The notes under the pieces are model-generated. The model ran no database searches and was not told where the DNA came from. It saw only the letters and a program-made list of their open reading frames with translations. Source: a virus. From it: DNA of 64,000 nt. Of the stretch, positions 1 to 64,000 are shown piece after piece. The stretch is taken from IMG/VR virus record IMGVR_UViG_3300031857_000027. One strand, written 5' to 3'. The translations under genes were made by a program, and so were the position numbers. How positions within the stretch are numbered: position 1 is the first letter of the stretch; each line of letters starts with the position of its first letter.

Positions 1-74
1 TGCTGTTCACAGGTCGGGAATTCCAATCCTCAGAGTCTTGTTAAACTCTTACATATCACCCTAAACAACACTTC

Positions 75-130
75 TGGTGGACTAGGTGGGAGTCGAACCC
101 ACGTCCAGAATGCCTTCACTTTGAAGGGAT
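75..130 (-). ncRNA. ssrA: tmRNA acceptor piece (3' tRNA-like domain), probably a permuted two-piece gene continuing beyond the window start
   Basis: Minus strand reads ...TCTGGAC-GTGGG-TTCGACT-CCCAC-CTAGTCC-A-CCA: GAC linker, T-arm, acceptor 3' strand with U70 and encoded CCA. There is no anticodon arm and no adjacent upstream 5' half. A hairpin-closed intervening segment follows. Confidence 0.7.
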
Positions 131-1302
131 TACAACAATTCTTTCAAACGTTCTTCTATTCCAAGATTTTTAATATTTTGCACATAACTTAGAACTGGCC
201 AAGACCCTATGCTTCTTTCAAATGAAACTGTATGTGGTTTTTTTAAAGTTTTTTCATCCAAAGCTACTTTTATAATTTCAGAAAATTTAGTTTTATTTTT
301 AAAATTTTCTTTTATAATATTTTCACCTAATTTTTGAGCATATTTCCAAAACTCGTTATTATATACTGAGCCTGAAAAATAATGCAAGCATATCATTGCT
401 TCAGTTTCGGTTATTTCTCTTTTATAGAATTCATTTACTGCATTTTGATTAAATTCTTTCGTATACCAATAATCAAAAGAAAGTCTATTAATATAATCTG
501 AAAATCCCGTAGATGTAGCCTCAAGTGGTTCAAGAAAATAAGAAGCGTTACCATTGTAACAAACTCTAACATCAAAATTTTGTTTTCTGGAATAATTTCT
601 AAATTTTAGTTTTCTAGTCGCCGTTGGCACCAAATTAAATTCATCAAGTATGTCCTGAACTTCCGTTATGATATCCTCTTCAGTACAATATTGATCATTA
701 TAAACATAACCTATGGCGCATCTATTTTTTAATGGTATTCCAAAAACCCAACCAAATTTTTTGGCGAATGTTAATGAATAAAAAAATTTCGGCATATCCC
801 AAGGACACTGAAATACCATAGCGGCATTTACTGGTATGTGATCATGAACAGTATAATCTTCCATCAAATCTTTAGGTGATCCAGTACACATCATAACATA
901 ATCACTATCAACAGAATCAGGAGTTGGTATATTTGATTCTATCAAATTAACTCTTGGATCATTCCTCATTTTTTCAAAGATATAATCTTGTAACTGAACT
1001 GCATTGAAATGTAGTCCATGGTCACCAGCAAGAAATGTGTGTTTAAAATCTTCGCCTTGACCCCAGTTTCTTTTCCAAATACCCAGTTTTGGAGTAGAGT
1101 TCACATTATCCATGTCAACGCTACTAAATCCTAACGTTTCTCTGAGAGATTTCGGAAATATTAAATTCGTTCCTTCTCCTACCGGAGTAGTTTCAATAAG
1201 AGGATCATAAATCCAATCTATATTCCAATTGGTATATCTAAGATAATGTGCTACTGATAAGCAACCAACCGTGCCTCTACCAACTATCGCTATTTTTTTC
1301 AT
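130..1302 (-). CDS. Flavin-dependent tryptophan-halogenase-like protein
   Basis: N-terminal GRGTVG FAD motif, VGEGT, GWVFGIPL and FLEPLEATSTG motifs. Confidence 0.8.
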   Translation of the reverse strand: MKKIAIVGRGTVGCLSVAHYLRYTNWNIDWIYDPLIETTPVGEGTNLIFPKSLRETLGFSSVDMDNVNSTPKLGIWKRNWGQGEDFKHTFLAGDHGLHFNAVQLQDYIFEKMRNDPRVNLIESNIPTPDSVDSDYVMMCTGSPKDLMEDYTVHDHIPVNAAMVFQCPWDMPKFFYSLTFAKKFGWVFGIPLKNRCAIGYVYNDQYCTEEDIITEVQDILDEFNLVPTATRKLKFRNYSRKQNFDVRVCYNGNASYFLEPLEATSTGFSDYINRLSFDYWYTKEFNQNAVNEFYKREITETEAMICLHYFSGSVYNNEFWKYAQKLGENIIKENFKNKTKFSEIIKVALDEKTLKKPHTVSFERSIGSWPVLSYVQNIKNLGIEERLKELL

Positions 1303-1310
1303 AGTTTATA

Positions 1311-1481
1311 TCAGTTTGAAGAAATTACTTCAAACCCTTCTTGTTCTATTTTTCTTTGAAACTCATTTTTCTTTGCTGCATACCAACCCCATGAACCAAA
1401 GAAAGTAGTACCTGGATTAGGACCTTGCTCTCTCAAGTACGCATCAAGTTTTTGGTCGTATTCTTTTTCAGTAATTTGCAT
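1311..1481 (-). CDS. Small hypothetical protein (56 aa, MQITEKEYDQKL...)
   Basis: Translated by eye; fills the gap between flanking genes; below the ORF-track cutoff. Confidence 0.55.
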   Translation of the reverse strand: MQITEKEYDQKLDAYLREQGPNPGTTFFGSWGWYAAKKNEFQRKIEQEGFEVISSN

Positions 1482-1482
1482 A

Positions 1483-2013
1483 TCACACCGTTGTGAATCT
1501 TGCTGAACCTTTGCTCGTTCTTCCTGGTTTCAGCGGCTTGTCAGATTTTGGTTTTGTTTCTGTTTGAAACGGTGCATGTGGCTTATTGAAAGCCATCTTG
1601 CCTACATTCTCTGTCTTGCCGTGACCTGGGAATCCTGTTTTGTTTGTTCCGTGTAGGGTCGCTGTTTTTCCATCGTGATGTAAGATTGAGTCTTGATTAT
1701 AATGTTCTCCATGTTTTTTAATATCATGGAGGAGTTGTTTGCCGTGTTCATCTCCTTTTCCTTTTGCATGTACCAATATAGACTTTTCTTTACCACCTTC
1801 CCAATGACCTTCAACTTCTTTGTGAGTGTAGCCTTGTGCAGTCAGTTTCTTTTTAAGTTCTTCATGATGCTTCTTATTTTGTTCTGGCGATACTTCATCA
1901 TGTGGTCGCTGTGAGGAAATAACAGCATAGTGCCTACCCTCTTCAGCGTGTTTAGCCAGTCTTGCCAGCGTGTTACCTTCATCTAATTGAGTATGTTGTT
2001 TAAATGATAGCAT
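1483..2013 (-). CDS. His/Lys-rich protein, DUF3293-like, probable internal head protein
   Basis: MLSFKQ...LDE N-terminus; ISS..R, EKS, YNQDSIL motifs. Confidence 0.5.
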   Translation of the reverse strand: MLSFKQHTQLDEGNTLARLAKHAEEGRHYAVISSQRPHDEVSPEQNKKHHEELKKKLTAQGYTHKEVEGHWEGGKEKSILVHAKGKGDEHGKQLLHDIKKHGEHYNQDSILHHDGKTATLHGTNKTGFPGHGKTENVGKMAFNKPHAPFQTETKPKSDKPLKPGRTSKGSARFTTV

Positions 2014-2028
2014 GATGCCCCCAAAATG

Positions 2029-2694
2029 TCAAGCATATTTATTAATCATCTCAATCAATGGTTGCCGATAATCGTGAATCTGCTTTTCAAATACTTGCGC
2101 TGGTCCTTCTTCGGTAGCAATCAATACCACAATATCATCAATCCAAATACCAGTTCGTTCAGCAAACATTAGTGCATATGCTGTACACTGCATAAAGTAA
2201 TTCTGAATATAATGCTCGTTCTTCTGCTTGGTGGAAGTCTTAAAGTCAATGACCGATAACTTACCATTCCATTCGGCAATCAAGTCTACACGACCAGCAA
2301 TACGGTATTTGTCAGAGTATAGTGCTTGTTCTTGTGAATAAACATTACCAACATTCTCATCAATGATTGGCTTGATTTTGAAGAATAGTTCCTTCAGATC
2401 AGGCATCAACATTTGCATTCTAAAATCGTTTATTTCATTGTTGATGTAATCTTCACAAATCTTGTGTACCTTTGTGCCACGATTTGATGCCTTGCGTGAT
2501 ATCTCGTTTGCTCGTTCTTCACCTACGGCCTGTCGCCACTCATAGATTGCTTGTTTGTTGAAATGAGAAAGCACCGTAGTGATAGACCTATACTGATTGC
2601 CTTCTGGCGTAGTATACAATCTACCACTATCGGTGGTTTCTGCTTTTAAGTCAAATTGTAATTGGGGTAAAATTACATGTTCAAATGTTCGCAT
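2029..2694 (-). CDS. PD-(D/E)XK exonuclease (T4-like phage type)
   Basis: SITTVL, RGTKVH, AGRVD...IDFKTS, YFMQCTAYA. Confidence 0.85.
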   Translation of the reverse strand: MRTFEHVILPQLQFDLKAETTDSGRLYTTPEGNQYRSITTVLSHFNKQAIYEWRQAVGEERANEISRKASNRGTKVHKICEDYINNEINDFRMQMLMPDLKELFFKIKPIIDENVGNVYSQEQALYSDKYRIAGRVDLIAEWNGKLSVIDFKTSTKQKNEHYIQNYFMQCTAYALMFAERTGIWIDDIVVLIATEEGPAQVFEKQIHDYRQPLIEMINKYA

Positions 2695-2876
2695 TATGTA
2701 AAGTAGTGATTTCGGCTGTGGTGTGGATAACTTTGTCTAGGATACTTCTTTTCTATCTTTGCAGTGATATTGTCTTTTTCTATTTGTGATAATTCTGTGG
2801 TCATTTCTTTTTCAATTTCTCTGGTGATGTACTCATTCAGAAGTGCTACTTTTTTCTGCAAAGATTTTTTAGCCAT
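2694..2876 (-). CDS. Hypothetical protein
   Basis: ORF with RBS-like AGGGG, translationally coupled. Confidence 0.5.
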   Translation of the reverse strand: MAKKSLQKKVALLNEYITREIEKEMTTELSQIEKDNITAKIEKKYPRQSYPHHSRNHYFT

Positions 2877-2909
2877 ATATGCCCCTTTGTAAAAGTTAGC
2901 ATAATGTAG

Positions 2910-3215
2910 TTACTGCCCAAATTTTCCTAGATGCTTGTCCACGATACGTTGTGTTTGTGATTCTCTGATAGATTTCTTGCCGTGTTTGTTTGCAACGGAA
3001 GATTGTTTGTGATTCTCGGAAACTTTTGCTAGAACTTCTTTAAAGCCGTCTGGTACTTTACCAGTAATTGATACGCCACTGACAATTGACATGGCGCCAA
3101 GATGAATTTGTTGAATGTGTGAATTTTCTTTGAGATATTCCTCTTTGCCGGAAAGGCTTAGAAGTTTCTCAAACGTTTCACCAGTTTCAGTATTTAAAAA
3201 ATCGTATGTTGGCAT
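2910..3215 (-). CDS. FmdB-like regulatory protein
   Basis: MPTYDF..TGETFE start typical of the FmdB-like family. Confidence 0.55.
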   Translation of the reverse strand: MPTYDFLNTETGETFEKLLSLSGKEEYLKENSHIQQIHLGAMSIVSGVSITGKVPDGFKEVLAKVSENHKQSSVANKHGKKSIRESQTQRIVDKHLGKFGQ

Positions 3216-3757
3216 TATGCAGGTATGTACCAATTAGGTGCAGGTCGTTTTGTCCATCGTGCAAAACGTGTTTTCTTTTCATTGTAGTATTTATGATATG
3301 AAGCCAACGAATTATTGGTTATTTTACAGTCATCAGGCATTGCTGGTGTTGGTTCAGTTTCACTCAACCCGACAGGAATCTTTTCTGGTAGTTTAGCCAG
3401 ATCGTCTTTCAATCTTGCACACGCATGTACTTTGCCATAACGATATGTATACTCGTCTAGTAAATGCACCCACATTTCGTACAGCCATTTGTAATTCAAA
3501 TGGTTTGCCCTAGCCCAAACGTTTGATGGATGATTAACATGTGATGCTTTCATCAATCGTTGTTCACGGTCATCGGGCAAACGCCAGCGTTTAATCTTAC
3601 GATTATTTGCAGTCAAATCATAATACTCTTGACCGTCACGGATCCGATGCGCCGTTGATAACAATTGTGCGTACTCAATGATCATCTTCACCACGTGTTT
3701 ATCGCAGTGTTGTTCGGCACACGTTTTCGGATCGTGATCTAGATAAAAGATATTCAT
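3215..3757 (-). CDS. Pyrimidine dimer DNA glycosylase / endonuclease V-like
   Basis: MNIFYLD..CA..HCDKHVVKMIIEYAQLLSTAH, HVNHPS, YTYRYGKVH. Confidence 0.8.
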   Translation of the reverse strand: MNIFYLDHDPKTCAEQHCDKHVVKMIIEYAQLLSTAHRIRDGQEYYDLTANNRKIKRWRLPDDREQRLMKASHVNHPSNVWARANHLNYKWLYEMWVHLLDEYTYRYGKVHACARLKDDLAKLPEKIPVGLSETEPTPAMPDDCKITNNSLASYHKYYNEKKTRFARWTKRPAPNWYIPA

Positions 3758-4032
3758 CAGAAGCAAAAGAATTTACAACTTACATGACCTTCAGAAGGAC
3801 GATTTTTTTGTTGAATTTGCAAATGTGTGAGTTCTTTCAAGTGCTGATACTTGAGTTCTGACTCACGGCGTTCCATTTCACGTTCCAACTGTTCAACACG
3901 AACAATTTTCTCACGCAGCAGTTCTTGATCGTTCAGGCTTCGTGGATTCATAACAGGATCACGAACAGTGGTGCCACACGCCGTCAGAAGCAATAACGGC
4001 GCAAGAAAAAACAATTTACTTTTTATCTTCAT
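3757..4032 (-). CDS. Putative lipoprotein
   Basis: Signal peptide with LTAC lipobox. Confidence 0.55.
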   Translation of the reverse strand: MKIKSKLFFLAPLLLLTACGTTVRDPVMNPRSLNDQELLREKIVRVEQLEREMERRESELKYQHLKELTHLQIQQKNRPSEGHVSCKFFCF

Positions 4033-4258
4033 CTTTATCCTCCGGTGTCATCTTACTCATAATATAAACCAGCGCAATGAATTGAACTGCACCATGTAAA
4101 CCAGAAAGTGCAAACAATCCCATAAAAAATACTACGATATTAAACTTCTGTCTATCAGTAAATAAATTACCATAAAAATTGGCAGTGCCAATAGCATCAA
4201 CGGCCTGTTGCTCAAGTTGTAGATACTTGGCCGCAAGCCACTGTTTAAGTTTTGACAT
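4016..4258 (-). CDS. Small membrane protein
   Basis: Hydrophobic C-terminal half; GAGG RBS. Confidence 0.55.
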   Translation of the reverse strand: MSKLKQWLAAKYLQLEQQAVDAIGTANFYGNLFTDRQKFNIVVFFMGLFALSGLHGAVQFIALVYIMSKMTPEDKDEDKK

Positions 4259-4359
4259 TTTCACCTCATAAAAGATGGGGCACGTGGATGTCTCCCGACA
4301 TTCATTGTTGTTTAATGGCTAGCCTATTGCACCGCTGACGGCAGCCACCCCGAAACTGA

Positions 4360-4797
4360 TTATTCGGTGATTTCGGTTACTTCATCCTCAATCACAGGTG
4401 CAACTGGTGCTGCAACCTTAGCAGGTTTTGCAGCCTTAGCAGGTTTTGCTTTCAGAGCAGCCAACGATTTCACTGGCTTGCTTGCAAACTTACTGGCAGA
4501 AGGTTTCAATGTAACCTGACCAGGAACAAACGACTCAGCACCAACAGACTTTAGATAGTCTTTGATAACTTGAGGATTTGTAATCTGATAGCCAGTCACA
4601 TTACGACCATCTTTGATGACTTTCACAACACCATCAGTATTGGTTTTGATGTGCCAGATATAGGTTGACAAACGATAGGTATAGATATCGCTACCAAGTT
4701 TAGATTCAATCTCATCTTTAGTAACAACATCACCTTCTTGCAACAGTGTCAACAGTTTGACAAAAGGAGGCAAAGCGCCTGATTTGGTACGTGCCAT
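4360..4797 (-). CDS. Putative DNA-binding protein (wHTH-like, PAK/AAK basic tail)
   Basis: AGGAG RBS; histone-like KAKPAKAAKPAK tail. Confidence 0.5.
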   Translation of the reverse strand: MARTKSGALPPFVKLLTLLQEGDVVTKDEIESKLGSDIYTYRLSTYIWHIKTNTDGVVKVIKDGRNVTGYQITNPQVIKDYLKSVGAESFVPGQVTLKPSASKFASKPVKSLAALKAKPAKAAKPAKVAAPVAPVIEDEVTEITE

Positions 4798-4861
4798 AAT
4801 AAAAACTCCTATTCAACGAATGAAACTATATGATAACATGGTACTGAAACTTTGGCAAGCA

Positions 4862-5254
4862 TTACAGTACCTCGTTTTTCCGACCAAGACCCGCAGGATT
4901 CATGCCAGGAGTAACATAGACATAATTACCCTTGTGCATTGGTGCCGTACAGGATGCAACATCAGCCACAATCTCACGGTCGGAAGCGGTGAGTTTGTGG
5001 AAATCTTTCATAATACCAGTCTTAGTCAAAGCACCCTTGTGTGTGTCTGGAAGACTCGGAATGTGCTTGGTGCTGCGTACCACACGACTCGGCATCAGTG
5101 GCTTAGCCGTGACTTTCTTAGGTGCAGCAGCAGGAAACCGACCACCAGAAGGCAGTGGAATCTTGTTGACCGAAGCAATAAAGTCTTGCTGTTCTTGCAA
5201 TTGCTTCTTTGTCAACTTCTTTTTCTTTGAACTGGAATAGATACGGATCATCAT
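4862..5254 (-). CDS. Conserved phage hypothetical protein
   Basis: Follows a sigma70 promoter; APMHKGNYVYV C-terminal motif. Confidence 0.6.
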   Translation of the reverse strand: MMIRIYSSSKKKKLTKKQLQEQQDFIASVNKIPLPSGGRFPAAAPKKVTAKPLMPSRVVRSTKHIPSLPDTHKGALTKTGIMKDFHKLTASDREIVADVASCTAPMHKGNYVYVTPGMNPAGLGRKNEVL

Positions 5255-5263
5255 AACAATACC

Positions 5264-5292
5264 ATTATATCAAGGGTTGAGCCACTTGTCAA
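5264..5292 (-). promoter_or_regulatory. Early sigma70 promoter
   Basis: TTGACA-17-TATAAT. Confidence 0.85.
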
Positions 5293-5645
5293 GAGGTAAT
5301 TTTCTCTTTTACCTTTGTGATATGCTTACATTTGTTGTGATATTTGAAACCAATGCAGGAACAAGAAAAATGCTCATTTGACAATGTTACCAAATATTCA
5401 CCTTTTGTACCGGCAACTTTGAACTTGCGGATATTTGTTGTCGTACCTTTAAGTATTTTCAGATTGACAACATTTGCAAGATTGATAACTGATATTGGAA
5501 ATTCTTTGCTATCAGTTTGTAAACAGAATTCGTTAGCATCTAGCCAACGATATGGTTTGACCACGACACCTGTAAAAGTTGTCGCTTTAGTAATATATTG
5601 ACAATCTACGGTGACTGTCGAACCAACAGAAGGTAGAGTTTTCAT
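5289..5645 (-). CDS. SWIM zinc-finger protein
   Basis: CSCIGF...CKHI. Confidence 0.75.
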   Translation of the reverse strand: MKTLPSVGSTVTVDCQYITKATTFTGVVVKPYRWLDANEFCLQTDSKEFPISVINLANVVNLKILKGTTTNIRKFKVAGTKGEYLVTLSNEHFSCSCIGFKYHNKCKHITKVKEKITS

Positions 5646-5654
5646 AGTACATAT

Positions 5655-5704
5655 AGTATACCAGAAACCCTACCTTCTGTCAAGCGTGTTGTATTTCTAC
5701 AACA
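5655..5704 (-). promoter_or_regulatory. Early sigma70 promoter with upstream TGTTG-N8-CAACA palindrome
   Basis: TTGACA-17-TATACT; TGTTGTATTTCTACAACA at 5687-5704. Confidence 0.8.
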
Positions 5705-5712
5705 ATTTTATT

Positions 5713-8190
5713 TTATGTACTCCATTTGACAATAACAACACCTGAACCACCGGCACTGGCGGCTTGTCCACCTTGTTGAGCATAACCTCCACCACCGCCG
5801 CCAGTATTATTGATAGCTGCTGAAGCTGCCTGACTTATTACTCCAGCAACGGCACCATTTGCACCACCAAAAGGAGTTCCTAACCAAGGTGAACCGCTTG
5901 AATAAGAAGCGTAGCCACCACCACCCCGACCCATTTGAGGATTTGGTGAAGGGTTAGCGTTTCTGCCACCACCACCGCCACCAGCATATGCAACATTAGC
6001 ACCAGTGATTGAAGAGAAAATACCGATACCTCCGTTGGCATCAAAAGCACCACCGCCCACACCACCGGCACCACCGCCACCACCAGCATTATAAGGCTCA
6101 CTAGTGCCAAGTCCATCCCCACCATTGAAGCCTTGTCGTGTTCCACTATTCCACGGTGATCCAGGATAAACCCCGGCGCCACCACCGGTACCAGAAGGAC
6201 CCGCCCTACCTCCACCACCTGAACCACCATTTTGTCCACCCGCCTGCACATTACCGCCGCCGGTGCCACCACCTATTGAAGTTACATTTGAAAATGGTGT
6301 TGGTCCAACAATTGATGAATTTGTTCCGTTAGTTGAAACTCCTCCTCCACCACCAACTGTAATTGTATATGTGATCTCAGAGTTTACAGAAAGTCCGGAA
6401 CCCGATAGTACACCACCAGCGCCACCTCCGCCACCGCTTCTGCCGCCAGGTGTGCCTCCGCCTCCGCCGCCACCACCAGCAATCACAAGATATTCTATAT
6501 TAGTGACTCCTGTAGGTGGAGCAAATGTTCCAGTAGAATTAAAGATTACAAAATTATTTTGTGGACGATTCGCTCTAATAATTACAATGCCGCCACCGCC
6601 AGTTGTTCCACCGCTACCACCACCGCCACCACCACCAGTTTGAGATACTCCATTAGCAGCAGGAAGTGCAGGTGAAGGTTGGTTGCTATTGCCACCGCCA
6701 CCGGCGCCGCCGAGTGCTGCTGGTCCGGCTCTTGTGTAACCGGCACCACCACCAGCGTATCCTGTGTTTGATCCTGAAATTGTGGAGAATATTCCTACGC
6801 CGCCATTTCCACCAAAGTCGGCACCCGGTCCATATCCACTACCACCTGCCGCACCGGCACCACCGCCACCACCAGCACCACCTCCATTAAACGCTCCAAA
6901 GAATGTGCCATTTCCACCACCATAACCTTCGGGTGGATTGTAACCTCCTGCATTACCGGAGCCACCTACTCTAGAGTTTCCTGGCCAACCATCTCCCGAA
7001 GCACCTCCACCTGAACCGCCTGAGCCACCCGCACCATCACCGTTTCCTCCGGTTGCGGCACGACCACCACCAGTTGTCCAAATGGCGCTTCCACCCGATG
7101 GAGTTAAAAAGAATCCACTATTCGAACCTGCTGTTGAAAAAGCACCACCACCGCCAACCACCACAGTAAATTGTGTTCTTAAACTTACTGGATATCCCGT
7201 ACCACTTCTAAGTCCTCCGGCTCCACCTCCGCCACTACCGCCACCGCCACCACCAGCAACAACGAGATAATCAATCGTTGTAACATCATTAGGAAGAACA
7301 ATTTGTCCTGTGTTTGCAAAAACAAAAATTCCGTTGACAGTGAGCGGTTCAGTATAACGAAAAATGACAACACCTGAACCACCGGCCGCACCATTAATTG
7401 TATCGTTTCCTCCACCTCCACCACCACCTCTATTGGTGCTTCCAGATGTTAATGATGCTGGAGTTCCTCCATTGCCACCACCACCCGTTCCACCGAAACC
7501 TGATGGACCTGTGCTTGGGAAAGCACCCCCACCACCTCCACCAGCATATCCTGTGTTTGATCCCGAAAATGTTGAAAATATTCCTACGCCACCATTGCCA
7601 CCAACACTAGATGTTCCATTTGCACCAACTGCACCTGCACCGCCACCACCACCGGCACCATAATTTCCACTACTACCCCAATTTATACCACCATTATTCC
7701 CTTGGCCAGGTGTGCCTAAACCGGCATTCCGTGTAAACCCCACACCAGCACCACCCCCTGAACCACCAGAAGCACCATCTCCGTTTTGAGTAGGTGAGGA
7801 TGGTGTTCTTCCACCACCGCCACCACCGCCAATAGACCATAGTGAAGTTGACGATGTATAAAATCCTGAATTCGTTCCATTTGATGCAGCAGTTGCATCG
7901 GATGTTCCACCTGCACCACCCGAACCAACTATGATGGTATATGTCTCTAGAGGTGTTACACCGAAACTGGCGCCGGTAAGATAACCACCAGCACCGCCAC
8001 CTCCACCTCCACGGCCACCTCCACCTCCACCGGCGACAACAACATAATCCACCCGAGTGACACCTGAGGGTACAGTCCATATTCCTGTTGTGGTGAATAT
8101 TCTACTTACTGTAGAACCTGTAGAGACCTCTCTTCCAATAAGTTTAAATGATGCTAAAATACTCGAACTTAAAGATGCTAAAATAGGCAT
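5713..8190 (-). CDS. Glycine-rich repeat virion protein (three modules)
   Basis: Three modules beginning ..DYxVVAGGGGGG.. and ending GG(S)GVVI; about 35-40% Gly by eye. Confidence 0.75.
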   Translation of the reverse strand: MPILASLSSSILASFKLIGREVSTGSTVSRIFTTTGIWTVPSGVTRVDYVVVAGGGGGGRGGGGGGAGGYLTGASFGVTPLETYTIIVGSGGAGGTSDATAASNGTNSGFYTSSTSLWSIGGGGGGGRTPSSPTQNGDGASGGSGGGAGVGFTRNAGLGTPGQGNNGGINWGSSGNYGAGGGGGAGAVGANGTSSVGGNGGVGIFSTFSGSNTGYAGGGGGGAFPSTGPSGFGGTGGGGNGGTPASLTSGSTNRGGGGGGGNDTINGAAGGSGVVIFRYTEPLTVNGIFVFANTGQIVLPNDVTTIDYLVVAGGGGGGSGGGGAGGLRSGTGYPVSLRTQFTVVVGGGGAFSTAGSNSGFFLTPSGGSAIWTTGGGRAATGGNGDGAGGSGGSGGGASGDGWPGNSRVGGSGNAGGYNPPEGYGGGNGTFFGAFNGGGAGGGGGAGAAGGSGYGPGADFGGNGGVGIFSTISGSNTGYAGGGAGYTRAGPAALGGAGGGGNSNQPSPALPAANGVSQTGGGGGGGSGGTTGGGGIVIIRANRPQNNFVIFNSTGTFAPPTGVTNIEYLVIAGGGGGGGGTPGGRSGGGGGAGGVLSGSGLSVNSEITYTITVGGGGGVSTNGTNSSIVGPTPFSNVTSIGGGTGGGNVQAGGQNGGSGGGGRAGPSGTGGGAGVYPGSPWNSGTRQGFNGGDGLGTSEPYNAGGGGGAGGVGGGAFDANGGIGIFSSITGANVAYAGGGGGGRNANPSPNPQMGRGGGGYASYSSGSPWLGTPFGGANGAVAGVISQAASAAINNTGGGGGGYAQQGGQAASAGGSGVVIVKWST

Positions 8191-8192
8191 TT

Positions 8193-8762
8193 TTAACCCA
8201 ACCCAAATAAAGTATTTGCTGCAATTACTGTATACGCATTTGCTGCCGTTTTAAAAATAGAATAACTGAACAGATTTACTTCACCATTTACGATAGAGAT
8301 ACTTGCAGGTCTTGTATTCGCTGCATAAAATATGGAATTGGGAGTACCGGAAAACTGACCAGTTATCAGTCCACCATCAATGTGTAGGTTTGCCGAATGT
8401 CTTTGAGTTCCGTGTTTTACGGCTATGGCAACTGTAGTAGTTTCACCAATCGTAGTTGCGGAGTCAAAAGTATGTGTGCTATTTGCACGGAGATTGAATG
8501 TTACATTGGCCGTAGTATTGGCATTAAAGAAATACACTGTGCTATCAGCAACGTCAATATTAACATTACCACCAACCGCTATTGTGGAAATGTTTGCTTC
8601 TTCTAAAACACGTGTCAGGGAAACGCTAAGATTTTGTGCCAACTTTGGTGAAGTAATGGCAGCATCAATTAGCTTTGATGTGGTAACATTGGCCTCAGCC
8701 AATTTTGATGTGGTGACATTAGCATCAGCCAAAGCACCAGCTAGAATTCTTGTTAATGGCAT
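8193..8762 (-). CDS. Virion structural / tail-fibre-associated protein
   Basis: ANVTTSKL repeats; late promoter TATAAATA at about 8781-8788. Confidence 0.6.
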   Translation of the reverse strand: MPLTRILAGALADANVTTSKLAEANVTTSKLIDAAITSPKLAQNLSVSLTRVLEEANISTIAVGGNVNIDVADSTVYFFNANTTANVTFNLRANSTHTFDSATTIGETTTVAIAVKHGTQRHSANLHIDGGLITGQFSGTPNSIFYAANTRPASISIVNGEVNLFSYSIFKTAANAYTVIAANTLFGLG

Positions 8763-8780
8763 AGTAGTCTCCTATTCGCT

Positions 8781-8788
8781 TATTTATA
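8781..8788 (-). promoter_or_regulatory. T4-type late promoter
   Basis: TATAAATA upstream of an RBS and structural genes. Confidence 0.7.
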
Positions 8789-8806
8789 CGAACAGGAGAC
8801 TTGACC

Positions 8807-8983
8807 TTAACCTTTGAGGAGTTGTTGTGTACCTTCGGAACGCAGGTCTTCTTCAAATTCCTGCATGTTCAATCTGGCTAGTTCGGAACGCAGACTTTCC
8901 AGTTGAACTTTGTCTACATTGGACTCAGCAATCTTGTCCTCAAGTTCACGTATGCGTTTTCTAATTTGTTCTTTATATGACAT
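8807..8983 (-). CDS. Small coiled-coil hypothetical protein
   Basis: MSYKEQIRKRIRELE..., coupled to the upstream ORF. Confidence 0.5.
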   Translation of the reverse strand: MSYKEQIRKRIRELEDKIAESNVDKVQLESLRSELARLNMQEFEEDLRSEGTQQLLKG

Positions 8984-9136
8984 AATCTTTTTCCTGCTTG
9001 AGCAAGCGGTAGAGAGACTTATCATGATGCTTTTGATTCTTCAATGGATGATTCTCATACTGCTCACGGTTTTTGTGAAATTTGGTTTTCTTCGGTTTCT
9101 GAAATTTCTTACCGCCAGACAACATATTTATTGCTC

Positions 9137-9670
9137 CTAAAAGATAATATCTGCTATACCATATTCTACCAGGTCTTCTGCGGTCAGCCAAACATCAGTT
9201 GGTCGTAGAAACTTGGATTTTACATCTTTGACCGACAGTTTAGAACAGTCGGAAAGAATCTTTGCCATTTTGTGATGATACCTATCACACTCTTTGGCAT
9301 AAGCCCGCATATCATGATACTTGCCACCCATTTCATCGTTGAATTGGTGAATCATGATTGTCGTGTTTTTGCCTACAGCACGATAACCTTTTTCACCAGC
9401 AGCAAATATTACAAATGCAGCACTCATTAGATTACCATACGCTAGTGTGCGAACGGGCATGCCCACACCCAACATTAAGTCGGCAAGGCCTATTGCATCA
9501 CCCAGATTGCCGCCCTCAGAGTTGATGTTCAAGGTCAGTGGCTTTTCAATCTTGTTGAACTTGGCATATAGCAACCAGCGTGATGCCGACTCAATAACTG
9601 CTGGCTCAATGCTACCAGACAAAAAATGAGTATAGTGTTCAAATTGTATTTCGTTCTCTTTGTCGCTCAT
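9137..9670 (-). CDS. clpP: ClpP-like protease
   Basis: INSEGG, catalytic Ser (MSAA), IMIHQ, DVWLTAEDLVEYGIAD. Confidence 0.85.
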   Translation of the reverse strand: MSDKENEIQFEHYTHFLSGSIEPAVIESASRWLLYAKFNKIEKPLTLNINSEGGNLGDAIGLADLMLGVGMPVRTLAYGNLMSAAFVIFAAGEKGYRAVGKNTTIMIHQFNDEMGGKYHDMRAYAKECDRYHHKMAKILSDCSKLSVKDVKSKFLRPTDVWLTAEDLVEYGIADIIF

Positions 9671-10601
9671 ACCAATTATACGCCGTTCTCAAAATGGATT
9701 TTAAATCATGCTTGGGTTTGAAATTAAGATGATGTTTGGCGGCATCAGAGTTGGCGACTAACCTTCGTGGGTCACCTTCTCTTCGTTTACCGATTGTGTA
9801 TTGAATTGGAACGCCTAGTTCCTGTTTAGCAGCATCAATCACTTGTAGTACAGTATAGCCTTTACCAGTGCCTAGATTGAATAGGCTAGGTTGATTGTTT
9901 CCTTTTTTCTGTAAATATTCATCAGCCAACAAATGTGCTTCAGCAACATCACACACATGAACGTAGTCACGAATGCATGTGCCATCTACCGTTTGATAAT
10001 CATTTCCATATACGATGAACTTTTCGTTATTTAGACTTTTGAACATTAGCGGAATCAAATGTGTTTCTGGATGATGGTCTTCACCCATCTCACAGTCAGG
10101 ATCAGCACCAGCCAAATTAAAGAAACGAAAAATAATAGAATTCACTTTTGCATCACGAATCGCACACTCAGCAGCATACTTGCTGTTGGCATACGGATTG
10201 TTGTTATCTATTTCCGATTTCTCAGAGAGGCTGGTAAACTGAGAACGATAAACGCCGGCAGTAGAAGAATAAACAATATTACTAACATCAAATTTTCTCA
10301 TTATGTTAAGTAGGTTGCATGTGCCACCCACATTGATGTCCCAAAACTCTTCGGGATATAAAACCGATTCACCAACTTCAATGCGGCCTGCCAGATGAAA
10401 CACCACATCAATCTGATATTGATTGAACGGCTTTTCCAAGGTAGATTGACGAACATCGCCGATAAACGCATCGTTCCAATAGACCATATTGCGTGGCGAT
10501 TTTATATCAAAGCAGACTGTAGTGTAGCCTGCTTTTTTCAGTGCTTTTGCCAAATGACTTCCGAGATAACCTGCACCACCAGTTACCAATGCTGTTCTCA
10601 T
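9639..10601 (-). CDS. galE: UDP-glucose 4-epimerase
   Basis: TGGAGYLGSH, YANSK, DGTCIRDYVHV, RREGD. Confidence 0.9.
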   Translation of the reverse strand: MRTALVTGGAGYLGSHLAKALKKAGYTTVCFDIKSPRNMVYWNDAFIGDVRQSTLEKPFNQYQIDVVFHLAGRIEVGESVLYPEEFWDINVGGTCNLLNIMRKFDVSNIVYSSTAGVYRSQFTSLSEKSEIDNNNPYANSKYAAECAIRDAKVNSIIFRFFNLAGADPDCEMGEDHHPETHLIPLMFKSLNNEKFIVYGNDYQTVDGTCIRDYVHVCDVAEAHLLADEYLQKKGNNQPSLFNLGTGKGYTVLQVIDAAKQELGVPIQYTIGKRREGDPRRLVANSDAAKHHLNFKPKHDLKSILRTAYNWYERQRERNTI

Positions 10602-11089
10602 CTATCTCTTTCAGAAAGAATAGGGTTTTTGATTGGCCAATAAATGTTGAAACGATCATCATTCCACTTTACCGTATACTGTGAAGCACGGTCATAGTAT
10701 TGGTCAAGTTTATAACTGAATACACATTGCTCAGACATTACCAAATGTGCGTTACCGTGTTTTGGTGGTAACAACACTTGATAACCATTGCGGTCTGATA
10801 GTGTAAACTCTTGCCATTGACCATATTGATCAGAATCTTCATCAAGATTAATTACGATTTGATAGATTGTACCATGTAAGCAAGAAACTAATTTTGTTGT
10901 TCTATCATCACCATGAATGCCACGCAGAGTGTGTCGGCGTGAGGTAGAAATACTGTCAAGAATAAAGTTCACACCCAACTGTGCATAATTATCTTTGTGC
11001 CATGCTTCAATGTTTGTGCCACGATAATCTTCATGTACCGTTGGCTTGATAAGTTTAACGCCTTTAAGATTTGTATCTTCAATTATCAT
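10598..11089 (-). CDS. rmlC: dTDP-4-dehydrorhamnose 3,5-epimerase family
   Basis: HEDYRG, LRGIH, KLVSCLHG, KWND..IYWP..ILSERD. Confidence 0.85.
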   Translation of the reverse strand: MIIEDTNLKGVKLIKPTVHEDYRGTNIEAWHKDNYAQLGVNFILDSISTSRRHTLRGIHGDDRTTKLVSCLHGTIYQIVINLDEDSDQYGQWQEFTLSDRNGYQVLLPPKHGNAHLVMSEQCVFSYKLDQYYDRASQYTVKWNDDRFNIYWPIKNPILSERDR

Positions 11090-11264
11090 TCATCTTTCCC
11101 CATTCAACTTTTAGCCACACTCTTTCGTGAATGTAATGTGCAATTGTCATAAAAATGTTAATTATGATTGCACCAGACAGTCCTGTAAATGCTGCCGTGA
11201 CTAACGTAGCAATAATTCTCCATACGACCGCTCTTGCTATCGTTCTTTTATGTGTTTCTGACAT
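11079..11264 (-). CDS. DUF2061-like membrane protein
   Basis: RTIARAVVWRIIAT...HERVW. Confidence 0.65.
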   Translation of the reverse strand: MSETHKRTIARAVVWRIIATLVTAAFTGLSGAIIINIFMTIAHYIHERVWLKVEWGKMNDN

Positions 11265-12019
11265 TAGCCACTCACAATCGTTATTCCAGGTCCCACAATG
11301 TATTCCTCTTTGAATTGCTGCTTCCAGGGAAAGCCATCAGGATATTGTTTCTCGTTTTCTGCATTACCTTTTTCAAAGAACTCGGCATTGACTGAGTTTG
11401 GATTACCATCTAAACGATAGCACAAAGAATATTCCCTTGAGCATGAATAGTTTGGAAAGTATTGTTTTAGTGCATTGAAGAATTGTCTATCTGCACCCCA
11501 TTGACCATACCATGCTTGACCAATTTTTCGTGCAATGTCTGCTTTCACCATAAACGATGAGGTGTCAATGTGAAATGCATCTTTGTTGAAATAAATTGGC
11601 CATTGACCTAACGATTCGCAATTGTCTTCAGCAACAAAATTACCTTCTTTGTCAACTATCTTTCTGAGTGAGTATGCCCAATCAACACCCTTTTTGATTC
11701 TCTCAACAAGTTTCTCAACATGATTAGGCTCAAACCAATTGTCCTCGTCAAGGTAACATATAACATCAGCATTGACAAGATAACCACATGCAGCATATAC
11801 ACGATGACCGTACCAACCCTTGCCAATGTTTTCTTGCAAACGGATTGTTTTGACTTTTGATGGGACTTGAAGTTGATTCCAGATTTTGTCGCCATGCTCT
11901 TCCTCACCATCAAGAACGATATAATGTGTCACATCATCATATGTTTGTGCTTCAACAGATTCAATACACTGTCTAAGTGTTTTTGCGCCGATTGTTGGTG
12001 TTACGACTGCTACTTTCAT
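11264..12019 (-). CDS. GT2 glycosyltransferase
   Basis: VAVVTPT, CIESVEAQTY, LDEDN DxD motif. Confidence 0.85.
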   Translation of the reverse strand: MKVAVVTPTIGAKTLRQCIESVEAQTYDDVTHYIVLDGEEEHGDKIWNQLQVPSKVKTIRLQENIGKGWYGHRVYAACGYLVNADVICYLDEDNWFEPNHVEKLVERIKKGVDWAYSLRKIVDKEGNFVAEDNCESLGQWPIYFNKDAFHIDTSSFMVKADIARKIGQAWYGQWGADRQFFNALKQYFPNYSCSREYSLCYRLDGNPNSVNAEFFEKGNAENEKQYPDGFPWKQQFKEEYIVGPGITIVSG

Positions 12020-12119
12020 TTTTCACCTTTTTACCAAAAATTGCATTCCAGTTTTGTTCAAATTTTTCACGTGGTATTTCAATTGGTCTGGGCTTAGAAC
12101 CTTTTCCGCCGTCACTCAT
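11973..12119 (-). CDS. Small conserved phage protein (MSDGGKGSKPRP...NWNAIF)
   Basis: Translated by eye; AGGAG RBS. Confidence 0.5.
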   Translation of the reverse strand: MSDGGKGSKPRPIEIPREKFEQNWNAIFGKKVKNESSSRNTNNRRKNT

Positions 12120-12552
12120 TCCAACTCCTTAGTAACCAAGAAGAAGAGTTCTTTTTATTGCTGCCACCTACACCATACACAAAGTTGATATTTGGTACAC
12201 TTGCTTCCGCATTATTAGTTTCGTTGCGGTCACCACCATTTGCAAACCAGATTGAATAGTTTGATAAAATCGGAAGTGTTTGATTGAAATGATTTCTTAC
12301 ACGATAAAGTAACTCACATGCGGTGTCATCAGAATCATCAAACTCCCACACTTCGTCAACCCAACGAATTGATTCAAGTATGGCTTTGCGTTCGTGAATA
12401 TTCATGAATGGCTTACCCTTCTTACGTGTGAGCCATGCATCAGAGTTTACACCTACGATAAGTTTGTCACCCATGCCCGATGCTTCACGCAACAAGGCAA
12501 GATGACCCGAATGGATGGGATCAAATCCACCAGAGACAACGACTATTTTCAT
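12112..12552 (-). CDS. Cytidylyltransferase (TagD/RfaE-like)
   Basis: SGGFDPIHSGH, GVNSD, NGGDR, KKNSSS. Confidence 0.85.
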   Translation of the reverse strand: MKIVVVSGGFDPIHSGHLALLREASGMGDKLIVGVNSDAWLTRKKGKPFMNIHERKAILESIRWVDEVWEFDDSDDTACELLYRVRNHFNQTLPILSNYSIWFANGGDRNETNNAEASVPNINFVYGVGGSNKKNSSSWLLRSWNE

Positions 12553-12980
12553 ATTGCTAAATCAGGAAATGCTTCTTTAACCAAATTGGCGGTAAGTTGT
12601 TTTACTTTGAATCTTTTTTGTAGAACATCAAGAATGATGGCAGCCTCATCTTTATGTAAAGATTCTATCATAACTAAAAGTTGTTGTGTAGTCTTTTCTG
12701 CGGTAAATCCTTCTGGTCGCATAGGATGATCCTTGATGAACCGATACATTTTCGGCATCTGTGTGTCCAGATAAGCATAGTTCAAACCAGCGGGTTCTTT
12801 TGCTGGTCGATACCGATCAGGCAGCGCAATATCAAACTCTATGGCAGGATTGAATACTAATTGGAGAAAGAAACGAAAACGTTCATCGCCTTCACTGCGT
12901 AAAAAGTTTATTCGTTCTTGTTTGGTTGTTAATTTTTCGAACTCCTCAAATATTTCGGAGTATAGCTTTTCAGAACTCAT
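12549..12980 (-). CDS. Conserved T4-like hypothetical protein
   Basis: ESLHKDEA...LVKEAFP motif; lies next to rnh. Confidence 0.6.
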   Translation of the reverse strand: MSSEKLYSEIFEEFEKLTTKQERINFLRSEGDERFRFFLQLVFNPAIEFDIALPDRYRPAKEPAGLNYAYLDTQMPKMYRFIKDHPMRPEGFTAEKTTQQLLVMIESLHKDEAAIILDVLQKRFKVKQLTANLVKEAFPDLAI

Positions 12981-13818
12981 CAATAACCTCAATTAGATTT
13001 TTAAGTTTGTTTGCAATCATGTAATTCATAAAATGCTGTTTGGTGTGACCAGCAGCACTTTCATATGTATCTATAATACTTTTCTGAAGCGGTTCTGGTA
13101 CTTTGGTCAAATCAATCATCATTTCGTTGCGCTTGTAATTACGCAACATTTCACCTTCACAGAATTCTTCTGGCGACTGATTCAACCAATTAATAATCTT
13201 GGCTTCAGTAATTGGCTTTTGTCGCACACCATTTACAATGCTATCATCAGCAGATAGAATGTTAGGTATACCATCACCTTTATCACCACGAATAATCATC
13301 TGTTTCAATTGCACCGCCGGCAGAGGTTCTTTGATGAACTTCTTCAGTATCGGCGAATACTGTTCAACATTGTCAAACTTTTGCAACTGTGCAAAGTCTT
13401 TGTCGGAAGATAAAATCATCACCTTCTGGTGTGCAGAATATCGTATCGTCAGTGTGGCGATAATGTCATCAGCCTCAGCAGTATCAACATCAACGACCTT
13501 ATATGGAGAATGTTCATTTAGTTCTTCTTTGATTTTGTGCAAGCACTCAAAGATAGAATTCCAGTCGTGACCAGAAGCATCACGTGTTTTCTTGCGACCC
13601 GCTTTGTACTGCGGAAAAAATTCACGGCGCCAGTAATTGCGATTGTCACAAGCAATCACGACTTCTGGTCCGTGTGTAGACTTGAACTTTTTGACATATG
13701 TACGAATCACGTTCAATATCATATGTCGTACCAATGCCTCTTCAACCGGCTTTTTAGATGAGCCGATTTGTTCCATCAATGAAGAGATGGCTACTTGATT
13801 GTAGTCAAAGATTATCAT
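12970..13818 (-). CDS. rnh: T4-type RNase H (5'-3' exonuclease)
   Basis: DYNQ, YWRREFFPQYKA.RK, EADDII, SSDKDFAQL, GDKGDGIPN. Confidence 0.92.
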   Translation of the reverse strand: MIIFDYNQVAISSLMEQIGSSKKPVEEALVRHMILNVIRTYVKKFKSTHGPEVVIACDNRNYWRREFFPQYKAGRKKTRDASGHDWNSIFECLHKIKEELNEHSPYKVVDVDTAEADDIIATLTIRYSAHQKVMILSSDKDFAQLQKFDNVEQYSPILKKFIKEPLPAVQLKQMIIRGDKGDGIPNILSADDSIVNGVRQKPITEAKIINWLNQSPEEFCEGEMLRNYKRNEMMIDLTKVPEPLQKSIIDTYESAAGHTKQHFMNYMIANKLKNLIEVIDEF

Positions 13819-13912
13819 TTTACATGTTGTCCTAGAATAATGCCTTTAATTAAAAACAAAAAGGCAGCCCGCAAGTGGAATTTAAACTTGCGGTAGTAAT
13901 AGCCACGCATTG

Positions 13913-14980
13913 TCATTTTACAGTTCTCAGTAATATTGTATCAGTATTGATTCGTCCTGTCAATGCACTTTCAACGGCACGAATATCATTTAACACACTA
14001 CGCAACGCAACTTTACCGCCTTTCAACACTTCAGGTATTGTCACTTCTGGTTTGCGTAACTTTTTGCTTACCGATTTACTCTCGGCAAAGTTTTGTATCG
14101 TAGAGCCTTTTACATTTAAACCAGCAGCATCAGCGGCTTGATACACACCAAGTTTTCGTGTTTTCGTATTGTATACCCACAACGATGATGCGCCAATGAT
14201 TGTCTTAGGATCAATTGATACAAGTTTTAATTCGGCAAAATCTTTTGCATAGTTCATCTTGGCAATCAACTGATCCGCCGACTTTGCTTTGCGCTTTCTT
14301 GGCTTGCGTGTTTTGACCGCTTCACCAGCCAGTTTCATACCGTCAACAATTACTTGGTCACAGTATGATATCAACTTTTTAAGTTGTGTTTTTGTAAAGT
14401 TAGAATATGCTTCTTTGATATCACCGTCATCTGTTGTCAAAGCAACATCATACTCAGCACGGCGTGTTTTAAAATGATCAATTATAAATTTTGTATGAGC
14501 GCCTTTAGCATCCATACCTGTCATTGTTGCATAAGGTGAAACATTTGCTTTGAACTCAGATATTATCAATTCGTCAATCTGACCCTCTAGTTCACCGATA
14601 CAATCACTTGCTTTTCTTTTAATATGATCCTGAATTGAGACAACGGTAGCAGTTGCTTGTTTGACAACAGGAGTTTCTTCTTGCAACTTCTTGATTATGT
14701 CATTGAACCACGTATTGTTGGATTCGTTCAGGACGCCTCCTAGGTTCACAATACGACAAACGAAGCCGAATGTACTCGGCTGAGATTTTAAGCCGTCCGG
14801 CGCTTGGATTTTGAGTTTCTTTTTGAAGTATTCGGTAGCGTATTTTATTGCATCTTTGCTATCACGATTTTGAGCATACCAACTCAAGGCCTGAGTTAGT
14901 TGCGTTTGTGACAACTCACCCACAAACTTGGGTTCTTTGTTATTTGATAAGATTGCTTTAATGTCAATTGACCTGTTCAT
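13913..14980 (-). CDS. Conserved T4-like hypothetical protein
   Basis: LWVYNTKTRKL, KKLRKP, GRIN..ILLR; own sigma70 promoter. Confidence 0.7.
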   Translation of the reverse strand: MNRSIDIKAILSNNKEPKFVGELSQTQLTQALSWYAQNRDSKDAIKYATEYFKKKLKIQAPDGLKSQPSTFGFVCRIVNLGGVLNESNNTWFNDIIKKLQEETPVVKQATATVVSIQDHIKRKASDCIGELEGQIDELIISEFKANVSPYATMTGMDAKGAHTKFIIDHFKTRRAEYDVALTTDDGDIKEAYSNFTKTQLKKLISYCDQVIVDGMKLAGEAVKTRKPRKRKAKSADQLIAKMNYAKDFAELKLVSIDPKTIIGASSLWVYNTKTRKLGVYQAADAAGLNVKGSTIQNFAESKSVSKKLRKPEVTIPEVLKGGKVALRSVLNDIRAVESALTGRINTDTILLRTVK

Positions 14981-15014
14981 AATGACCTCAGACCCTATTT
15001 ATTCATGAAACCAT

Positions 15015-15044
15015 AGTATAGCATAAATAGTCTGTGATTGTCAA
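15015..15044 (-). promoter_or_regulatory. Sigma70 promoter overlapping a divergent late-type CATAAATA
   Basis: TTGACA-18-TATACT on the minus strand. Confidence 0.65.
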
Positions 15045-15101
15045 GATTGTCTTTTTTGAATCAAATTATGTTTCGCATAAGAAAGGGCACAAAACAGACA
15101 A

Positions 15102-15896
15102 ATGGATCCGTTTACACTTTTTGCTCTGGCAAATGGTGCAGTCCAAGCGGTAAAAAAAGGTTGTGAGTTATACAAAGAAATTGCTGGTGTTGCTGGTGAT
15201 GTAAAAGGTGTTCTATCGGATTTAGAGTCGCAATTCAATTCTCGTCATAAAGACAAGCCGCCCACTATTGCTGAAAAAAATCAGTACATAGAAGAAAAAA
15301 ACCGCATACTTGAATTAAGTAAGAAACAACCCAACGATATCTATACCCAGATAGGGGAAGAGTTGGGCGTTTACTTTGAAAACTACGCCAAGTGTTCTGC
15401 TATCTTTGAAGAAGAAGAAAAGCATTCTCAAGAAGTGTATACGGGAGAAACAAGTTTAGGTAAAAGAGCATTACAACGTGTTCTGATGCAAAGTCGTTTA
15501 ACTGCGATGGAAGCAGAACTTCGTGAACTTATGGTTTACAACTGTCCTCCAGAATTAGGTGATCTGTATACCCGTGTGTATGCAATGATGGAGAAAATGA
15601 AGAAAGAGCAGTCAATTGCATGGACAAAAAAAAGACAAGCCGATAGAATTGCTGCAACCAAAAAAGCAAAGAGACTTCAAAAAATAAGATGTGAGGCTTG
15701 GAAATATGGCATTGCAACAGTTTTCATTCTTTATTTGTTTTTATTAGTATGGTCAGTATTACAAATACGTATCATGGAAAAACCCGAACTTGGTAGTTGT
15801 CTTCTACCAAAAGGTCAATGGCCATACCAATACTATAGCAATTTAAAATGGGTTGACTGTGAAATTCCTGGCTATGAAGGCAATGCTAAAAATTGA
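15102..15896 (+). CDS. Hypothetical coiled-coil protein with C-terminal TM segment
   Basis: 264-aa plus-strand ORF, MDPFTLFALA start. Confidence 0.7.
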   Translation: MDPFTLFALANGAVQAVKKGCELYKEIAGVAGDVKGVLSDLESQFNSRHKDKPPTIAEKNQYIEEKNRILELSKKQPNDIYTQIGEELGVYFENYAKCSAIFEEEEKHSQEVYTGETSLGKRALQRVLMQSRLTAMEAELRELMVYNCPPELGDLYTRVYAMMEKMKKEQSIAWTKKRQADRIAATKKAKRLQKIRCEAWKYGIATVFILYLFLLVWSVLQIRIMEKPELGSCLLPKGQWPYQYYSNLKWVDCEIPGYEGNAKN

Positions 15897-16071
15897 GTTT
15901 TTAGACAATGAACTTTTTTACTATGTTTTCACAAACGTAGGTAATAATTTAATTCTTGTCACACGTGATGGTATGTTAGCCACTCAAGTGAATGCTGCAT
16001 TGAAAAATAAAAGAAATGATGCCGATTACAGATTGGCGCTGATGAACAAAAAAGGAAAAGCGGCTTGGTAG
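15883..16071 (+). CDS. Hypothetical protein
   Basis: Coupled to the previous ORF; ends in the terminator. Confidence 0.4.
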   Translation: MLKIEFLDNELFYYVFTNVGNNLILVTRDGMLATQVNAALKNKRNDADYRLALMNKKGKAAW

Positions 16072-16082
16072 CCGCTTTTTTT
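16056..16082. terminator. Bidirectional rho-independent terminator
   Basis: AAAAGCGGCT-TGGT-AGCCGCTTTTTT between convergent genes. Confidence 0.85.
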
Positions 16083-16087
16083 ACTGA

Positions 16088-16162
16088 TTAACGATTTGCG
16101 ATGTACATTGTGATTTCGAAACCAAAACGCATATCATTTGCTGTAGGTGTAGTCCATGCCAT
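16088..16162 (-). CDS. pqqA: Pyrroloquinoline quinone precursor peptide
   Basis: MAWTTPTANDMRFGFEITMYIANR (24 aa) with the ExxxY motif; AGGAG RBS; followed by a terminator. Confidence 0.92.
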   Translation of the reverse strand: MAWTTPTANDMRFGFEITMYIANR

Positions 16163-16176
16163 GTTACTTCTCCTTA

Positions 16177-16605
16177 TTATTCTGAAAGATGTTTTTCTAA
16201 TGCTTTTGCATAACGATTGGCATGTGAACGTTCTGCTTTCGCAAGTGTTTCAAACCAATCGGCTACTTCATCAAAGCCTTCTTCACGTGCAGTCTTTGCC
16301 ATACCTGGATACATGTCAGAGTATTCGTGCGTTTCGCCAGCGATAGCGGCCTCTAACATTTGTCGTGCATTTTTTGCTGGCATGTTTGTGCCAGGTTCTC
16401 CTGCACCACCTTCAATGAGATATTCCATATGACCATGTGCGTGTCCAGTTTCACCTTCTGCTGTAGAACGGAACAATGATGCTAAATCGTTCTCACCTGC
16501 AATATCACACTGATTTGCGAAATAAAGATAACGGCGGTTTGCCATTGATTCACCTGCAAAAGCCTCTTTCAAGCACTCAGCAGTTTTTGTGCCTTTCAAA
16601 CTCAT
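16177..16605 (-). CDS. Rubrerythrin (short, ferritin-like)
   Basis: [40 protein letters not shown]. Confidence 0.92.
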
Positions 16606-16646
16606 ATCAACTCCCTATAAAATAACTACGATTTATTTAAACAGTT

Positions 16647-16841
16647 TCACTTCTCTGGAGACTCAGTATTTTCTTGATTCTTATCTAATTTTTTCAGCGA
16701 CCACGAACCATTGCCGTTATCAATCCACTTCAGTGTGTCTCCTTCTGCCCAACCAACTTCGGCTAGCACTTCATCAGGAAATTCAATAAAGTAATCACCA
16801 TCTTCGTGTTGTTTTACTTCTAAGGTCCAAGATTTGTTCAT
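16647..16841 (-). CDS. AbrB/MazE/SpoVT-like small protein
   Basis: FIEFPDEVL..VGW.EGDTLKW. Confidence 0.65.
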   Translation of the reverse strand: MNKSWTLEVKQHEDGDYFIEFPDEVLAEVGWAEGDTLKWIDNGNGSWSLKKLDKNQENTESPEK

Positions 16842-16852
16842 AATATAAAATT

Positions 16853-16926
16853 TGGAGCGGGATGTCAGAATCGAACTGACAACGTAAGATTGGAAATCTC
16901 AAGTTTTACCATTAAACTAATCCCGC
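16853..16926 (-). tRNA. tRNA-Gly(TCC)
   Basis: Cloverleaf with encoded CCA. Confidence 0.9.
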
Positions 16927-16931
16927 ATAAA

Positions 16932-17228
16932 CTATTTGATGAGAATCTCTTTTCGTTCCACATCTTCACCATTTGGGTGATGATATGCGACATACCCATC
17001 TTTATCTTTGTATGTTACGCCTGCCCAATAATAATCTTTGTGTTTGAAGTAAGCGATACGTTCATCGGTGTATTCATTTACGTCAATTTTCAGATTACCG
17101 AGCCATTCTTGCCAATTGTCATCAGCATATTCAGAAATTTTGACGGCTTCTTCTTCGTTATCCGCCTCAATCACATAAACATTACGAAAAGCAGATAATT
17201 GCTCAACGATATACTTAGGCATCTTCAC
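16932..17228 (-). CDS. Hypothetical protein
   Basis: Coupled ORF. Confidence 0.6.
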   Translation of the reverse strand: MKMPKYIVEQLSAFRNVYVIEADNEEEAVKISEYADDNWQEWLGNLKIDVNEYTDERIAYFKHKDYYWAGVTYKDKDGYVAYHHPNGEDVERKEILIK

Positions 17229-17508
17229 TCTCCAATGAAAAATTCACTTGCTTGATTGAATCCCAACGAAAACTGCGCCAGCCTTCTTTTTCTAAATCAT
17301 AAACAGCAAGTGCTTCATCATTTTTTGTTTTTTCTGAACCTGCTGTTTCAGGAAGATAGTCTTCCATCAATGTGCATTTCATTGTACGTTCAGTTCCGTC
17401 TTTTTTCGTAAAAACGATTTCAACAGATCGTTCTTCAAGCAAACCAATCAGCCACTTGCGACCACGTTTTGCATCTTTACTGTTACCAGAAAAAACATTT
17501 GTATTCAT
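17215..17508 (-). CDS. SH3/WYL-like (DUF2693-type) protein
   Basis: FTKKDGTERTMKCTL...WRSFR. Confidence 0.75.
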   Translation of the reverse strand: MNTNVFSGNSKDAKRGRKWLIGLLEERSVEIVFTKKDGTERTMKCTLMEDYLPETAGSEKTKNDEALAVYDLEKEGWRSFRWDSIKQVNFSLESEDA

Positions 17509-17511
17509 AAT

Positions 17512-17946
17512 TTACTCCGTTAAAGATTTGAGTGCTTCGTTCACTTTTTGCTTAAATTTACCGTTTGTTATAAAATCAAGATACTCAACCCACCAATTTT
17601 CTGATGTTTCTGTCTTTTTAACAATGCAACCTGATATTCCTGAGCCAACAAGGTTTTTTATGTACACAATTGGGTCAGAAAGTATCGCTTCAAACGCATC
17701 ATCAAACTGTGGCATACCTTCTTCGTCTTCTTTAAAGAATGCCATATGATATTTGTAGCCCATTTCTGACTTTTCAATGGGTTTTGCCATTGTCCACTCT
17801 TCTTTGAAGTTGAAAAATGCTAATTTGTAGTTTTCATCGTAGTCATCATAGTCAGGAACAAAGTAAAAACCGTCAAACTTGACCATTTCGTCGCCAGAAA
17901 TTGTTCCGGACTCAATTTGTTGCACTTTTTCATCAGAAGATGGCAT
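17512..17946 (-). CDS. Hypothetical acidic protein
   Basis: ORF track; probable start MPSS. Confidence 0.55.
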   Translation of the reverse strand: MPSSDEKVQQIESGTISGDEMVKFDGFYFVPDYDDYDENYKLAFFNFKEEWTMAKPIEKSEMGYKYHMAFFKEDEEGMPQFDDAFEAILSDPIVYIKNLVGSGISGCIVKKTETSENWWVEYLDFITNGKFKQKVNEALKSLTE

Positions 17947-18091
17947 AAATTTTCCTAAAGTTTTGTTTTTCAACTGCTCGGTTATGAATTTTTGTCGCCG
18001 AATGCTCAACTTTCATGCGAAACTTCGGCGTGAACAAGTCTTTAGCAACAAAATTTCGTGGTTTTTGCAACTTTTGTGATTTTTTACTCAT
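17933..18091 (-). CDS. Small basic conserved phage protein
   Basis: PRNFVAKDLFTPKFRMKV; directly after a sigma70 promoter. Confidence 0.6.
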   Translation of the reverse strand: MSKKSQKLQKPRNFVAKDLFTPKFRMKVEHSATKIHNRAVEKQNFRKIYAIF

Positions 18092-18098
18092 AGGAAAC

Positions 18099-18127
18099 AG
18101 TATACTACAGAAAAATTTGCTTGTCAA
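18099..18127 (-). promoter_or_regulatory. Sigma70 promoter
   Basis: TTGACA-17-TATACT. Confidence 0.8.
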
Positions 18128-18128
18128 G

Positions 18129-18215
18129 TGGCGGAAGATAGAGGAATCGAACCTCTGCACCGTTTTCACAGTGACGGATTAGCAATCCGCTGCATTACCT
18201 CTCTGCCAATCTTCC
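18129..18215 (-). tRNA. tRNA-Ser(GCT)
   Basis: Type II cloverleaf, CCA. Confidence 0.9.
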
Positions 18216-18320
18216 TAAAATTACTGCCAACCCATAAAAAAGTGCCATAATTGCCGCCACGCTGATACCCATCAACACCCAATACATTAAAATTGTCAGT
18301 ATGATTTGTGTTATCAACAT
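18195..18320 (-). CDS. 41-aa hydrophobic peptide between the two tRNA-Ser genes
   Basis: AGGAGAT-ATG; MLITQIILTILMYWVLMGISVAAIMALFYGLAVILGRLAER. Confidence 0.5.
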   Translation of the reverse strand: MLITQIILTILMYWVLMGISVAAIMALFYGLAVILGRLAER

Positions 18321-18328
18321 ATCTCCTT

Positions 18329-25797: not shown

Positions 25798-26061
25798 TCA
25801 TAGTACAAAGTATTTCAATAATGCAACTCCGACAACAATACTTACCACATAAGGGAGTAGTGTCATCATAGCACGTATTAGCATAAAGACAATGGTCACC
25901 AGCACCGCCAGCACCAGCATTTCACCACCATAGTTCGGGAGAGAAGGTACCTCAGCGGGAAGCGGTGGCAGCGGTTGTGTGATAATTGCTTCACCAATTA
26001 CCGCTTCACCCGCATCCAGTGTTTCCTCAATGGTGGGCAGTTCAAGGGTTAGTGGCATCAC
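25798..26061 (-). CDS. Membrane hypothetical protein
   Basis: Two hydrophobic segments. Confidence 0.5.
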   Translation of the reverse strand: MMPLTLELPTIEETLDAGEAVIGEAIITQPLPPLPAEVPSLPNYGGEMLVLAVLVTIVFMLIRAMMTLLPYVVSIVVGVALLKYFVL

Positions 26062-26264
26062 TCATCCTCATCAAGGTCTTCGTCAAGGTCTTCGTCAAGG
26101 TCTTCGTCTTCATCATCCAGAAAGAATTCATTGGCATGTGCCATGTCCTTCACATCATCTTCGGACATATACTTGAGGCACGCCATAATCACGGTGTCAC
26201 GATCCAGCAGACCATCCTCAACGAGTTCTAAAATGCGTTCAGTGGCTTGTCGGGTTTTGTACAT
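26058..26264 (-). CDS. Small protein with acidic DEDL-repeat tail
   Basis: GGAGG RBS; 12-bp tandem repeat TCAAGGTCTTCG x3 at about 26071-26106. Confidence 0.65.
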   Translation of the reverse strand: MYKTRQATERILELVEDGLLDRDTVIMACLKYMSEDDVKDMAHANEFFLDDEDEDLDEDLDEDLDEDE

Positions 26265-26542
26265 AATATACCTCCAAAAAAAATTTTAGTGCGACTCAGT
26301 GGCAGGTCGGCGATTTCACTGTCAATAAGGTTGCTTTGAAATAGCATGTTCCTTTAAGGAATCCCTTTTTTCTATACCATTCATCACTTTCACCCTATAC
26401 ACCACAATATACTGCCTTGTAGTGTCATGCACCCTCAGGGCGCCCATACATCTCCAGCACATTAGCCACAGTGATAGCAGCAAGCCCTAGCCTGTCGGCA
26501 ATGGCCATCACACCAAGGCCGGCGTCATTCAACTCCAGCACC

Positions 26543-26752
26543 TCAATTACTAAGTTCTTGTAATAGCCCATTGATATCCTCATCCTCATCATGTACATTA
26601 ATCACTGGCGGCTTACGCACATTGGGGTTTTCACCGTACAGTGTCACATCACCATTTTTTCCACCTGCCACCACAGTACGTGCGGCCATGTAGGTGCTGA
26701 ATTCGTCGGCTGCCGCCACTGCCTCAGCATCACTGAATTGTGCCTTTTTCAT
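26543..26752 (-). CDS. Small early hypothetical protein
   Basis: MKKAQFSDAEA... Confidence 0.5.
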   Translation of the reverse strand: MKKAQFSDAEAVAAADEFSTYMAARTVVAGGKNGDVTLYGENPNVRKPPVINVHDEDEDINGLLQELSN

Positions 26753-26925
26753 TATGCAAAGGCCTTTCCAGGGTACCCAGCAGCAAAGCCACCGCTGCCC
26801 TTCACAAAGCCTTTACTGGCCTTTGCACGGCATACTGGCTTTTTGGCCTTACGTGGTTTGCACAGTGTAGCACCCATGCCCTTAGTGGCTTCGGCTACAT
26901 CGGCCTCAGTGAATTGTGCTTTCAT
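26752..26925 (-). CDS. Small basic early protein (57 aa)
   Basis: MKAQFTEADV...GKAFA, GGAG RBS; translated by eye. Confidence 0.5.
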   Translation of the reverse strand: MKAQFTEADVAEATKGMGATLCKPRKAKKPVCRAKASKGFVKGSGGFAAGYPGKAFA

Positions 26926-27250
26926 TACAGTCTCCAGGTTTTGATGGCCTCTGCTACATCACCCACGGCAATGTTCAGCAGGGCAGCAATACGCCACACA
27001 GGGTAGCCAAGGTATCGCAGTGTTGCAATCTCATTAATGGTATCACGGCGGATAATCATAGTGTCATTCCTTTTGCAAGATAAGCAATATAGCCAGGTTC
27101 TTTGTTCAACACCACCACAGGCTCAATACCTAACACCACACCAGTCCGAACAAACTCTTTTTTGGCAAAAGCCACAGCGGCTCTCAGTGTCTTGAATTTT
27201 CTCTCACCACAGGCATACATCACAATCTCCTTTTCAATCACCACACAGGC

Positions 27251-27279
27251 ATTATAGCACCGTGCAGGAAGTCTGTCAA
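27251..27279 (-). promoter_or_regulatory. Early sigma70 promoter
   Basis: TTGACA-17-TATAAT. Confidence 0.85.
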
Positions 27280-27294
27280 CCAGTTATTCGGCAA

Positions 27295-27555
27295 TTATGG
27301 TGCGTAATAATCAACTTGCAGTGCCACGCCGTTCCAGCATCCCGCTAGACCCACGGCAGCCACTCCAGCAGCACCAGGATCACGCCTGGCAGCACCTAGA
27401 GCCTTCAATGCTTTTTCCACTGCCAGCCCATTTATACCCACAAAACCGCTTAACGCTTGCTTTACGGTCATACCCACCCGCAGGTCAAAATCACAAAATC
27501 GGATCATTACCTCATCGGTATTTTTCAGGCCAGGAACTAATGTTTTCGTTCTCAT
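27295..27555 (-). CDS. Early hypothetical protein
   Basis: ORF track. Confidence 0.55.
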   Translation of the reverse strand: MRTKTLVPGLKNTDEVMIRFCDFDLRVGMTVKQALSGFVGINGLAVEKALKALGAARRDPGAAGVAAVGLAGCWNGVALQVDYYAP

Positions 27556-27770
27556 TACAGTTCACCCCTATCAATCATTGCATCAATAACAATATACACA
27601 CCACCCACCAGAGCGGCTATACAGAACACAATTTCAATCGTTTCCATTTTATTAACCCAGAGTAGTAACAGCACCAGGTGCAGCAGCCAGAACACCCCAC
27701 ACAGCAATCACAGCACACAGTATCAAAATCGCAATCATCTCAATCTCCAAAATCATCTCATCACGGTTAG

Positions 27771-27799
27771 ATTATGGCGGAATGGGCGGGCTTTGTCAA
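27771..27799 (-). promoter_or_regulatory. Early sigma70 promoter
   Basis: TTGACA-17-CATAAT. Confidence 0.75.
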
Positions 27800-28019
27800 C
27801 CACTTTGTGGCAGTTCAAATTTGAACTCGGCTTATAGTGTTGCAAGTTCAGCAAGGCATATCTCACAACCACAGGCTTCGGCCAGGCGGGCATCACGGAT
27901 AGCCTCTTTCAGTTCTGTTATTTCTTTTCTGACAACCAGTGCCAGGTCTTGCTTATCCTGCAATTGTTGCTTGAGTAGTTGCAATTTTGTCATCGTGGTT
28001 CTCCGTCACTGAAAACGGC

Positions 28020-28048
28020 ATTATAGCAGCCAGGGTGGGCATTGTCAA
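28020..28048 (-). promoter_or_regulatory. Early sigma70 promoter
   Basis: TTGACA-17-TATAAT. Confidence 0.85.
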
Positions 28049-28373
28049 GCGCCTGGTGCTACTAGGTGTAGTGCGGTGCAGTGCGAATATCGCAACATTT
28101 AGTAGGCCGCTGCCACACGCTCCTCCAGCACGCCATAAATAGTGCGTTTGCGGATGCAATATAATGCATCCTCACCACATGCAATATAATGCGGTTCAGT
28201 ACACCTCACGCTCATATACATCAAACTCATTGATAACACCATCTACCACTAGTCCTTCACCATAATACAGTGCGGAATCATAGTCGGCAAATACACGTAG
28301 GATCGTTCTAGGTCCCATACCCTCAGACATATCAATTACAATAAAAACTTTGTTTGATTCAAATTTCATTATA

Positions 28374-28571
28374 TCACCCTAAGTCATCAGCGGTTGCAAG
28401 GTCACCAGTGGTGCCCCAGCCATATCCACCAGCAAGGATGGTAGCACCTGGTATCAGTGTATCAGCATCGGTGCAGGCGCAGGTCCAGCAGGTGAATCGG
28501 TCATAGTAGCCAGCAAATACACGTGGCACTAGTGCAGTGTTACAGCATGGGCAGATTGGTGCAGTAGTCAT
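28374..28571 (-). CDS. Small Cys-rich (zinc-ribbon) early protein
   Basis: CPCC...CWTCAC; follows the promoter at 28607-28635. Confidence 0.5.
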   Translation of the reverse strand: MTTAPICPCCNTALVPRVFAGYYDRFTCWTCACTDADTLIPGATILAGGYGWGTTGDLATADDLG

Positions 28572-28606
28572 TTTGATAATTCCTTGTTTTCTCTCTCAAC
28601 GGGGAT

Positions 28607-28635
28607 ATTATCGCTGAAAACTGGAGGATTGTCAA
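28607..28635 (-). promoter_or_regulatory. Early sigma70 promoter
   Basis: TTGACA-17-GATAAT. Confidence 0.7.
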
Positions 28636-28762
28636 GTGTTATAATCGCACACTATTTTCTTGTCTTTTATGCAATGGTTGAGCGGCTTGGTGTCTGGCAG
28701 TACCCGTATAGTGATAGGTGCAAAGGTACAGCCGGTAAGGAGTGTGGTGAGGAGTAGGATTC

Positions 28763-29038
28763 TCATACAGGTATATTACTCCATGTTTTGAGTTTTTCTC
28801 TTTTTTCTTGTGTGCGAATTTGAAGCATGGCCTCGTCTACTAGATGATGTTCTATACACAGGTTGATCATACATTGTAGGTCGCCTAGTTCTTGTTCTAG
28901 GCGTTTGGCATTGTTTAGAATATACCCGCCATGGAGTGTATCAGAATTATATCCAAAGCGGTGTATCTTGGATACTATCTGAATTACTTCGGCAGCCTCT
29001 TCTTGGAGTATCGTGAGAATCTCGGTCGTGGTATTCAT
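28763..29038 (-). CDS. MazG-like nucleotide pyrophosphohydrolase fold protein
   Basis: LQEEAAEV..SK..RFG...LEQELGDL. Confidence 0.6.
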   Translation of the reverse strand: MNTTTEILTILQEEAAEVIQIVSKIHRFGYNSDTLHGGYILNNAKRLEQELGDLQCMINLCIEHHLVDEAMLQIRTQEKREKLKTWSNIPV

Positions 29039-29039
29039 G

Positions 29040-29294
29040 TTATGCACCATTAGGTGAACCAAAGTTATCGATTGACCATTGGGTGTGATTATTAGCCTTG
29101 GTCTTGGTTTCTTGCTCTATTCGCCACATAAGGATTTCGTTGACATTACGGAGCATTTGAATTTCCCTTGCTGCCTCGTCTAATAGGTCGGCAATGCGGT
29201 CAGGTTGATTCTCTTGCACCGATTTGCGGGTCGGTATCTGGCGGCGGATTTCGGCTCGTTTTCGCAGCCGTTCTACTAGGTCTTCTTCGTTCAT
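29040..29294 (-). CDS. Hypothetical protein
   Basis: RLRKRAEIRRQI..RKSVQE..PDRIADLL. Confidence 0.6.
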   Translation of the reverse strand: MNEEDLVERLRKRAEIRRQIPTRKSVQENQPDRIADLLDEAAREIQMLRNVNEILMWRIEQETKTKANNHTQWSIDNFGSPNGA

Positions 29295-29554
29295 TTGGGT
29301 ATATTATACTCTCTGGTGTATTGGCTCGTCACTGAGCCGTGGATAGGAGGTGCCTCGTATTGTACATTGGACTCTACAGGTATACCGAATGCCGAACGAA
29401 TGATTTTCTTATCGGCTTGGGAGCCGCAGAGTAAGGCACAATGTTCGGCCACTTGCTTGACCAGTTCTTCAATGAGAATGATTTGCTTGGTGTTGGTCAG
29501 GTACTCTATATCAATACCAACGGATCGTATAAGTTTTTCGGCGTTCTTATTCAT
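29291..29554 (-). CDS. Hypothetical protein
   Basis: Coupled ORF. Confidence 0.5.
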   Translation of the reverse strand: MNKNAEKLIRSVGIDIEYLTNTKQIILIEELVKQVAEHCALLCGSQADKKIIRSAFGIPVESNVQYEAPPIHGSVTSQYTREYNIPK

Positions 29555-29656
29555 AGTGGTGTCTTGTGAAATAGGTACAGGCATAGACAAATCGTCAGTA
29601 TAAAACCGGCGTACCAGAAGTGGTCATATTTCATTTTTTGAGCATTTTTGACTGGT

Positions 29657-30242
29657 TTAATTCAATTTTAATGCTCGGGCAGCAGAATTATTTGCTTCAG
29701 AGAATGCATAGTCATTGGACAGGCTATTGTACCCGTCAAAGAATGTCCACTCACCGTTGACCAATCGTTCTACCTTTACATCATACAGTACATCAAACGG
29801 ACTGCCGTCACAGACAATCCGTACAGTACCAAAGTCTTTTGAAACGTACATTATAAAACTCCTTTAATTTCACTTGCATCAAGAATAATCGACTCACGTA
29901 TCGCACCATATACTTTGATGGGACTGTTAAGTGTAACATGATGAGACATACCACCACCGTATTTTACACGACTCAGCCGCACAATACCTGATACAGGATA
30001 CTCACCCATATACATGCCAACCACACGACGACCATCAAGAAAAGATTCACCGACCCGACTCATACAGCCTCCTTAACTGGTGCGAACATTTTAGCACCCT
30101 CACGCAGAAACGCCTTCAACTCACGGCGCACCTCAGACGGAAACTCGTCCTCATACTCACTAATAAACATAATCGCTTCAAGTATACCGTAACCACGTGC
30201 TTCCCGTATATACTCAACTTCAGCCATTAGATTCTTGTACAT
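29657..30242 (-). other. Operon of three small early ORFs (29657-29851, 29851-30063, 30060-30242)
   Basis: Overlapping start/stop codons and AGGAG RBSs after the promoter at 30275-30303. Confidence 0.6.
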
Positions 30243-30274
30243 TTGACATCTCCAAATCAATTCATCACAGTGTT

Positions 30275-30303
30275 ATTATGGCGGAAAGTCGGGGGTTTGT
30301 CAA
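30275..30303 (-). promoter_or_regulatory. Early sigma70 promoter
   Basis: TTGACA-17-CATAAT. Confidence 0.75.
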
Positions 30304-31478
30304 GGGCTATGATTTGTTTCTAAATTGATAATAGATTTGCGTTTAATGCAGACAAAGCCACCATGCTTTTCTTGCAACAGTATACCGTTGCGATTATTGC
30401 AAGCCTCTTCGGCGGCTTCAAATTGACCACGGACTACGTTATAGGCCGTAATGACGATAAGAATACATGATGCGTAAAAACAATACAGCACCACGTATTC
30501 CCAGTTAATTTTCCGTAACAGGCGGTTGAACATCGGTCTCATTCCCACTCACACATACATCACCAACAAAAATATAAACATTTGAATCAATGGACTTTTG
30601 TGAATACAATTGATTATTATAGCACAGATAAGGGTCTTTGTATCGTTGTGCAGCATAGTATACACCATAACCTATGCCTGCCAGAATCATCAGTATTGGA
30701 ATATACTTGATATACTTTACCAATTCGGGCATCATGCCCAATAATTTTGGTAGTATTTCCAATAACTGTTTCACTTTATTTTGCCTTTATCTTTCACCGC
30801 CTCTGATAGCATACTTCTGATTACTAGTAGCACACGACCTTTTTCTCTTTCGGTCAGGTGTTGTACCAACATGAGTTTGTCTTCATAGGACTTTGCATTA
30901 TCTAAGAATTCTGCGGGTACTTCTAACTTTTTCTTTTTGGGCTTGAACTTTTTGAGTTTTTCTTTTGTATCTTCGTTATCGTCAGACATGATGGCCTTGA
31001 TTGGATTGTTCACCGAATCATGCCACTATTTATTCTAATTAGATAACTTCAGGTTCGGTTGTCACAAAGCCAGGTTTGGCAGTCCACAGTTTACCATATC
31101 TGCCGCACAATGCAGTACGGTCAGGACCACCTAATCGCATACTGCGGCAAGTTTCCCTTGAATGTTCACCATAAATCGGATCGTCAAACTTCAATGCCTG
31201 CGGGTGTAAACAAAAAGCCTCTTTTTCAGAGGCCTCTTGAAAGTGTTTACAGTCCTTACATAGTTTCATTACATCTCACCATATGCTATTGCATCAAGGT
31301 CCCACGAATGAGCCGCATACATCATCGCCTCATGTTCGGCATACAATGCATCAAACATCGCCTCATATTCGGCATCAGCATCTTCGGCTAGTGTAGCCTC
31401 AGCAATTTCCCTTGCTAATTCGTTAATCATATCTTCATCAGTAATAGGTGCTACGGGCGCAGTCATCACAATCTCCAT
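30300..31478 (-). other. Run of small hypothetical ORFs, two of them membrane-anchored (30300-30533, 30505-30774, 30771-30989, 31039-31269, 31269-31478)
   Basis: ORF track, coupling. Confidence 0.55.
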
Positions 31479-31496
31479 ATCAACTCAAGAATTAAT

Positions 31497-31525
31497 AGTA
31501 TAGCAGCAAGTGCAAACTTTGTCAA
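31497..31525 (-). promoter_or_regulatory. Early sigma70 promoter
   Basis: TTGACA-17-TATACT. Confidence 0.8.
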
Positions 31526-31526
31526 G

Positions 31527-32458
31527 TCAACCACCACATGCTTTTATTATCTTAATTGCAACATCAATCTCAGGCCAGTCGTTGCGTTCTTGATAACTAC
31601 CCACGTAGAACCCACGAATGGTATTGAGGCCACGCAGTGCATCAGGACCATAGACATATCTAAAATCATAATCACAACCCCTCATTCTTTTACGAATCAC
31701 AAAATCATCGTATTCATCCCGATTACCCGCCACGATGAATAGCGGACCTAGTTTAGACTTCTGCATCCATTTTCTCGAAAATTAACATCTTTGCGATATT
31801 GATATATTGACGGGCACGATTTTTGTCGTTAAACTCAATCAATTCTTGTGCATCGGACAAGTATGATGCGATTATCATTCCCATACCAGACATTCTAAAT
31901 GTAAGAGAATCTTCAATTGATTCTAGAATCTCCGCCTTAGTTGAACCGTAGGCTTGCTTTTCCCATTCAAGTTGATTCATCACACACCCTCCAATGCTTC
32001 GTAGACATATTCACGAACCGCAGTATCGGTCGCCTCTTCAAAACCTTCTACCCTTGAAATAGCGGTAAGTACATCATTCACACATTCCCAAGAATAATTA
32101 TGCTCTTTTGCGAAAATCACAATCCCGTCAATCACACGATTGCCGTTGTCTGTAAACATACCATAGTGTCTCATCACATTCTCCATTATTTAAACACAAT
32201 CAAAGCCAACAGTATGCTGTTAAAGAAGAAACCAACAGCGTTACTAATTATGTATAATTTATCGTTACGACCCAAAGCACGGATCAGAAACAGAAACAAT
32301 CCGCCCCAGACCATCAACACCATGCTTAGTGGTGGCAACTTATCAGTATAACCGAAAATCACACCAAGGCTAGTAGGAAGAGTAGCAGCATGAATCATAA
32401 CCATACCGACCCAACCACATGCTTCACTTATATCAAACTTAACAACTTTCTTTCTCAT
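31527..32458 (-). other. Operon of four small ORFs; 32186-32458 is a 3-TM SemiSWEET/PQ-loop-like membrane protein
   Basis: ORF track; three hydrophobic helices with ISNAVGF. Confidence 0.55.
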
Positions 32459-32486
32459 TTTTTACTCACTTTCTCATCACATTGTT

Positions 32487-32515
32487 AGTATGGCGGAAAG
32501 CGGTAAGATTGTCAA
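32487..32515 (-). promoter_or_regulatory. Early sigma70 promoter
   Basis: TTGACA-17-CATACT. Confidence 0.7.
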
Positions 32516-32589
32516 CCATTATCTGCTAGGGGCCTGCCTTTTTCGCCATAATGATTTCTTTTTGACAACTTTTGTGTCAACTGGTGTTG

Positions 32590-32919
32590 TCATTTTTGCA
32601 CCTTTCTTATCAATTGAACATCATCATTCGGTGTCACAAATATTCTTGCACGAATGATAATTTCGTCATTTGCATAATCTTGTTGTTTTGTAAACTCTAT
32701 GCAATTAGCATCCATAATCTCACGCACCATCAATGAAATTAGTCTATTTTTTACTTCAATATCATCCATTTGTTCGGCTTCATATGGCGACATTTTTAAT
32801 GTGGTCGTCAACATTTGACCTTGAATAATATAATCTGCACTTGCAGGTGGAAATATTCCAATTGATGGTGTTGAAGCATCTATATTGCCAACTCCTTGAC
32901 TACTTGGTTTAAGGGTCAT
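32590..32919 (-). CDS. Hypothetical protein
   Basis: GGAG RBS. Confidence 0.6.
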   Translation of the reverse strand: MTLKPSSQGVGNIDASTPSIGIFPPASADYIIQGQMLTTTLKMSPYEAEQMDDIEVKNRLISLMVREIMDANCIEFTKQQDYANDEIIIRARIFVTPNDDVQLIRKVQK

Positions 32920-32938
32920 TTTATCTCCATAATAAAAT

Positions 32939-33013
32939 TGGTCCGGCTGCCAGGAATCGAACCTGGATCACAAGATTAGAAGTCATGTGTATTATCCATT
33001 ATACTACAGCCAG
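32939..33013 (-). tRNA. tRNA-Arg(TCT)
   Basis: Cloverleaf, CCA. Confidence 0.85.
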
Positions 33014-33015
33014 AG

Positions 33016-33091
33016 TGGTGGGCTGTGCAGGACTTGAACCTGCACTCAACGAATTATGAGTTCGCTGCTTTGACCATTAAGCTAACAGCCC
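33016..33091 (-). tRNA. tRNA with CAT anticodon, probably Ile2 (lysidine)
   Basis: GGGCTGT acceptor, CT-CAT-AA loop, A73. Confidence 0.8.
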
Positions 33092-33095
33092 GAAA

Positions 33096-33180
33096 TGGTG
33101 CGACTAGCCAGAATCGAACTGGCAAACCTTTCGGCGGCAGATTTTAAGTCTGCTGTGTTTACCTATTTCACCATAGTCGC
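33096..33180 (-). tRNA. tRNA-Leu(TAA)
   Basis: Type II cloverleaf, CCA. Confidence 0.9.
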
Positions 33181-33369
33181 TTAATAATACTTAACGTAGA
33201 TACATCTTGGGCTTACACGATAGCCATCCATGCGCCACTGTTCTTTCACTCTGTCACGTTCTTTGTGACATTGTTCAAGGCTACGCTGTGGTGCTTCTAT
33301 CACACCTTTGCTTTGTACAAGTTCAGTGTTTGATTGCAGCATGTATAGACTAATCATTAAAACCCACAT
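33181..33369 (-). CDS. Small secreted hypothetical protein
   Basis: MWVLMI start, two Cys. Confidence 0.5.
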   Translation of the reverse strand: MWVLMISLYMLQSNTELVQSKGVIEAPQRSLEQCHKERDRVKEQWRMDGYRVSPRCIYVKYY

Positions 33370-34094
33370 TAGTATCCACCTGCCATATTATCTGGTCGTG
33401 CTTCACTACGCTGTGGTGCATCGGTATCTTGATCTTTTAAGTGTAGACCAGTCAGACTATGTTCATCACCAATATAACCTTTGAGGAATGTATTGATAGC
33501 AATACTCACTCTGGTATCATTGCTTGTTGTTTGTTCTACCATATGTGTAAGATATGATGGGAAAATAACAACATCGCCAGTGCCTACAGAAAACCACCAT
33601 GATTCTGAATTGTATGGGTTGAAGTTTTCTGTAGGCAAATTGATTCGGTTGTAACCTTCTTTATAAAATGTAATACGATCTTTTTCTTTATCAGTATTCA
33701 CATAAATGCATCCTGATAACCAACTGTTTGGGTGTGCGTGTTTGTGGTGAAATTGTCCTGTGTCAGTGTAATTCATCCATGACTGTGTAATGTATGTTTC
33801 AACAGAATATTTTGGTGCGTATATCTTTTCCATGTAGTAATTCAAATAGAATTGATAATGATCACGAATTTCTTTCATGGCCGGATGATCTAGCACATAA
33901 CGGTCAGAACTTGTCTTATTGCCTGTGTTTTGTGTCGTAGATTTTGCAGTCTCTTCAAAAAATTCTTTTTCTTCTTTTGTCCAATCACGGTGAAATTTGG
34001 CGAACAGCACTGGTGTTGGAAATAAACCATGCACATTAGGCTCAGGCATAATTTTGATCACACTATTTTTTTCTTTCATTTTCTTCCCTATCAA
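33369..34094 (-). CDS. 2OG-Fe(II) oxygenase (TIGR02466-like)
   Basis: LFPTP, SWMN, HKHAHPNS.LSG.IY, IFPSYL.H.V, RVSIA.N. Confidence 0.85.
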   Translation of the reverse strand: MIGKKMKEKNSVIKIMPEPNVHGLFPTPVLFAKFHRDWTKEEKEFFEETAKSTTQNTGNKTSSDRYVLDHPAMKEIRDHYQFYLNYYMEKIYAPKYSVETYITQSWMNYTDTGQFHHKHAHPNSWLSGCIYVNTDKEKDRITFYKEGYNRINLPTENFNPYNSESWWFSVGTGDVVIFPSYLTHMVEQTTSNDTRVSIAINTFLKGYIGDEHSLTGLHLKDQDTDAPQRSEARPDNMAGGY

Positions 34095-34195
34095 TATCTA
34101 ACCACAAATAACCGGCTTGTTCGTCAATCACTCGTTGTGACCACATCTCTTCATTCTCTAGAACAGGCACATCATATTCTGGTGCCATCCAAGGC

Positions 34196-34414
34196 TTACT
34201 TGTATTTGCTTTCGAAGTATTCATTTACTTTAAACTTTGCCTCTTCCATTGATGCTGCTATGACTTTTACCCATGCTACACCACCGGCAATCTCCATATC
34301 AAACGGTACAGGACCATCAAATTGAAATTCTTCCGGCATCACTATTTCAATCTCATACTCTTCAAGATTTTGTATGCGTTTCATTACCGCTTCAAATTCG
34401 GCTCGGCGTGTCAT
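34196..34414 (-). CDS. Hypothetical protein
   Basis: AGGAG RBS. Confidence 0.55.
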   Translation of the reverse strand: MTRRAEFEAVMKRIQNLEEYEIEIVMPEEFQFDGPVPFDMEIAGGVAWVKVIAASMEEAKFKVNEYFESKYK

Positions 34415-35276
34415 AATAATCTCCTATCACTCCATTATACACAACTCGTTTTACAGTGTCAACTCTGTGTGAAGAGTTTCGTGCGCCCATTACAACTATT
34501 ACCTCATGGTAATCTCTGTCACCATCTGTTTTATGTACCATAATTGCCACACAAAATCCTGCCGGGTTTGTATAGCCAGTCTTACTTACCTGAACACCAT
34601 TGACTTGTGATAATATGGCAGTGTTCGTATTATGTAGAACTAGGACTCTAGCCTTTTGTTTGACCTGTGTCAAAATTGTTGCCACTTTTTTGGTAGAAAT
34701 GTCACGAATCTCTGGATAGTTTGCTGATTCAATGACCATCTGTGTTACATCACTGGCGGTGCTTACATTGTATTTACTCAAGCCTGATGGATCATCAAAA
34801 CTTGTGCTATACATGTCCAACATCAATGCTCTTGAATTCATATGATGAATGAATCGTTGACGACCACCAGGATAATCTGCTGCTAATGTTTCCGCTGCTG
34901 CATTATCACTCTTAATCAATAGCATATGAAACAATTCACCACGTGTGTATTCACGGTTTGGCATTTTACTGCCTGCCAATTTACTTAACACAAGTTTGCG
35001 GTTCATATCACGATCATAATCTAGTGCAACCATGGCAGTCATCAATTTCGTCATGCTAGCCAATGCACGAACTTGATCAATGTTTTGTGAACGTGTAATC
35101 TTACTATCTGTGATATTCGTTACCATCACTGATATGTTGCCGTAAGTTTGCACGGCATATTGTTTTTCTTTCTTTTTTCTTTTGTGTTTAGGCTTGGCAT
35201 CGGCTGCTGAAACAGTCAGAAAAAATAAAACAAAAAATGCTACAAGCCACTGTGTAAGTGTAAGTTGTTTGTTCAT
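34392..35276 (-). CDS. Peptidase S11 D-alanyl-D-alanine endo/carboxypeptidase (PBP7-like)
   Basis: Signal peptide; ASMTKLMTA (SxxK), SDN, KTGYT..AGFC. Confidence 0.88.
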   Translation of the reverse strand: MNKQLTLTQWLVAFFVLFFLTVSAADAKPKHKRKKKEKQYAVQTYGNISVMVTNITDSKITRSQNIDQVRALASMTKLMTAMVALDYDRDMNRKLVLSKLAGSKMPNREYTRGELFHMLLIKSDNAAAETLAADYPGGRQRFIHHMNSRALMLDMYSTSFDDPSGLSKYNVSTASDVTQMVIESANYPEIRDISTKKVATILTQVKQKARVLVLHNTNTAILSQVNGVQVSKTGYTNPAGFCVAIMVHKTDGDRDYHEVIVVMGARNSSHRVDTVKRVVYNGVIGDYYDTPSRI

Positions 35277-35387
35277 TGGGTGATTGTGAAAAAAATATAC
35301 GGTAAAGTTATTACCGTAAAGAATACAACGATATAGAAGAATAGATATCTGAATAGAGTGTTCATCGCCCTCTCCTTGGGCGACAAC

Positions 35388-35639
35388 TTATTTCAGTTTA
35401 TCACCCACTTGTTTAACTGTCTTTTCGTAGCCTTCACAAAGTTCCATGTAGTATTGAACCTCATTCCATGCATGTAGTATTTGAAATTTTGCTTCATACA
35501 ATGTATTCGTCAGTGCTTTATATCTGTCTCTAGGACCATTTTCAATAAGTGTTATTAAGATGTCAAGTTTGTCAATGATATTAACATCGTCAATGTCAAC
35601 CTTATCATCATCGCCAAAATTGTCGGGTTCATCTGTCAT
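35388..35639 (-). CDS. Hypothetical protein
   Basis: ORF track. Confidence 0.5.
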   Translation of the reverse strand: MTDEPDNFGDDDKVDIDDVNIIDKLDILITLIENGPRDRYKALTNTLYEAKFQILHAWNEVQYYMELCEGYEKTVKQVGDKLK

Positions 35640-35978
35640 TTTTCGCCTTTTTCAAGCAGTTTAATTGCATCTTTTGTATACCTTATTTCTTTGTTAAGTG
35701 CATCACGGATTTCATGTAATTCTAGCAACTTTGCTCTCAAACGGTTAAGTTCCTCGTTTTCATCCGTGGACTTTTTTTTGGGTGTAAATGTATATATCTC
35801 AGCCATAATTGAAAGTTTATCATCACTATCAATTTTTGTCAATCATCCACATCATCTTCATCCATTAATGCCCACATAATCAGAAACCCCATCATAGCAA
35901 GAATTATACCGAACACATCACCCATTTGCATGGCAATTACAATTAGAATTAGAAACAATAAAAAGATAAATGTTTTCA

Positions 35979-36293
35979 TTACCATTTCTCCGCTCGTTGC
36001 CATGTGTCATCATAGTCTGCCACATAGTCAGTAACATCAGGAATATTTACCACATAATCTTCCATGTCGGGTATGTGTATCTCTTCACCTTTTCTAAGGG
36101 CTGTAAGATATTTGCCGGCCTTTGCACGTGTTGCTGCACCTTCGGGTGTTTGATGATAGTCTAATAGTTTTTGTGAACGAACTGCTTTGTCTTCTTCAGT
36201 GTGTTCACGCACATTGCCACACGAACGTGAACAATATGGTCCACGTTTATTGTGTGTTGTGCCACATCTAGGACATGTTTTTTGTGCGGGCAT
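35979..36293 (-). CDS. Zinc-finger hypothetical protein
   Basis: CPRC..H.KRGPYCSRSC. Confidence 0.6.
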   Translation of the reverse strand: MPAQKTCPRCGTTHNKRGPYCSRSCGNVREHTEEDKAVRSQKLLDYHQTPEGAATRAKAGKYLTALRKGEEIHIPDMEDYVVNIPDVTDYVADYDDTWQRAEKW

Positions 36294-36891
36294 TTTCTTC
36301 TAGTGTTTTCTCTATGTATTCACAGAGCCAATGACCTAAAATTAAATGACCTTCTTGTATGCGGGGTGTTGATGTTGATGGTATGGCAATATAATAATCA
36401 GAGTAATCATACATCCACGTTGTTTTCATACCCGTGAATGCAATATTGACCAATCCATTAATTTTACCAAACTTCATTGCCTCAAGCACATTTGGAGATT
36501 GACCAGAAGTTGAAAGATAAATTGCCACATCACCAGGTCTTGAGAGTGCTTGTAGTTGTCTTGAAAAAATATATTTGAAACCCAAATCATTACCAATTGC
36601 AGTGAGAATTGAAGTGTCGGTGTTTAATGCAATAGCGGCATATGCATCACTTTGTAAATTGAAATAAGAAACTAATTCACCAGCAAGGTGTTGTGCTTCT
36701 GCTGCTGAACCACCATTACCCATGAAAAAGATTTTATTGCCATTCTTTAGTGCATTCACACAGGCTTCAGCGGCAAGTTTAGTTTGTTCTAATGGATTTG
36801 GTATTGGTCGTGATGCGAATTCAAGTGGAGCATCTGTCAATAAACAATCAATCACCGCTTTGGTGTCCTTCAAAGACTCATAAATGTTCAT
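36268..36891 (-). CDS. gmhA: Phosphoheptose (sedoheptulose-7-P) isomerase
   Basis: GNGGSAAEAQHLAGEL, TAIGND, STSGQSPNV, RIQEGH. Confidence 0.9.
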   Translation of the reverse strand: MNIYESLKDTKAVIDCLLTDAPLEFASRPIPNPLEQTKLAAEACVNALKNGNKIFFMGNGGSAAEAQHLAGELVSYFNLQSDAYAAIALNTDTSILTAIGNDLGFKYIFSRQLQALSRPGDVAIYLSTSGQSPNVLEAMKFGKINGLVNIAFTGMKTTWMYDYSDYYIAIPSTSTPRIQEGHLILGHWLCEYIEKTLEENARTKNMS

Positions 36892-37113
36892 AACAATTCC
36901 TATGCTGATTGAAAAATGTCCTGTGCCCTACATGTGGTAATGAAATTGATAAATGCCACTGCTTCACTTTCATCTTCATAATAACGAAGAATTGTTTGGC
37001 CTGTGTATTTTGAAATGATCATCAATAGAATATAGTGGTCACGGTAGGTGGAGAATTTAATCCACCAACCGTTTCTGACCACCGGCTGCCAAAATTTGGT
37101 TTTACCCTCTATA

Positions 37114-37362
37114 TCAAGCCTTAGATTCTTTGTTTTCCGATTTGATGATTTTTTTTGCATCTTCTGCAATGTTGTTATTCAGATTTACCACTTTCTTTGT
37201 ATATGTAGTAAAACTGTTGTCTGTAACACTGTCAAAATAGGCAATGGTGTGATCAACCAAAATTTTGTTGAAATCAATTGTCTTGATTGTTGCACTTTCA
37301 GCCTTGCGCTGAATATCATTCCATGTGTAGAATGTTGGTAATTGTGGTTGATTTAAAAACAT
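37114..37362 (-). CDS. Hypothetical protein
   Basis: AGGAG RBS. Confidence 0.55.
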   Translation of the reverse strand: MFLNQPQLPTFYTWNDIQRKAESATIKTIDFNKILVDHTIAYFDSVTDNSFTTYTKKVVNLNNNIAEDAKKIIKSENKESKA

Positions 37363-37499
37363 TGTAATCTCCTTTTGTAATTGAACTCTTTAATAAGTTG
37401 TTCTACATCTGCCGTAGTTTTTGGATCTCTTGTTGCGATAAAATACTCAATTTCAGTCATTTGTCGCTGAGTAAACCAATTAATAAATTTCTTAAACAT
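37353..37499 (-). CDS. DUF3563-like small protein
   Basis: MFKKFINWF...EYFIA..P.TTADVEQL; AGGAG RBS. Confidence 0.5.
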   Translation of the reverse strand: MFKKFINWFTQRQMTEIEYFIATRDPKTTADVEQLIKEFNYKRRLQCF

Positions 37500-37554
37500 C
37501 GTTGCTTCTCCTTATATACTAGTATATAGTATTTTTTGCTGCTTTGCAACATTT

Positions 37555-37965
37555 TTAAGAGGCAATTATTTGAAGATTTTTTAGATGTGCCCGTCTAACT
37601 TTTGCTGAGACCCAATCATTATAGTATACACTATCCAGTAAAGCATGTCTACTGAATATTTCATAGGTTTCAAAGTAGGAGCATTCGGACTTTGATTTGC
37701 AGAGGTGTAGAATAGTCCTGCGGAAATTATGTTCGCCTAATTCGGCAACTTCTCTTTTAAGTGTTTCATTGGAACCCCAATAGGTTTCCCAGTCTGAAGT
37801 TTTTCGTATCTTTTTTTTCTTGCCGTTGACTTGCTTGTAGCCAGCGCATGTAAAGTATTTGCGTCCAATATATTTTCTTCCTGTAATAAGATTCTCTATC
37901 AGGTAGACAAAACCAAAATGTGTGCCGTCTTCTTCAAACGGCACACCATCGCAATACCATGTCAT
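37555..37965 (-). CDS. GIY-YIG nuclease (Seg-like)
   Basis: GFVY...YIGRK, YWGS, YYN. Confidence 0.8.
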   Translation of the reverse strand: MTWYCDGVPFEEDGTHFGFVYLIENLITGRKYIGRKYFTCAGYKQVNGKKKKIRKTSDWETYWGSNETLKREVAELGEHNFRRTILHLCKSKSECSYFETYEIFSRHALLDSVYYNDWVSAKVRRAHLKNLQIIAS

Positions 37966-38126
37966 AGAGGTTCATCATCTTCATCTTCATCAAAATCTTC
38001 TTGATCAAGTAAAAGATATTCGCCACAAAAACTACAGTACAAAGGGTCAGTTTCGGTTTCCAATTCATTATAAGAAATGCTGAATTCAGAACTACATGCC
38101 GAACACTGGTGATTGATCCTAATCAT
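37962..38126 (-). CDS. Small zinc-ribbon protein
   Basis: CSAC...CSFCG, acidic tail; translated by eye. Confidence 0.55.
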   Translation of the reverse strand: MIRINHQCSACSSEFSISYNELETETDPLYCSFCGEYLLLDQEDFDEDEDDEPL

Positions 38127-38561
38127 TTAATTACACCAAGATTGTTTTGCCTCACCGTAGTATTCACGTGCAAAGCCATTTTGAATTAACATTGAACGAA
38201 GACTCTGACCATCTAAAACGATATCACCCAATACACGACCACCAAATTTATCCCACCCATAGAGAGTGACTTGACGCTTAGTTGATTTAGCAACGGCGTT
38301 GGTTGTAAATTTAGTAGCGGCTTTTCCTCTTTCATCTTCTTGTGGGCATTGGGCACGAAAGCCTTTCTCTGGTGTATCTACTCCATAAATTCTAACGGCA
38401 AGTTCAGGCTTCAATGGTGCTGGTAAAAATGGTGCAGAAATGACCACAGTATCACCATCATTTACACGAACGATTTGTGCATCATATGTTACACCTTGTG
38501 GTGCTTTCTGTGCCAGAGCCAGTGATGGCACTAACAGTAATGCAAATAATAATTTTTTCAT
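38127..38561 (-). CDS. Secreted thermonuclease (SNase-like)
   Basis: Signal peptide; DGDT, RIYGVDTPE, DKFGGRVL. Confidence 0.88.
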   Translation of the reverse strand: MKKLLFALLLVPSLALAQKAPQGVTYDAQIVRVNDGDTVVISAPFLPAPLKPELAVRIYGVDTPEKGFRAQCPQEDERGKAATKFTTNAVAKSTKRQVTLYGWDKFGGRVLGDIVLDGQSLRSMLIQNGFAREYYGEAKQSWCN

Positions 38562-39013
38562 ATTGATTCCTTACAAACAAGATTTAAAATGTCAAAACGT
38601 GTGGTATTAGGTACATTGAGTGAAACAATGTGTGAATTAACCTCATATGAATTACGGAAAATTACTTTATTGTTCGCATCAACATACAAATCCATGAGAA
38701 GCATTAACTTTTGTTTACCACAATGCAATGAACCATAAACATATAATGCAGTCGCAGGAACATCTACGCCATACATGTAATGTGGTTCGTGATATGGTAC
38801 AAATGCATGAAATTTAACAATCTCATTTTCTGCACCAATCATGCTTTTCTCAATGTATATATCGTGTCCGTCCGACTTGGCTACAAAATACCAGTCGTTT
38901 TGATTGTGTATGATTACATCATCTGCTGTGATGTTGAGTAGAAACTCTGGCTGTGCTGCATGTGACGAAATCGCCAAAAAAACAGCAAGTATAAAAGAAC
39001 ATAGGTATTTCAT
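38558..39013 (-). CDS. Secreted hypothetical protein
   Basis: Signal peptide, two Cys. Confidence 0.6.
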   Translation of the reverse strand: MKYLCSFILAVFLAISSHAAQPEFLLNITADDVIIHNQNDWYFVAKSDGHDIYIEKSMIGAENEIVKFHAFVPYHEPHYMYGVDVPATALYVYGSLHCGKQKLMLLMDLYVDANNKVIFRNSYEVNSHIVSLNVPNTTRFDILNLVCKESI

Positions 39014-39103
39014 GATACCCTCCGAAACACCTATTTAGAGAATAAATTAAATTACTGGTTACGGCTCCAGCGTCACCTGATCGTTGTGACCGATTTTTCT
39101 ATT

Positions 39104-40510
39104 TTAGAAACTTAATTGACTTCTAAGCATGATCGCTTTCTCACCATTTACACGACTACCAGAACTGCCGACAAGTGCATCAAACTTAGTATCAACATAG
39201 TTTACCATAAATCTCAAGTTGTCAGTGCAAAACCAAGTTAGACCGTATGTCATAGCAGTAGCACGATTTGATTTACCTGTTGCCACTGTGATTGTGCTTG
39301 CATCAAACTCACTCATACGAACACCAACTTGCCATGCACCCTTGCCACCCTTATCAATAGGATTGTTTGGTTTAATCCAACCAAACGCACCATCTTTATA
39401 TGCATGTGATTCACCAGTCAAATTATACACCGCTTGAACATAATAACCTTTGATTTCTTGATTGTTGCCGGTTAGTGGATCGTATTTGAAGTTGAACTGC
39501 TCACCCTGAACTTTGAAACCTTCATACGCAAATGCTGCTTCTAATCCTTGGCGTGTTCTTATAGTGTCACCACTCAACGCTGAACCAGTAAACCAAGCGG
39601 ACTGCATACGTGATTCTGTTCTACCACTAACTGGTATAACACCACCTTTAATTTCACCTGTGCTATAAGCCGCACCTAAGTGTGCAGTGTATGCTTTGCT
39701 GCCTGTTAGTTCAGCAATGTTAGTGGTTACACGACCAATATAATCAAAACCGTCGAACTCTGCGTTCTTATTGGCTTTGCCTCTACTTGCCGCTATGGCA
39801 TATGTAAGGCCAGGCTTTGGTACACCGTGTAACATGAAACCCGTTTCTTTTGCAGGAATTAATTCTGAATCATTCTGACCAATCAAGCTACGTTCCATAA
39901 AATCTAAATTGTTTGAGCTAGTCAATTGTTCAAGACTGAATGGCATTTTAAACAAACCAAATTGAAATTGCATCTCTGGATTTGCTGCATAGTTTACCCA
40001 CATTTCATCTGCTGTTGATGATGTAGAACTAAACCCATCGCTTGCACCAAAGTTTGCTAATAATTGATACTTAAAATCTTTAGCAAACTGACCACGAACA
40101 CCAAATCTACCACGGCGCATCTCTGCTATGTTTTGGTACGAATCTGTGGTTTGACCGACACCATAATCTGGCGTGTAGTGTCGATAGTCCATATGAATTC
40201 TACCTGTAAGTTGAATGGTGTTGTTACCATCTTTTGATTTAAGTCCAATTCCATTTTCTGTGACTGAACCATCGTTTGCTCTTGCTTGTCTATATTTGAC
40301 TGAATCGCTAACGTCTTTGTCAATTCGCTGTTCTGCAAACTTTTTGTTTTCTTCTCTTTCTTCATATGCTTTGAGTTTTGATTCATATTCTTTTTGAGTG
40401 ATTACATTTTTCTCTCTGAGAATATTCAATGTGTCTTTATACTCATCAGCATATGCAGGAATTACTGCTGCTAGTGCAACTACGATAGAAAGTTTTTTAA
40501 ATAGTTTCAT
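39104..40510 (-). CDS. Phosphate-selective porin, OprO/OprP family
   Basis: Signal peptide; GRIHMD, RRGRFG, FKMPFSLEQLTSS..FMERS; C-terminal Phe. Confidence 0.88.
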   Translation of the reverse strand: MKLFKKLSIVVALAAVIPAYADEYKDTLNILREKNVITQKEYESKLKAYEEREENKKFAEQRIDKDVSDSVKYRQARANDGSVTENGIGLKSKDGNNTIQLTGRIHMDYRHYTPDYGVGQTTDSYQNIAEMRRGRFGVRGQFAKDFKYQLLANFGASDGFSSTSSTADEMWVNYAANPEMQFQFGLFKMPFSLEQLTSSNNLDFMERSLIGQNDSELIPAKETGFMLHGVPKPGLTYAIAASRGKANKNAEFDGFDYIGRVTTNIAELTGSKAYTAHLGAAYSTGEIKGGVIPVSGRTESRMQSAWFTGSALSGDTIRTRQGLEAAFAYEGFKVQGEQFNFKYDPLTGNNQEIKGYYVQAVYNLTGESHAYKDGAFGWIKPNNPIDKGGKGAWQVGVRMSEFDASTITVATGKSNRATAMTYGLTWFCTDNLRFMVNYVDTKFDALVGSSGSRVNGEKAIMLRSQLSF

Positions 40511-40519
40511 GATATATCC

Positions 40520-41542
40520 TTATTTCCAAATTGGGTTGTTGTCTGGACCACGGAAGTCTTTCTTCCAGTTTTCCTGTACGAGTTTAATTACATCGGCTGG
40601 CATGTGAACATATTCCAACTCTGTTGACATTTGACCGCCGTTCTTATATGCCCAGTCAAAGAATTTAAGAACTGCACGACCTGTTAATGCGTCTGCTTGT
40701 TGCTTGTGCATGAGAATGAAACTTGCGCCTGTTGCTGGCCAAGCATCTTTACCTGTTTGCCATGTGAGTAACAAATACATTCCTGGTGCATTAGCCCAAT
40801 CTGCATTGGCTGCGGCTGCTTTAAATGTTGTATCATCCGGTAATACAAAGTTACCATCACGATTCTTTACTGATGCAAATGCAATCTTGTTTCTCTTTGC
40901 AAATGCATACTCAACATAACCAAATGCACCTTTGATACGTTGTACTTGTGCTGCTACACCTTCGTTACCTTTACCACCCACACCAACTGGCCACTTCACT
41001 GCTGTACCTTCACCTACTGCCTTTTGAAAGTCTGCATTTGATTTGCTTAGAAAATTAGTCCAAATAAATGTAGTACCTGAACCATCTGCACGATGAATAA
41101 CTGTAATATTCATAGCAGGTAAATTTACACCAGGATTTAAATCAGCAATTGCTTTATCATTCCATTTGGTAATTTTACCAAGATGAATATTTGCAATTAC
41201 ATCTGGTGTCAACTTTAGTTTACCTGCATCAATGCCATCAAGATTATAAACTGGTACAACACCACCAATGATTGCTGGAAATTGTACAAGACCTTCTTTG
41301 TCTAGTTCTTCTTTCTTGAGTGGCATATCACTTGCACCAAAGTCAACCGTCTTGGCTTTGATTTGACGGATACCACCGCCTGAACCGATTGATTGATAGT
41401 TTAGACCAATGCCTGTGGCAGCCTTGTATGCTTCTGCCCACTTAGCATAGATTGGAAATGGAAAAGTCGCACCGGCTCCAGTTAATTCTGCTGCGGATGC
41501 GACTCCTGTAAATAACAATAATGATACTAAAAAATTCTTCAT
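40520..41542 (-). CDS. pstS: Phosphate ABC transporter substrate-binding protein
   Basis: GAGATFP, YQSIGSGGG, DFGASD, RADGSGTT, GKGNEGV. Confidence 0.95.
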   Translation of the reverse strand: MKNFLVSLLLFTGVASAAELTGAGATFPFPIYAKWAEAYKAATGIGLNYQSIGSGGGIRQIKAKTVDFGASDMPLKKEELDKEGLVQFPAIIGGVVPVYNLDGIDAGKLKLTPDVIANIHLGKITKWNDKAIADLNPGVNLPAMNITVIHRADGSGTTFIWTNFLSKSNADFQKAVGEGTAVKWPVGVGGKGNEGVAAQVQRIKGAFGYVEYAFAKRNKIAFASVKNRDGNFVLPDDTTFKAAAANADWANAPGMYLLLTWQTGKDAWPATGASFILMHKQQADALTGRAVLKFFDWAYKNGGQMSTELEYVHMPADVIKLVQENWKKDFRGPDNNPIWK

Positions 41543-41656
41543 TTTATCTCCTTTGAGTTAGACTACTAAAATTATTCTGCTGTAACGGATCCGTCACAAT
41601 TTGGAATTTTTTTTAATAGTCCAATCGCCGAAGACAATCAGACTTTATATTTAGTA

Positions 41657-42649
41657 TTATGCGGCTTTACCCCACACATTTTCCCAATTACCCGATAATG
41701 CACCTTTTGAATAATCAGTTGCACGATTTTCAAAAAAGTTTGTGTGTGTTGGTGCATTGATCATCTCTTCAACCCATGGAAGCGGATTCTTTTTAACTTT
41801 GAATACACCCTTGAGACCCAGACTAATGAGGCGACGATCAGCAATGTAGCGAATGTATGATTTAACGTCATCAGAAGATAAGCCAGACATGTCACCCATA
41901 TTGAAAGCAAGATCAATAAACTTGTCTTCAAGTTCAACCATCTTTTCAGCAATGGTATAAATTTTTGATTTGAGGTCGTCATTCCATATTTCCTTATTCT
42001 CTTCGATATAAGTGCGGAATAATTTAATCATAGACTCAGCGTGTTGTGTTTCATCCACGATTGACCAAGTAATAATCTGACCCATGCCTCTCATTTTACC
42101 TTGGCGTGGGAAGTTAAGTAACATGATAAAGGAACTGAATAGTTGCATCCCTTCGGTGAAAGCAGAGAATACTGCAATATGAGCAGCAGTAGAAGCCCTA
42201 TCGCCATTCTGTGCGCTAAGATTAAGAACGTAATCATGTTTATCTTTCATTGCTTGATATTCCATAAACTCAGTGTACGTAGTGTCTGGCATACCAAGTG
42301 TTTCAATCAAGTGTGAATATGCTGCAATGTGCAGTGCTTCACGTGCCGCAAAACCCAATAGCATCATTCTTACTTCAGGTTGAGGAAAATAAGGTAGGTA
42401 ATTATTAACATAGCCACCTGCAACATCAATGTCACCCTGAGTAAAAAATCTGAATATATGAGTGAGAAAATTCTTTTCGTTCTGCGTAAGTTTATTCTTC
42501 CAATCCTTAACATCTTCAAGCATCGGTACTTCAGTGTGAAGCCAGTGAGATTGTTCATGTTTCAGCCATGATTCATATGCCCATGGATATGCAAATGGTT
42601 TGAATGATGTTCTTTCGTCTGTTAATCTTGTTTCGTGCTTTTTAATCAT
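41657..42649 (-). CDS. nrdB: Ribonucleotide reductase class Ia beta subunit
   Basis: FFTQGD, EALH..AYS, EGMQLFSSF, DETQH, NFFE. Confidence 0.95.
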   Translation of the reverse strand: MIKKHETRLTDERTSFKPFAYPWAYESWLKHEQSHWLHTEVPMLEDVKDWKNKLTQNEKNFLTHIFRFFTQGDIDVAGGYVNNYLPYFPQPEVRMMLLGFAAREALHIAAYSHLIETLGMPDTTYTEFMEYQAMKDKHDYVLNLSAQNGDRASTAAHIAVFSAFTEGMQLFSSFIMLLNFPRQGKMRGMGQIITWSIVDETQHAESMIKLFRTYIEENKEIWNDDLKSKIYTIAEKMVELEDKFIDLAFNMGDMSGLSSDDVKSYIRYIADRRLISLGLKGVFKVKKNPLPWVEEMINAPTHTNFFENRATDYSKGALSGNWENVWGKAA

Positions 42650-42887
42650 TGATGAATGCCTCTAGTTCTTGTTTTGTTTTATTTCCTACTATTCTTTTTG
42701 ATGGTATATTATCCTCAACGATTACCAATGTTGGTACACTACGAATGCCAAACTCTGCTGCAATTTCTGGATGTATATCAATGTCAACAACTTCAATCGG
42801 CAGTTTTGAATCTACTTCTTCCAATGTCTTTGCTAACATCTTACATGGTCCACACCATGATGCAGTGAATCGTACTATCTTTTTCAT
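42642..42887 (-). CDS. Thioredoxin
   Basis: WCGPC. Confidence 0.92.
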   Translation of the reverse strand: MKKIVRFTASWCGPCKMLAKTLEEVDSKLPIEVVDIDIHPEIAAEFGIRSVPTLVIVEDNIPSKRIVGNKTKQELEAFIND

Positions 42888-43021
42888 TTACCTTGACCTC
42901 TATATTTTTTGTGTGAACGCTTTTCGTGTTTACTCATACTTGCTGTTTTCTTGTGACCGCCTTGTTTAGTTCTTTTATGCACTTTTTTGTGTTTGCTCAC
43001 CAGACCTGTTTGCTTAGCCAT
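42884..43021 (-). CDS. Small basic conserved T4-like protein
   Basis: ...KKYRGQGK; AGGAG RBS. Confidence 0.6.
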   Translation of the reverse strand: MAKQTGLVSKHKKVHKRTKQGGHKKTASMSKHEKRSHKKYRGQGK

Positions 43022-43172
43022 AATATCTCCTTATTTGCTTTTGTATTTTGAATCCTGTTTTGCTTCAAGTTCTCTTAAATCATTTGCTACATCAGATACA
43101 CCATGCCAATCTTCAATTGCAATCATTACTTGTAGATATTCTAACAAAATTGCTTTCTGTGTTTCAAAGTTA

Positions 43173-43433
43173 CTATAGTCCTTTTGATTCAATTTTCTCT
43201 CCTATATGAAATTTCATACCAACATACGTGCCCACAAATGCTCCTAATACCGCTGGTATAATCATCATGTTGTCGTTGGTGTAGTTGATGATTGCCACAC
43301 CACCTAAAAATGTAATTGCTGACGCCCAAATGCTTGATGCAAGTGGTCTATCATTTTGCACTGATTTAAGTAACTGTGTATAAACAACGTCTGTAACAAA
43401 CATACACACAAAAGTAAAAATATATGCCCACAT
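43173..43433 (-). CDS. Small membrane protein
   Basis: Three TM segments, GAFVGTY. Confidence 0.6.
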   Translation of the reverse strand: MWAYIFTFVCMFVTDVVYTQLLKSVQNDRPLASSIWASAITFLGGVAIINYTNDNMMIIPAVLGAFVGTYVGMKFHIGEKIESKGL

Positions 43434-43565
43434 TATTCTTTTTTCTCTGCTGGTTGTACTATTACTGTTTGTGGTGGCTCAGGCCAAACTTTGTCTTTAA
43501 TTGCATTAGCACCAATCCAACCCCATGCACTAAAAAATCCCCACACAATCATATCTAATATCATT

Positions 43566-44207
43566 TTACTTCTCCAATAATTTATTCACAAACTCTCTCA
43601 GTAGTTTATGATGTCTCCCATGATGCCAATGTTTATGCAAATATGGTTTACTGTACCAATACTCTTCTGCTTCAAGGTGTGGACCTATAAGTCCTATTTT
43701 GTTTTGTATAATTGCTGCCGGATCGCCGTTGCTGTATCTTGCGATTGTTTCAAACTTTGATTCGTTTCCGATAAATGCAGGTCCATCGTAAAAGAAGAAC
43801 CTTTCTGTGTTGCCTTGCCAGTCACATTCAACTGCTTTGGAATAATATCGTTTAGTACAGGTATTTGGTCGTCGTATGTATTGCTTGGCTTCAACGCCAT
43901 CCATAATGTCCAAAAAATGCTTGTCAGCCCAATAAGCACCCATACAAATACCGAGAAATCTACCACCATTTCTAATGTACTGTCTGACACTAGATTCATG
44001 ATATTTAAACATATGGTCATAGGTGTCAGCATCGCCAATGCCACCAGGAAAACAAACAAGATCCACATCGTTGAAGTAATCGTCTTCGATTTCATGTTTG
44101 GTAAAAAGTTTATAGTTATAGTTAGCACCAAGTGCTTTGATTACACCATTACATGATTGTACAGAACACCTTGGGTGCTGTACGAAAAGAGCAATTGTAC
44201 AACTCAT
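43566..44207 (-). CDS. Class I glutamine amidotransferase-like (BPL_N) protein
   Basis: FPGG, FLGICMGAY, PHLE. Confidence 0.75.
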   Translation of the reverse strand: MSCTIALFVQHPRCSVQSCNGVIKALGANYNYKLFTKHEIEDDYFNDVDLVCFPGGIGDADTYDHMFKYHESSVRQYIRNGGRFLGICMGAYWADKHFLDIMDGVEAKQYIRRPNTCTKRYYSKAVECDWQGNTERFFFYDGPAFIGNESKFETIARYSNGDPAAIIQNKIGLIGPHLEAEEYWYSKPYLHKHWHHGRHHKLLREFVNKLLEK

Positions 44208-44329
44208 TTTTCTTCTTTTTTATTCTCCTGTTCTTTCTTCTTTTGTTGTGGTTGAACGGGAGTTTTTTCCTTGTAAGTTGGCCTCTTTGGATGCGGCTTT
44301 GGTTTCTTTGTGTTTATTTCAAATGTCAT

Positions 44330-46123
44330 TTAGCCCTCACACGCTAAACAGACCTCCTCAGTAGCCAGTTGCTTCAAATCAATTTCTTGTATAATTTCAC
44401 GTTCAATCTTTTTGGATACTTTGTCGGCCTTTGCTAGTTTCTCTGAACGGCAGTAATACAATGTTTTCAGGCCTTGTTTCCATGCCTGAAAGTGTACTGC
44501 ATGTAAGTATTTAACATTCACATCAGGTCTAAAAAAGAGGTTAATGGATTGCGCCTGGTCAATGTAATGCTGTCTGTCAGCGGCGTGGTCCACAACCCAT
44601 CGTTGGTCAATTTCCATACCAGTTTTGTAGACATCTTTGGTGTATTCATCCAGGAAATCCAAGTGCTGGACGGAACCGTCGTTTGCAATAATACTTGACC
44701 AGATTTCTTGATAGTCCAATTTGTTGTCTGCATCACATTTCTCCTTGATGATTTTATCCAAGAATTTGTTTTTGTTTAGAAAAGCGCCTGAAAGAGTGTC
44801 TTGTCTATAAGCATTAGCACGATAAGGCTCAACGGAGGGACTAGTGTTGCCCATAATAATGGAAGATGAAGCATTAGGAGCAATGGCAAGCATATGGCTA
44901 AACCTTTTACCTGAACCAACAGCATCAGGAGCCTCACCTCTTTCTTTTCCCAATTGGAGATTCGCATCATCTAATCTTTCACGAATATGTTTGAATACTT
45001 GATTGTTGAATGACTTTGCTACGGCAGATTCGAACGCAATATTTTTTTTCTGAAGAAGAGCATGATAACCAAGAGCCCCCACACCAATACTGCGCTCTTG
45101 TTCAGCAGAGAACCTGGCTCTGTGAATAGCATCAGGAGCATTGTCAATAAAATACTGAAGTACATTATCAAGCATTTCCGCCACGTCCCGCAGAAAAAGT
45201 TCATTACTCTTCCAATCATCATAATACTCCAAGTTTACAGATGAAAGGCAACAAACCGCTGTGCGCTGTTTATCTGTAGGTAAAATAATTTCTGAACACA
45301 AATTTGATTGCTTGATGCTCAGACCTTTTTTCTTCTGAAAATCTGGCATTGCACGATTGCTTGTATCAATAAAGTGAATGTATGGTTCACCCGTCAGCAT
45401 ACGTGTTTCAAGAATACGCTGCCACAATTCACGTGCAGATACTTTATCTTTGACTTCACCACTATGTGGATCTTTAAGTTCCCATGTATCATCGGCATCA
45501 TGGTCAAGCATACATGTTTCAATTATATGCATGAATTCATCTGTAATGTTAATTCCATGATGTAAATTCAGTGTGCGTAAATTAGGATCACCTGTGGGTT
45601 TACGCATTTCTAAGAAAGAAATAATATCAGGATGAGAAATGTCAAGATAAGCAGCATAAGAGCCACGCCTTGTACGACCTTGTCTATATGCCAGTGAAGA
45701 TGCATCATAAGTACGTAGATGAGGCATGATGCCAACGGACTTATCATCAGCAGAACGAATTCCCAATCCAATTCCAACTCCACCTCCCAACATTGAAAGC
45801 CAATTTACTTCTGAAAGAGTGTTAACCAAACCTTCTGCACTATCATCAAGATAGGGGAGAAAACAACTAATAGGCAAGCCACGCTTACTACGGCCAAAAG
45901 ACAAGATAGGAGTAGAATAAGAAAGCCAATGCTTACTACTGTAATCGTAAAGCCTCTGAGCATGAGCAACATCACTTGCAAAGGCAGCGGATACAAATGC
46001 AAATCTTTCTTGAGGACTTGATTCAGTCTCTCGCATGTATGATTCTTTGAGTCTTTTAATTCCGAGTTCATCAAATAATTTATCTCTCTCTAGGTCTATT
46101 GTAATGCTGCTAATATCTACCAT
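44330..46123 (-). CDS. nrdA: Ribonucleotide reductase class Ia alpha subunit
   Basis: PISCF, SNLCSE, AIAPNASSS, TLYY, C-terminal CLACEG. Confidence 0.95.
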   Translation of the reverse strand: MVDISSITIDLERDKLFDELGIKRLKESYMRETESSPQERFAFVSAAFASDVAHAQRLYDYSSKHWLSYSTPILSFGRSKRGLPISCFLPYLDDSAEGLVNTLSEVNWLSMLGGGVGIGLGIRSADDKSVGIMPHLRTYDASSLAYRQGRTRRGSYAAYLDISHPDIISFLEMRKPTGDPNLRTLNLHHGINITDEFMHIIETCMLDHDADDTWELKDPHSGEVKDKVSARELWQRILETRMLTGEPYIHFIDTSNRAMPDFQKKKGLSIKQSNLCSEIILPTDKQRTAVCCLSSVNLEYYDDWKSNELFLRDVAEMLDNVLQYFIDNAPDAIHRARFSAEQERSIGVGALGYHALLQKKNIAFESAVAKSFNNQVFKHIRERLDDANLQLGKERGEAPDAVGSGKRFSHMLAIAPNASSSIIMGNTSPSVEPYRANAYRQDTLSGAFLNKNKFLDKIIKEKCDADNKLDYQEIWSSIIANDGSVQHLDFLDEYTKDVYKTGMEIDQRWVVDHAADRQHYIDQAQSINLFFRPDVNVKYLHAVHFQAWKQGLKTLYYCRSEKLAKADKVSKKIEREIIQEIDLKQLATEEVCLACEG

Positions 46124-46136
46124 TTCTTCTCCATTG

Positions 46137-46790
46137 TTATTGTTCTAGTGCTGCTACTACATTTGGAAATTTATCTGCAATAATTTTCCAGCAGGCCGCT
46201 GCCACTTCGGCATGTTCTTTCTGTGTACCATTTTCCTTACGCAACTGACAGTAGTGGATCCAACTACGCAATGTACCATTCATGTACATACGTGACTGTG
46301 TGTTGCCTTCTGGTAATACTGCACGTGCTTGTTCTTTTGCAATACCATTCGCTATCGCCCAATCGTATGCTGTTTTTGCTTCAGCAATTAGATTGACTTG
46401 CTTAATTTTCCATTCCGACTGCAATTCATTATCGTCAGTCTCAATAGAGTTTTGACGATTCTTTGTATCTTGTAGCCTTGCTTCCCGTAGTTCAAAACCT
46501 AAATCTTTCGTTGGATCAGCATATCGTTGGCTGAATTCTTGAAAGGAAAAACTACGATGTCGCAAGATTTGTCTTGCAATGTCCCGTGTAGTGTTTATTT
46601 CCATAACAACGTTGACCATTTCAAATGGTGACCAATGTTGATTTTTGATGAGATAACGAATTAATTTCTCATCACCTCTTGTCATATTCTGATTGCTTGG
46701 ATTTGATACACGTGCCATGTGTACAATCAAATCTTCAGCGGAGTTGTGACCTGCATACGGTGCAGTCACACCAATTAACTTCACGTTCAT
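46137..46790 (-). CDS. thyX: FAD-dependent thymidylate synthase
   Basis: HWSPFE, RHRSFSFQEFSQRY, EQARAVLP. Confidence 0.95.
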   Translation of the reverse strand: MNVKLIGVTAPYAGHNSAEDLIVHMARVSNPSNQNMTRGDEKLIRYLIKNQHWSPFEMVNVVMEINTTRDIARQILRHRSFSFQEFSQRYADPTKDLGFELREARLQDTKNRQNSIETDDNELQSEWKIKQVNLIAEAKTAYDWAIANGIAKEQARAVLPEGNTQSRMYMNGTLRSWIHYCQLRKENGTQKEHAEVAAACWKIIADKFPNVVAALEQ

Positions 46791-47836
46791 AATTTCTTCC
46801 AAAAAGTAAATTTGGCTATAGCCTCAAGTCCATAAAATGTATTACTATCTATGATTTCCTGGATTTCGCCTGTTGAAAAACCATTTAACACCATCTCATT
46901 AATATCTTTACCATCTATGTTATCAGGCCAAATGACGACATTGTGATTTGATTTGATTGCATTTTCAATCAACTTGCACACTTCTTTATTTCTTGGTTCA
47001 TTGTCAAATACAAGCGTAATTTTTTCTGCTTGAATATTTTTCACTGTTAGAGCAAGATTTGCGTCACCTGATGCTACACAATTCTTCAGAAACAAACTAT
47101 CTAGTGGACCTTCAACAAGATACACACGTTCTTTTAAATTCACACGATCCATGCCAAAAACAAGTTTATTATCAGAATCGTCTGTTCTCAATGTAACATA
47201 GCGTAGTGTGCGGTCGCTTGTCTCTAATGCTCGACCAGATACAGCGATCAATTCATTCTGATAATTAAAATACGGTATAACTAGTCTAGCGTCTTCAACT
47301 AGGTTTTTATCGTGATTTGGAATTAGCGCATCACAAAATGCTTTATAGTTTGAAGTGAACAACAACTTATCATAATGTTCTTCGGGGATTAGCCGATTCT
47401 CAGCATACGTTAAACAAAAATGTCCACTTGGTAAACTACTGAGCCATTCCCCATGTTCAAATATGCTGCGCTTTTTGATGTGACCAAATTTGGGTGGGTT
47501 GGTGACGATTCGTGGTGATACTTCACTTTTTCTGTGATACGTGTTGGCAGTTCCGGTTGTGCCCGACTTATATTTTTCGAGTACGTACTCTCCATGTAAG
47601 GATGAGTCGATGTGCTTGAGGAAATTGGCGACATTTGTTCCTACTCCACAGTTATGACAGCGGTAAAATAAATCATTACCCTTGGCGAAAACATAGCCTC
47701 GGGCTTTAAGTAAATTTGTTTTGGAATCGCCACAATAAGGGCATGAAAAATTCCACAGATTGGTATTCTTCTGCTTGAAGTTACGCAAGCGGGAAGAAAC
47801 CATTCTCACATATTTTGCATCAATGTATAGAGCCAT
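46787..47836 (-). CDS. DNA primase (T4 gp61-like)
   Basis: CPYCGDS..RG..CHNCG, EGPLDS, DNEPRN, KDINEM. Confidence 0.93.
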   Translation of the reverse strand: MALYIDAKYVRMVSSRLRNFKQKNTNLWNFSCPYCGDSKTNLLKARGYVFAKGNDLFYRCHNCGVGTNVANFLKHIDSSLHGEYVLEKYKSGTTGTANTYHRKSEVSPRIVTNPPKFGHIKKRSIFEHGEWLSSLPSGHFCLTYAENRLIPEEHYDKLLFTSNYKAFCDALIPNHDKNLVEDARLVIPYFNYQNELIAVSGRALETSDRTLRYVTLRTDDSDNKLVFGMDRVNLKERVYLVEGPLDSLFLKNCVASGDANLALTVKNIQAEKITLVFDNEPRNKEVCKLIENAIKSNHNVVIWPDNIDGKDINEMVLNGFSTGEIQEIIDSNTFYGLEAIAKFTFWKKL

Positions 47837-47871
47837 ATCTTCATTATAACACTACTACTCACAAAAATCAA

Positions 47872-48300
47872 TTAATTAAAAAACTTTGCCAGGTATTCAA
47901 ATTTGACGTTTGAGATCATCCATGCAACAACGACAACACCGCCGGCAACCATCCACTTCCACTGCATCAATGACTTTAGATCGTCATCTTCTTTTTGATT
48001 GTGTTCGGTGATATGATCACGTAATGATTTGATTTCATCCATGATTCTACGCTCAGTCAGTTCTATTTTATCCGATAGATTTCTGTCTGTGGTAGTAATA
48101 CGTGAATGAAGTTCTTTGATATCGCTTACGGTATCTTCTTTGCGTTTGTCCATGTCTTTGTAAATCTGATTGACAATATTGGCATTGTTATCGGTAAGTT
48201 TTTCGATAACACGGTCCATCTTCTCACAAAGGTCTACAAGTGTATAGACCTTTTCTTTGAGAACGCCAACCTCTACTTTAAGTGCTACATCTCCGTCCAT
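47872..48300 (-). CDS. Coiled-coil protein with C-terminal TM (lysis region)
   Basis: Heptad pattern plus WKWMVAGGVVVVAW. Confidence 0.55.
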   Translation of the reverse strand: MDGDVALKVEVGVLKEKVYTLVDLCEKMDRVIEKLTDNNANIVNQIYKDMDKRKEDTVSDIKELHSRITTTDRNLSDKIELTERRIMDEIKSLRDHITEHNQKEDDDLKSLMQWKWMVAGGVVVVAWMISNVKFEYLAKFFN

Positions 48301-48301
48301 T

Positions 48302-48499
48302 TTATTTCTTCTCAGGAATCTTTGTGCCCTCTAGTTTCTTATGAACTTTGATGGTCTTGCAAACTTCTTTTTCTTTTTTAGTTTTGTTATCAAACTCTTT
48401 GACACAAACTTTCTTTTCTTCAGCGGCAAATGCTGCTTTGGTCAATGGTGCAAAAAGCAGAAACAAAATCATTGATGCTAGGGCAAGTTCTTTTTTCAT
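48302..48499 (-). CDS. Small secreted protein
   Basis: Signal peptide; CK.IKVHKKLEGT. Confidence 0.55.
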   Translation of the reverse strand: MKKELALASMILFLLFAPLTKAAFAAEEKKVCVKEFDNKTKKEKEVCKTIKVHKKLEGTKIPEKK

Positions 48500-48723
48500 T
48501 TCTTTTCCTTGTTAGTAAATTTTTCAGTTGCGGTAAAACCCAACCCACCAAGGACAATATACATTATAGCATCAATTGTCTGTGGATTCAACTTCTTTTC
48601 AAAAAACAATTCGGCAATAAAACCCGTAGCAAGCAAAAGGAATGCCAAAAAGGTAATTAACCTTTTGCTGCTAGGATTCTGTTCATTTTCTCCAGATAAT
48701 GCTTTAGCAATAAAACTAATCAT
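48496..48723 (-). CDS. Holin-like 2-TM protein
   Basis: SSKR, two TMs, basic C-terminus. Confidence 0.55.
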   Translation of the reverse strand: MISFIAKALSGENEQNPSSKRLITFLAFLLLATGFIAELFFEKKLNPQTIDAIMYIVLGGLGFTATEKFTNKEKK

Positions 48724-49196
48724 AGTTCTGGATGTAGTGGTTGTGCTGGTGCTTCTTTACCACCAAAACCTGTTGCAACTGCTGGTGCAAATGCTGCTAC
48801 TGCGGCAACTGGTGCAGCAATTTCTGCACTGCTAGTTGAAAACGTTGCACTAAAACCACCACTTGGTGGCAATGAAGGTGATGGTGTTGGTACATATGGC
48901 TTGTTTGCAGCATCAATCGCTTTTGCTCTCAAGTCTTTGTCATCACCTGCCAACATAATGCCTGACAGTGTACCAGTCAAGAATGTGGCAATTGGAATAA
49001 TTAATTCAAAAAATTTGTTGTCAACAGGACTCATACCGTTCATTGGCTGAGTTACAAAAATCAAACTGTATAGAACAACAAATACAATACCAAATAGTGT
49101 TAAACCTAAAACGATACCAATAAAGAACTTCAGTCGTGCATTTAGTTCCTCAGTAGTGTATCTTTCTCCTGACCATAGATCCTTAATCATTTGCAT
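48720..49196 (-). CDS. 2-TM membrane protein (lysis region)
   Basis: Two TMs, PIATFLTGTLSGI. Confidence 0.55.
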   Translation of the reverse strand: MQMIKDLWSGERYTTEELNARLKFFIGIVLGLTLFGIVFVVLYSLIFVTQPMNGMSPVDNKFFELIIPIATFLTGTLSGIMLAGDDKDLRAKAIDAANKPYVPTPSPSLPPSGGFSATFSTSSAEIAAPVAAVAAFAPAVATGFGGKEAPAQPLHPEL

Positions 49197-49417
49197 TCTC
49201 CTTTACTTGGAACTTGTTGAAATTGTGTTGATGGTGAAGGTTGACCTGTTTTATTTTTTTCGTAATGAGTCAAGTCTTCAGGACAAGTTCCGTTTGCGCT
49301 ACAATATGGTTTCTTACATTGTTTCTGATCCCAATTTTCTGGGTCTTGGCAAGGATAACGATAGTTCTCTTGACAAGCAACCAGTAATGGAAACAATAGA
49401 AGTGCTAGATATTTCAT
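49187..49417 (-). CDS. Cys-rich lipoprotein
   Basis: LVAC lipobox; YRYPCQDP.NW. Confidence 0.65.
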   Translation of the reverse strand: MKYLALLLFPLLVACQENYRYPCQDPENWDQKQCKKPYCSANGTCPEDLTHYEKNKTGQPSPSTQFQQVPSKGECK

Positions 49418-50034
49418 TAGTGTACTCCTAGAACGTGAAGTGCATGTTCATAATGTTTCTTGCGATCTTCAAGTCCTATGGTGCCACCATTGATTCTCTT
49501 GGTCATTGTAAGAATGTCACCTTTGTCTGCCCACTGATTGAGTTTGTTTGTTTCCCAAAACCAACATGCAGACTGTGCAGCGCCTTCAAAGGTCTGTGTG
49601 TATTCGGCTGCTTCTTCAGGTGTTATTTCTAATGAAGCGGCAAACCAAGTATAGTTTGTTTTGCCGGTCAGTTGAATGAGTCCTCTACCACGATATTTGA
49701 ATCCATCACCAGATGCTTCGTTGCCGTTACCCATGCGGTCAGCATAGATACGATTTGCAATCTTTTCTGGTTTCTTTTCGTATGCTTTTGCAGTTGCCAT
49801 ATCTGGAAAATATTTTCCGAATATCTTCATCAGACTTTCTGCTTTGTAGTTCAAGTTTTCAGTAAGAAAAACAAAACCACCAGACTCATGGGCGCACTGA
49901 GCAATAAACGATGCTATGCGTTGTGGTGTATTGATTTCATAATCTGGAAGTAATTGGCTTAACGCCTTGTGCCACTGGTCAATGTATGGGTTCTTTGGTA
50001 GTAATTGTTTTAATTGTTCTTTTGTGAGTTCCAT
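49417..50034 (-). CDS. GH19 endolysin
   Basis: FIAQCAHES, YRGRGLIQLTG..NY, RINGGT.GL.DR. Confidence 0.92.
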   Translation of the reverse strand: MELTKEQLKQLLPKNPYIDQWHKALSQLLPDYEINTPQRIASFIAQCAHESGGFVFLTENLNYKAESLMKIFGKYFPDMATAKAYEKKPEKIANRIYADRMGNGNEASGDGFKYRGRGLIQLTGKTNYTWFAASLEITPEEAAEYTQTFEGAAQSACWFWETNKLNQWADKGDILTMTKRINGGTIGLEDRKKHYEHALHVLGVH

Positions 50035-50049
50035 GTTTTTCCTCAGGTA

Positions 50050-50310
50050 TTATTTTACGGAATCAAAAATCTCCTTTTGTAATCTATACCATTCTATCCA
50101 CATGTCAACTTTGTCACTACACTTATGATACTCCATGTAGTTATCAGATACGACCGTAATCACTTCACTCAGTTTGGTCGTTCCTTCTTGCACTTGCGTC
50201 AGTGGCGGGCAAGGTCTCCCTAATGATTCTGGCATTTCGGGAAACTTGCGAGCCACTGGTACTGTTGTACTACAGCCCGATATCAATAAAACTATAAGTA
50301 ATTTTTTCAT
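50050..50310 (-). CDS. o-spanin (Rz1-like lipoprotein)
   Basis: ISGC lipobox, Pro-rich, CP, YH.C. Confidence 0.75.
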   Translation of the reverse strand: MKKLLIVLLISGCSTTVPVARKFPEMPESLGRPCPPLTQVQEGTTKLSEVITVVSDNYMEYHKCSDKVDMWIEWYRLQKEIFDSVK

Positions 50311-50744
50311 GGCTTCTTGGCTGCTTCGTTCAAAATGCTTACTACGTTAGAATCAAGTTCGCATTTTGCATCAATAACTTTTTCCACTTCTTTAATCTTT
50401 TGGACAACAATCTCTCGTTTTTCAACGACTCTCTTTGTTCTCTCTCGGATTTTCGTTTCGATAACAACATTTGTCTGCTGTGATTTCGCTTCTGCATCTT
50501 TTATTTTCTCCTCTAATTCAGCCACTCTTTGGCGCCATTCTTGCTCGACGCTATAGCCTCCTTTCCAGTATATACCGATGCAAAGTAATGCTATGGAAAC
50601 GTATTTAATAACGTTTGCATAGTTGCCAATAAATGGCAGTCTACTACCTAAAAAACCCAATACGGCACCAACGGCACCGCAGATTAAAACAGTGTTGATG
50701 ATGAATAAAAGAAAGCCCGATGGCAAAAAACTAAGAAGCCACAT
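50307..50744 (-). CDS. i-spanin (Rz-like)
   Basis: N-terminal TMs plus coiled coil, adjacent to the o-spanin. Confidence 0.7.
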   Translation of the reverse strand: MWLLSFLPSGFLLFIINTVLICGAVGAVLGFLGSRLPFIGNYANVIKYVSIALLCIGIYWKGGYSVEQEWRQRVAELEEKIKDAEAKSQQTNVVIETKIRERTKRVVEKREIVVQKIKEVEKVIDAKCELDSNVVSILNEAAKKP

Positions 50745-50967
50745 TTGACTTTCTCTTTATAAATGAAATGAATGTTGCAGTCTTACGTTTCTTCACGCCG
50801 GGTTCACCTTGTGGTCCTACGCCGACACCTGCAATTGCACCACCACCCACAGCGTTAGTGGGCGCACCGCCCATGGCTCCAGCATCCTCTTTGAGTGGTT
50901 TGCAGACTTTATCGGTGCTACACCAATAATAACCTGCGCCACATTCTTTTTTAAATTCGTTCGACAT
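50731..50967 (-). CDS. Small late protein
   Basis: LKED..PTN..G.IAG..EPGV; late promoter at about 50974. Confidence 0.55.
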   Translation of the reverse strand: MSNEFKKECGAGYYWCSTDKVCKPLKEDAGAMGGAPTNAVGGGAIAGVGVGPQGEPGVKKRKTATFISFIKRKSNVAS

Positions 50968-50983
50968 AGTTTTATTTATGTGA

Positions 50984-51712
50984 TTAGTACCCTGTTCCAC
51001 CCACATTATAGCCAGTATATACAGTCCACGATGTTCCTGTGCTATTTCCTACCATGACATAACTCTGATTGGCAGTGACGCCACGATTTGATGGCCCCAA
51101 ATCACCACCTGTCAATTTCGCTGTAGAACTATACAAACCAGAAATGACACCAACATTGTTGTTTCCTCTTGCTTGTACACCAACAAGCAATTCAAGCCAT
51201 GGATTACCCGCAGTCAAACTTGGATTGAAGAATGTCAATTCATACACCATGTTAGGGCTGCCCGGTGTACCTGATGTTGATGCCGTACCTTCCCAACGCA
51301 GTCTTCTATAATCTGTGCCTGAAGCAATTGTAGATACTCTTTGCCAAGAATTGTCAGCACCAGCAAAAAAGATTTTATTGAGTGCTGGATTACTTGCACT
51401 TAAACCATTGAACACAGTTGAACCAGAACCAAATGTTACATAATAATTTGAGTTTGGGAAAAAACTTGTATAACCAGTGCTGTTATATGTCCAAGTAAAA
51501 GGAAGTGATACATTTGTGTTAGCATCGTCACCTGTTGCAGATATGATAGATGTCCAACCAGAAGCAGGAAAAGGACTTTGTGCGCCAGCACCAAGAACGG
51601 GTGCTTTCGTTCCAACTTCTAATGTGTAAACACCACTGGGCAATACACCAATACCACCATTGACATCAATACCACCTGTTATTGTTATGCCTGGTCCAAT
51701 GATGATTGTCAT
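50984..51712 (-). CDS. Virion structural protein
   Basis: IGPGITITGGI start; Ser/Thr/Gly-rich beta protein. Confidence 0.55.
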   Translation of the reverse strand: MTIIIGPGITITGGIDVNGGIGVLPSGVYTLEVGTKAPVLGAGAQSPFPASGWTSIISATGDDANTNVSLPFTWTYNSTGYTSFFPNSNYYVTFGSGSTVFNGLSASNPALNKIFFAGADNSWQRVSTIASGTDYRRLRWEGTASTSGTPGSPNMVYELTFFNPSLTAGNPWLELLVGVQARGNNNVGVISGLYSSTAKLTGGDLGPSNRGVTANQSYVMVGNSTGTSWTVYTGYNVGGTGY

Positions 51713-52101
51713 TTTAGATTTCTGAGAACCTCTGCGACATTCATATCAACTGGTATTTCTGATGATATAATGTCTGTATTGTTGATGCCACGAACTTTTT
51801 CGGGCATGAGATTTAAAAACAACAAGTATGTTTTGAGTATACTATAGTCGTCTTTATTGGTATGATAAAACATAATTCTTGTTGATACTTCAGGACCAAA
51901 AATATTGTACAGAACAACAATATGATTGAGTATCAGACGCTCACGCATTTCACCATGTTTAGAATAACGTCTGAATAATCTTTTGAGATAATTCAATCGT
52001 TTCATGTCTTCAGTGAATTCACTCATAACGCAATTAGGCCTATCATAGGCCTTTGCTGCGTACAACATTATATTGTCATCGGTTAGATTCTCAAAAGACA
52101 T
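51709..52101 (-). CDS. Conserved T4-like late hypothetical protein
   Basis: YLKRLF..ERLILNH..LKT.L.FLN. Confidence 0.7.
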   Translation of the reverse strand: MSFENLTDDNIMLYAAKAYDRPNCVMSEFTEDMKRLNYLKRLFRRYSKHGEMRERLILNHIVVLYNIFGPEVSTRIMFYHTNKDDYSILKTYLLFLNLMPEKVRGINNTDIISSEIPVDMNVAEVLRNLK

Positions 52102-52108
52102 AATCAAT

Positions 52109-52130
52109 GAGGCTGCCCGAAAGCAGCCTC
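52109..52130. terminator. Hairpin terminator / processing site
   Basis: GAGGCTGC-CCGAAA-GCAGCCTC. Confidence 0.6.
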
Positions 52131-52138
52131 TATTTCAA

Positions 52139-52717
52139 TTAAGCGTCAGGTGCGATAGCGTCATCGGATGCATCACCTTCCATTGAACCCATTGCTACTA
52201 GAGTTTCAAATGTGGTACGACCGTTACGACCGCCCATTGTAAAGGTGAATGCTGTGTTACCGAATGTGTTTGCTGTTGGTGTACCTGTGTACAAACCAGC
52301 GTTCGTAACTGTGACTGCTGTAATCCTACCAGTAGCAGCCGTTGTTACACTGACTTGTGCAGAGGTATTGTTTGTACCACCACCAGACAATATCAGTGTA
52401 TATGTGCAGGCTGTTGCTGCTGGACCTACAGCATTAGTATTTGCTGCGACCGAATCAATTCCACCTGCGCCTTTTGTACGTGCTACCCAACCAGCGTGTG
52501 TTGGTGTACCGTCAGTGATTAGACCTTCTTCTGTCGTATCAATACCAAATACACCAAACTCTACGTTAGTACGAGTGGCACTCATATATGTGTTGCCAAA
52601 TACTGATGAAGGCTGTGAATTAGCCAGGCTTTCACCAGTAGTTGATGTATCATAGCCAGTCAGACCTGAAAAGTTTGGAGCATTGTTAGATGCGTCTACA
52701 TTTCCCCAAAGTGACAT
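52139..52717 (-). CDS. Virion structural protein
   Basis: MSLWG.., HAGWV, ETLVAM..GD..DD. Confidence 0.7.
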   Translation of the reverse strand: MSLWGNVDASNNAPNFSGLTGYDTSTTGESLANSQPSSVFGNTYMSATRTNVEFGVFGIDTTEEGLITDGTPTHAGWVARTKGAGGIDSVAANTNAVGPAATACTYTLILSGGGTNNTSAQVSVTTAATGRITAVTVTNAGLYTGTPTANTFGNTAFTFTMGGRNGRTTFETLVAMGSMEGDASDDAIAPDA

Positions 52718-52748
52718 GTTTTTCTCCTATAAATCTTTGATTAGTTAT

Positions 52749-54368
52749 TTATGTTTTCTGTATATCGCTAGACAATTCGGGGTCTTTTTGAAACTTATCC
52801 GATGCCTGTTCTTGTTCTTGTTTTTTGCCCTTTGCGGCATCTCTAACAATCTGAGCCTTGCGTGATAGAGTTCTTGCTGCTGCGCTTGGATCGTCAGTGT
52901 TTTCACTCACAGACTTCCAACCACCACCCATTTCTTTGTATTTCTTCGCAGCCCAACCGTTAGCATATGCTGAAGGATATACATCAAACTTAGATTTTGC
53001 TTGTGCTTTAGCCTGCGCCCACTTCTCAGGTGATGTAGGCACATTCTTTTCTTCAAGATATTCAACATCTTCACCCATTGCTCTTTTTTGACTCTGTGTG
53101 TATTTTCTTTGTTTAACTGGTGACATAGATGCCATTGAAGCCTTTTTTCTGTCTCTTTCTACTGCACTATGATAACCACTTCTCAATCTAACTGCCTGAC
53201 CCAGATGTTCATCACCCGCTTCATCATGTCCTTTTGATCTGGCGTCTTTTCCTTTTTTTGTGGCTATTTTTGCAGCACGATCCAAAAGTGCAGGCGAAAG
53301 TTCATCAAGTTGTTCAGTCTCTTCTTTGACATGACCATACTTCTTTTTGTACCAGTCGGGCATACCACTCTTTTGACGGAAGTATCTTACTGTTGCAGAA
53401 TCGTTTGCTTGATCACGATATTTGTTTTCTGCTGTTGTATTATGGCTCTTCATTGCTTCTGCTGCTTTATGGGCATCTTTGGCAATATATTCCAATTCAG
53501 CATTCGTCTTCTTATGATACTCATGACCTTCTAGTGGATGGCGCTGTGATGGGCGACCTTCAGTGAGTTCAACTTCTTCTTTGTTGTATTTCTTTTTTAA
53601 ATACTTATCAACCTTGCGTTCGTATTCACCTTTTGGTTTCTTAGGAACAGGAGTGCCGTGTGGTGAAGGAACATATCGTTTAACTTCTTCATTCAGTTCA
53701 CCACGCAGATAGTTGGCTGCTGTAGAGATATAATCTTCAGCAAGTGTAATCTTTGATTGAACCCATTCTGGCAGATTTGTGTTTTCTTCCATCAAGTCCA
53801 TCATGTCTTGTGCATTGAACATCAGTGAACGAATTTGTGACATCGCCATATCACCTTCATAATCATACTCACGTGCATCTTTTGCTTCTTTAATTGGTGT
53901 AACAATCGTAGAAGACTTATATGGTTTTTTAACTGGTCCAGACACAAATCGTCCTTTCTTTTCTAATTGTTCATCAATCTCTGTTTCTTCAGAAACTCTT
54001 GATGCTTTCATGATACCACGAATCAGTGGTGCTTTGAGTTGCTTGTGTCTTGGAACAGCAATGTGTTCTTTTGACTTTGGATGCCCATATACATCATGGC
54101 CACCACCTGTGCGTTTCAATGTCCAACCTGATTTGCGAAGATGAGCATGAACATCACGTGTCTTCATGCTTGACTCTGGCATCTCATCAAGTTGTTCAAC
54201 TTCTTCCACTTTATATTTCTTTTTGATTTCAGATTGCTTCGCAAGTCTTTCTTTATCGTCAGAAATACCGTAAGAATGACCCAACTCTTTGTAATAGTCG
54301 GGATGTGGTAGTCCCGACTTCTTACGCAGAGCCATTTGTCGTTGATGTAATTTATCTGCGACTGACAT
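52749..54368 (-). CDS. Internal head polyprotein-like protein with a HicA-like RNase domain
   Basis: Repeated EE.EQLDE linkers; GW...GGHDVY.HP...IAVPRH. Confidence 0.7.
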   Translation of the reverse strand: MSVADKLHQRQMALRKKSGLPHPDYYKELGHSYGISDDKERLAKQSEIKKKYKVEEVEQLDEMPESSMKTRDVHAHLRKSGWTLKRTGGGHDVYGHPKSKEHIAVPRHKQLKAPLIRGIMKASRVSEETEIDEQLEKKGRFVSGPVKKPYKSSTIVTPIKEAKDAREYDYEGDMAMSQIRSLMFNAQDMMDLMEENTNLPEWVQSKITLAEDYISTAANYLRGELNEEVKRYVPSPHGTPVPKKPKGEYERKVDKYLKKKYNKEEVELTEGRPSQRHPLEGHEYHKKTNAELEYIAKDAHKAAEAMKSHNTTAENKYRDQANDSATVRYFRQKSGMPDWYKKKYGHVKEETEQLDELSPALLDRAAKIATKKGKDARSKGHDEAGDEHLGQAVRLRSGYHSAVERDRKKASMASMSPVKQRKYTQSQKRAMGEDVEYLEEKNVPTSPEKWAQAKAQAKSKFDVYPSAYANGWAAKKYKEMGGGWKSVSENTDDPSAAARTLSRKAQIVRDAAKGKKQEQEQASDKFQKDPELSSDIQKT

Positions 54369-54370
54369 GA

Positions 54371-55519
54371 TTAGTCCTTCTTGGCCATTTTCGTTGCAGT
54401 TGCATACATTACCGACTTAGCACGTTCACCATAACGCTGTTTGAAACCAGAAAGACCTTTCTTCATACCCATTACGTAATCTTCTTTCTTCTTGGCTTCA
54501 CCTTTTGTTAGTTCACGTTCTTCAATTTGCTGAACACTTTCTGGCATTTCTTTTACACCAGTTGTCTTACCTGCTGCAACTTTTGGTTGTTTCTTTTTGC
54601 CTTCAAAACTTGCTTTTTGGTCTTCATACTCTTTTGTGAACTCATCGTTTGTTGGTTCTTCTGACAACGATTCTTCTTTACGAAGTTTGCTCATTACTTC
54701 GCCAGCCTTTTGTTGTTTTTGTGCTTGATATGCTCTCTCTTTTGAGATAACATCCTTTACCACACCAGCAGCACCTTTTGCAACATCCATAATACCTTCT
54801 TCAATTTCTGTTGCAACAACGCCGTTTACTTTATCTGCATCAATAACTTCAATCATTCTACCATCAATATCCATCTCTTCTGTTTCAATTGGTGCTAACA
54901 CTTTCAGACCATGCTCATTGTACAGTTCAAGCATCTCTGTGAATGATGTTGATTCGTTCACACGTGTTGAACGCTTAAAGTTTTGACGGGCACCATAGCC
55001 ACCCTTTTTCTTCGGTGCATCATCTTCATCATTGTCATCTTTGTAGTCACGCTTGTGAACTAGACCTTTTGCTGTCTTTGTGACTGAGCCATGTTCTGTT
55101 TTACCAGCATCCATGCGCTTCTTTGCATCTGCTACAGTTGGAAATGCTTCGTTCAGTTGCTCTTGTTCAGTTGCTTCAACTTCTTCGTTCTTTTTGCCAT
55201 AGAAGTTATCTTTGTACATGCGTGATGTTGCCTTACGCAGACCTTTTGTGCGATCTTTTGTCTTGTCGGCAATTGCTTTGGTCACATATGAACCAAGTGC
55301 TTTTCTGCCCGCTGGTGTATCACCAACTTCATCTAATTGCTCAACTTCTTCTTTCTTCATATCTTTTTTAGCACGTAGAAGTTTGAAGTCGTGAGCATCA
55401 ACTTTGCCATTTTTGTTGGCATCAATTTTATGCTGATTGCCTTTTAGTTGTTCTTGTTGTAGAACCTTTGCTGCTGCTTCTGCTACACTTTTCAGTGCTT
55501 TGTCATTGAAAATTGACAT
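54371..55519 (-). CDS. Internal head / prohead-core-like protein
   Basis: EEVEQLDE and QLNE linkers; DANKNGKVDAHDF; VMYATATK.A. Confidence 0.65.
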   Translation of the reverse strand: MSIFNDKALKSVAEAAAKVLQQEQLKGNQHKIDANKNGKVDAHDFKLLRAKKDMKKEEVEQLDEVGDTPAGRKALGSYVTKAIADKTKDRTKGLRKATSRMYKDNFYGKKNEEVEATEQEQLNEAFPTVADAKKRMDAGKTEHGSVTKTAKGLVHKRDYKDDNDEDDAPKKKGGYGARQNFKRSTRVNESTSFTEMLELYNEHGLKVLAPIETEEMDIDGRMIEVIDADKVNGVVATEIEEGIMDVAKGAAGVVKDVISKERAYQAQKQQKAGEVMSKLRKEESLSEEPTNDEFTKEYEDQKASFEGKKKQPKVAAGKTTGVKEMPESVQQIEERELTKGEAKKKEDYVMGMKKGLSGFKQRYGERAKSVMYATATKMAKKD

Positions 55520-55544
55520 TTTAGTTCTCCTGATTTAGTTTTTG

Positions 55545-56855
55545 TTATCTTGTGACTTCTTCCCAATCCATCGATGCGTAGATATCAGAACCATTAACTG
55601 ATGCTGCCACGCATAATGTGAGTTCGAAGGGTGTATTGGTCAATCCATTTCTTTCTAATTGAAATTTGAATAGTGCTTCTCTAAGAATATCCACTGGTAT
55701 AGAACTTTGTGTAGTAGAAGTTGTAAAGCCCGATGCTAATATTCTTCCACCTGAAATTGTTGCGGCATCTAATTTATATTCAACAGCAGAATTAACTCCT
55801 GCACTTTCCCATGTTCCACCTGTTGTTGTACCACCCGCCCTGAGTTGCCAGTTATAATATGAGTTGTTAGTTAATGCTAATAAAGATAGTGCAGTAATAA
55901 TGACAATCGCATCTAATCTATCCGATTTCAATCTCAAAGAAATGAGATTATAATATGTTCCAGCAACGGCCAAATCAATTGGGCTAGTAACTGGTGTGCC
56001 TATGGCTTGCTGCGATCCAAGCAATTCATATCCACCTTCAGATATAACGGACGAGCAAATCTGTTTGAGTGTGGAATTACTTGCTGTAATACCTGTGTTC
56101 TTGATTTCATAACGCAACGGTAAAGATGCCGTTGTCATATAAGGAACAGTATTCCTATTGTCATTGTGAAATATGTGGGCAGGAACCATTTTACCATCAA
56201 CCACAAATCCACAGCGAACATCACCAACACCCAACCACTCAACATCCATCCAAAGAATATTTGTCTTACTTACATCAATGCCACCAGCATGTTCAGCACC
56301 ACCACTTTGAGATGAATAACCCGTACCGTCAAACTTGTCTATATTCCAATCTGTTTGTGCAACTTTTGTTTCTGTAATTGTTCCTGTTGTATTACTTCTT
56401 AGCACAAAATAGTTTGTTGTACCCTCATTCTCAAAATAGATACCGTTTTCGGCGCCATAATAACCAACTCTCTGACGAACATTTGCTTTAGGTGTTTCCA
56501 TAGCAAATGACGACATCATTAACAAAGACTTACCTGGTTGATATGAAAACACTCTTGTTGTTTCACGAATGACTTCAGCATTTGCTGTAGTTCCCACAGT
56601 CATCACAATCATACTTTGATTGTTTACAAAAGCATATGAACTATTTCCTGCTGTATTTGATGTTGACCACAGTCCGTTATCAGCAAAGCGATGTGTACTA
56701 TCAAAAAGAGTAAATGGTTGTGATAGACGAAGACGACCAAACGCATCTGTGATTGTACCAGATGGCGTAAGACGATCAGACATCATATTCACCTCATAAC
56801 GAGTGAATACTTGTCCTGAATCTATCTTATGTAAGTCGGTTCTAAACTGTGCCAC
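55545..56855 (-). CDS. Virion structural protein
   Basis: DAFGRLR, YQPGKS, EWLGVG, MTTASLP.RYEI. Confidence 0.7.
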   Translation of the reverse strand: MAQFRTDLHKIDSGQVFTRYEVNMMSDRLTPSGTITDAFGRLRLSQPFTLFDSTHRFADNGLWSTSNTAGNSSYAFVNNQSMIVMTVGTTANAEVIRETTRVFSYQPGKSLLMMSSFAMETPKANVRQRVGYYGAENGIYFENEGTTNYFVLRSNTTGTITETKVAQTDWNIDKFDGTGYSSQSGGAEHAGGIDVSKTNILWMDVEWLGVGDVRCGFVVDGKMVPAHIFHNDNRNTVPYMTTASLPLRYEIKNTGITASNSTLKQICSSVISEGGYELLGSQQAIGTPVTSPIDLAVAGTYYNLISLRLKSDRLDAIVIITALSLLALTNNSYYNWQLRAGGTTTGGTWESAGVNSAVEYKLDAATISGGRILASGFTTSTTQSSIPVDILREALFKFQLERNGLTNTPFELTLCVAASVNGSDIYASMDWEEVTR

Positions 56856-57350
56856 TTAGCAGTTCCACTTTCTCAATGCTTTATTAATACGTGAATCTGG
56901 ATCACGTGCTGTCTTTGCTGATGTTAGTCTACGCTTCATCCCACCCATTCTGGCGCAAAATGACTTACGACGATTTGCTGCCTTAGAACCTGCTTTTAGT
57001 TTACTTGGTTTCGTTGTCACAGCAGTTTGTAATTTTGAACCAGGATTTTCACGACGATATGACTCAACACCTTTTTGATTCAAACCACCTTCTGGATTTT
57101 TACCTTCTTTACGCTGCCATGCTGCAACTTCTTCTAATTGTTCTTCTGTAAGTGGACCATCATCGGCTTCATAATCTTCTTTTTTTAACTTCATCATCTT
57201 CGGCTTTGTGAATACAGGATTATCTGCACCACCAGCACCACCTTCTCTCTCTTCTCTTACGCATGAGCCTTTTGCATATGCTTTTTTACCCGGCGCTGGT
57301 TTATATCCAGGCCAACATCTTTCATCCATCAGTTGTTTGAATGATTTCAT
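56856..57350 (-). CDS. Conserved internal virion protein
   Basis: MKSFKQ..E, CWPGY, AAWQRKEGKN..GGLN, RRKSFCARM. Confidence 0.7.
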   Translation of the reverse strand: MKSFKQLMDERCWPGYKPAPGKKAYAKGSCVREEREGGAGGADNPVFTKPKMMKLKKEDYEADDGPLTEEQLEEVAAWQRKEGKNPEGGLNQKGVESYRRENPGSKLQTAVTTKPSKLKAGSKAANRRKSFCARMGGMKRRLTSAKTARDPDSRINKALRKWNC

Positions 57351-60049
57351 ACGTAGTTTCTCTTTTTAAATGTTATAAGTGAGATACCTTTTTTCTTCAA
57401 TTCATCTTCTTTTTGATCACCAATTGATGCTGTCGTTTCATCACCAGTAAGTTCACTAATATTCTTAGGCACAACTTGTGTTGCTTTACCCTTTTTACTC
57501 AACTTCTCACCCATGTCTCTAGCAGGAGATTCACCAGCACCTGCCATTGAAATACCAGGTTCAATGCCTCTGTCAATCTCAGAAATTATTTCTCTTTCTT
57601 CGGCTTTCTTCTGGAAGTTTTCTTTGATGGTGGCAAGGCTGATGGTTCTTCTTCCTTCGGCAACGGGTTTGTCAAGGGCTGGTCGTTCTTTTCTTCCAGT
57701 ACCGGTTCTAACCTTACCGAGTTGTTGGGCTGACGGGGTGGAACTATTCTGTCCATAAAGTGCTTCAATCGCAGAATGATCAGGTGAATGTATTTCATGC
57801 AAGTCCTCTTTTAATTTAACAACGTATCTGTTACCAACTTTTGCTACTGTGCCATTTTTTTGGTGTGCTTCTTTTGCTGCTGAACCACGAATGTAAAACA
57901 ATCTTGTCTTACCGTTCTTGTCTGTCAATAACTTCTGTTTCTTTTGCGTTTCTTCAAACTGTTTACCAATTAACTTTGTGCCAGAAACATGTTGAATCAT
58001 TTTCCATGCTTCTTTGTGATTCTTGTTCGCAAGATGTTCTTTGAATTTTTTCTTCTGTTCTGGTGTAGCCTTCTGATGAAACTTCATGACTTCCATCATG
58101 CCAATGTTACCTTCATATGCCGCTTCACTGATCTTACCTTTGCCATAGTTTGAAACATTGATTGGCTCACCCTTGCGTTCTGGATTAGGATCATGGCGGC
58201 GTTTTGAAGCCACGGCAGCAGCACGTTCTTTCTTAGATAGTGATGCTCTCTTTTCGTTTGACATACATTTTGGTTTTGCTTCACCTGGTTCTCTGGCGCA
58301 AGGACCAATTGCTTCACCTTTGCTATTGATGCGCTTCCAGCCACCTTCTGGATCAGTTTTACTAAACCACTTACGTAAATCTTCTTTAATCATACCTCTA
58401 CCTAATGTCAGTAGATTGTAAGCACCAGCATCAGACATTGTGTTTACTTCTTCTTCCTCTGTCATCTCTTCTTCATCTGACTTGAGCAAACGAAGTGTGC
58501 GTGTGACTTCTTCTACTGTATCACCTGTAACTGATACTGTGACTGCTTCATTCATCTTGGCCATTTTGTTTTGATGTGTCTCAACAGTCTTTGCAATTTT
58601 CTCTACCGGCACTAAACTACCATGCACTGAACGATGTGTAACTTTGCCGTCTTTACCATAACGGCCAAAGCCATAATACTCTAGACCCATCTTGGACATA
58701 TCTTCATGTGTGCCAGCATCGGCATGTGGTTTCATATCAGTACGAATCGGTGCAGTATCTTTCTTACCCAACTCTGTAGCAATCCAACCTTTTGCCAAAT
58801 CATTCTTCGGTGGCTTGCCGACGAACTTTTGCATGTTTTTAAAAATGCCATCAAGTTCTTTTGTCTTTGCTTCTACAACTTCCGGTGCTGCTGTACGCAA
58901 ATCTTCTGAATTATCAAACTCAACATAGTTGTCACGAAATAGTTTACCAAACATTGGTCGTGCTGCTTGTACAGATTCCCATTTCTCTTTACGAATGTCT
59001 TCTGGCACTGTACGACCACCACGTTGACCACGTTCAATGTTTCTTTCTTTTGATACTTCGTCTGCTGTATTGACCATGACCATGGATGTTTCATAGCCTA
59101 ACTTCTCAAGCATCTCTTTGATCTTGGCATACTTTTCTGGATCATCACCAGTACCATTGATGATCAATCCATTACGACCATGAAGTGCTAAACGTTGACG
59201 CAATTCTGTAACGTTCTTTGCTCTTTTACGAACAGCATTACGTTGTGATTCTTCATTCTCTGGCATCTTCTTATCAAGGTTTTCTTTGTCCATCAGATAC
59301 TCAAGTGCTTTATCAGAATTGATTTCTGTTAGACCATGACCATCTAGTGTCTTGCTTAACACATAGTCTTTGCCTGAACCAGGACCACCACCTAGAAATA
59401 CTGCTTTGAAAATACCTTTGTCGTGTACACCCTCACGAATGATTTCTTCGTGAAGTCTCATACCTTTACGTACATCATTGAACATTTGCTTGACATGAGC
59501 ATGAGACATTGATGATGGTGCGCCTTTCTTGAATGAATCAAGATCGCCACTCTTTGCGTGTTCACGCATTTTAGAAGCAGAAATGCCAGTTACACCTTCA
59601 GCATCAGGATCACGTTCACCTGCTGAGTGTACTTTGATTTCTTTGAAGTTGAAACGGGCACCTTCATGTGTGCCATTGTACTTGTGTAGCAGTCTGTGAT
59701 ATTCTTCTGTGCGGTCAGAACCACCAACCATGTGAAGATGTGTTACACCCTTCTTGTGTAATGCTTCGGCATGGTCAAAGAATGTTGGTTTTTCTTTAGA
59801 TGCTGCTGTGAAATTCGTGCCAGAAAATGCTCTCTTGGCATGTTTGACTTTTTGATCTGCTGTAAGGGGATTCTTCTTGGCGTCCTGTGAATGTGACAGA
59901 ACGATATGATGTGAGCCGCCAACTTTATCGGCGATCTCTTTGACTTTATTGACTAGTTTTTCGTGACCGTTTGTAATCGGATTCATGCGACCAAATGCTA
60001 GGACGGCATGTTTCTCTTTCTGTTCACGTAGAAAATCTCTAAATTTCAT
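57347..60049 (-). CDS. Multidomain protein: cytidyltransferase-like plus zeta-toxin-like P-loop kinase plus further modules
   Basis: FGRMNPITNGH, GSDR, SAGERD..SASKMR; FLGGGPGSGK, INSD, RN.ER..R.VP. Confidence 0.75.
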   Translation of the reverse strand: MKFRDFLREQKEKHAVLAFGRMNPITNGHEKLVNKVKEIADKVGGSHHIVLSHSQDAKKNPLTADQKVKHAKRAFSGTNFTAASKEKPTFFDHAEALHKKGVTHLHMVGGSDRTEEYHRLLHKYNGTHEGARFNFKEIKVHSAGERDPDAEGVTGISASKMREHAKSGDLDSFKKGAPSSMSHAHVKQMFNDVRKGMRLHEEIIREGVHDKGIFKAVFLGGGPGSGKDYVLSKTLDGHGLTEINSDKALEYLMDKENLDKKMPENEESQRNAVRKRAKNVTELRQRLALHGRNGLIINGTGDDPEKYAKIKEMLEKLGYETSMVMVNTADEVSKERNIERGQRGGRTVPEDIRKEKWESVQAARPMFGKLFRDNYVEFDNSEDLRTAAPEVVEAKTKELDGIFKNMQKFVGKPPKNDLAKGWIATELGKKDTAPIRTDMKPHADAGTHEDMSKMGLEYYGFGRYGKDGKVTHRSVHGSLVPVEKIAKTVETHQNKMAKMNEAVTVSVTGDTVEEVTRTLRLLKSDEEEMTEEEEVNTMSDAGAYNLLTLGRGMIKEDLRKWFSKTDPEGGWKRINSKGEAIGPCAREPGEAKPKCMSNEKRASLSKKERAAAVASKRRHDPNPERKGEPINVSNYGKGKISEAAYEGNIGMMEVMKFHQKATPEQKKKFKEHLANKNHKEAWKMIQHVSGTKLIGKQFEETQKKQKLLTDKNGKTRLFYIRGSAAKEAHQKNGTVAKVGNRYVVKLKEDLHEIHSPDHSAIEALYGQNSSTPSAQQLGKVRTGTGRKERPALDKPVAEGRRTISLATIKENFQKKAEEREIISEIDRGIEPGISMAGAGESPARDMGEKLSKKGKATQVVPKNISELTGDETTASIGDQKEDELKKKGISLITFKKRNYV

Positions 60050-60091
60050 AATCCCTCTACCTCTGCGGCAGTTGTTTCTGTTATTTAGTAT

Positions 60092-60799
60092 TTAGTAAAC
60101 TTCTAGCGTGTTTGTGGTGGCCACGGTCCCTTGACAATGAATTTGATCCAATTCAACTAGAATTTCTTTGTTTAGCACAAGAAAGTGAGCATGTTCCGTG
60201 TCAATTCTAGTCTGATTTGTTACCGTAATGATTTGTCGTAAAGATTCTAGATAATTGTCTATCAAAGACGGACAGAAAGAATACATTCTGGTAATAAGAA
60301 GATTTGTTGCAAACTCCTTACGACTGTCGGTTAACCATGTTGGTATTCTTTTCTTGAACACATATTTACCAAAGTGATCATGTTCGTGAATATCAAAAGA
60401 ATTCAACAAATCTGTTCTACCTGACAATTTAAAGACTCTATTTACAGACAACATAATCTTGGCCAGATGTGGTTCTTGTTTTAGAAGCAGAAGAGTTTTC
60501 ATCAATAAAGTGCTTTCAGCCTCACTTTTGCGATGATTAACTGCAAATGTACTAATCATTTCATCACTGGAAAAGTCGGCTACAAAATCAACACAGTCTG
60601 AAATGATTTTGATTTTTTCTTCTTCAACTTTGTGTGGTGAACCATCAACGAATAAAACAATAGCGTCAGGTACTTTTTCTCTTAATAATTGTAATCCGTC
60701 TATAGTTTGTTCTAATCGTTCTTCACGTTTAATTTCACCCATGTCTGTGTTGAGTGCTGAAGTTACAATAAAAAGTTTGCGATCAGGTATCAGTGCCAT
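60092..60799 (-). CDS. Glycosyltransferase-like hypothetical protein
   Basis: IVTSA, RL.QT, VDGS, FKLSGR. Confidence 0.5.
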   Translation of the reverse strand: MALIPDRKLFIVTSALNTDMGEIKREERLEQTIDGLQLLREKVPDAIVLFVDGSPHKVEEEKIKIISDCVDFVADFSSDEMISTFAVNHRKSEAESTLLMKTLLLLKQEPHLAKIMLSVNRVFKLSGRTDLLNSFDIHEHDHFGKYVFKKRIPTWLTDSRKEFATNLLITRMYSFCPSLIDNYLESLRQIITVTNQTRIDTEHAHFLVLNKEILVELDQIHCQGTVATTNTLEVY

Positions 60800-61464
60800 T
60801 CAAACTCCGAAAATAATTTAATTGTTTTGTATGTTGCTTTAGAATTCAATACATGAACTATTGTGTTAGTAATTTCCTTTGTATCTAACATTTTATCTTT
60901 AGAAGTATGTTTATCTTGCATTGGTGTTTTGATACCACCAGGATGAATACTTGTCACACGAATCTCATTCATTTGTGTATGCAGTTCAGAGCCCAACGCA
61001 CCAGCAAATGCAGTAATAGCATGTTTAGATGCCGAGTAAACTGCTTCCCATTCCATCTCTTTAAGACCTGCTACAGAGTTAATGAAGATAATATTACTAC
61101 CTTTGTTCATTAACTTGAGTGCTTGCAGTGTCACATACATTGTGCCTTTAACGTTCAAATCAATAATTTGATCTATCTTTTCAACTGTAAAATAACTTTT
61201 GAAACGCCCCCACTCATATATACCCGCATTGTTTACAAGCACATCAATGTATGTGCCAATTCTTTCAAATGCGGCTTTAACTTGATCTGACTTTGAGATA
61301 TCACATTCTATCCACTGAAATGTATCCGGTGCAGAAAATAGTTTTACTGGTGGTTTTGTGCGTGAAAGACCATACACGAAATAACCTTCATCAATCAGCC
61401 TATCTGCAATATCATGGCCAAGGCCATAACTACATCCTGTAACCACGGCAACTTTACGCATCAC
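60790..61464 (-). CDS. Short-chain dehydrogenase/reductase
   Basis: TGCSYGLG, NNAG, YSASK, PGG..T. Confidence 0.9.
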   Translation of the reverse strand: MMRKVAVVTGCSYGLGHDIADRLIDEGYFVYGLSRTKPPVKLFSAPDTFQWIECDISKSDQVKAAFERIGTYIDVLVNNAGIYEWGRFKSYFTVEKIDQIIDLNVKGTMYVTLQALKLMNKGSNIIFINSVAGLKEMEWEAVYSASKHAITAFAGALGSELHTQMNEIRVTSIHPGGIKTPMQDKHTSKDKMLDTKEITNTIVHVLNSKATYKTIKLFSEFEWH

Positions 61465-62597
61465 ATCTCCTCAAAAACATCAATCGCAAGTTTCATTTCA
61501 TCTTCAGTAACATCATTCACAATCTTATAGTTACCAATTGCAATAGGCAGTGGTGCATATTGATTGCCGTTACGGTGTTTAGTTGCATCACGTAGACTCT
61601 CCAACAAATACTTCATATTGGTAAAGTCTTTATGAAATGTTTTCAGTTTCAATCTTTTTGCAACACCAAAGATTCGTTTCAATTGAACTGTGTCAATGTA
61701 GCCACGAATGAATGAGATACACGAACTATACAAACAATCTAATGCTACTGCTTCACCATGCAACAACTCTGGTATATTAGACATCTCAATTACAGGACTG
61801 AATGTGTGACCAAAATCTACGCAACGGTCTAATCGTTTTTCCCATAGATTCGGTCCAAGTTCTGCAATCATGTCTGTGATAGCAAGATTGATTACACGAA
61901 CTGGCACCGCACCATATTGAAACTTTTCATCAATCAGTATCTCTGCATTCTCTTCTAGCAGATGAAAAAGTTCTGGTGATTTGATAACTGCAAGTTTGAA
62001 TATTTCTGCAATGCCATTTACAATCTCACGTTCACTTTGCGTCTTGATAAACTTTTTATCAATGTATGTTGCAAGTGGTGGATAGTACGCACCGATACGA
62101 TTGCGTCTGCCTAGATGATTGACTCCAACTTTAGAGCCTACAGAAGCGTCAACGATGGCAAGAAGTGTTGTGGGAATTTTAACGTAGGGAATTCCACGAC
62201 GGTATATGCTACAAGCAAAGCCAACAATGTCCAGCAGAACACCTCCGCCAATTGCGATAATAGGTTCACGGCGTAACACTCCATATTGTTCAAAAAAGTC
62301 CAAAATACGATCAACATTTTTCCAATTCTTATTTTCTTCTTTGCAGTCTACGCAAAGTATTTTACAACTCAACTTGACTGCACCAAAATATGCTGCGATA
62401 CTATCTTTGTATAAATCATGTACTTCAGAATCAATCACGATAATTCTACGCTCACTATTCGTGATGTTTACAATATCTTGATTGCTTGGGCTAAAGATGT
62501 CAGCAGAGTATGTAAGTTTGAATTCTACTGGTAGTTCTGTTTTAACTGACCAAGTTCGTTTGAACTTGTCATAATCCATCATAAAGTCTAAACTCAT
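61461..62597 (-). CDS. Sedoheptulose 7-phosphate cyclase (EEVS-type, DHQS superfamily)
   Basis: GGGVLLD, PTTLLA.VDAS, MIAELGPNLWE, DFGH, LLHGEAV, RNG. Confidence 0.8.
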   Translation of the reverse strand: MSLDFMMDYDKFKRTWSVKTELPVEFKLTYSADIFSPSNQDIVNITNSERRIIVIDSEVHDLYKDSIAAYFGAVKLSCKILCVDCKEENKNWKNVDRILDFFEQYGVLRREPIIAIGGGVLLDIVGFACSIYRRGIPYVKIPTTLLAIVDASVGSKVGVNHLGRRNRIGAYYPPLATYIDKKFIKTQSEREIVNGIAEIFKLAVIKSPELFHLLEENAEILIDEKFQYGAVPVRVINLAITDMIAELGPNLWEKRLDRCVDFGHTFSPVIEMSNIPELLHGEAVALDCLYSSCISFIRGYIDTVQLKRIFGVAKRLKLKTFHKDFTNMKYLLESLRDATKHRNGNQYAPLPIAIGNYKIVNDVTEDEMKLAIDVFEEM

Positions 62598-63547
62598 TTC
62601 ATCGCCTTACTAAACAATTTACATGCATGAACATAAAAATACTTGGCTTTGTTGATATCACCCGCAATCAACTTAAATGGTAGCATACGAATGAACTGTG
62701 ATGCTTCTAGTATATCTATGAGTTTCATTTTATCTTCTGGCAACTCAGAGATAAAGTGTTTGTTGAACGTGTCAAAGTGTTCTGTGCCGCCATGAGGATT
62801 GAACAGATCAATTCCTATAACACGAACATCACGGTCGTTGATGAAACCATAGTGACTACGTGAACACTGAAGCACTTGTGCATAATCAAGATACTTGGTG
62901 TTCCACATACTTTCATCATATGTATCAATAAAAACTACACGATCTTCTTCAAATGAATACATGATGTTTTCAAGTGTGGGATTACCATGAATATTACACT
63001 CATCATCGTTTTCCAATTCTGCAAAGTATTCTTGCAAAACTTGAAGATAACCACCAATACCTACAATAAGGTCTCCGTTGAAACCATATGTGCCACGATA
63101 AAAGAAGTCTTTGAATGATGGCAGACTTATTGCATCAGCAATCTTCTGATCAATCTCTTCATCAAAATAAAGTCTTGGCGCACCAGGAATAGGTTCTTTT
63201 TTAATTGAATGAAGAGTATTCAAACCTTTCCAAACCGCTTGGCTCATTCTGAAGATTTGATCTTCACTCAATATGTCTTTGCTGAGAATGCTTTTGATGT
63301 CACGAAAACCTTCAAGGTATTCTAAATCAAACCATGCAGTTGTTTTGTTTGAATCTACATTCACAACTTTAGGAAACAAGCCAGGATATAGTGTATTGTA
63401 TTCTTGTAATTTCTTTAACTGAGAATACCAACGCATAAAACCATATTCACGATTTTCTATGCGTGAAATTTCTTTACGAACGATCTTCTCATCTGGTAGC
63501 CAGTAAGTTCTACTGAGTGAGCCACCTTTCAATGATATAGTTTTCAT
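62594..63547 (-). CDS. APH/choline-kinase-like phosphotransferase
   Basis: LKGGSLS, VRK, IHGNPTLENI, FID, DYAQ. Confidence 0.7.
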   Translation of the reverse strand: MKTISLKGGSLSRTYWLPDEKIVRKEISRIENREYGFMRWYSQLKKLQEYNTLYPGLFPKVVNVDSNKTTAWFDLEYLEGFRDIKSILSKDILSEDQIFRMSQAVWKGLNTLHSIKKEPIPGAPRLYFDEEIDQKIADAISLPSFKDFFYRGTYGFNGDLIVGIGGYLQVLQEYFAELENDDECNIHGNPTLENIMYSFEEDRVVFIDTYDESMWNTKYLDYAQVLQCSRSHYGFINDRDVRVIGIDLFNPHGGTEHFDTFNKHFISELPEDKMKLIDILEASQFIRMLPFKLIAGDINKAKYFYVHACKLFSKAMK

Positions 63548-63999
63548 TTTGCACCTAATGTTTGCCTTGCTATCTCAATTCCGTATTCTTGAGGACTGCC
63601 TAAAACAATCGTTTCTTGGTTACTACCAAGAGGATTCATGAATACTTGTTTATTAGATTGTATCATACTTTGTATCACATCTGCAATATATAATTCACCA
63701 TCTTTTTCGGCTAACTTGTTATAATATTCTAGATAAAGATGACCCGTCAGGAAACCATAGAAGCCTGATGATGCATACGGTGAGATTTGTTTCTTTTCTA
63801 CAATTTCAATTACCGTATTTTCAAATGCACGAACATAAGAATACTTTGGTGAGTTGCCCACAAAAACATCAATATATGCATCATGCTTTGCGGTTAAGTC
63901 ATCAGCAATAAAATCTATACGACGACCTTTAATAATTGTATCTGCATTGTGTACGAACGTTGGTAAATATTTGTTGTTCAGTTGTTCAATACCAATTGC
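63544..63999 (-). CDS. Sugar-phosphate nucleotidyltransferase (5' truncated)
   Basis: Frame is open to the window end: HNADT, YSYV, IVEK..IS..ASSG.Y, ELYIA, LGSPQE. Confidence 0.75.
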   Translation of the reverse strand, partial: AIGIEQLNNKYLPTFVHNADTIIKGRRIDFIADDLTAKHDAYIDVFVGNSPKYSYVRAFENTVIEIVEKKQISPYASSGFYGFLTGHLYLEYYNKLAEKDGELYIADVIQSMIQSNKQVFMNPLGSNQETIVLGSPQEYGIEIARQTLGAK

Positions 64000-64000
64000 T

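Follow-up and report, generated by a model that had tools for sequence, protein, structure and literature searches.

Phage-borne pqqA has been described before. Coutinho et al. (2020) reported viral PqqA in Lake Baikal methylotroph phages (population VP_266) with support of PQQ dehydrogenases as the rationale (PMC7678222), and a 2026 study counted viral pqqA, pqqD and pqqE as auxiliary metabolic genes (AMGs). The gene is also common in viral contigs, and the novelty accorded to it with an earlier note on the DNA analysed here was overstated. As in VP_266 (PMC7678222), the contig comes from an uncultured freshwater phage and carries a PQQ precursor gene as an orphan, which we read as an AMG. 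In contrast, the predicted host of VP_266 belongs to the Methylophilaceae and its contig also encodes a methanol dehydrogenase, whereas our peptide is of the Burkholderiales type (...EITMYIANR), its cassette lies behind a rubrerythrin gene and no methanol dehydrogenase was found in the record. Methylophilales phages (Melnitz, Venkman, MEP301, MEP401/402 and P19250A) likewise carry an ORF of 23-24 codons with its own ribosome-binding site (RBS) and without pqqB-E nearby, the product being 64-68% identical to ours. These copies differ in their Methylophilaceae-type tail (...EVTMYVMNK), in their neighbours and in their hosts, which are marine OM43 or lake LD28; in the paper on Melnitz, pqqA goes without mention. 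Stand-alone bacterial pqqA genes, such as those of five small freshwater genomes (G001-G005) and of a methylotroph with five pqqA copies (PMC9851590), are similarly unlinked from pqqBCDE and still act as precursor there. In case of the methylotroph, a stand-alone copy ranked among those with the highest expression when PQQ was overproduced (PMC9851590). Such bacterial copies are chromosomal and have their own transcription signals, whereas the phage copy appears to borrow the transcript and terminator of rubrerythrin. With respect to the latter gene, the T4-like aquatic myophage Mosig of Pelagibacter also encodes a rubredoxin-less rubrerythrin (62% identical), but gave no pqqA match in our search of GenBank phages.

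The window, meaning the whole stretch of 64,000 nucleotides that was analysed, belongs to a 133,235-bp IMG/VR virus record with an estimated completeness of about 75%. Its pqqA gene (16088-16162, minus strand) comprises 24 codons and encodes the peptide MAWTTPTANDMRFGFEITMYIANR, a length within the roughly 20-40 residues expected of a PqqA with its E-x-x-x-Y pair. Here, the motif reads E16-I-T-M-Y20, with E16 and Y20 as the crosslinked residues. The earlier note had named the peptide PqqA from its letters and had suggested a search with the PqqA profile. Both curated cut-offs were passed in that search, with 38.9 bits against PF08042 (cut-off 21.1, E 8e-10) and 39.2 bits against the NCBIfam equivalog TIGR02107 (cut-off 20, E 4e-10). 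Since the ORF is also the only PqqA match in the entire 133-kb record (E 9.6e-10), a chance resemblance is excluded. An alignment of phage and bacterial copies showed W3, P6, R12, G14, E16, T18 and Y20 to be invariant, and the leader positions W, P, R and G of copies from pqqABCDE operons are all present in the window peptide. At the level of sequence, the ORF is thus confirmed as a genuine, intact PqqA-family gene. A Shine-Dalgarno motif, AAGGAG (16170-16175, minus strand), is located 7 nt 5' of the pqqA ATG, and an intrinsic-terminator-like hairpin (16056-16079, minus strand; stem GCGGCT/AGCCGC) begins 8 nt 3' of the stop codon. The hairpin has 10 pairs, 5 of them G-C, a loop of 4 and a T-rich tail. 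T-runs flank it on both strands, and it is common to pqqA and a convergent plus-strand ORF (15853-16071). These coordinates and the hairpin bear out the previously claimed arrangement of a 24-aa ORF with an AGGAG RBS after rubrerythrin and before a terminator.

The rubrerythrin gene (16177-16605, minus strand) lies upstream and ends 14 nt before the pqqA start. Its 142-aa product matches PF02915 with 88.9 bits, and the translation contains all seven diiron ligands (E19, E52/H55, E91/E94 and E125/H128, in the order E, ExxH, ExxE, ExxH). Against the NCBIfam rubrerythrin equivalog NF045767 the protein reaches 116.9 bits, below the cut-off of 200, because the C-terminal rubredoxin domain of classical rubrerythrin is missing, as comparison with the model showed (positions 3-143 of 194 covered). 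The closest cellular homologues are similarly short at 145 aa. Upstream of rubrerythrin follows a 64-aa ORF (16647-16841, minus strand) with a weak AbrB/MazE-like match under the cut-off (E 0.022); homologues of this ORF were detected by tblastn in 5 of 80 viral pqqA loci (L014, L019, L020, L047 and L053). Beyond it, tRNA-Gly(tcc) (16853-16926, minus strand) is the last tRNA in a minus-strand string of tRNA and small genes that ends in rubrerythrin and pqqA. The 26 tRNA genes of the window are found at 16853-21053 and 32939-33180, with 23 of them forming one run of about 4 kb on the minus strand that leads into rubrerythrin-pqqA. No convincing sigma-70-type promoter was found directly upstream of rubrerythrin, and promoter-like sites are just as numerous in shuffled sequence. 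The motif TTTAAATA, located 29-36 nt 5' of the rubrerythrin ATG, is similar to T4 late promoters as judged by eye only.

Comparison of near-identical phages revealed that pqqA is carried on a cassette of about 90 nt (approximate boundaries 16083-16176, minus strand). In the window and in L175, L177, L186 and L195, the cassette sits between the rubrerythrin stop codon and the hairpin and contains nothing but the RBS and pqqA. It is absent from L178, L180 and L182, where this hairpin, GCGGCTACCAAGCCGC, comes directly after the rubrerythrin stop codon. Contigs of two sequencing runs (X18 and X19) also link 16083 to 16189 or 16211 and thus represent the form without pqqA. Because the rubrerythrins of L178, L180 and L182 are 96-97% identical to that of the window, the cassette is evidently dispensable. 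Further, a cassette of this length is too short to include a promoter, so that its transcription would have to come from rubrerythrin and stop at the terminator of that gene. This anatomy, a promoterless insert between the rubrerythrin stop codon and a pre-existing terminator, strongly implies that rubrerythrin and pqqA are co-transcribed; it is the best evidence in favour of this earlier proposal.

Contigs from two lake metatranscriptomes cover the phage rubrerythrin at 16192-16509 (1 difference) and 16304-16543 (2 differences), and a metatranscriptome contig over 15950-16100 (1 difference) includes the terminator and the final 13 nt of pqqA. No metatranscriptome contig extends across the junction of rubrerythrin and pqqA, and carried-over DNA is a possible source. 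Contigs from RNA runs carry no information on level, strand or a bridging transcript, and no meaning attaches to the parts of the stretch left uncovered. Other contigs of the same runs match the pqqA ORF alone, with 7 differences and foreign flanks, and represent pqqA of other organisms. The metatranscriptomes therefore point only weakly to pqqA expression.

The carrier is a large T4-like lake phage. Its record contains, besides the tRNA genes, a T4-type RNase H, ribonucleotide reductase, PstS and virion proteins, and one structural protein is 57% identical to its counterpart in S-RIM8-type T4-like cyanomyoviruses. Near-identical DNA was present in sequencing runs of 15 studies, chiefly freshwater or lake metagenomes. 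A megablast search of 8 kb around pqqA against GenBank phages returned only tRNA-sized matches, and the phage is therefore without a close cultured relative in that set. The absence of other pqq genes from the window, as first noted from the ORF list, agrees with profile, tblastn and tblastx searches of the complete 133-kb record. In these, the PqqC, PqqD and PQQ alcohol dehydrogenase families were not found in the roughly 75% of the genome available, and the pqqBCDE sets of Acinetobacter and Albidiferax yielded zero tblastn and tblastx matches. Adjacency to pqqBCDE, which the record does not show, is not obligatory for the PqqA family, as pqqA is unlinked from pqqC in G001-G005. The only radical SAM protein of the record was considered as a PqqE candidate and rejected, since it has a B12-binding domain and adjoins a split TPP enzyme.

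Several other genes of the record were observed in passing. The B12-binding radical SAM protein (506 aa) and the subsequent split TPP-dependent enzyme with E1/transketolase-like halves lie outside the window (record positions ca. 25516-28155; L009 832-3471), and a 900-aa cytidylyltransferase fusion is encoded at window positions 57347-60049. Together, these look like a small-molecule or sugar/phosphonate-type modification pathway. A tryptophan-halogenase-like protein (phrog_2928) is encoded at window positions 130-1302 (minus strand), and a 539-aa protein (window 52749-54368, minus strand) matches a 'toxin' PHROG, phrog_353, over a short segment (residues 66-124).

Using tblastn against GenBank phages, as the earlier note had suggested, we recovered pqqA ORFs from Melnitz (four isolates), from the other Methylophilales phages named above and from a spring-water podovirus. 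An orphan pqqA was present in every Methylophilales phage returned by this search. All of these ORFs start with ATG and have a ribosome-binding site, and all are unannotated or lie under a wrong-strand ORF. In the Melnitz records, for example that of Melnitz-1 (MZ577095.1, 74848-74953; L002 3967-4072), the annotation leaves out pqqA and places a 'hypothetical protein' over it on the other strand, while the records of Venkman, MEP301, MEP401/402 and P19250A have no annotation over the ORF. Matches named 'Acinetobacter phage MD-2021a' (e.g. L008, CAKLQF020000010.1) were rejected as phage evidence and used as a positive control only, as they are bacterial contigs with pqqABCDE. With fur, ppk and a full pqqABCDE operon, these records are apparently pieces of bacterial chromosome deposited under a phage name.

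In IMG/VR, at least 590 stretches contain a PqqA relative, and the following details refer to the best 80. All 80 copies are intact with an ATG start and together represent 48 distinct peptides. An AGGAG-like site occurs at the equivalent place in nearly all of them, and a 3' hairpin in many. Within 6 kb, pqqB, C, D and E are each absent from all 80 loci, whereas identical queries detect pqqB-E at most of the 80 best bacterial pqqA loci. The third codon position varies most, and a pN/pS of about 0.22 suggests purifying selection on viral pqqA, a signal somewhat inflated by the selection of the set by peptide similarity. The gene spans unrelated phage types, from myovirus-size to ca. 40-kb genomes, and frequent neighbours in other viral pqqA loci are the T4 core genes regA, gp44/62 clamp loader and gp33 as well as Hsp20.

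To the host, the peptide itself gives a first indication. Its top bacterial matches are identical at 21 of 24 positions and all come from Burkholderiales or close kin, and residues 12-24 (RFGFEITMYIANR, 13 aa) are identical to those of Burkholderiales PqqA, in many cases encoded directly upstream of pqqBCDE. The genomes G001-G005 (2.2-3.0 Mb) are recorded as Oxalobacteraceae, Burkholderiaceae or Pseudomonadota. PqqA of G001-G003 (MAWTTPAATDL..., 21/24 identical) shares the MAWTTP start of the window peptide; G004 and G005 have MNWTTP. All five genomes contain both pqqA and pqqC, G001-G004 each encode 3-4 PQQ alcohol dehydrogenases that score above the cut-off of that family, and the rubrerythrins of the five are 76% identical to the phage copy. 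The phosphate-binding protein PstS (window 40520-41542, minus strand; 76% identical to that of G004) is a useful host marker and shows 73-76% identity to G003 and G004, the two tested, versus 55-58% to Albidiferax and a genus named Polynucleobacter.

The nearest named cellular rubrerythrins, 81-83% identical, are proteins named as those of Polynucleobacter, which would suggest this genus as host. Against it, no pqqC was found in any of the 61 sampled genomes of the genus to which these proteins belong (Polynucleobacter by NCBI protein name), which thus seems unable to make PQQ, and PstS is more similar to G003 and G004; we therefore rejected it. Rubrerythrin alone does not resolve the host: of 401 Burkholderiales genomes searched, 228 contain 70-76% matches. 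None of our claims draws on those of the searched genomes that are flagged as unpublished. Because similarity in PqqA, PstS and rubrerythrin coincides with the presence of PQQ genes in G001-G005, while the genus with the nearest rubrerythrins appears to be without pqqC, the most likely host, as far as gene similarity can indicate, is a PQQ-competent member of the Burkholderiales near these genomes. This fits the PQQ-using betaproteobacterial host proposed earlier. With the nearest named rubrerythrins in a genus whose sampled genomes gave no pqqC, the cargo genes do not all indicate one donor, and the rubrerythrin of the phage may have come from another. A contig binned as 'uncultured Bifidobacterium' (L107, CAYUDI010000075.1) carries a Burkholderiales-type orphan pqqA (MNWTTPAATDL...) and is probably mis-binned.

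In PQQ synthesis, one PqqA is consumed per PQQ. PqqD presents PqqA to the radical SAM enzyme PqqE, PqqE makes the Glu-Tyr link, and PqqB and PqqC complete the cofactor. We consider it probable that the orphan pqqA is a host-derived auxiliary gene with which a lytic-type T4-like freshwater phage supplies precursor to PqqBCDE of a PQQ-using Burkholderiales host. As the phage copy retains all invariant positions and the host core, substrate supply is the most economical reading. What the data show is the identity, anatomy and conservation of the gene, the gain and loss of the cassette and the PQQ competence of the likely host lineage; expression, processing and benefit are inferred as follows. 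Most likely, the rubrerythrin message would include pqqA as its final cistron, and translation of pqqA would use the gene's own AAGGAG. Host PqqD and PqqE would then take the phage peptide and crosslink E16 to Y20, after which host PqqB and PqqC would trim the crosslinked peptide and mature it into PQQ. Added precursor during infection, while host transcription fails, could keep periplasmic PQQ dehydrogenases of the XoxF, MxaF or ExaA type loaded, and loaded dehydrogenases may in turn keep up the energy supply for phage production.

Alternatively, rubrerythrin, a peroxide reductase, and pqqA could form one functional module against oxidative stress, with PQQ acting as an antioxidant or with rubrerythrin removing the H2O2 of PqqC and shielding the oxygen-sensitive PqqE. 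Rubrerythrin does occur within 6 kb at 14 of 80 viral pqqA loci and at 0 of 80 bacterial ones. Conversely, of the 80 viral loci whose rubrerythrins are closest, 23 have a pqqA no more than 6 kb away, in every case on the strand of rubrerythrin and downstream of it, and in 9 of these it follows immediately, 13-29 nt after the stop codon. Moreover, two classes of rubrerythrin, 72-84% and 35-41% identical to that of the window, both occur near pqqA. However, many of the counted loci are related, so that the counts do not represent independent events, and rubrerythrin is missing from most viral pqqA loci just as pqqA is missing from 57 of the 80 rubrerythrin loci. Gene order and distance also vary within the flexible cargo region of T4-like genomes, and rubrerythrin is kept without pqqA in near-identical phages and, by the GenBank search, in Mosig. 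The association is thus a recurrent but loose co-residence, and a joint role in oxidative stress appears unlikely; the antioxidant idea that had been tied to rubrerythrin was overstated, loose co-location being its only support. The stricter proposal, that both genes are a selected two-gene unit on one transcript which pairs PQQ precursor with a peroxide-scavenging diiron protein that guards PqqE or clears H2O2 from PqqC, we likewise regard as improbable. If true, it would make high-flux PQQ synthesis possible in an infected aerobic cell.

The gain and loss of pqqA among near-identical phages marks the gene as non-essential and would also suit a neutral hitch-hiker, that is, a functionless piece of host DNA acquired by chance, or a copy of an attachment site. 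We see little likelihood in this, given that the cassette is trimmed to exactly RBS and ORF, that the best 80 viral copies are all intact with the low pN/pS given above, and that pqqA is found in unrelated phage types. No integrase was seen among the ORFs scanned, most of the record being unannotated. The specific idea of an attP site or gene fragment was rejected, because the whole ORF is carried with its RBS instead of a 3' fragment and synonymous sites have diverged. Very improbable, finally, is a decoy that ties up host PqqD and PqqE unproductively or floods the pathway and thereby lowers PQQ for host takeover. Nothing supports it directly; an orphan precursor that comes without enzymes might in theory rival that of the host, and its variable N-terminal leader departs at 3 positions from the nearest host copies. 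However, the phage peptide agrees with working host PqqA in its core and at every invariant position of the family, and bacteria keep unlinked extra pqqA copies that feed PQQ synthesis (PMC9851590).

In conclusion, we characterized a Burkholderiales-type pqqA outside the phages of Methylophilaceae, carried on a promoterless cassette with natural presence and absence variants and with a recurrent but loose link to rubrerythrin, which are the new elements of this study. As the general idea has already been published, the gain is incremental. Gene callers miss genes this short, and the equivalents in cultured phages are unannotated or have a wrong-strand ORF called over them. To the pqqA-bearing phages of Methylophilaceae methylotrophs, the present locus adds a T4-like phage that most likely infects a different lineage of freshwater Burkholderiales. 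Near-identical phages with and without the pqqA cassette of about 90 nt constitute a natural pair, and their comparison, or their ratios in lakes, could show whether precursor supply pays.

What the first reader, a model, noticed from the sequence alone, without database searches (positions are those of the whole stretch)
60092..63999. Phage C7-cyclitol-like pathway: EEVS-type cyclase, kinase, nucleotidyltransferase, SDR and GT-like gene
Seen: five translationally coupled genes. The DHQS-superfamily protein has MIAELGPNLWE...DFGH, matching the EEVS-type MLEELxPNLxE signature rather than AroB or the DDGS-type MLELExPNL. Established knowledge: EEVS converts sedoheptulose-7-P to 2-epi-5-epi-valiolone, and acarbose/validamycin pathways follow it with kinase, reductase, nucleotidyltransferase and pseudo-glycosyltransferase steps. 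Inference: the phage may make an NDP-activated carbasugar to decorate DNA, the virion or the host surface with a glycosidase-resistant group. gmhA elsewhere in the window uses the same substrate. The kinase has HGN where APH-family enzymes have a catalytic HGD.
Basis: partly seen in the sequence, partly recalled or inferred. Interest (0 to 1): 0.8.

Follow-up and report, generated by a model that had tools for sequence, protein, structure and literature searches.

The report
Phage cassette for an activated carbasugar
An uncultured T4-like phage carries eight tightly packed genes whose four-gene core, also found in bacterial surface-sugar loci, most likely turns the common metabolite sedoheptulose 7-phosphate into a nucleotide-activated seven-carbon ring "pseudo-sugar"; I found no paper describing this in a virus, and no step has been tested at the bench.

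Summary
Five overlapping minus-strand genes lie at 60092-63999, and every quoted motif is present. The unit runs past the window end and has eight genes: GT-like, methyltransferase, DUF7796, nucleotidyltransferase, kinase-like, cyclase, SDR and a GT-A-fold protein. All 37 related viral contigs keep this order.

- **Cyclase:** it is an EEVS-type sedoheptulose-7-phosphate cyclase. It scores 287 bits to ValA, 223 to DDGS and 144 to AroB, and it has ValA's residues at four discriminating sites.
- **Origin:** phage cyclases form one clade (100/100) nested among bacterial cyclases that sit beside the same kinase-like and nucleotidyltransferase genes. Two of three such loci with Pfam-annotated neighbours are LPS or capsule loci (Polynucleobacter, a MAG).
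- **Kinase-like protein:** every member has HGN where kinases have a catalytic Asp. This is a family trait and remains unexplained.
- **Last gene:** it models confidently as a GT-A fold.

Best reading (about 0.6): cyclase, ketoreductase, kinase and nucleotidyltransferase make an NDP-cyclitol, which phage transferases then use. The acceptor is unknown. DNA seems least likely.

Only the cyclase is clearly homologous to the acarbose and validamycin enzymes. The scan noted this cassette in at least 10 other genomes, and those follow-ups agree. I read them after forming my own view.

The parts
63544..64000 (-). 3' part (C-terminal 151 aa) of a 243-aa sugar-1-phosphate nucleotidyltransferase-like gene. 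The gene runs past the window end; the complete gene is L002:15064-15795.
   Evidence: The complete protein hits PF00483 at 43.9 bits, cut-off 21.2. The fragment alone scores 19.3 bits. The best solved relative is 4EVW, a Vibrio cholerae NDP-sugar pyrophosphorylase, at 1.7e-18. NCBIfam gives only RmlA/GlmU-like matches far below their cut-offs. Conserved at 67-100% identity in phage loci and 35-56% in bacterial module loci.
62594..63547 (-). Kinase-like protein of the APH / protein-kinase-like fold, 317 aa, with Asn in place of the catalytic Asp (HGNxTLEN). It is the candidate cyclitol kinase.
   Evidence: Pfam APH scores 22.8 bits against a cut-off of 23.2. Atlas neighbours are APH clusters. 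In a family alignment of 22 phage and bacterial members, KGGSL, K25, E34, G188-N189, T191-L192-E193-N194 and D208 are invariant and H187 is nearly so. The best PDB profile match is the JAK2 JH2 pseudokinase catalytic loop IHGN..KN, E 0.003. The gene overlaps both neighbours by ATGA.
61461..62597 (-). [quoted passage not shown]
   Evidence: Hits DHQ_synthase and DHQS_C. All aroB-type NCBIfam models score below their cut-offs. PDB phmmer gives ValA 4P53 at 2.1e-84 (287 bits), DDGS 5TPR at 223 bits and AroB at 144 bits or less. W252, D261, P268 and H341 match ValA. The protein shares 40 of 54 clade-specific EEVS columns. In the ML tree the phage clade (100/100) is nested among bacterial module cyclases.
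60790..61464 (-). Classical short-chain dehydrogenase/reductase, 224 aa. It is the candidate ketoreductase acting on the cyclase product.
   Evidence: adh_short hits at 1.9e-44. The TGxxxGxG, NNAG and YSASK motifs are present. The closest solved relatives are generic keto/alcohol reductases. Most bacterial modules keep an SDR in this position, but the Prochlorococcus-type modules have an aldo-keto reductase instead, as expected if the role is a ketoreduction.
60092..60799 (-). GT-A-fold protein, 235 aa, found here only in viral contigs and unassigned metagenome contigs. It is a candidate transferase.
   Evidence: No hit in Pfam, NCBIfam or PHROGs. An AlphaFold2 model built on a 40-sequence alignment has pLDDT 90.5 and pTM 0.89. 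Foldseek against the PDB finds alpha-1,3-GalT, glycogenin and Kre2 at E about 1e-6 and TM about 0.5. VIA-align gives Z 12.4-14 over 180-200 residues to GT-A enzymes of both inverting and retaining kinds. It is the least conserved cassette gene, at 52-70% identity among phage loci, and was not found in bacterial module loci.

Best explanation
The phage carries an eight-gene cassette whose four-gene core makes a nucleotide-activated C7 cyclitol (a carbasugar). The proposed steps are:
1. The cyclase converts sedoheptulose 7-phosphate into 2-epi-5-epi-valiolone or a close isomer, releasing phosphate.
2. The SDR reduces the ring ketone to a hydroxyl.
3. The kinase-like protein phosphorylates the cyclitol.
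4. The nucleotidyltransferase joins it to an NMP, giving an NDP-cyclitol.
5. The phage's own GT-like proteins use the product. These are the GT-A-fold gene at 60092-60799, plus DUF7796 and the 280-aa GT-like gene beyond the window end. The methyltransferase may add a methyl group.

The acceptor is most likely a glycoconjugate, either the infected cell's envelope glycan or a virion protein.

What is shown: gene order, coupling and conservation; the family and fingerprint of the cyclase; the folds and families of the other proteins; and the presence of the same core in bacterial surface-glycan loci. What is inferred: every chemical step, the order of steps 2 to 4, the nucleotide used and the acceptor.
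For: **Cyclase type.** It scores 287 bits to ValA, 223 to DDGS and 144 to AroB. Residues W252, D261, P268 and H341 equal ValA's. DDGS has H, A, P and T at these sites, and the AroB sequences have K/R, N, H and a variable residue. The metal ligands E198, H264 and H280 are invariant. It shares 40 of 54 EEVS-clade-specific columns, against 43% overall identity.

**Self-contained core.** NT, kinase-like, cyclase and reductase genes are adjacent in the phage. They are also adjacent in Gammaproteobacteria, Magnetovibrionaceae, Balneolaceae, Myxococcales, Fibrobacteria, Desulfobulbaceae, Polynucleobacter and Prochlorococcus genomes. All cyclases with this neighbourhood form one clade (91/89), and the phage clade (100/100) sits inside it.

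**Reductase swap.** An SDR is replaced by an aldo-keto reductase in some modules. This fits a ketoreduction step.

**Bacterial context.** In Polynucleobacter the neighbours are ManC, GT2, a Wzz-like gene, GT9 and dTDP-sugar genes. In a MAG they are Wzz, Poly_export, GT1 and an acyltransferase. The module is patchy within genera, as surface-glycan islands are: 1 strong hit in 101 genomes and 1 in 42.

**Related fusions.** Among more distant homologues, cyclases are fused to ROK kinases, and in one case to an NTP_transferase. This fits the known kinase and nucleotidylation steps of cyclitol pathways (PMC9200736).

**Transferase candidates.** The last gene has a GT-A fold. A DUF7796 homologue sits directly beside the module in a Balneolaceae genome.

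**Conservation.** All eight genes keep their order in 37 viral loci.
Against: - No step has been assayed.
- The kinase-like protein lacks the catalytic Asp in every member (HGN). Its nearest solved motif match is a pseudokinase.
- The phage and module clade is separate from the clade that holds the ValA-like enzymes, so the product could be an isomer or another cyclitol. EboD shows that EEVS-like enzymes can make a different product (title cited in PMC12904256).
- Known pseudoglycosyltransferases use unsaturated GDP-valienol (own knowledge). No epimerase or dehydratase was recognised here, and transfer of a saturated carbasugar by a GT is chemically hard.
- The GT-A fold is shared with nucleotidyltransferases such as IspD (Z 12.4).
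- DUF7796 and the 280-aa protein have no assigned activity.
Confidence: 0.6

Rival explanations
1. Steps 1 to 4 are the same, but the NDP-cyclitol is a CDP-alcohol-type donor. A cyclitol-phosphate, not the cyclitol, is transferred onto a glycan as a phosphodiester-linked decoration. This is how LicA, LicC and LicD add phosphocholine, and how CDP-glycerol and CDP-ribitol feed teichoic acids.
For: The pairing of an APH-fold kinase with an NTP_transferase-fold enzyme matches LicA/LicC (own knowledge). It avoids the difficult displacement at a saturated carbocyclic carbon. No dehydratase or epimerase that could give an allylic, valienol-like donor was recognised.
Against: No LicD-, TagF- or Stealth-type phosphotransferase was recognised in the cassette. 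The one transferase candidate with a model has a GT-A fold. The nucleotidyltransferase scores best against sugar-1-phosphate enzymes of the RmlA/GlmU type.
Confidence: 0.2
2. The kinase-like protein is not a kinase. It is a pseudokinase scaffold or catalyses other chemistry such as NMP transfer, so the pathway does not run through a cyclitol phosphate as proposed.
For: Asn replaces the catalytic Asp in all 22 members examined. The best solved motif match is the JAK2 JH2 pseudokinase loop. The Pfam APH score is just under the cut-off.
Against: The ATP-binding elements are invariant: the Gly-rich loop, K25, E34, N194 and D208. Strict conservation beside a nucleotidyltransferase that needs a phosphorylated substrate makes a kinase role the simplest reading. 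No other kinase candidate sits in the four-gene core.
Confidence: 0.1
3. The product is a carbocyclic mimic of an NDP-heptose. It acts as a dead-end inhibitor of host heptosyltransferases, changing the LPS core as a receptor, rather than being built into a glycan.
For: It uses the same precursor as the ADP-heptose route, and the steps run in parallel (isomerase or cyclase, kinase, nucleotidyltransferase; own knowledge). The phage also has a lone GmhA-like gene.
Against: The bacterial modules sit inside the bacteria's own LPS or capsule loci, where an inhibitor makes little sense. The phage cassette also carries three transferase-like genes and a methyltransferase.
Confidence: 0.07
4. The cassette makes a free small molecule, for example a gadusol-like UV screen, from EEVS plus methyltransferase plus oxidoreductase.
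For: In vertebrates, EEVS with a methyltransferase-oxidoreductase makes gadusol (PMC4426668). The cassette holds a methyltransferase and an SDR.
Against: The methyltransferase is missing from 4 of the 37 phage loci (L022, L028, L029, L039), and tblastn found no homologue of the phage methyltransferase in any bacterial module locus, though some carry unrelated methyltransferases. This reading leaves the kinase-like protein, the nucleotidyltransferase and three transferase-like genes without a role.
Confidence: 0.05
5. The activated cyclitol is attached to phage DNA as a hypermodification, as T4 glucosylates hydroxymethylcytosine.
For: This is a T4-like phage. The cassette lies next to the replication genes (helicase, UvsX, DNA polymerase) and a dCMP deaminase. 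All eight proteins are soluble.
Against: The record has no thymidylate-synthase or dCMP-hydroxymethylase family member, although it is only about 75% complete. The homologous bacterial modules are in surface-glycan loci.
Confidence: 0.04
6. The cyclase is an ordinary AroB, supplementing host shikimate metabolism.
For: Some JGI records name homologues 3-dehydroquinate synthase. TIGR01357 gives 215 bits.
Against: That score is far below the cut-off of 305. ValA scores twice as high as any AroB. N268 and H275 of the DHQS numbering are replaced by Asp and Pro. True AroB sequences form the outgroup of the tree.
Confidence: 0.01

Closest known systems
GDP-valienol branch of acarbose and validamycin biosynthesis (AcbC/ValA cyclase, AcbM/ValC and AcbU kinases, AcbR/VldB nucleotidyltransferase, AcbS/VldE pseudoglycosyltransferases; PMC9200736)
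   Same: It starts from sedoheptulose 7-phosphate with an EEVS-type cyclase (287 bits to ValA, same fingerprint). The cyclitol is then phosphorylated, nucleotidylated and transferred.
   Different: Only the cyclase is clearly homologous, and it falls in a separate clade. The kinase is APH-like with HGN, not ROK-like. The nucleotidyltransferase is a short RmlA-like form with no pairwise similarity to a GlgC-like NT fused to a cyclase. No epimerase, dehydratase or phosphatase was recognised. The transferase candidate has a GT-A fold, whereas the known pseudoglycosyltransferases are GT-B enzymes (own knowledge). The setting is a virus and bacterial surface-glycan loci, not an actinomycete antibiotic cluster.
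Uncharacterised bacterial four-gene module (kinase-like, cyclase, reductase, nucleotidyltransferase), for example in Polynucleobacter sp. 80A-SIGWE, Prochlorococcus sp. AG-424-E20 and a Gammaproteobacteria MAG
   Same: These are direct homologues of all four core genes. In the Gammaproteobacteria MAG, identities are NT 56%, kinase 47%, cyclase 64% and SDR 43%, in the same order. The HGN motif is the same, and the cyclases fall in one clade.
   Different: The bacterial modules lack the phage GT-A-fold gene and the 280-aa gene. They sit among Wzz, Wza, GT and dTDP-sugar genes. I found no paper on the module, so it gives no tested function to transfer.
LicA/LicC/LicD phosphocholine decoration of bacterial surface glycans
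   Same: An APH-fold small-molecule kinase is paired with an NTP_transferase-fold enzyme to activate an alcohol for addition to a glycan (own knowledge; folds).
   Different: The substrate is made de novo by a cyclase and a reductase. No LicD-type transferase was recognised. The kinase has Asn where LicA-type kinases have the catalytic Asp.
ADP-heptose pathway (GmhA, HldE, GmhB)
   Same: It uses the same precursor, sedoheptulose 7-phosphate, followed by a kinase and a nucleotidyltransferase, and it feeds LPS (own knowledge). A GmhA-like gene is present elsewhere in the window.
   Different: The first enzyme is a cyclase that makes a carbocycle rather than an isomerase. The kinase and nucleotidyltransferase belong to different families.
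Virus-encoded nucleotide-sugar and glycosylation systems (chlorovirus and mimivirus sugar pathways, mycobacteriophage virion glycosylation, LPS-type genes of T4-like cyanophages)
   Same: A virus carries its own route to an activated sugar, plus transferases (own knowledge).
   Different: Those systems make true sugars. Here the predicted product is a carbocyclic sugar mimic. No deposited phage genome among 50,697 records has an EEVS-type cyclase.

Membership tests
EEVS-type sedoheptulose-7-phosphate cyclase (sugar phosphate cyclase superfamily) | DHQS-like two-domain architecture with the three metal ligands | tested here: met
   PF01761 at 6.7e-36 and PF24621 at 9.1e-19. E198, H264 and H280 are invariant in the family alignment and align to the ValA ligand positions.
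EEVS-type sedoheptulose-7-phosphate cyclase (sugar phosphate cyclase superfamily) | Closer to a characterised EEVS than to DDGS, DOIS or DHQS | tested here: met
   ValA 4P53 287 bits, DDGS 5TPR 223 bits, AroB 144 bits or less, DOIS 95 bits.
EEVS-type sedoheptulose-7-phosphate cyclase (sugar phosphate cyclase superfamily) | Fingerprint residues that separate EEVS from DDGS and DHQS. PMC4426668 cites Kean 2014 for a 14-residue fingerprint. The list itself was not available, so I tested the sites visible in the PDB alignments. | tested here: met
   PNLWE, VDFGH, FSP and KHR all equal ValA. DDGS has PNLHE, IAYGH and LTR. AroB has K/R, LNYGH and TFGH. The protein shares 40 of 54 clade-specific columns. 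The full 14-site list was not checked.
EEVS-type sedoheptulose-7-phosphate cyclase (sugar phosphate cyclase superfamily) | Falls inside a clade that contains a biochemically characterised EEVS | tested here: inconclusive
   The phage and module clade (91/89) is separate from the actinobacterial clade, whose member L064 scores 405 bits to ValA. The branches joining the large clades are weak (27/59, 50/73). Named ValA, AcbC, EVS, DDGS and EboD sequences could not be put in the tree.
EEVS-type sedoheptulose-7-phosphate cyclase (sugar phosphate cyclase superfamily) | Converts sedoheptulose 7-phosphate to 2-epi-5-epi-valiolone | not testable with these tools
   Needs an enzyme assay.
APH / eukaryotic-like small-molecule kinase | Score over the Pfam APH gathering threshold | tested here: not met
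   22.8 bits against a cut-off of 23.2. Atlas neighbours are APH clusters.
APH / eukaryotic-like small-molecule kinase | ATP-binding elements: Gly-rich loop, beta3 Lys, helix-C Glu, Mg-binding Asn and Asp | tested here: met
   KGGSL, K25, E34, N194 and D208 are invariant in 22 members.
APH / eukaryotic-like small-molecule kinase | Catalytic Asp of the HxD motif | tested here: not met
   HGN in all 22 phage and bacterial members, with G188 and N189 invariant. It aligns to the HGN loop of the JAK2 pseudokinase domain.
Sugar-1-phosphate nucleotidyltransferase (PF00483) | Score over the Pfam threshold across the whole domain | tested here: met
   The complete 243-aa protein scores 43.9 bits against a cut-off of 21.2, over profile positions 3-215 of 245. 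4EVW hits at 1.7e-18. Substrate and nucleotide specificity were not tested.
Classical SDR | Cofactor motif TGxxxGxG and catalytic Ser...YxxxK | tested here: met
   adh_short at 1.9e-44. VTGCSYGLG, NNAG and YSASK can be read in the sequence.
GT-A glycosyltransferase | GT-A fold | tested here: met
   Model pLDDT 90.5. Foldseek E about 1e-6 to GT6, GT8 and GT15 enzymes. VIA Z 12.4-14 over 180-200 of 235 residues.
GT-A glycosyltransferase | DxD metal/nucleotide motif and demonstrable membership of a CAZy GT sequence family | tested here: inconclusive
   There is no sequence-family hit. D75, S77 and D79 are invariant after strand 72-75, but I did not map them onto a ligand site. IspD, a nucleotidyltransferase of the same fold, also scores Z 12.4.
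Acarbose/validamycin-type C7N-cyclitol pathway | ROK-type EEV/valienone kinase, cyclitol epimerase, dehydratase, GlgC-like nucleotidyltransferase and GT-B pseudoglycosyltransferase | tested here: not met
   No cassette protein hits ROK or any epimerase- or dehydratase-type family. The nucleotidyltransferase is unrelated at pairwise level to a GlgC-like cyclase-fused NT. The transferase candidate is GT-A.

The most novel reading that the evidence does not exclude
A virus encodes a complete route to a nucleotide-activated carbocyclic sugar mimic and installs it in a cell-surface or virion glycan. The same four-gene module would then be an unrecognised and widespread bacterial route to surface polysaccharides that carry carbasugars. 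It would run on a kinase family that works without the canonical catalytic Asp.
Probability: 0.4. Interest if true: 0.85.

Novelty: new variant of a known kind. Interest (0 to 1): 0.7.

Why it matters
C7 cyclitols are known as building blocks of antibiotics, enzyme inhibitors (acarbose, validamycin) and sunscreens (gadusol). They are not known as parts of surface glycans, nor as products of viruses.

If the reading is right:
- An abundant group of uncultured aquatic T4-like phages diverts a pentose-phosphate intermediate into a sugar mimic that glycosidases are not expected to cut. That would bear on receptor masking, superinfection exclusion and virion protection.
- A patchily distributed bacterial module, found in Polynucleobacter, Prochlorococcus, myxobacteria and others, would point to an undescribed class of surface-polysaccharide constituent.
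- The module would supply a compact four-enzyme route to NDP-carbasugars for glyco-engineering.
- The invariant HGN kinase-like family would pose a clear mechanistic question.

Tried and rejected
- **DNA search:** blastn of the region against 50,697 phage records found nothing. tblastn found only AroB-level hits of 31% identity or less, in host-like or unannotated records.
- **Papers:** Kean 2014, Osborn 2017 and the 2017 review were not held, so I could not check the published 14-residue list. Searches linking valiolone, cyclitols or EEVS to phages, viruses, O-antigen or capsule found nothing relevant.
- **Reference sequences:** named ValA, AcbC, EVS, DDGS and EboD sequences could not be brought into the tree. 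Cluster look-ups gave no useful names, and control genomes give no loci. I used true AroB from four named genomes as the outgroup and a PDB score to place ValA's clade.
- **Tree model:** the careful tree under the C20 mixture model did not finish in 713 s. The reported tree uses LG+G4. One search printed a wrong residue map, which one search corrected.
- **Folding the last gene:** a single-sequence run failed with pLDDT 42. The alignment-based run succeeded.
- **Relating the three transferase-like families:** profile-profile comparison found nothing, though the profiles were shallow at Neff about 2. Pairwise comparison also found nothing. The Atlas hints to WavE (0.90) and DUF7796 (0.88) for the last gene remain untested leads.
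- **Bacterial homologues of the extra genes:** HMM searches of the bacterial module loci found no relative of the last gene or the 280-aa gene, and one DUF7796 relative.
- **Late promoter:** there is no conserved late-promoter motif directly upstream of the first cassette gene. Only the Shine-Dalgarno GGAG is conserved. The one TATAAATA, 2.8 kb upstream, is no more than chance predicts, and the sigma-70 and terminator scans were at background. Expression timing is therefore unknown.
- **Other genes:** no transaldolase and no thymidylate-synthase family gene is in the record.

Full report
**What is there.** The window is the reverse strand of a 133-kb IMG/VR virus record, classed as linear and about 75% complete. 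The record encodes a family-B DNA polymerase, UvsX, a DnaB-like helicase, dCMP deaminase, DUF6267 and several 2OG-Fe(II) oxygenases. Its polymerase is about 52% identical to those of T4-like cyanophages. It is therefore an uncultured T4-like phage. Earlier notes of this scan call it freshwater, which I did not check.

At 60092-63999 five minus-strand ORFs overlap one another: ATGA twice, GTGATG once, and 10 nt once. Reading past the window end (locus L002) shows the unit has eight genes:
- a 280-aa protein with a weak PHROG glycosyltransferase hit;
- a Methyltransf_24 methyltransferase (230 aa);
- a DUF7796 protein (237 aa);
- a PF00483 nucleotidyltransferase (243 aa; the window holds only its last 151 aa);
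- an APH-like protein (317 aa);
- a DHQS-family cyclase (378 aa);
- a classical SDR (224 aa);
- a 235-aa protein with no family hit.

None has a predicted membrane helix.

**Is it real and conserved?** A scan of IMG/VR found 37 loci with cyclases 72-99% identical. tblastn of the eight proteins shows the same eight genes in the same order wherever the contig is long enough. The methyltransferase is missing from four loci. [quoted passage not shown] Conservation is uneven. The cyclase is the most conserved gene and the last gene the least (52-70%). In some loci a 95%-identical cyclase sits beside a 56%-identical kinase-like gene, which suggests recombination inside the cassette.

**The cyclase.**
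- Against all solved structures the best match is ValA, the validamycin EEVS (4P53; 2.1e-84, 287 bits). Next come the Anabaena DDGS (5TPR, 223 bits), AroB enzymes (144 bits or less) and DOIS (95 bits).
- All aroB-type NCBIfam models score far below their cut-offs.
- The printed alignments show PNLWE, VDFGH, FSP and KHR as in ValA. DDGS has PNLHE, IAYGH and LTR. AroB has a Lys or Arg, LNYGH, TFGH and a Lys.
- The eLife paper on gadusol states that such fingerprint sites separate EEVS from DDGS (PMC4426668). The primary papers were not held.
- Of 54 alignment columns that are at least 90% conserved in 35 actinobacterial EEVS-like proteins and differ in four true AroB, the phage enzyme shares 40. 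Its overall identity to that group is 43%.

**Where it came from.** A search of 1.8 billion cluster representatives and of one genome per prokaryotic species gave the relatives. I built a maximum-likelihood tree of 81 sequences under LG+G4 with ultrafast bootstrap and SH-aLRT support, rooted on AroB from four named genomes.
- The phage cyclases form one clade (100/100).
- That clade is nested in a group (91/89) in which every genome-derived member with a readable neighbourhood has the same APH-like gene next to it, and most also the same nucleotidyltransferase. The group also holds metagenome cluster representatives whose neighbourhoods were not read.
- The nearest relatives are a Gammaproteobacteria MAG (64% identity), a metagenome contig and a Magnetovibrionaceae MAG.
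- The group is separate from the mostly actinobacterial clade, one member of which scores 405 bits to ValA. The branches joining the large clades are weak.
- All of these share the W-D-P-H fingerprint.

The phage enzyme is therefore EEVS-like by sequence and active-site pattern, but it does not sit inside a clade with an assayed enzyme. The EboD case, an EEVS-like enzyme reported to make a C6 inosose (title in PMC12904256; PMC5133447), warns that the product still needs an assay.

**The four-gene core.** tblastn and gene tables show nucleotidyltransferase, kinase-like protein, cyclase and reductase side by side in the following:
- a Gammaproteobacteria MAG, in the same order as the phage, with identities of 56, 47, 64 and 43%;
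- Balneolaceae, several Myxococcota, Fibrobacteria, Desulfobulbaceae and Polynucleobacter sp. 80A-SIGWE.

Magnetovibrionaceae, Prochlorococcus sp. AG-424-E20 and an NCBI MAG have NT, kinase-like gene and cyclase. In the last two an aldo-keto reductase stands where the SDR would be, which is what one expects if the job is simply to reduce a ketone.

The contexts point to surface glycans.
- In Polynucleobacter the module lies between ManC, GT2 and a Wzz-like gene on one side, and a GT9 heptosyltransferase, a dTDP-sugar isomerase, an aminotransferase and split transketolase genes on the other.
- In the MAG it lies with Wzz, Poly_export, GT1 and an acyltransferase.
- The kinase-like family was found strongly in only 1 of 101 species genomes of the Polynucleobacter genus sample and 1 of 42 of the Prochlorococcus sample. 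This is a patchy, accessory distribution.

More distant cyclase homologues are often fused to ROK kinases, and once to a GlgC-like nucleotidyltransferase. These are the enzyme types of the acarbose and validamycin routes (PMC9200736).

**The kinase-like protein.** Three lines place it in the APH / protein-kinase-like fold:
- Pfam APH at 22.8 bits against a 23.2 cut-off;
- Atlas neighbours;
- a PDB profile match to kinase catalytic loops.

The Gly-rich loop, the beta3 Lys, the helix-C Glu, the Mg-binding Asn and the DFG-like Asp are invariant. The catalytic Asp, however, is Asn in all 22 phage and bacterial members. The best solved match is the HGN loop of the JAK2 pseudokinase domain, which I take to be a coincidence of motif. 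HGN is thus a fixed family trait and not decay in this phage. Whether these proteins phosphorylate without the usual base, or do something else, is open. A kinase role is inferred only because the neighbouring nucleotidyltransferase needs a phosphorylated substrate and no other candidate exists.

**The transferase candidates.** The last gene gave a poor model alone. With a 40-sequence alignment the model is confident, at pLDDT 90.5. Foldseek and VIA-align match it to GT-A glycosyltransferases: GT6, GT8, GT15, GT43 and GT13, with E about 1e-6 and Z 12.4-14 over 180-200 residues. The matches include both inverting and retaining enzymes and one nucleotidyltransferase of the same fold, so the mechanism cannot be read off.

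DUF7796 has no known activity, but a homologue sits directly upstream of the module in the Balneolaceae genome (E 1.7e-13). I could not link the three transferase-like families to one another.

**Most likely mechanism.** The proposed chain is: sedoheptulose 7-phosphate to 2-epi-5-epi-valiolone (cyclase), to a reduced cyclitol (SDR), to a cyclitol phosphate (kinase-like protein), to an NDP-cyclitol (nucleotidyltransferase). The phage's GT-like proteins then use it, with optional methylation. I put about 0.85 on the cyclase type, about 0.6 on the NDP-cyclitol, and less on any particular acceptor.

A chemically attractive variant is transfer of cyclitol-phosphate, as in the Lic phosphocholine system, because displacement at a saturated carbocyclic carbon is hard.

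For the target:
- the bacterial contexts favour envelope glycans;
- virion glycosylation is equally compatible with soluble cytoplasmic enzymes;
- DNA modification is least favoured, since no thymidylate-synthase-family hydroxymethylase is present, though the record is incomplete.

Expression timing could not be inferred.

**Comparison with the known.** The system works like the GDP-valienol branch of acarbose and validamycin biosynthesis, but it is not a member of that pathway family. Only the cyclase is clearly homologous, and the ROK kinase, epimerase, dehydratase, phosphatase, GlgC-like nucleotidyltransferase and GT-B pseudoglycosyltransferase are not matched. Its true relatives are the uncharacterised bacterial modules. 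I found no paper describing either the phage cassette or the bacterial module. No deposited phage genome carries an EEVS-type gene.

**Earlier notes of this scan.** After forming this reading, I looked up the scan's notes. The same cassette had been noted in at least ten other genomes, and several follow-up reports reached the same conclusion. They are not independent evidence, but they show the finding is recurrent across related phages.

**Verdict.** This is a new variant of a known kind of pathway, in a setting (a virus, and bacterial surface-glycan loci) where it has not been described. Interest 0.7.

Noticed in passing
window 39104-40510 (-): A phage-encoded phosphate-selective porin O/P homologue, 468 aa, Porin_O_P at 2.6e-48. 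This is an outer-membrane auxiliary gene and implies a Gram-negative host.
   Followed up: no
window 34392-35276 (-): A D-Ala-D-Ala carboxypeptidase (Peptidase_S11, 5.8e-34) carried by the phage.
   Followed up: no
window 36268-36891 (-): A lone GmhA-like SIS protein, 159 bits to TIGR00441 against a cut-off of 209, with no other heptose-pathway gene nearby. It uses the same substrate as the cyclase.
   Followed up: partly
window 57347-60049 (-): The 900-aa protein just downstream of the cassette combines a cytidylyltransferase-like N-terminus with a zeta-toxin / AAA_33-like P-loop kinase and a long low-complexity tail.
   Followed up: no
L017:9051-10001, L020:6980-7927 against their cyclases: The cassette is mosaic. 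In these phage loci the cyclase is 95% and 83% identical to the window's, but the adjacent kinase-like gene is only 56% and 52% identical. This suggests recombination between cassette variants.
   Followed up: no
P0129, P0135, P0139 (ROK::cyclase), P0149 (cyclase::NTP_transferase), P0132 (AMP-binding::cyclase), P0122 (2653 aa with ROK, cyclase and Zn-ADH): Many distant cyclase homologues are fused to pathway partners. This is a ready-made Rosetta-stone set for cyclitol pathways.
   Followed up: partly
L047:6251-7012: A DUF7796 homologue lies directly upstream of the kinase-like gene in a Balneolaceae MAG (E 1.7e-13). It is the only bacterial link found for any of the phage's extra genes.
   Followed up: partly
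kinase-like family, alignment A5: The family profile's best match among solved structures is the JAK2 JH2 pseudokinase domain, through the shared IHGN..KN catalytic loop (E 0.003). This is probably a coincidence, but it underlines the missing catalytic Asp.
   Followed up: partly
L002:875-1738 and L002:158-766, 5349-5894, 9505-10068: Upstream of the replication genes there is another GT-like gene (DUF4422, 1.7e-19), and there are several 2OG-Fe(II) oxygenase or cupin genes.
   Followed up: no
window 42761-56324: The window differs from the laid-out genome record at 84 single positions, all within this stretch. None is in the cassette.
   Followed up: no
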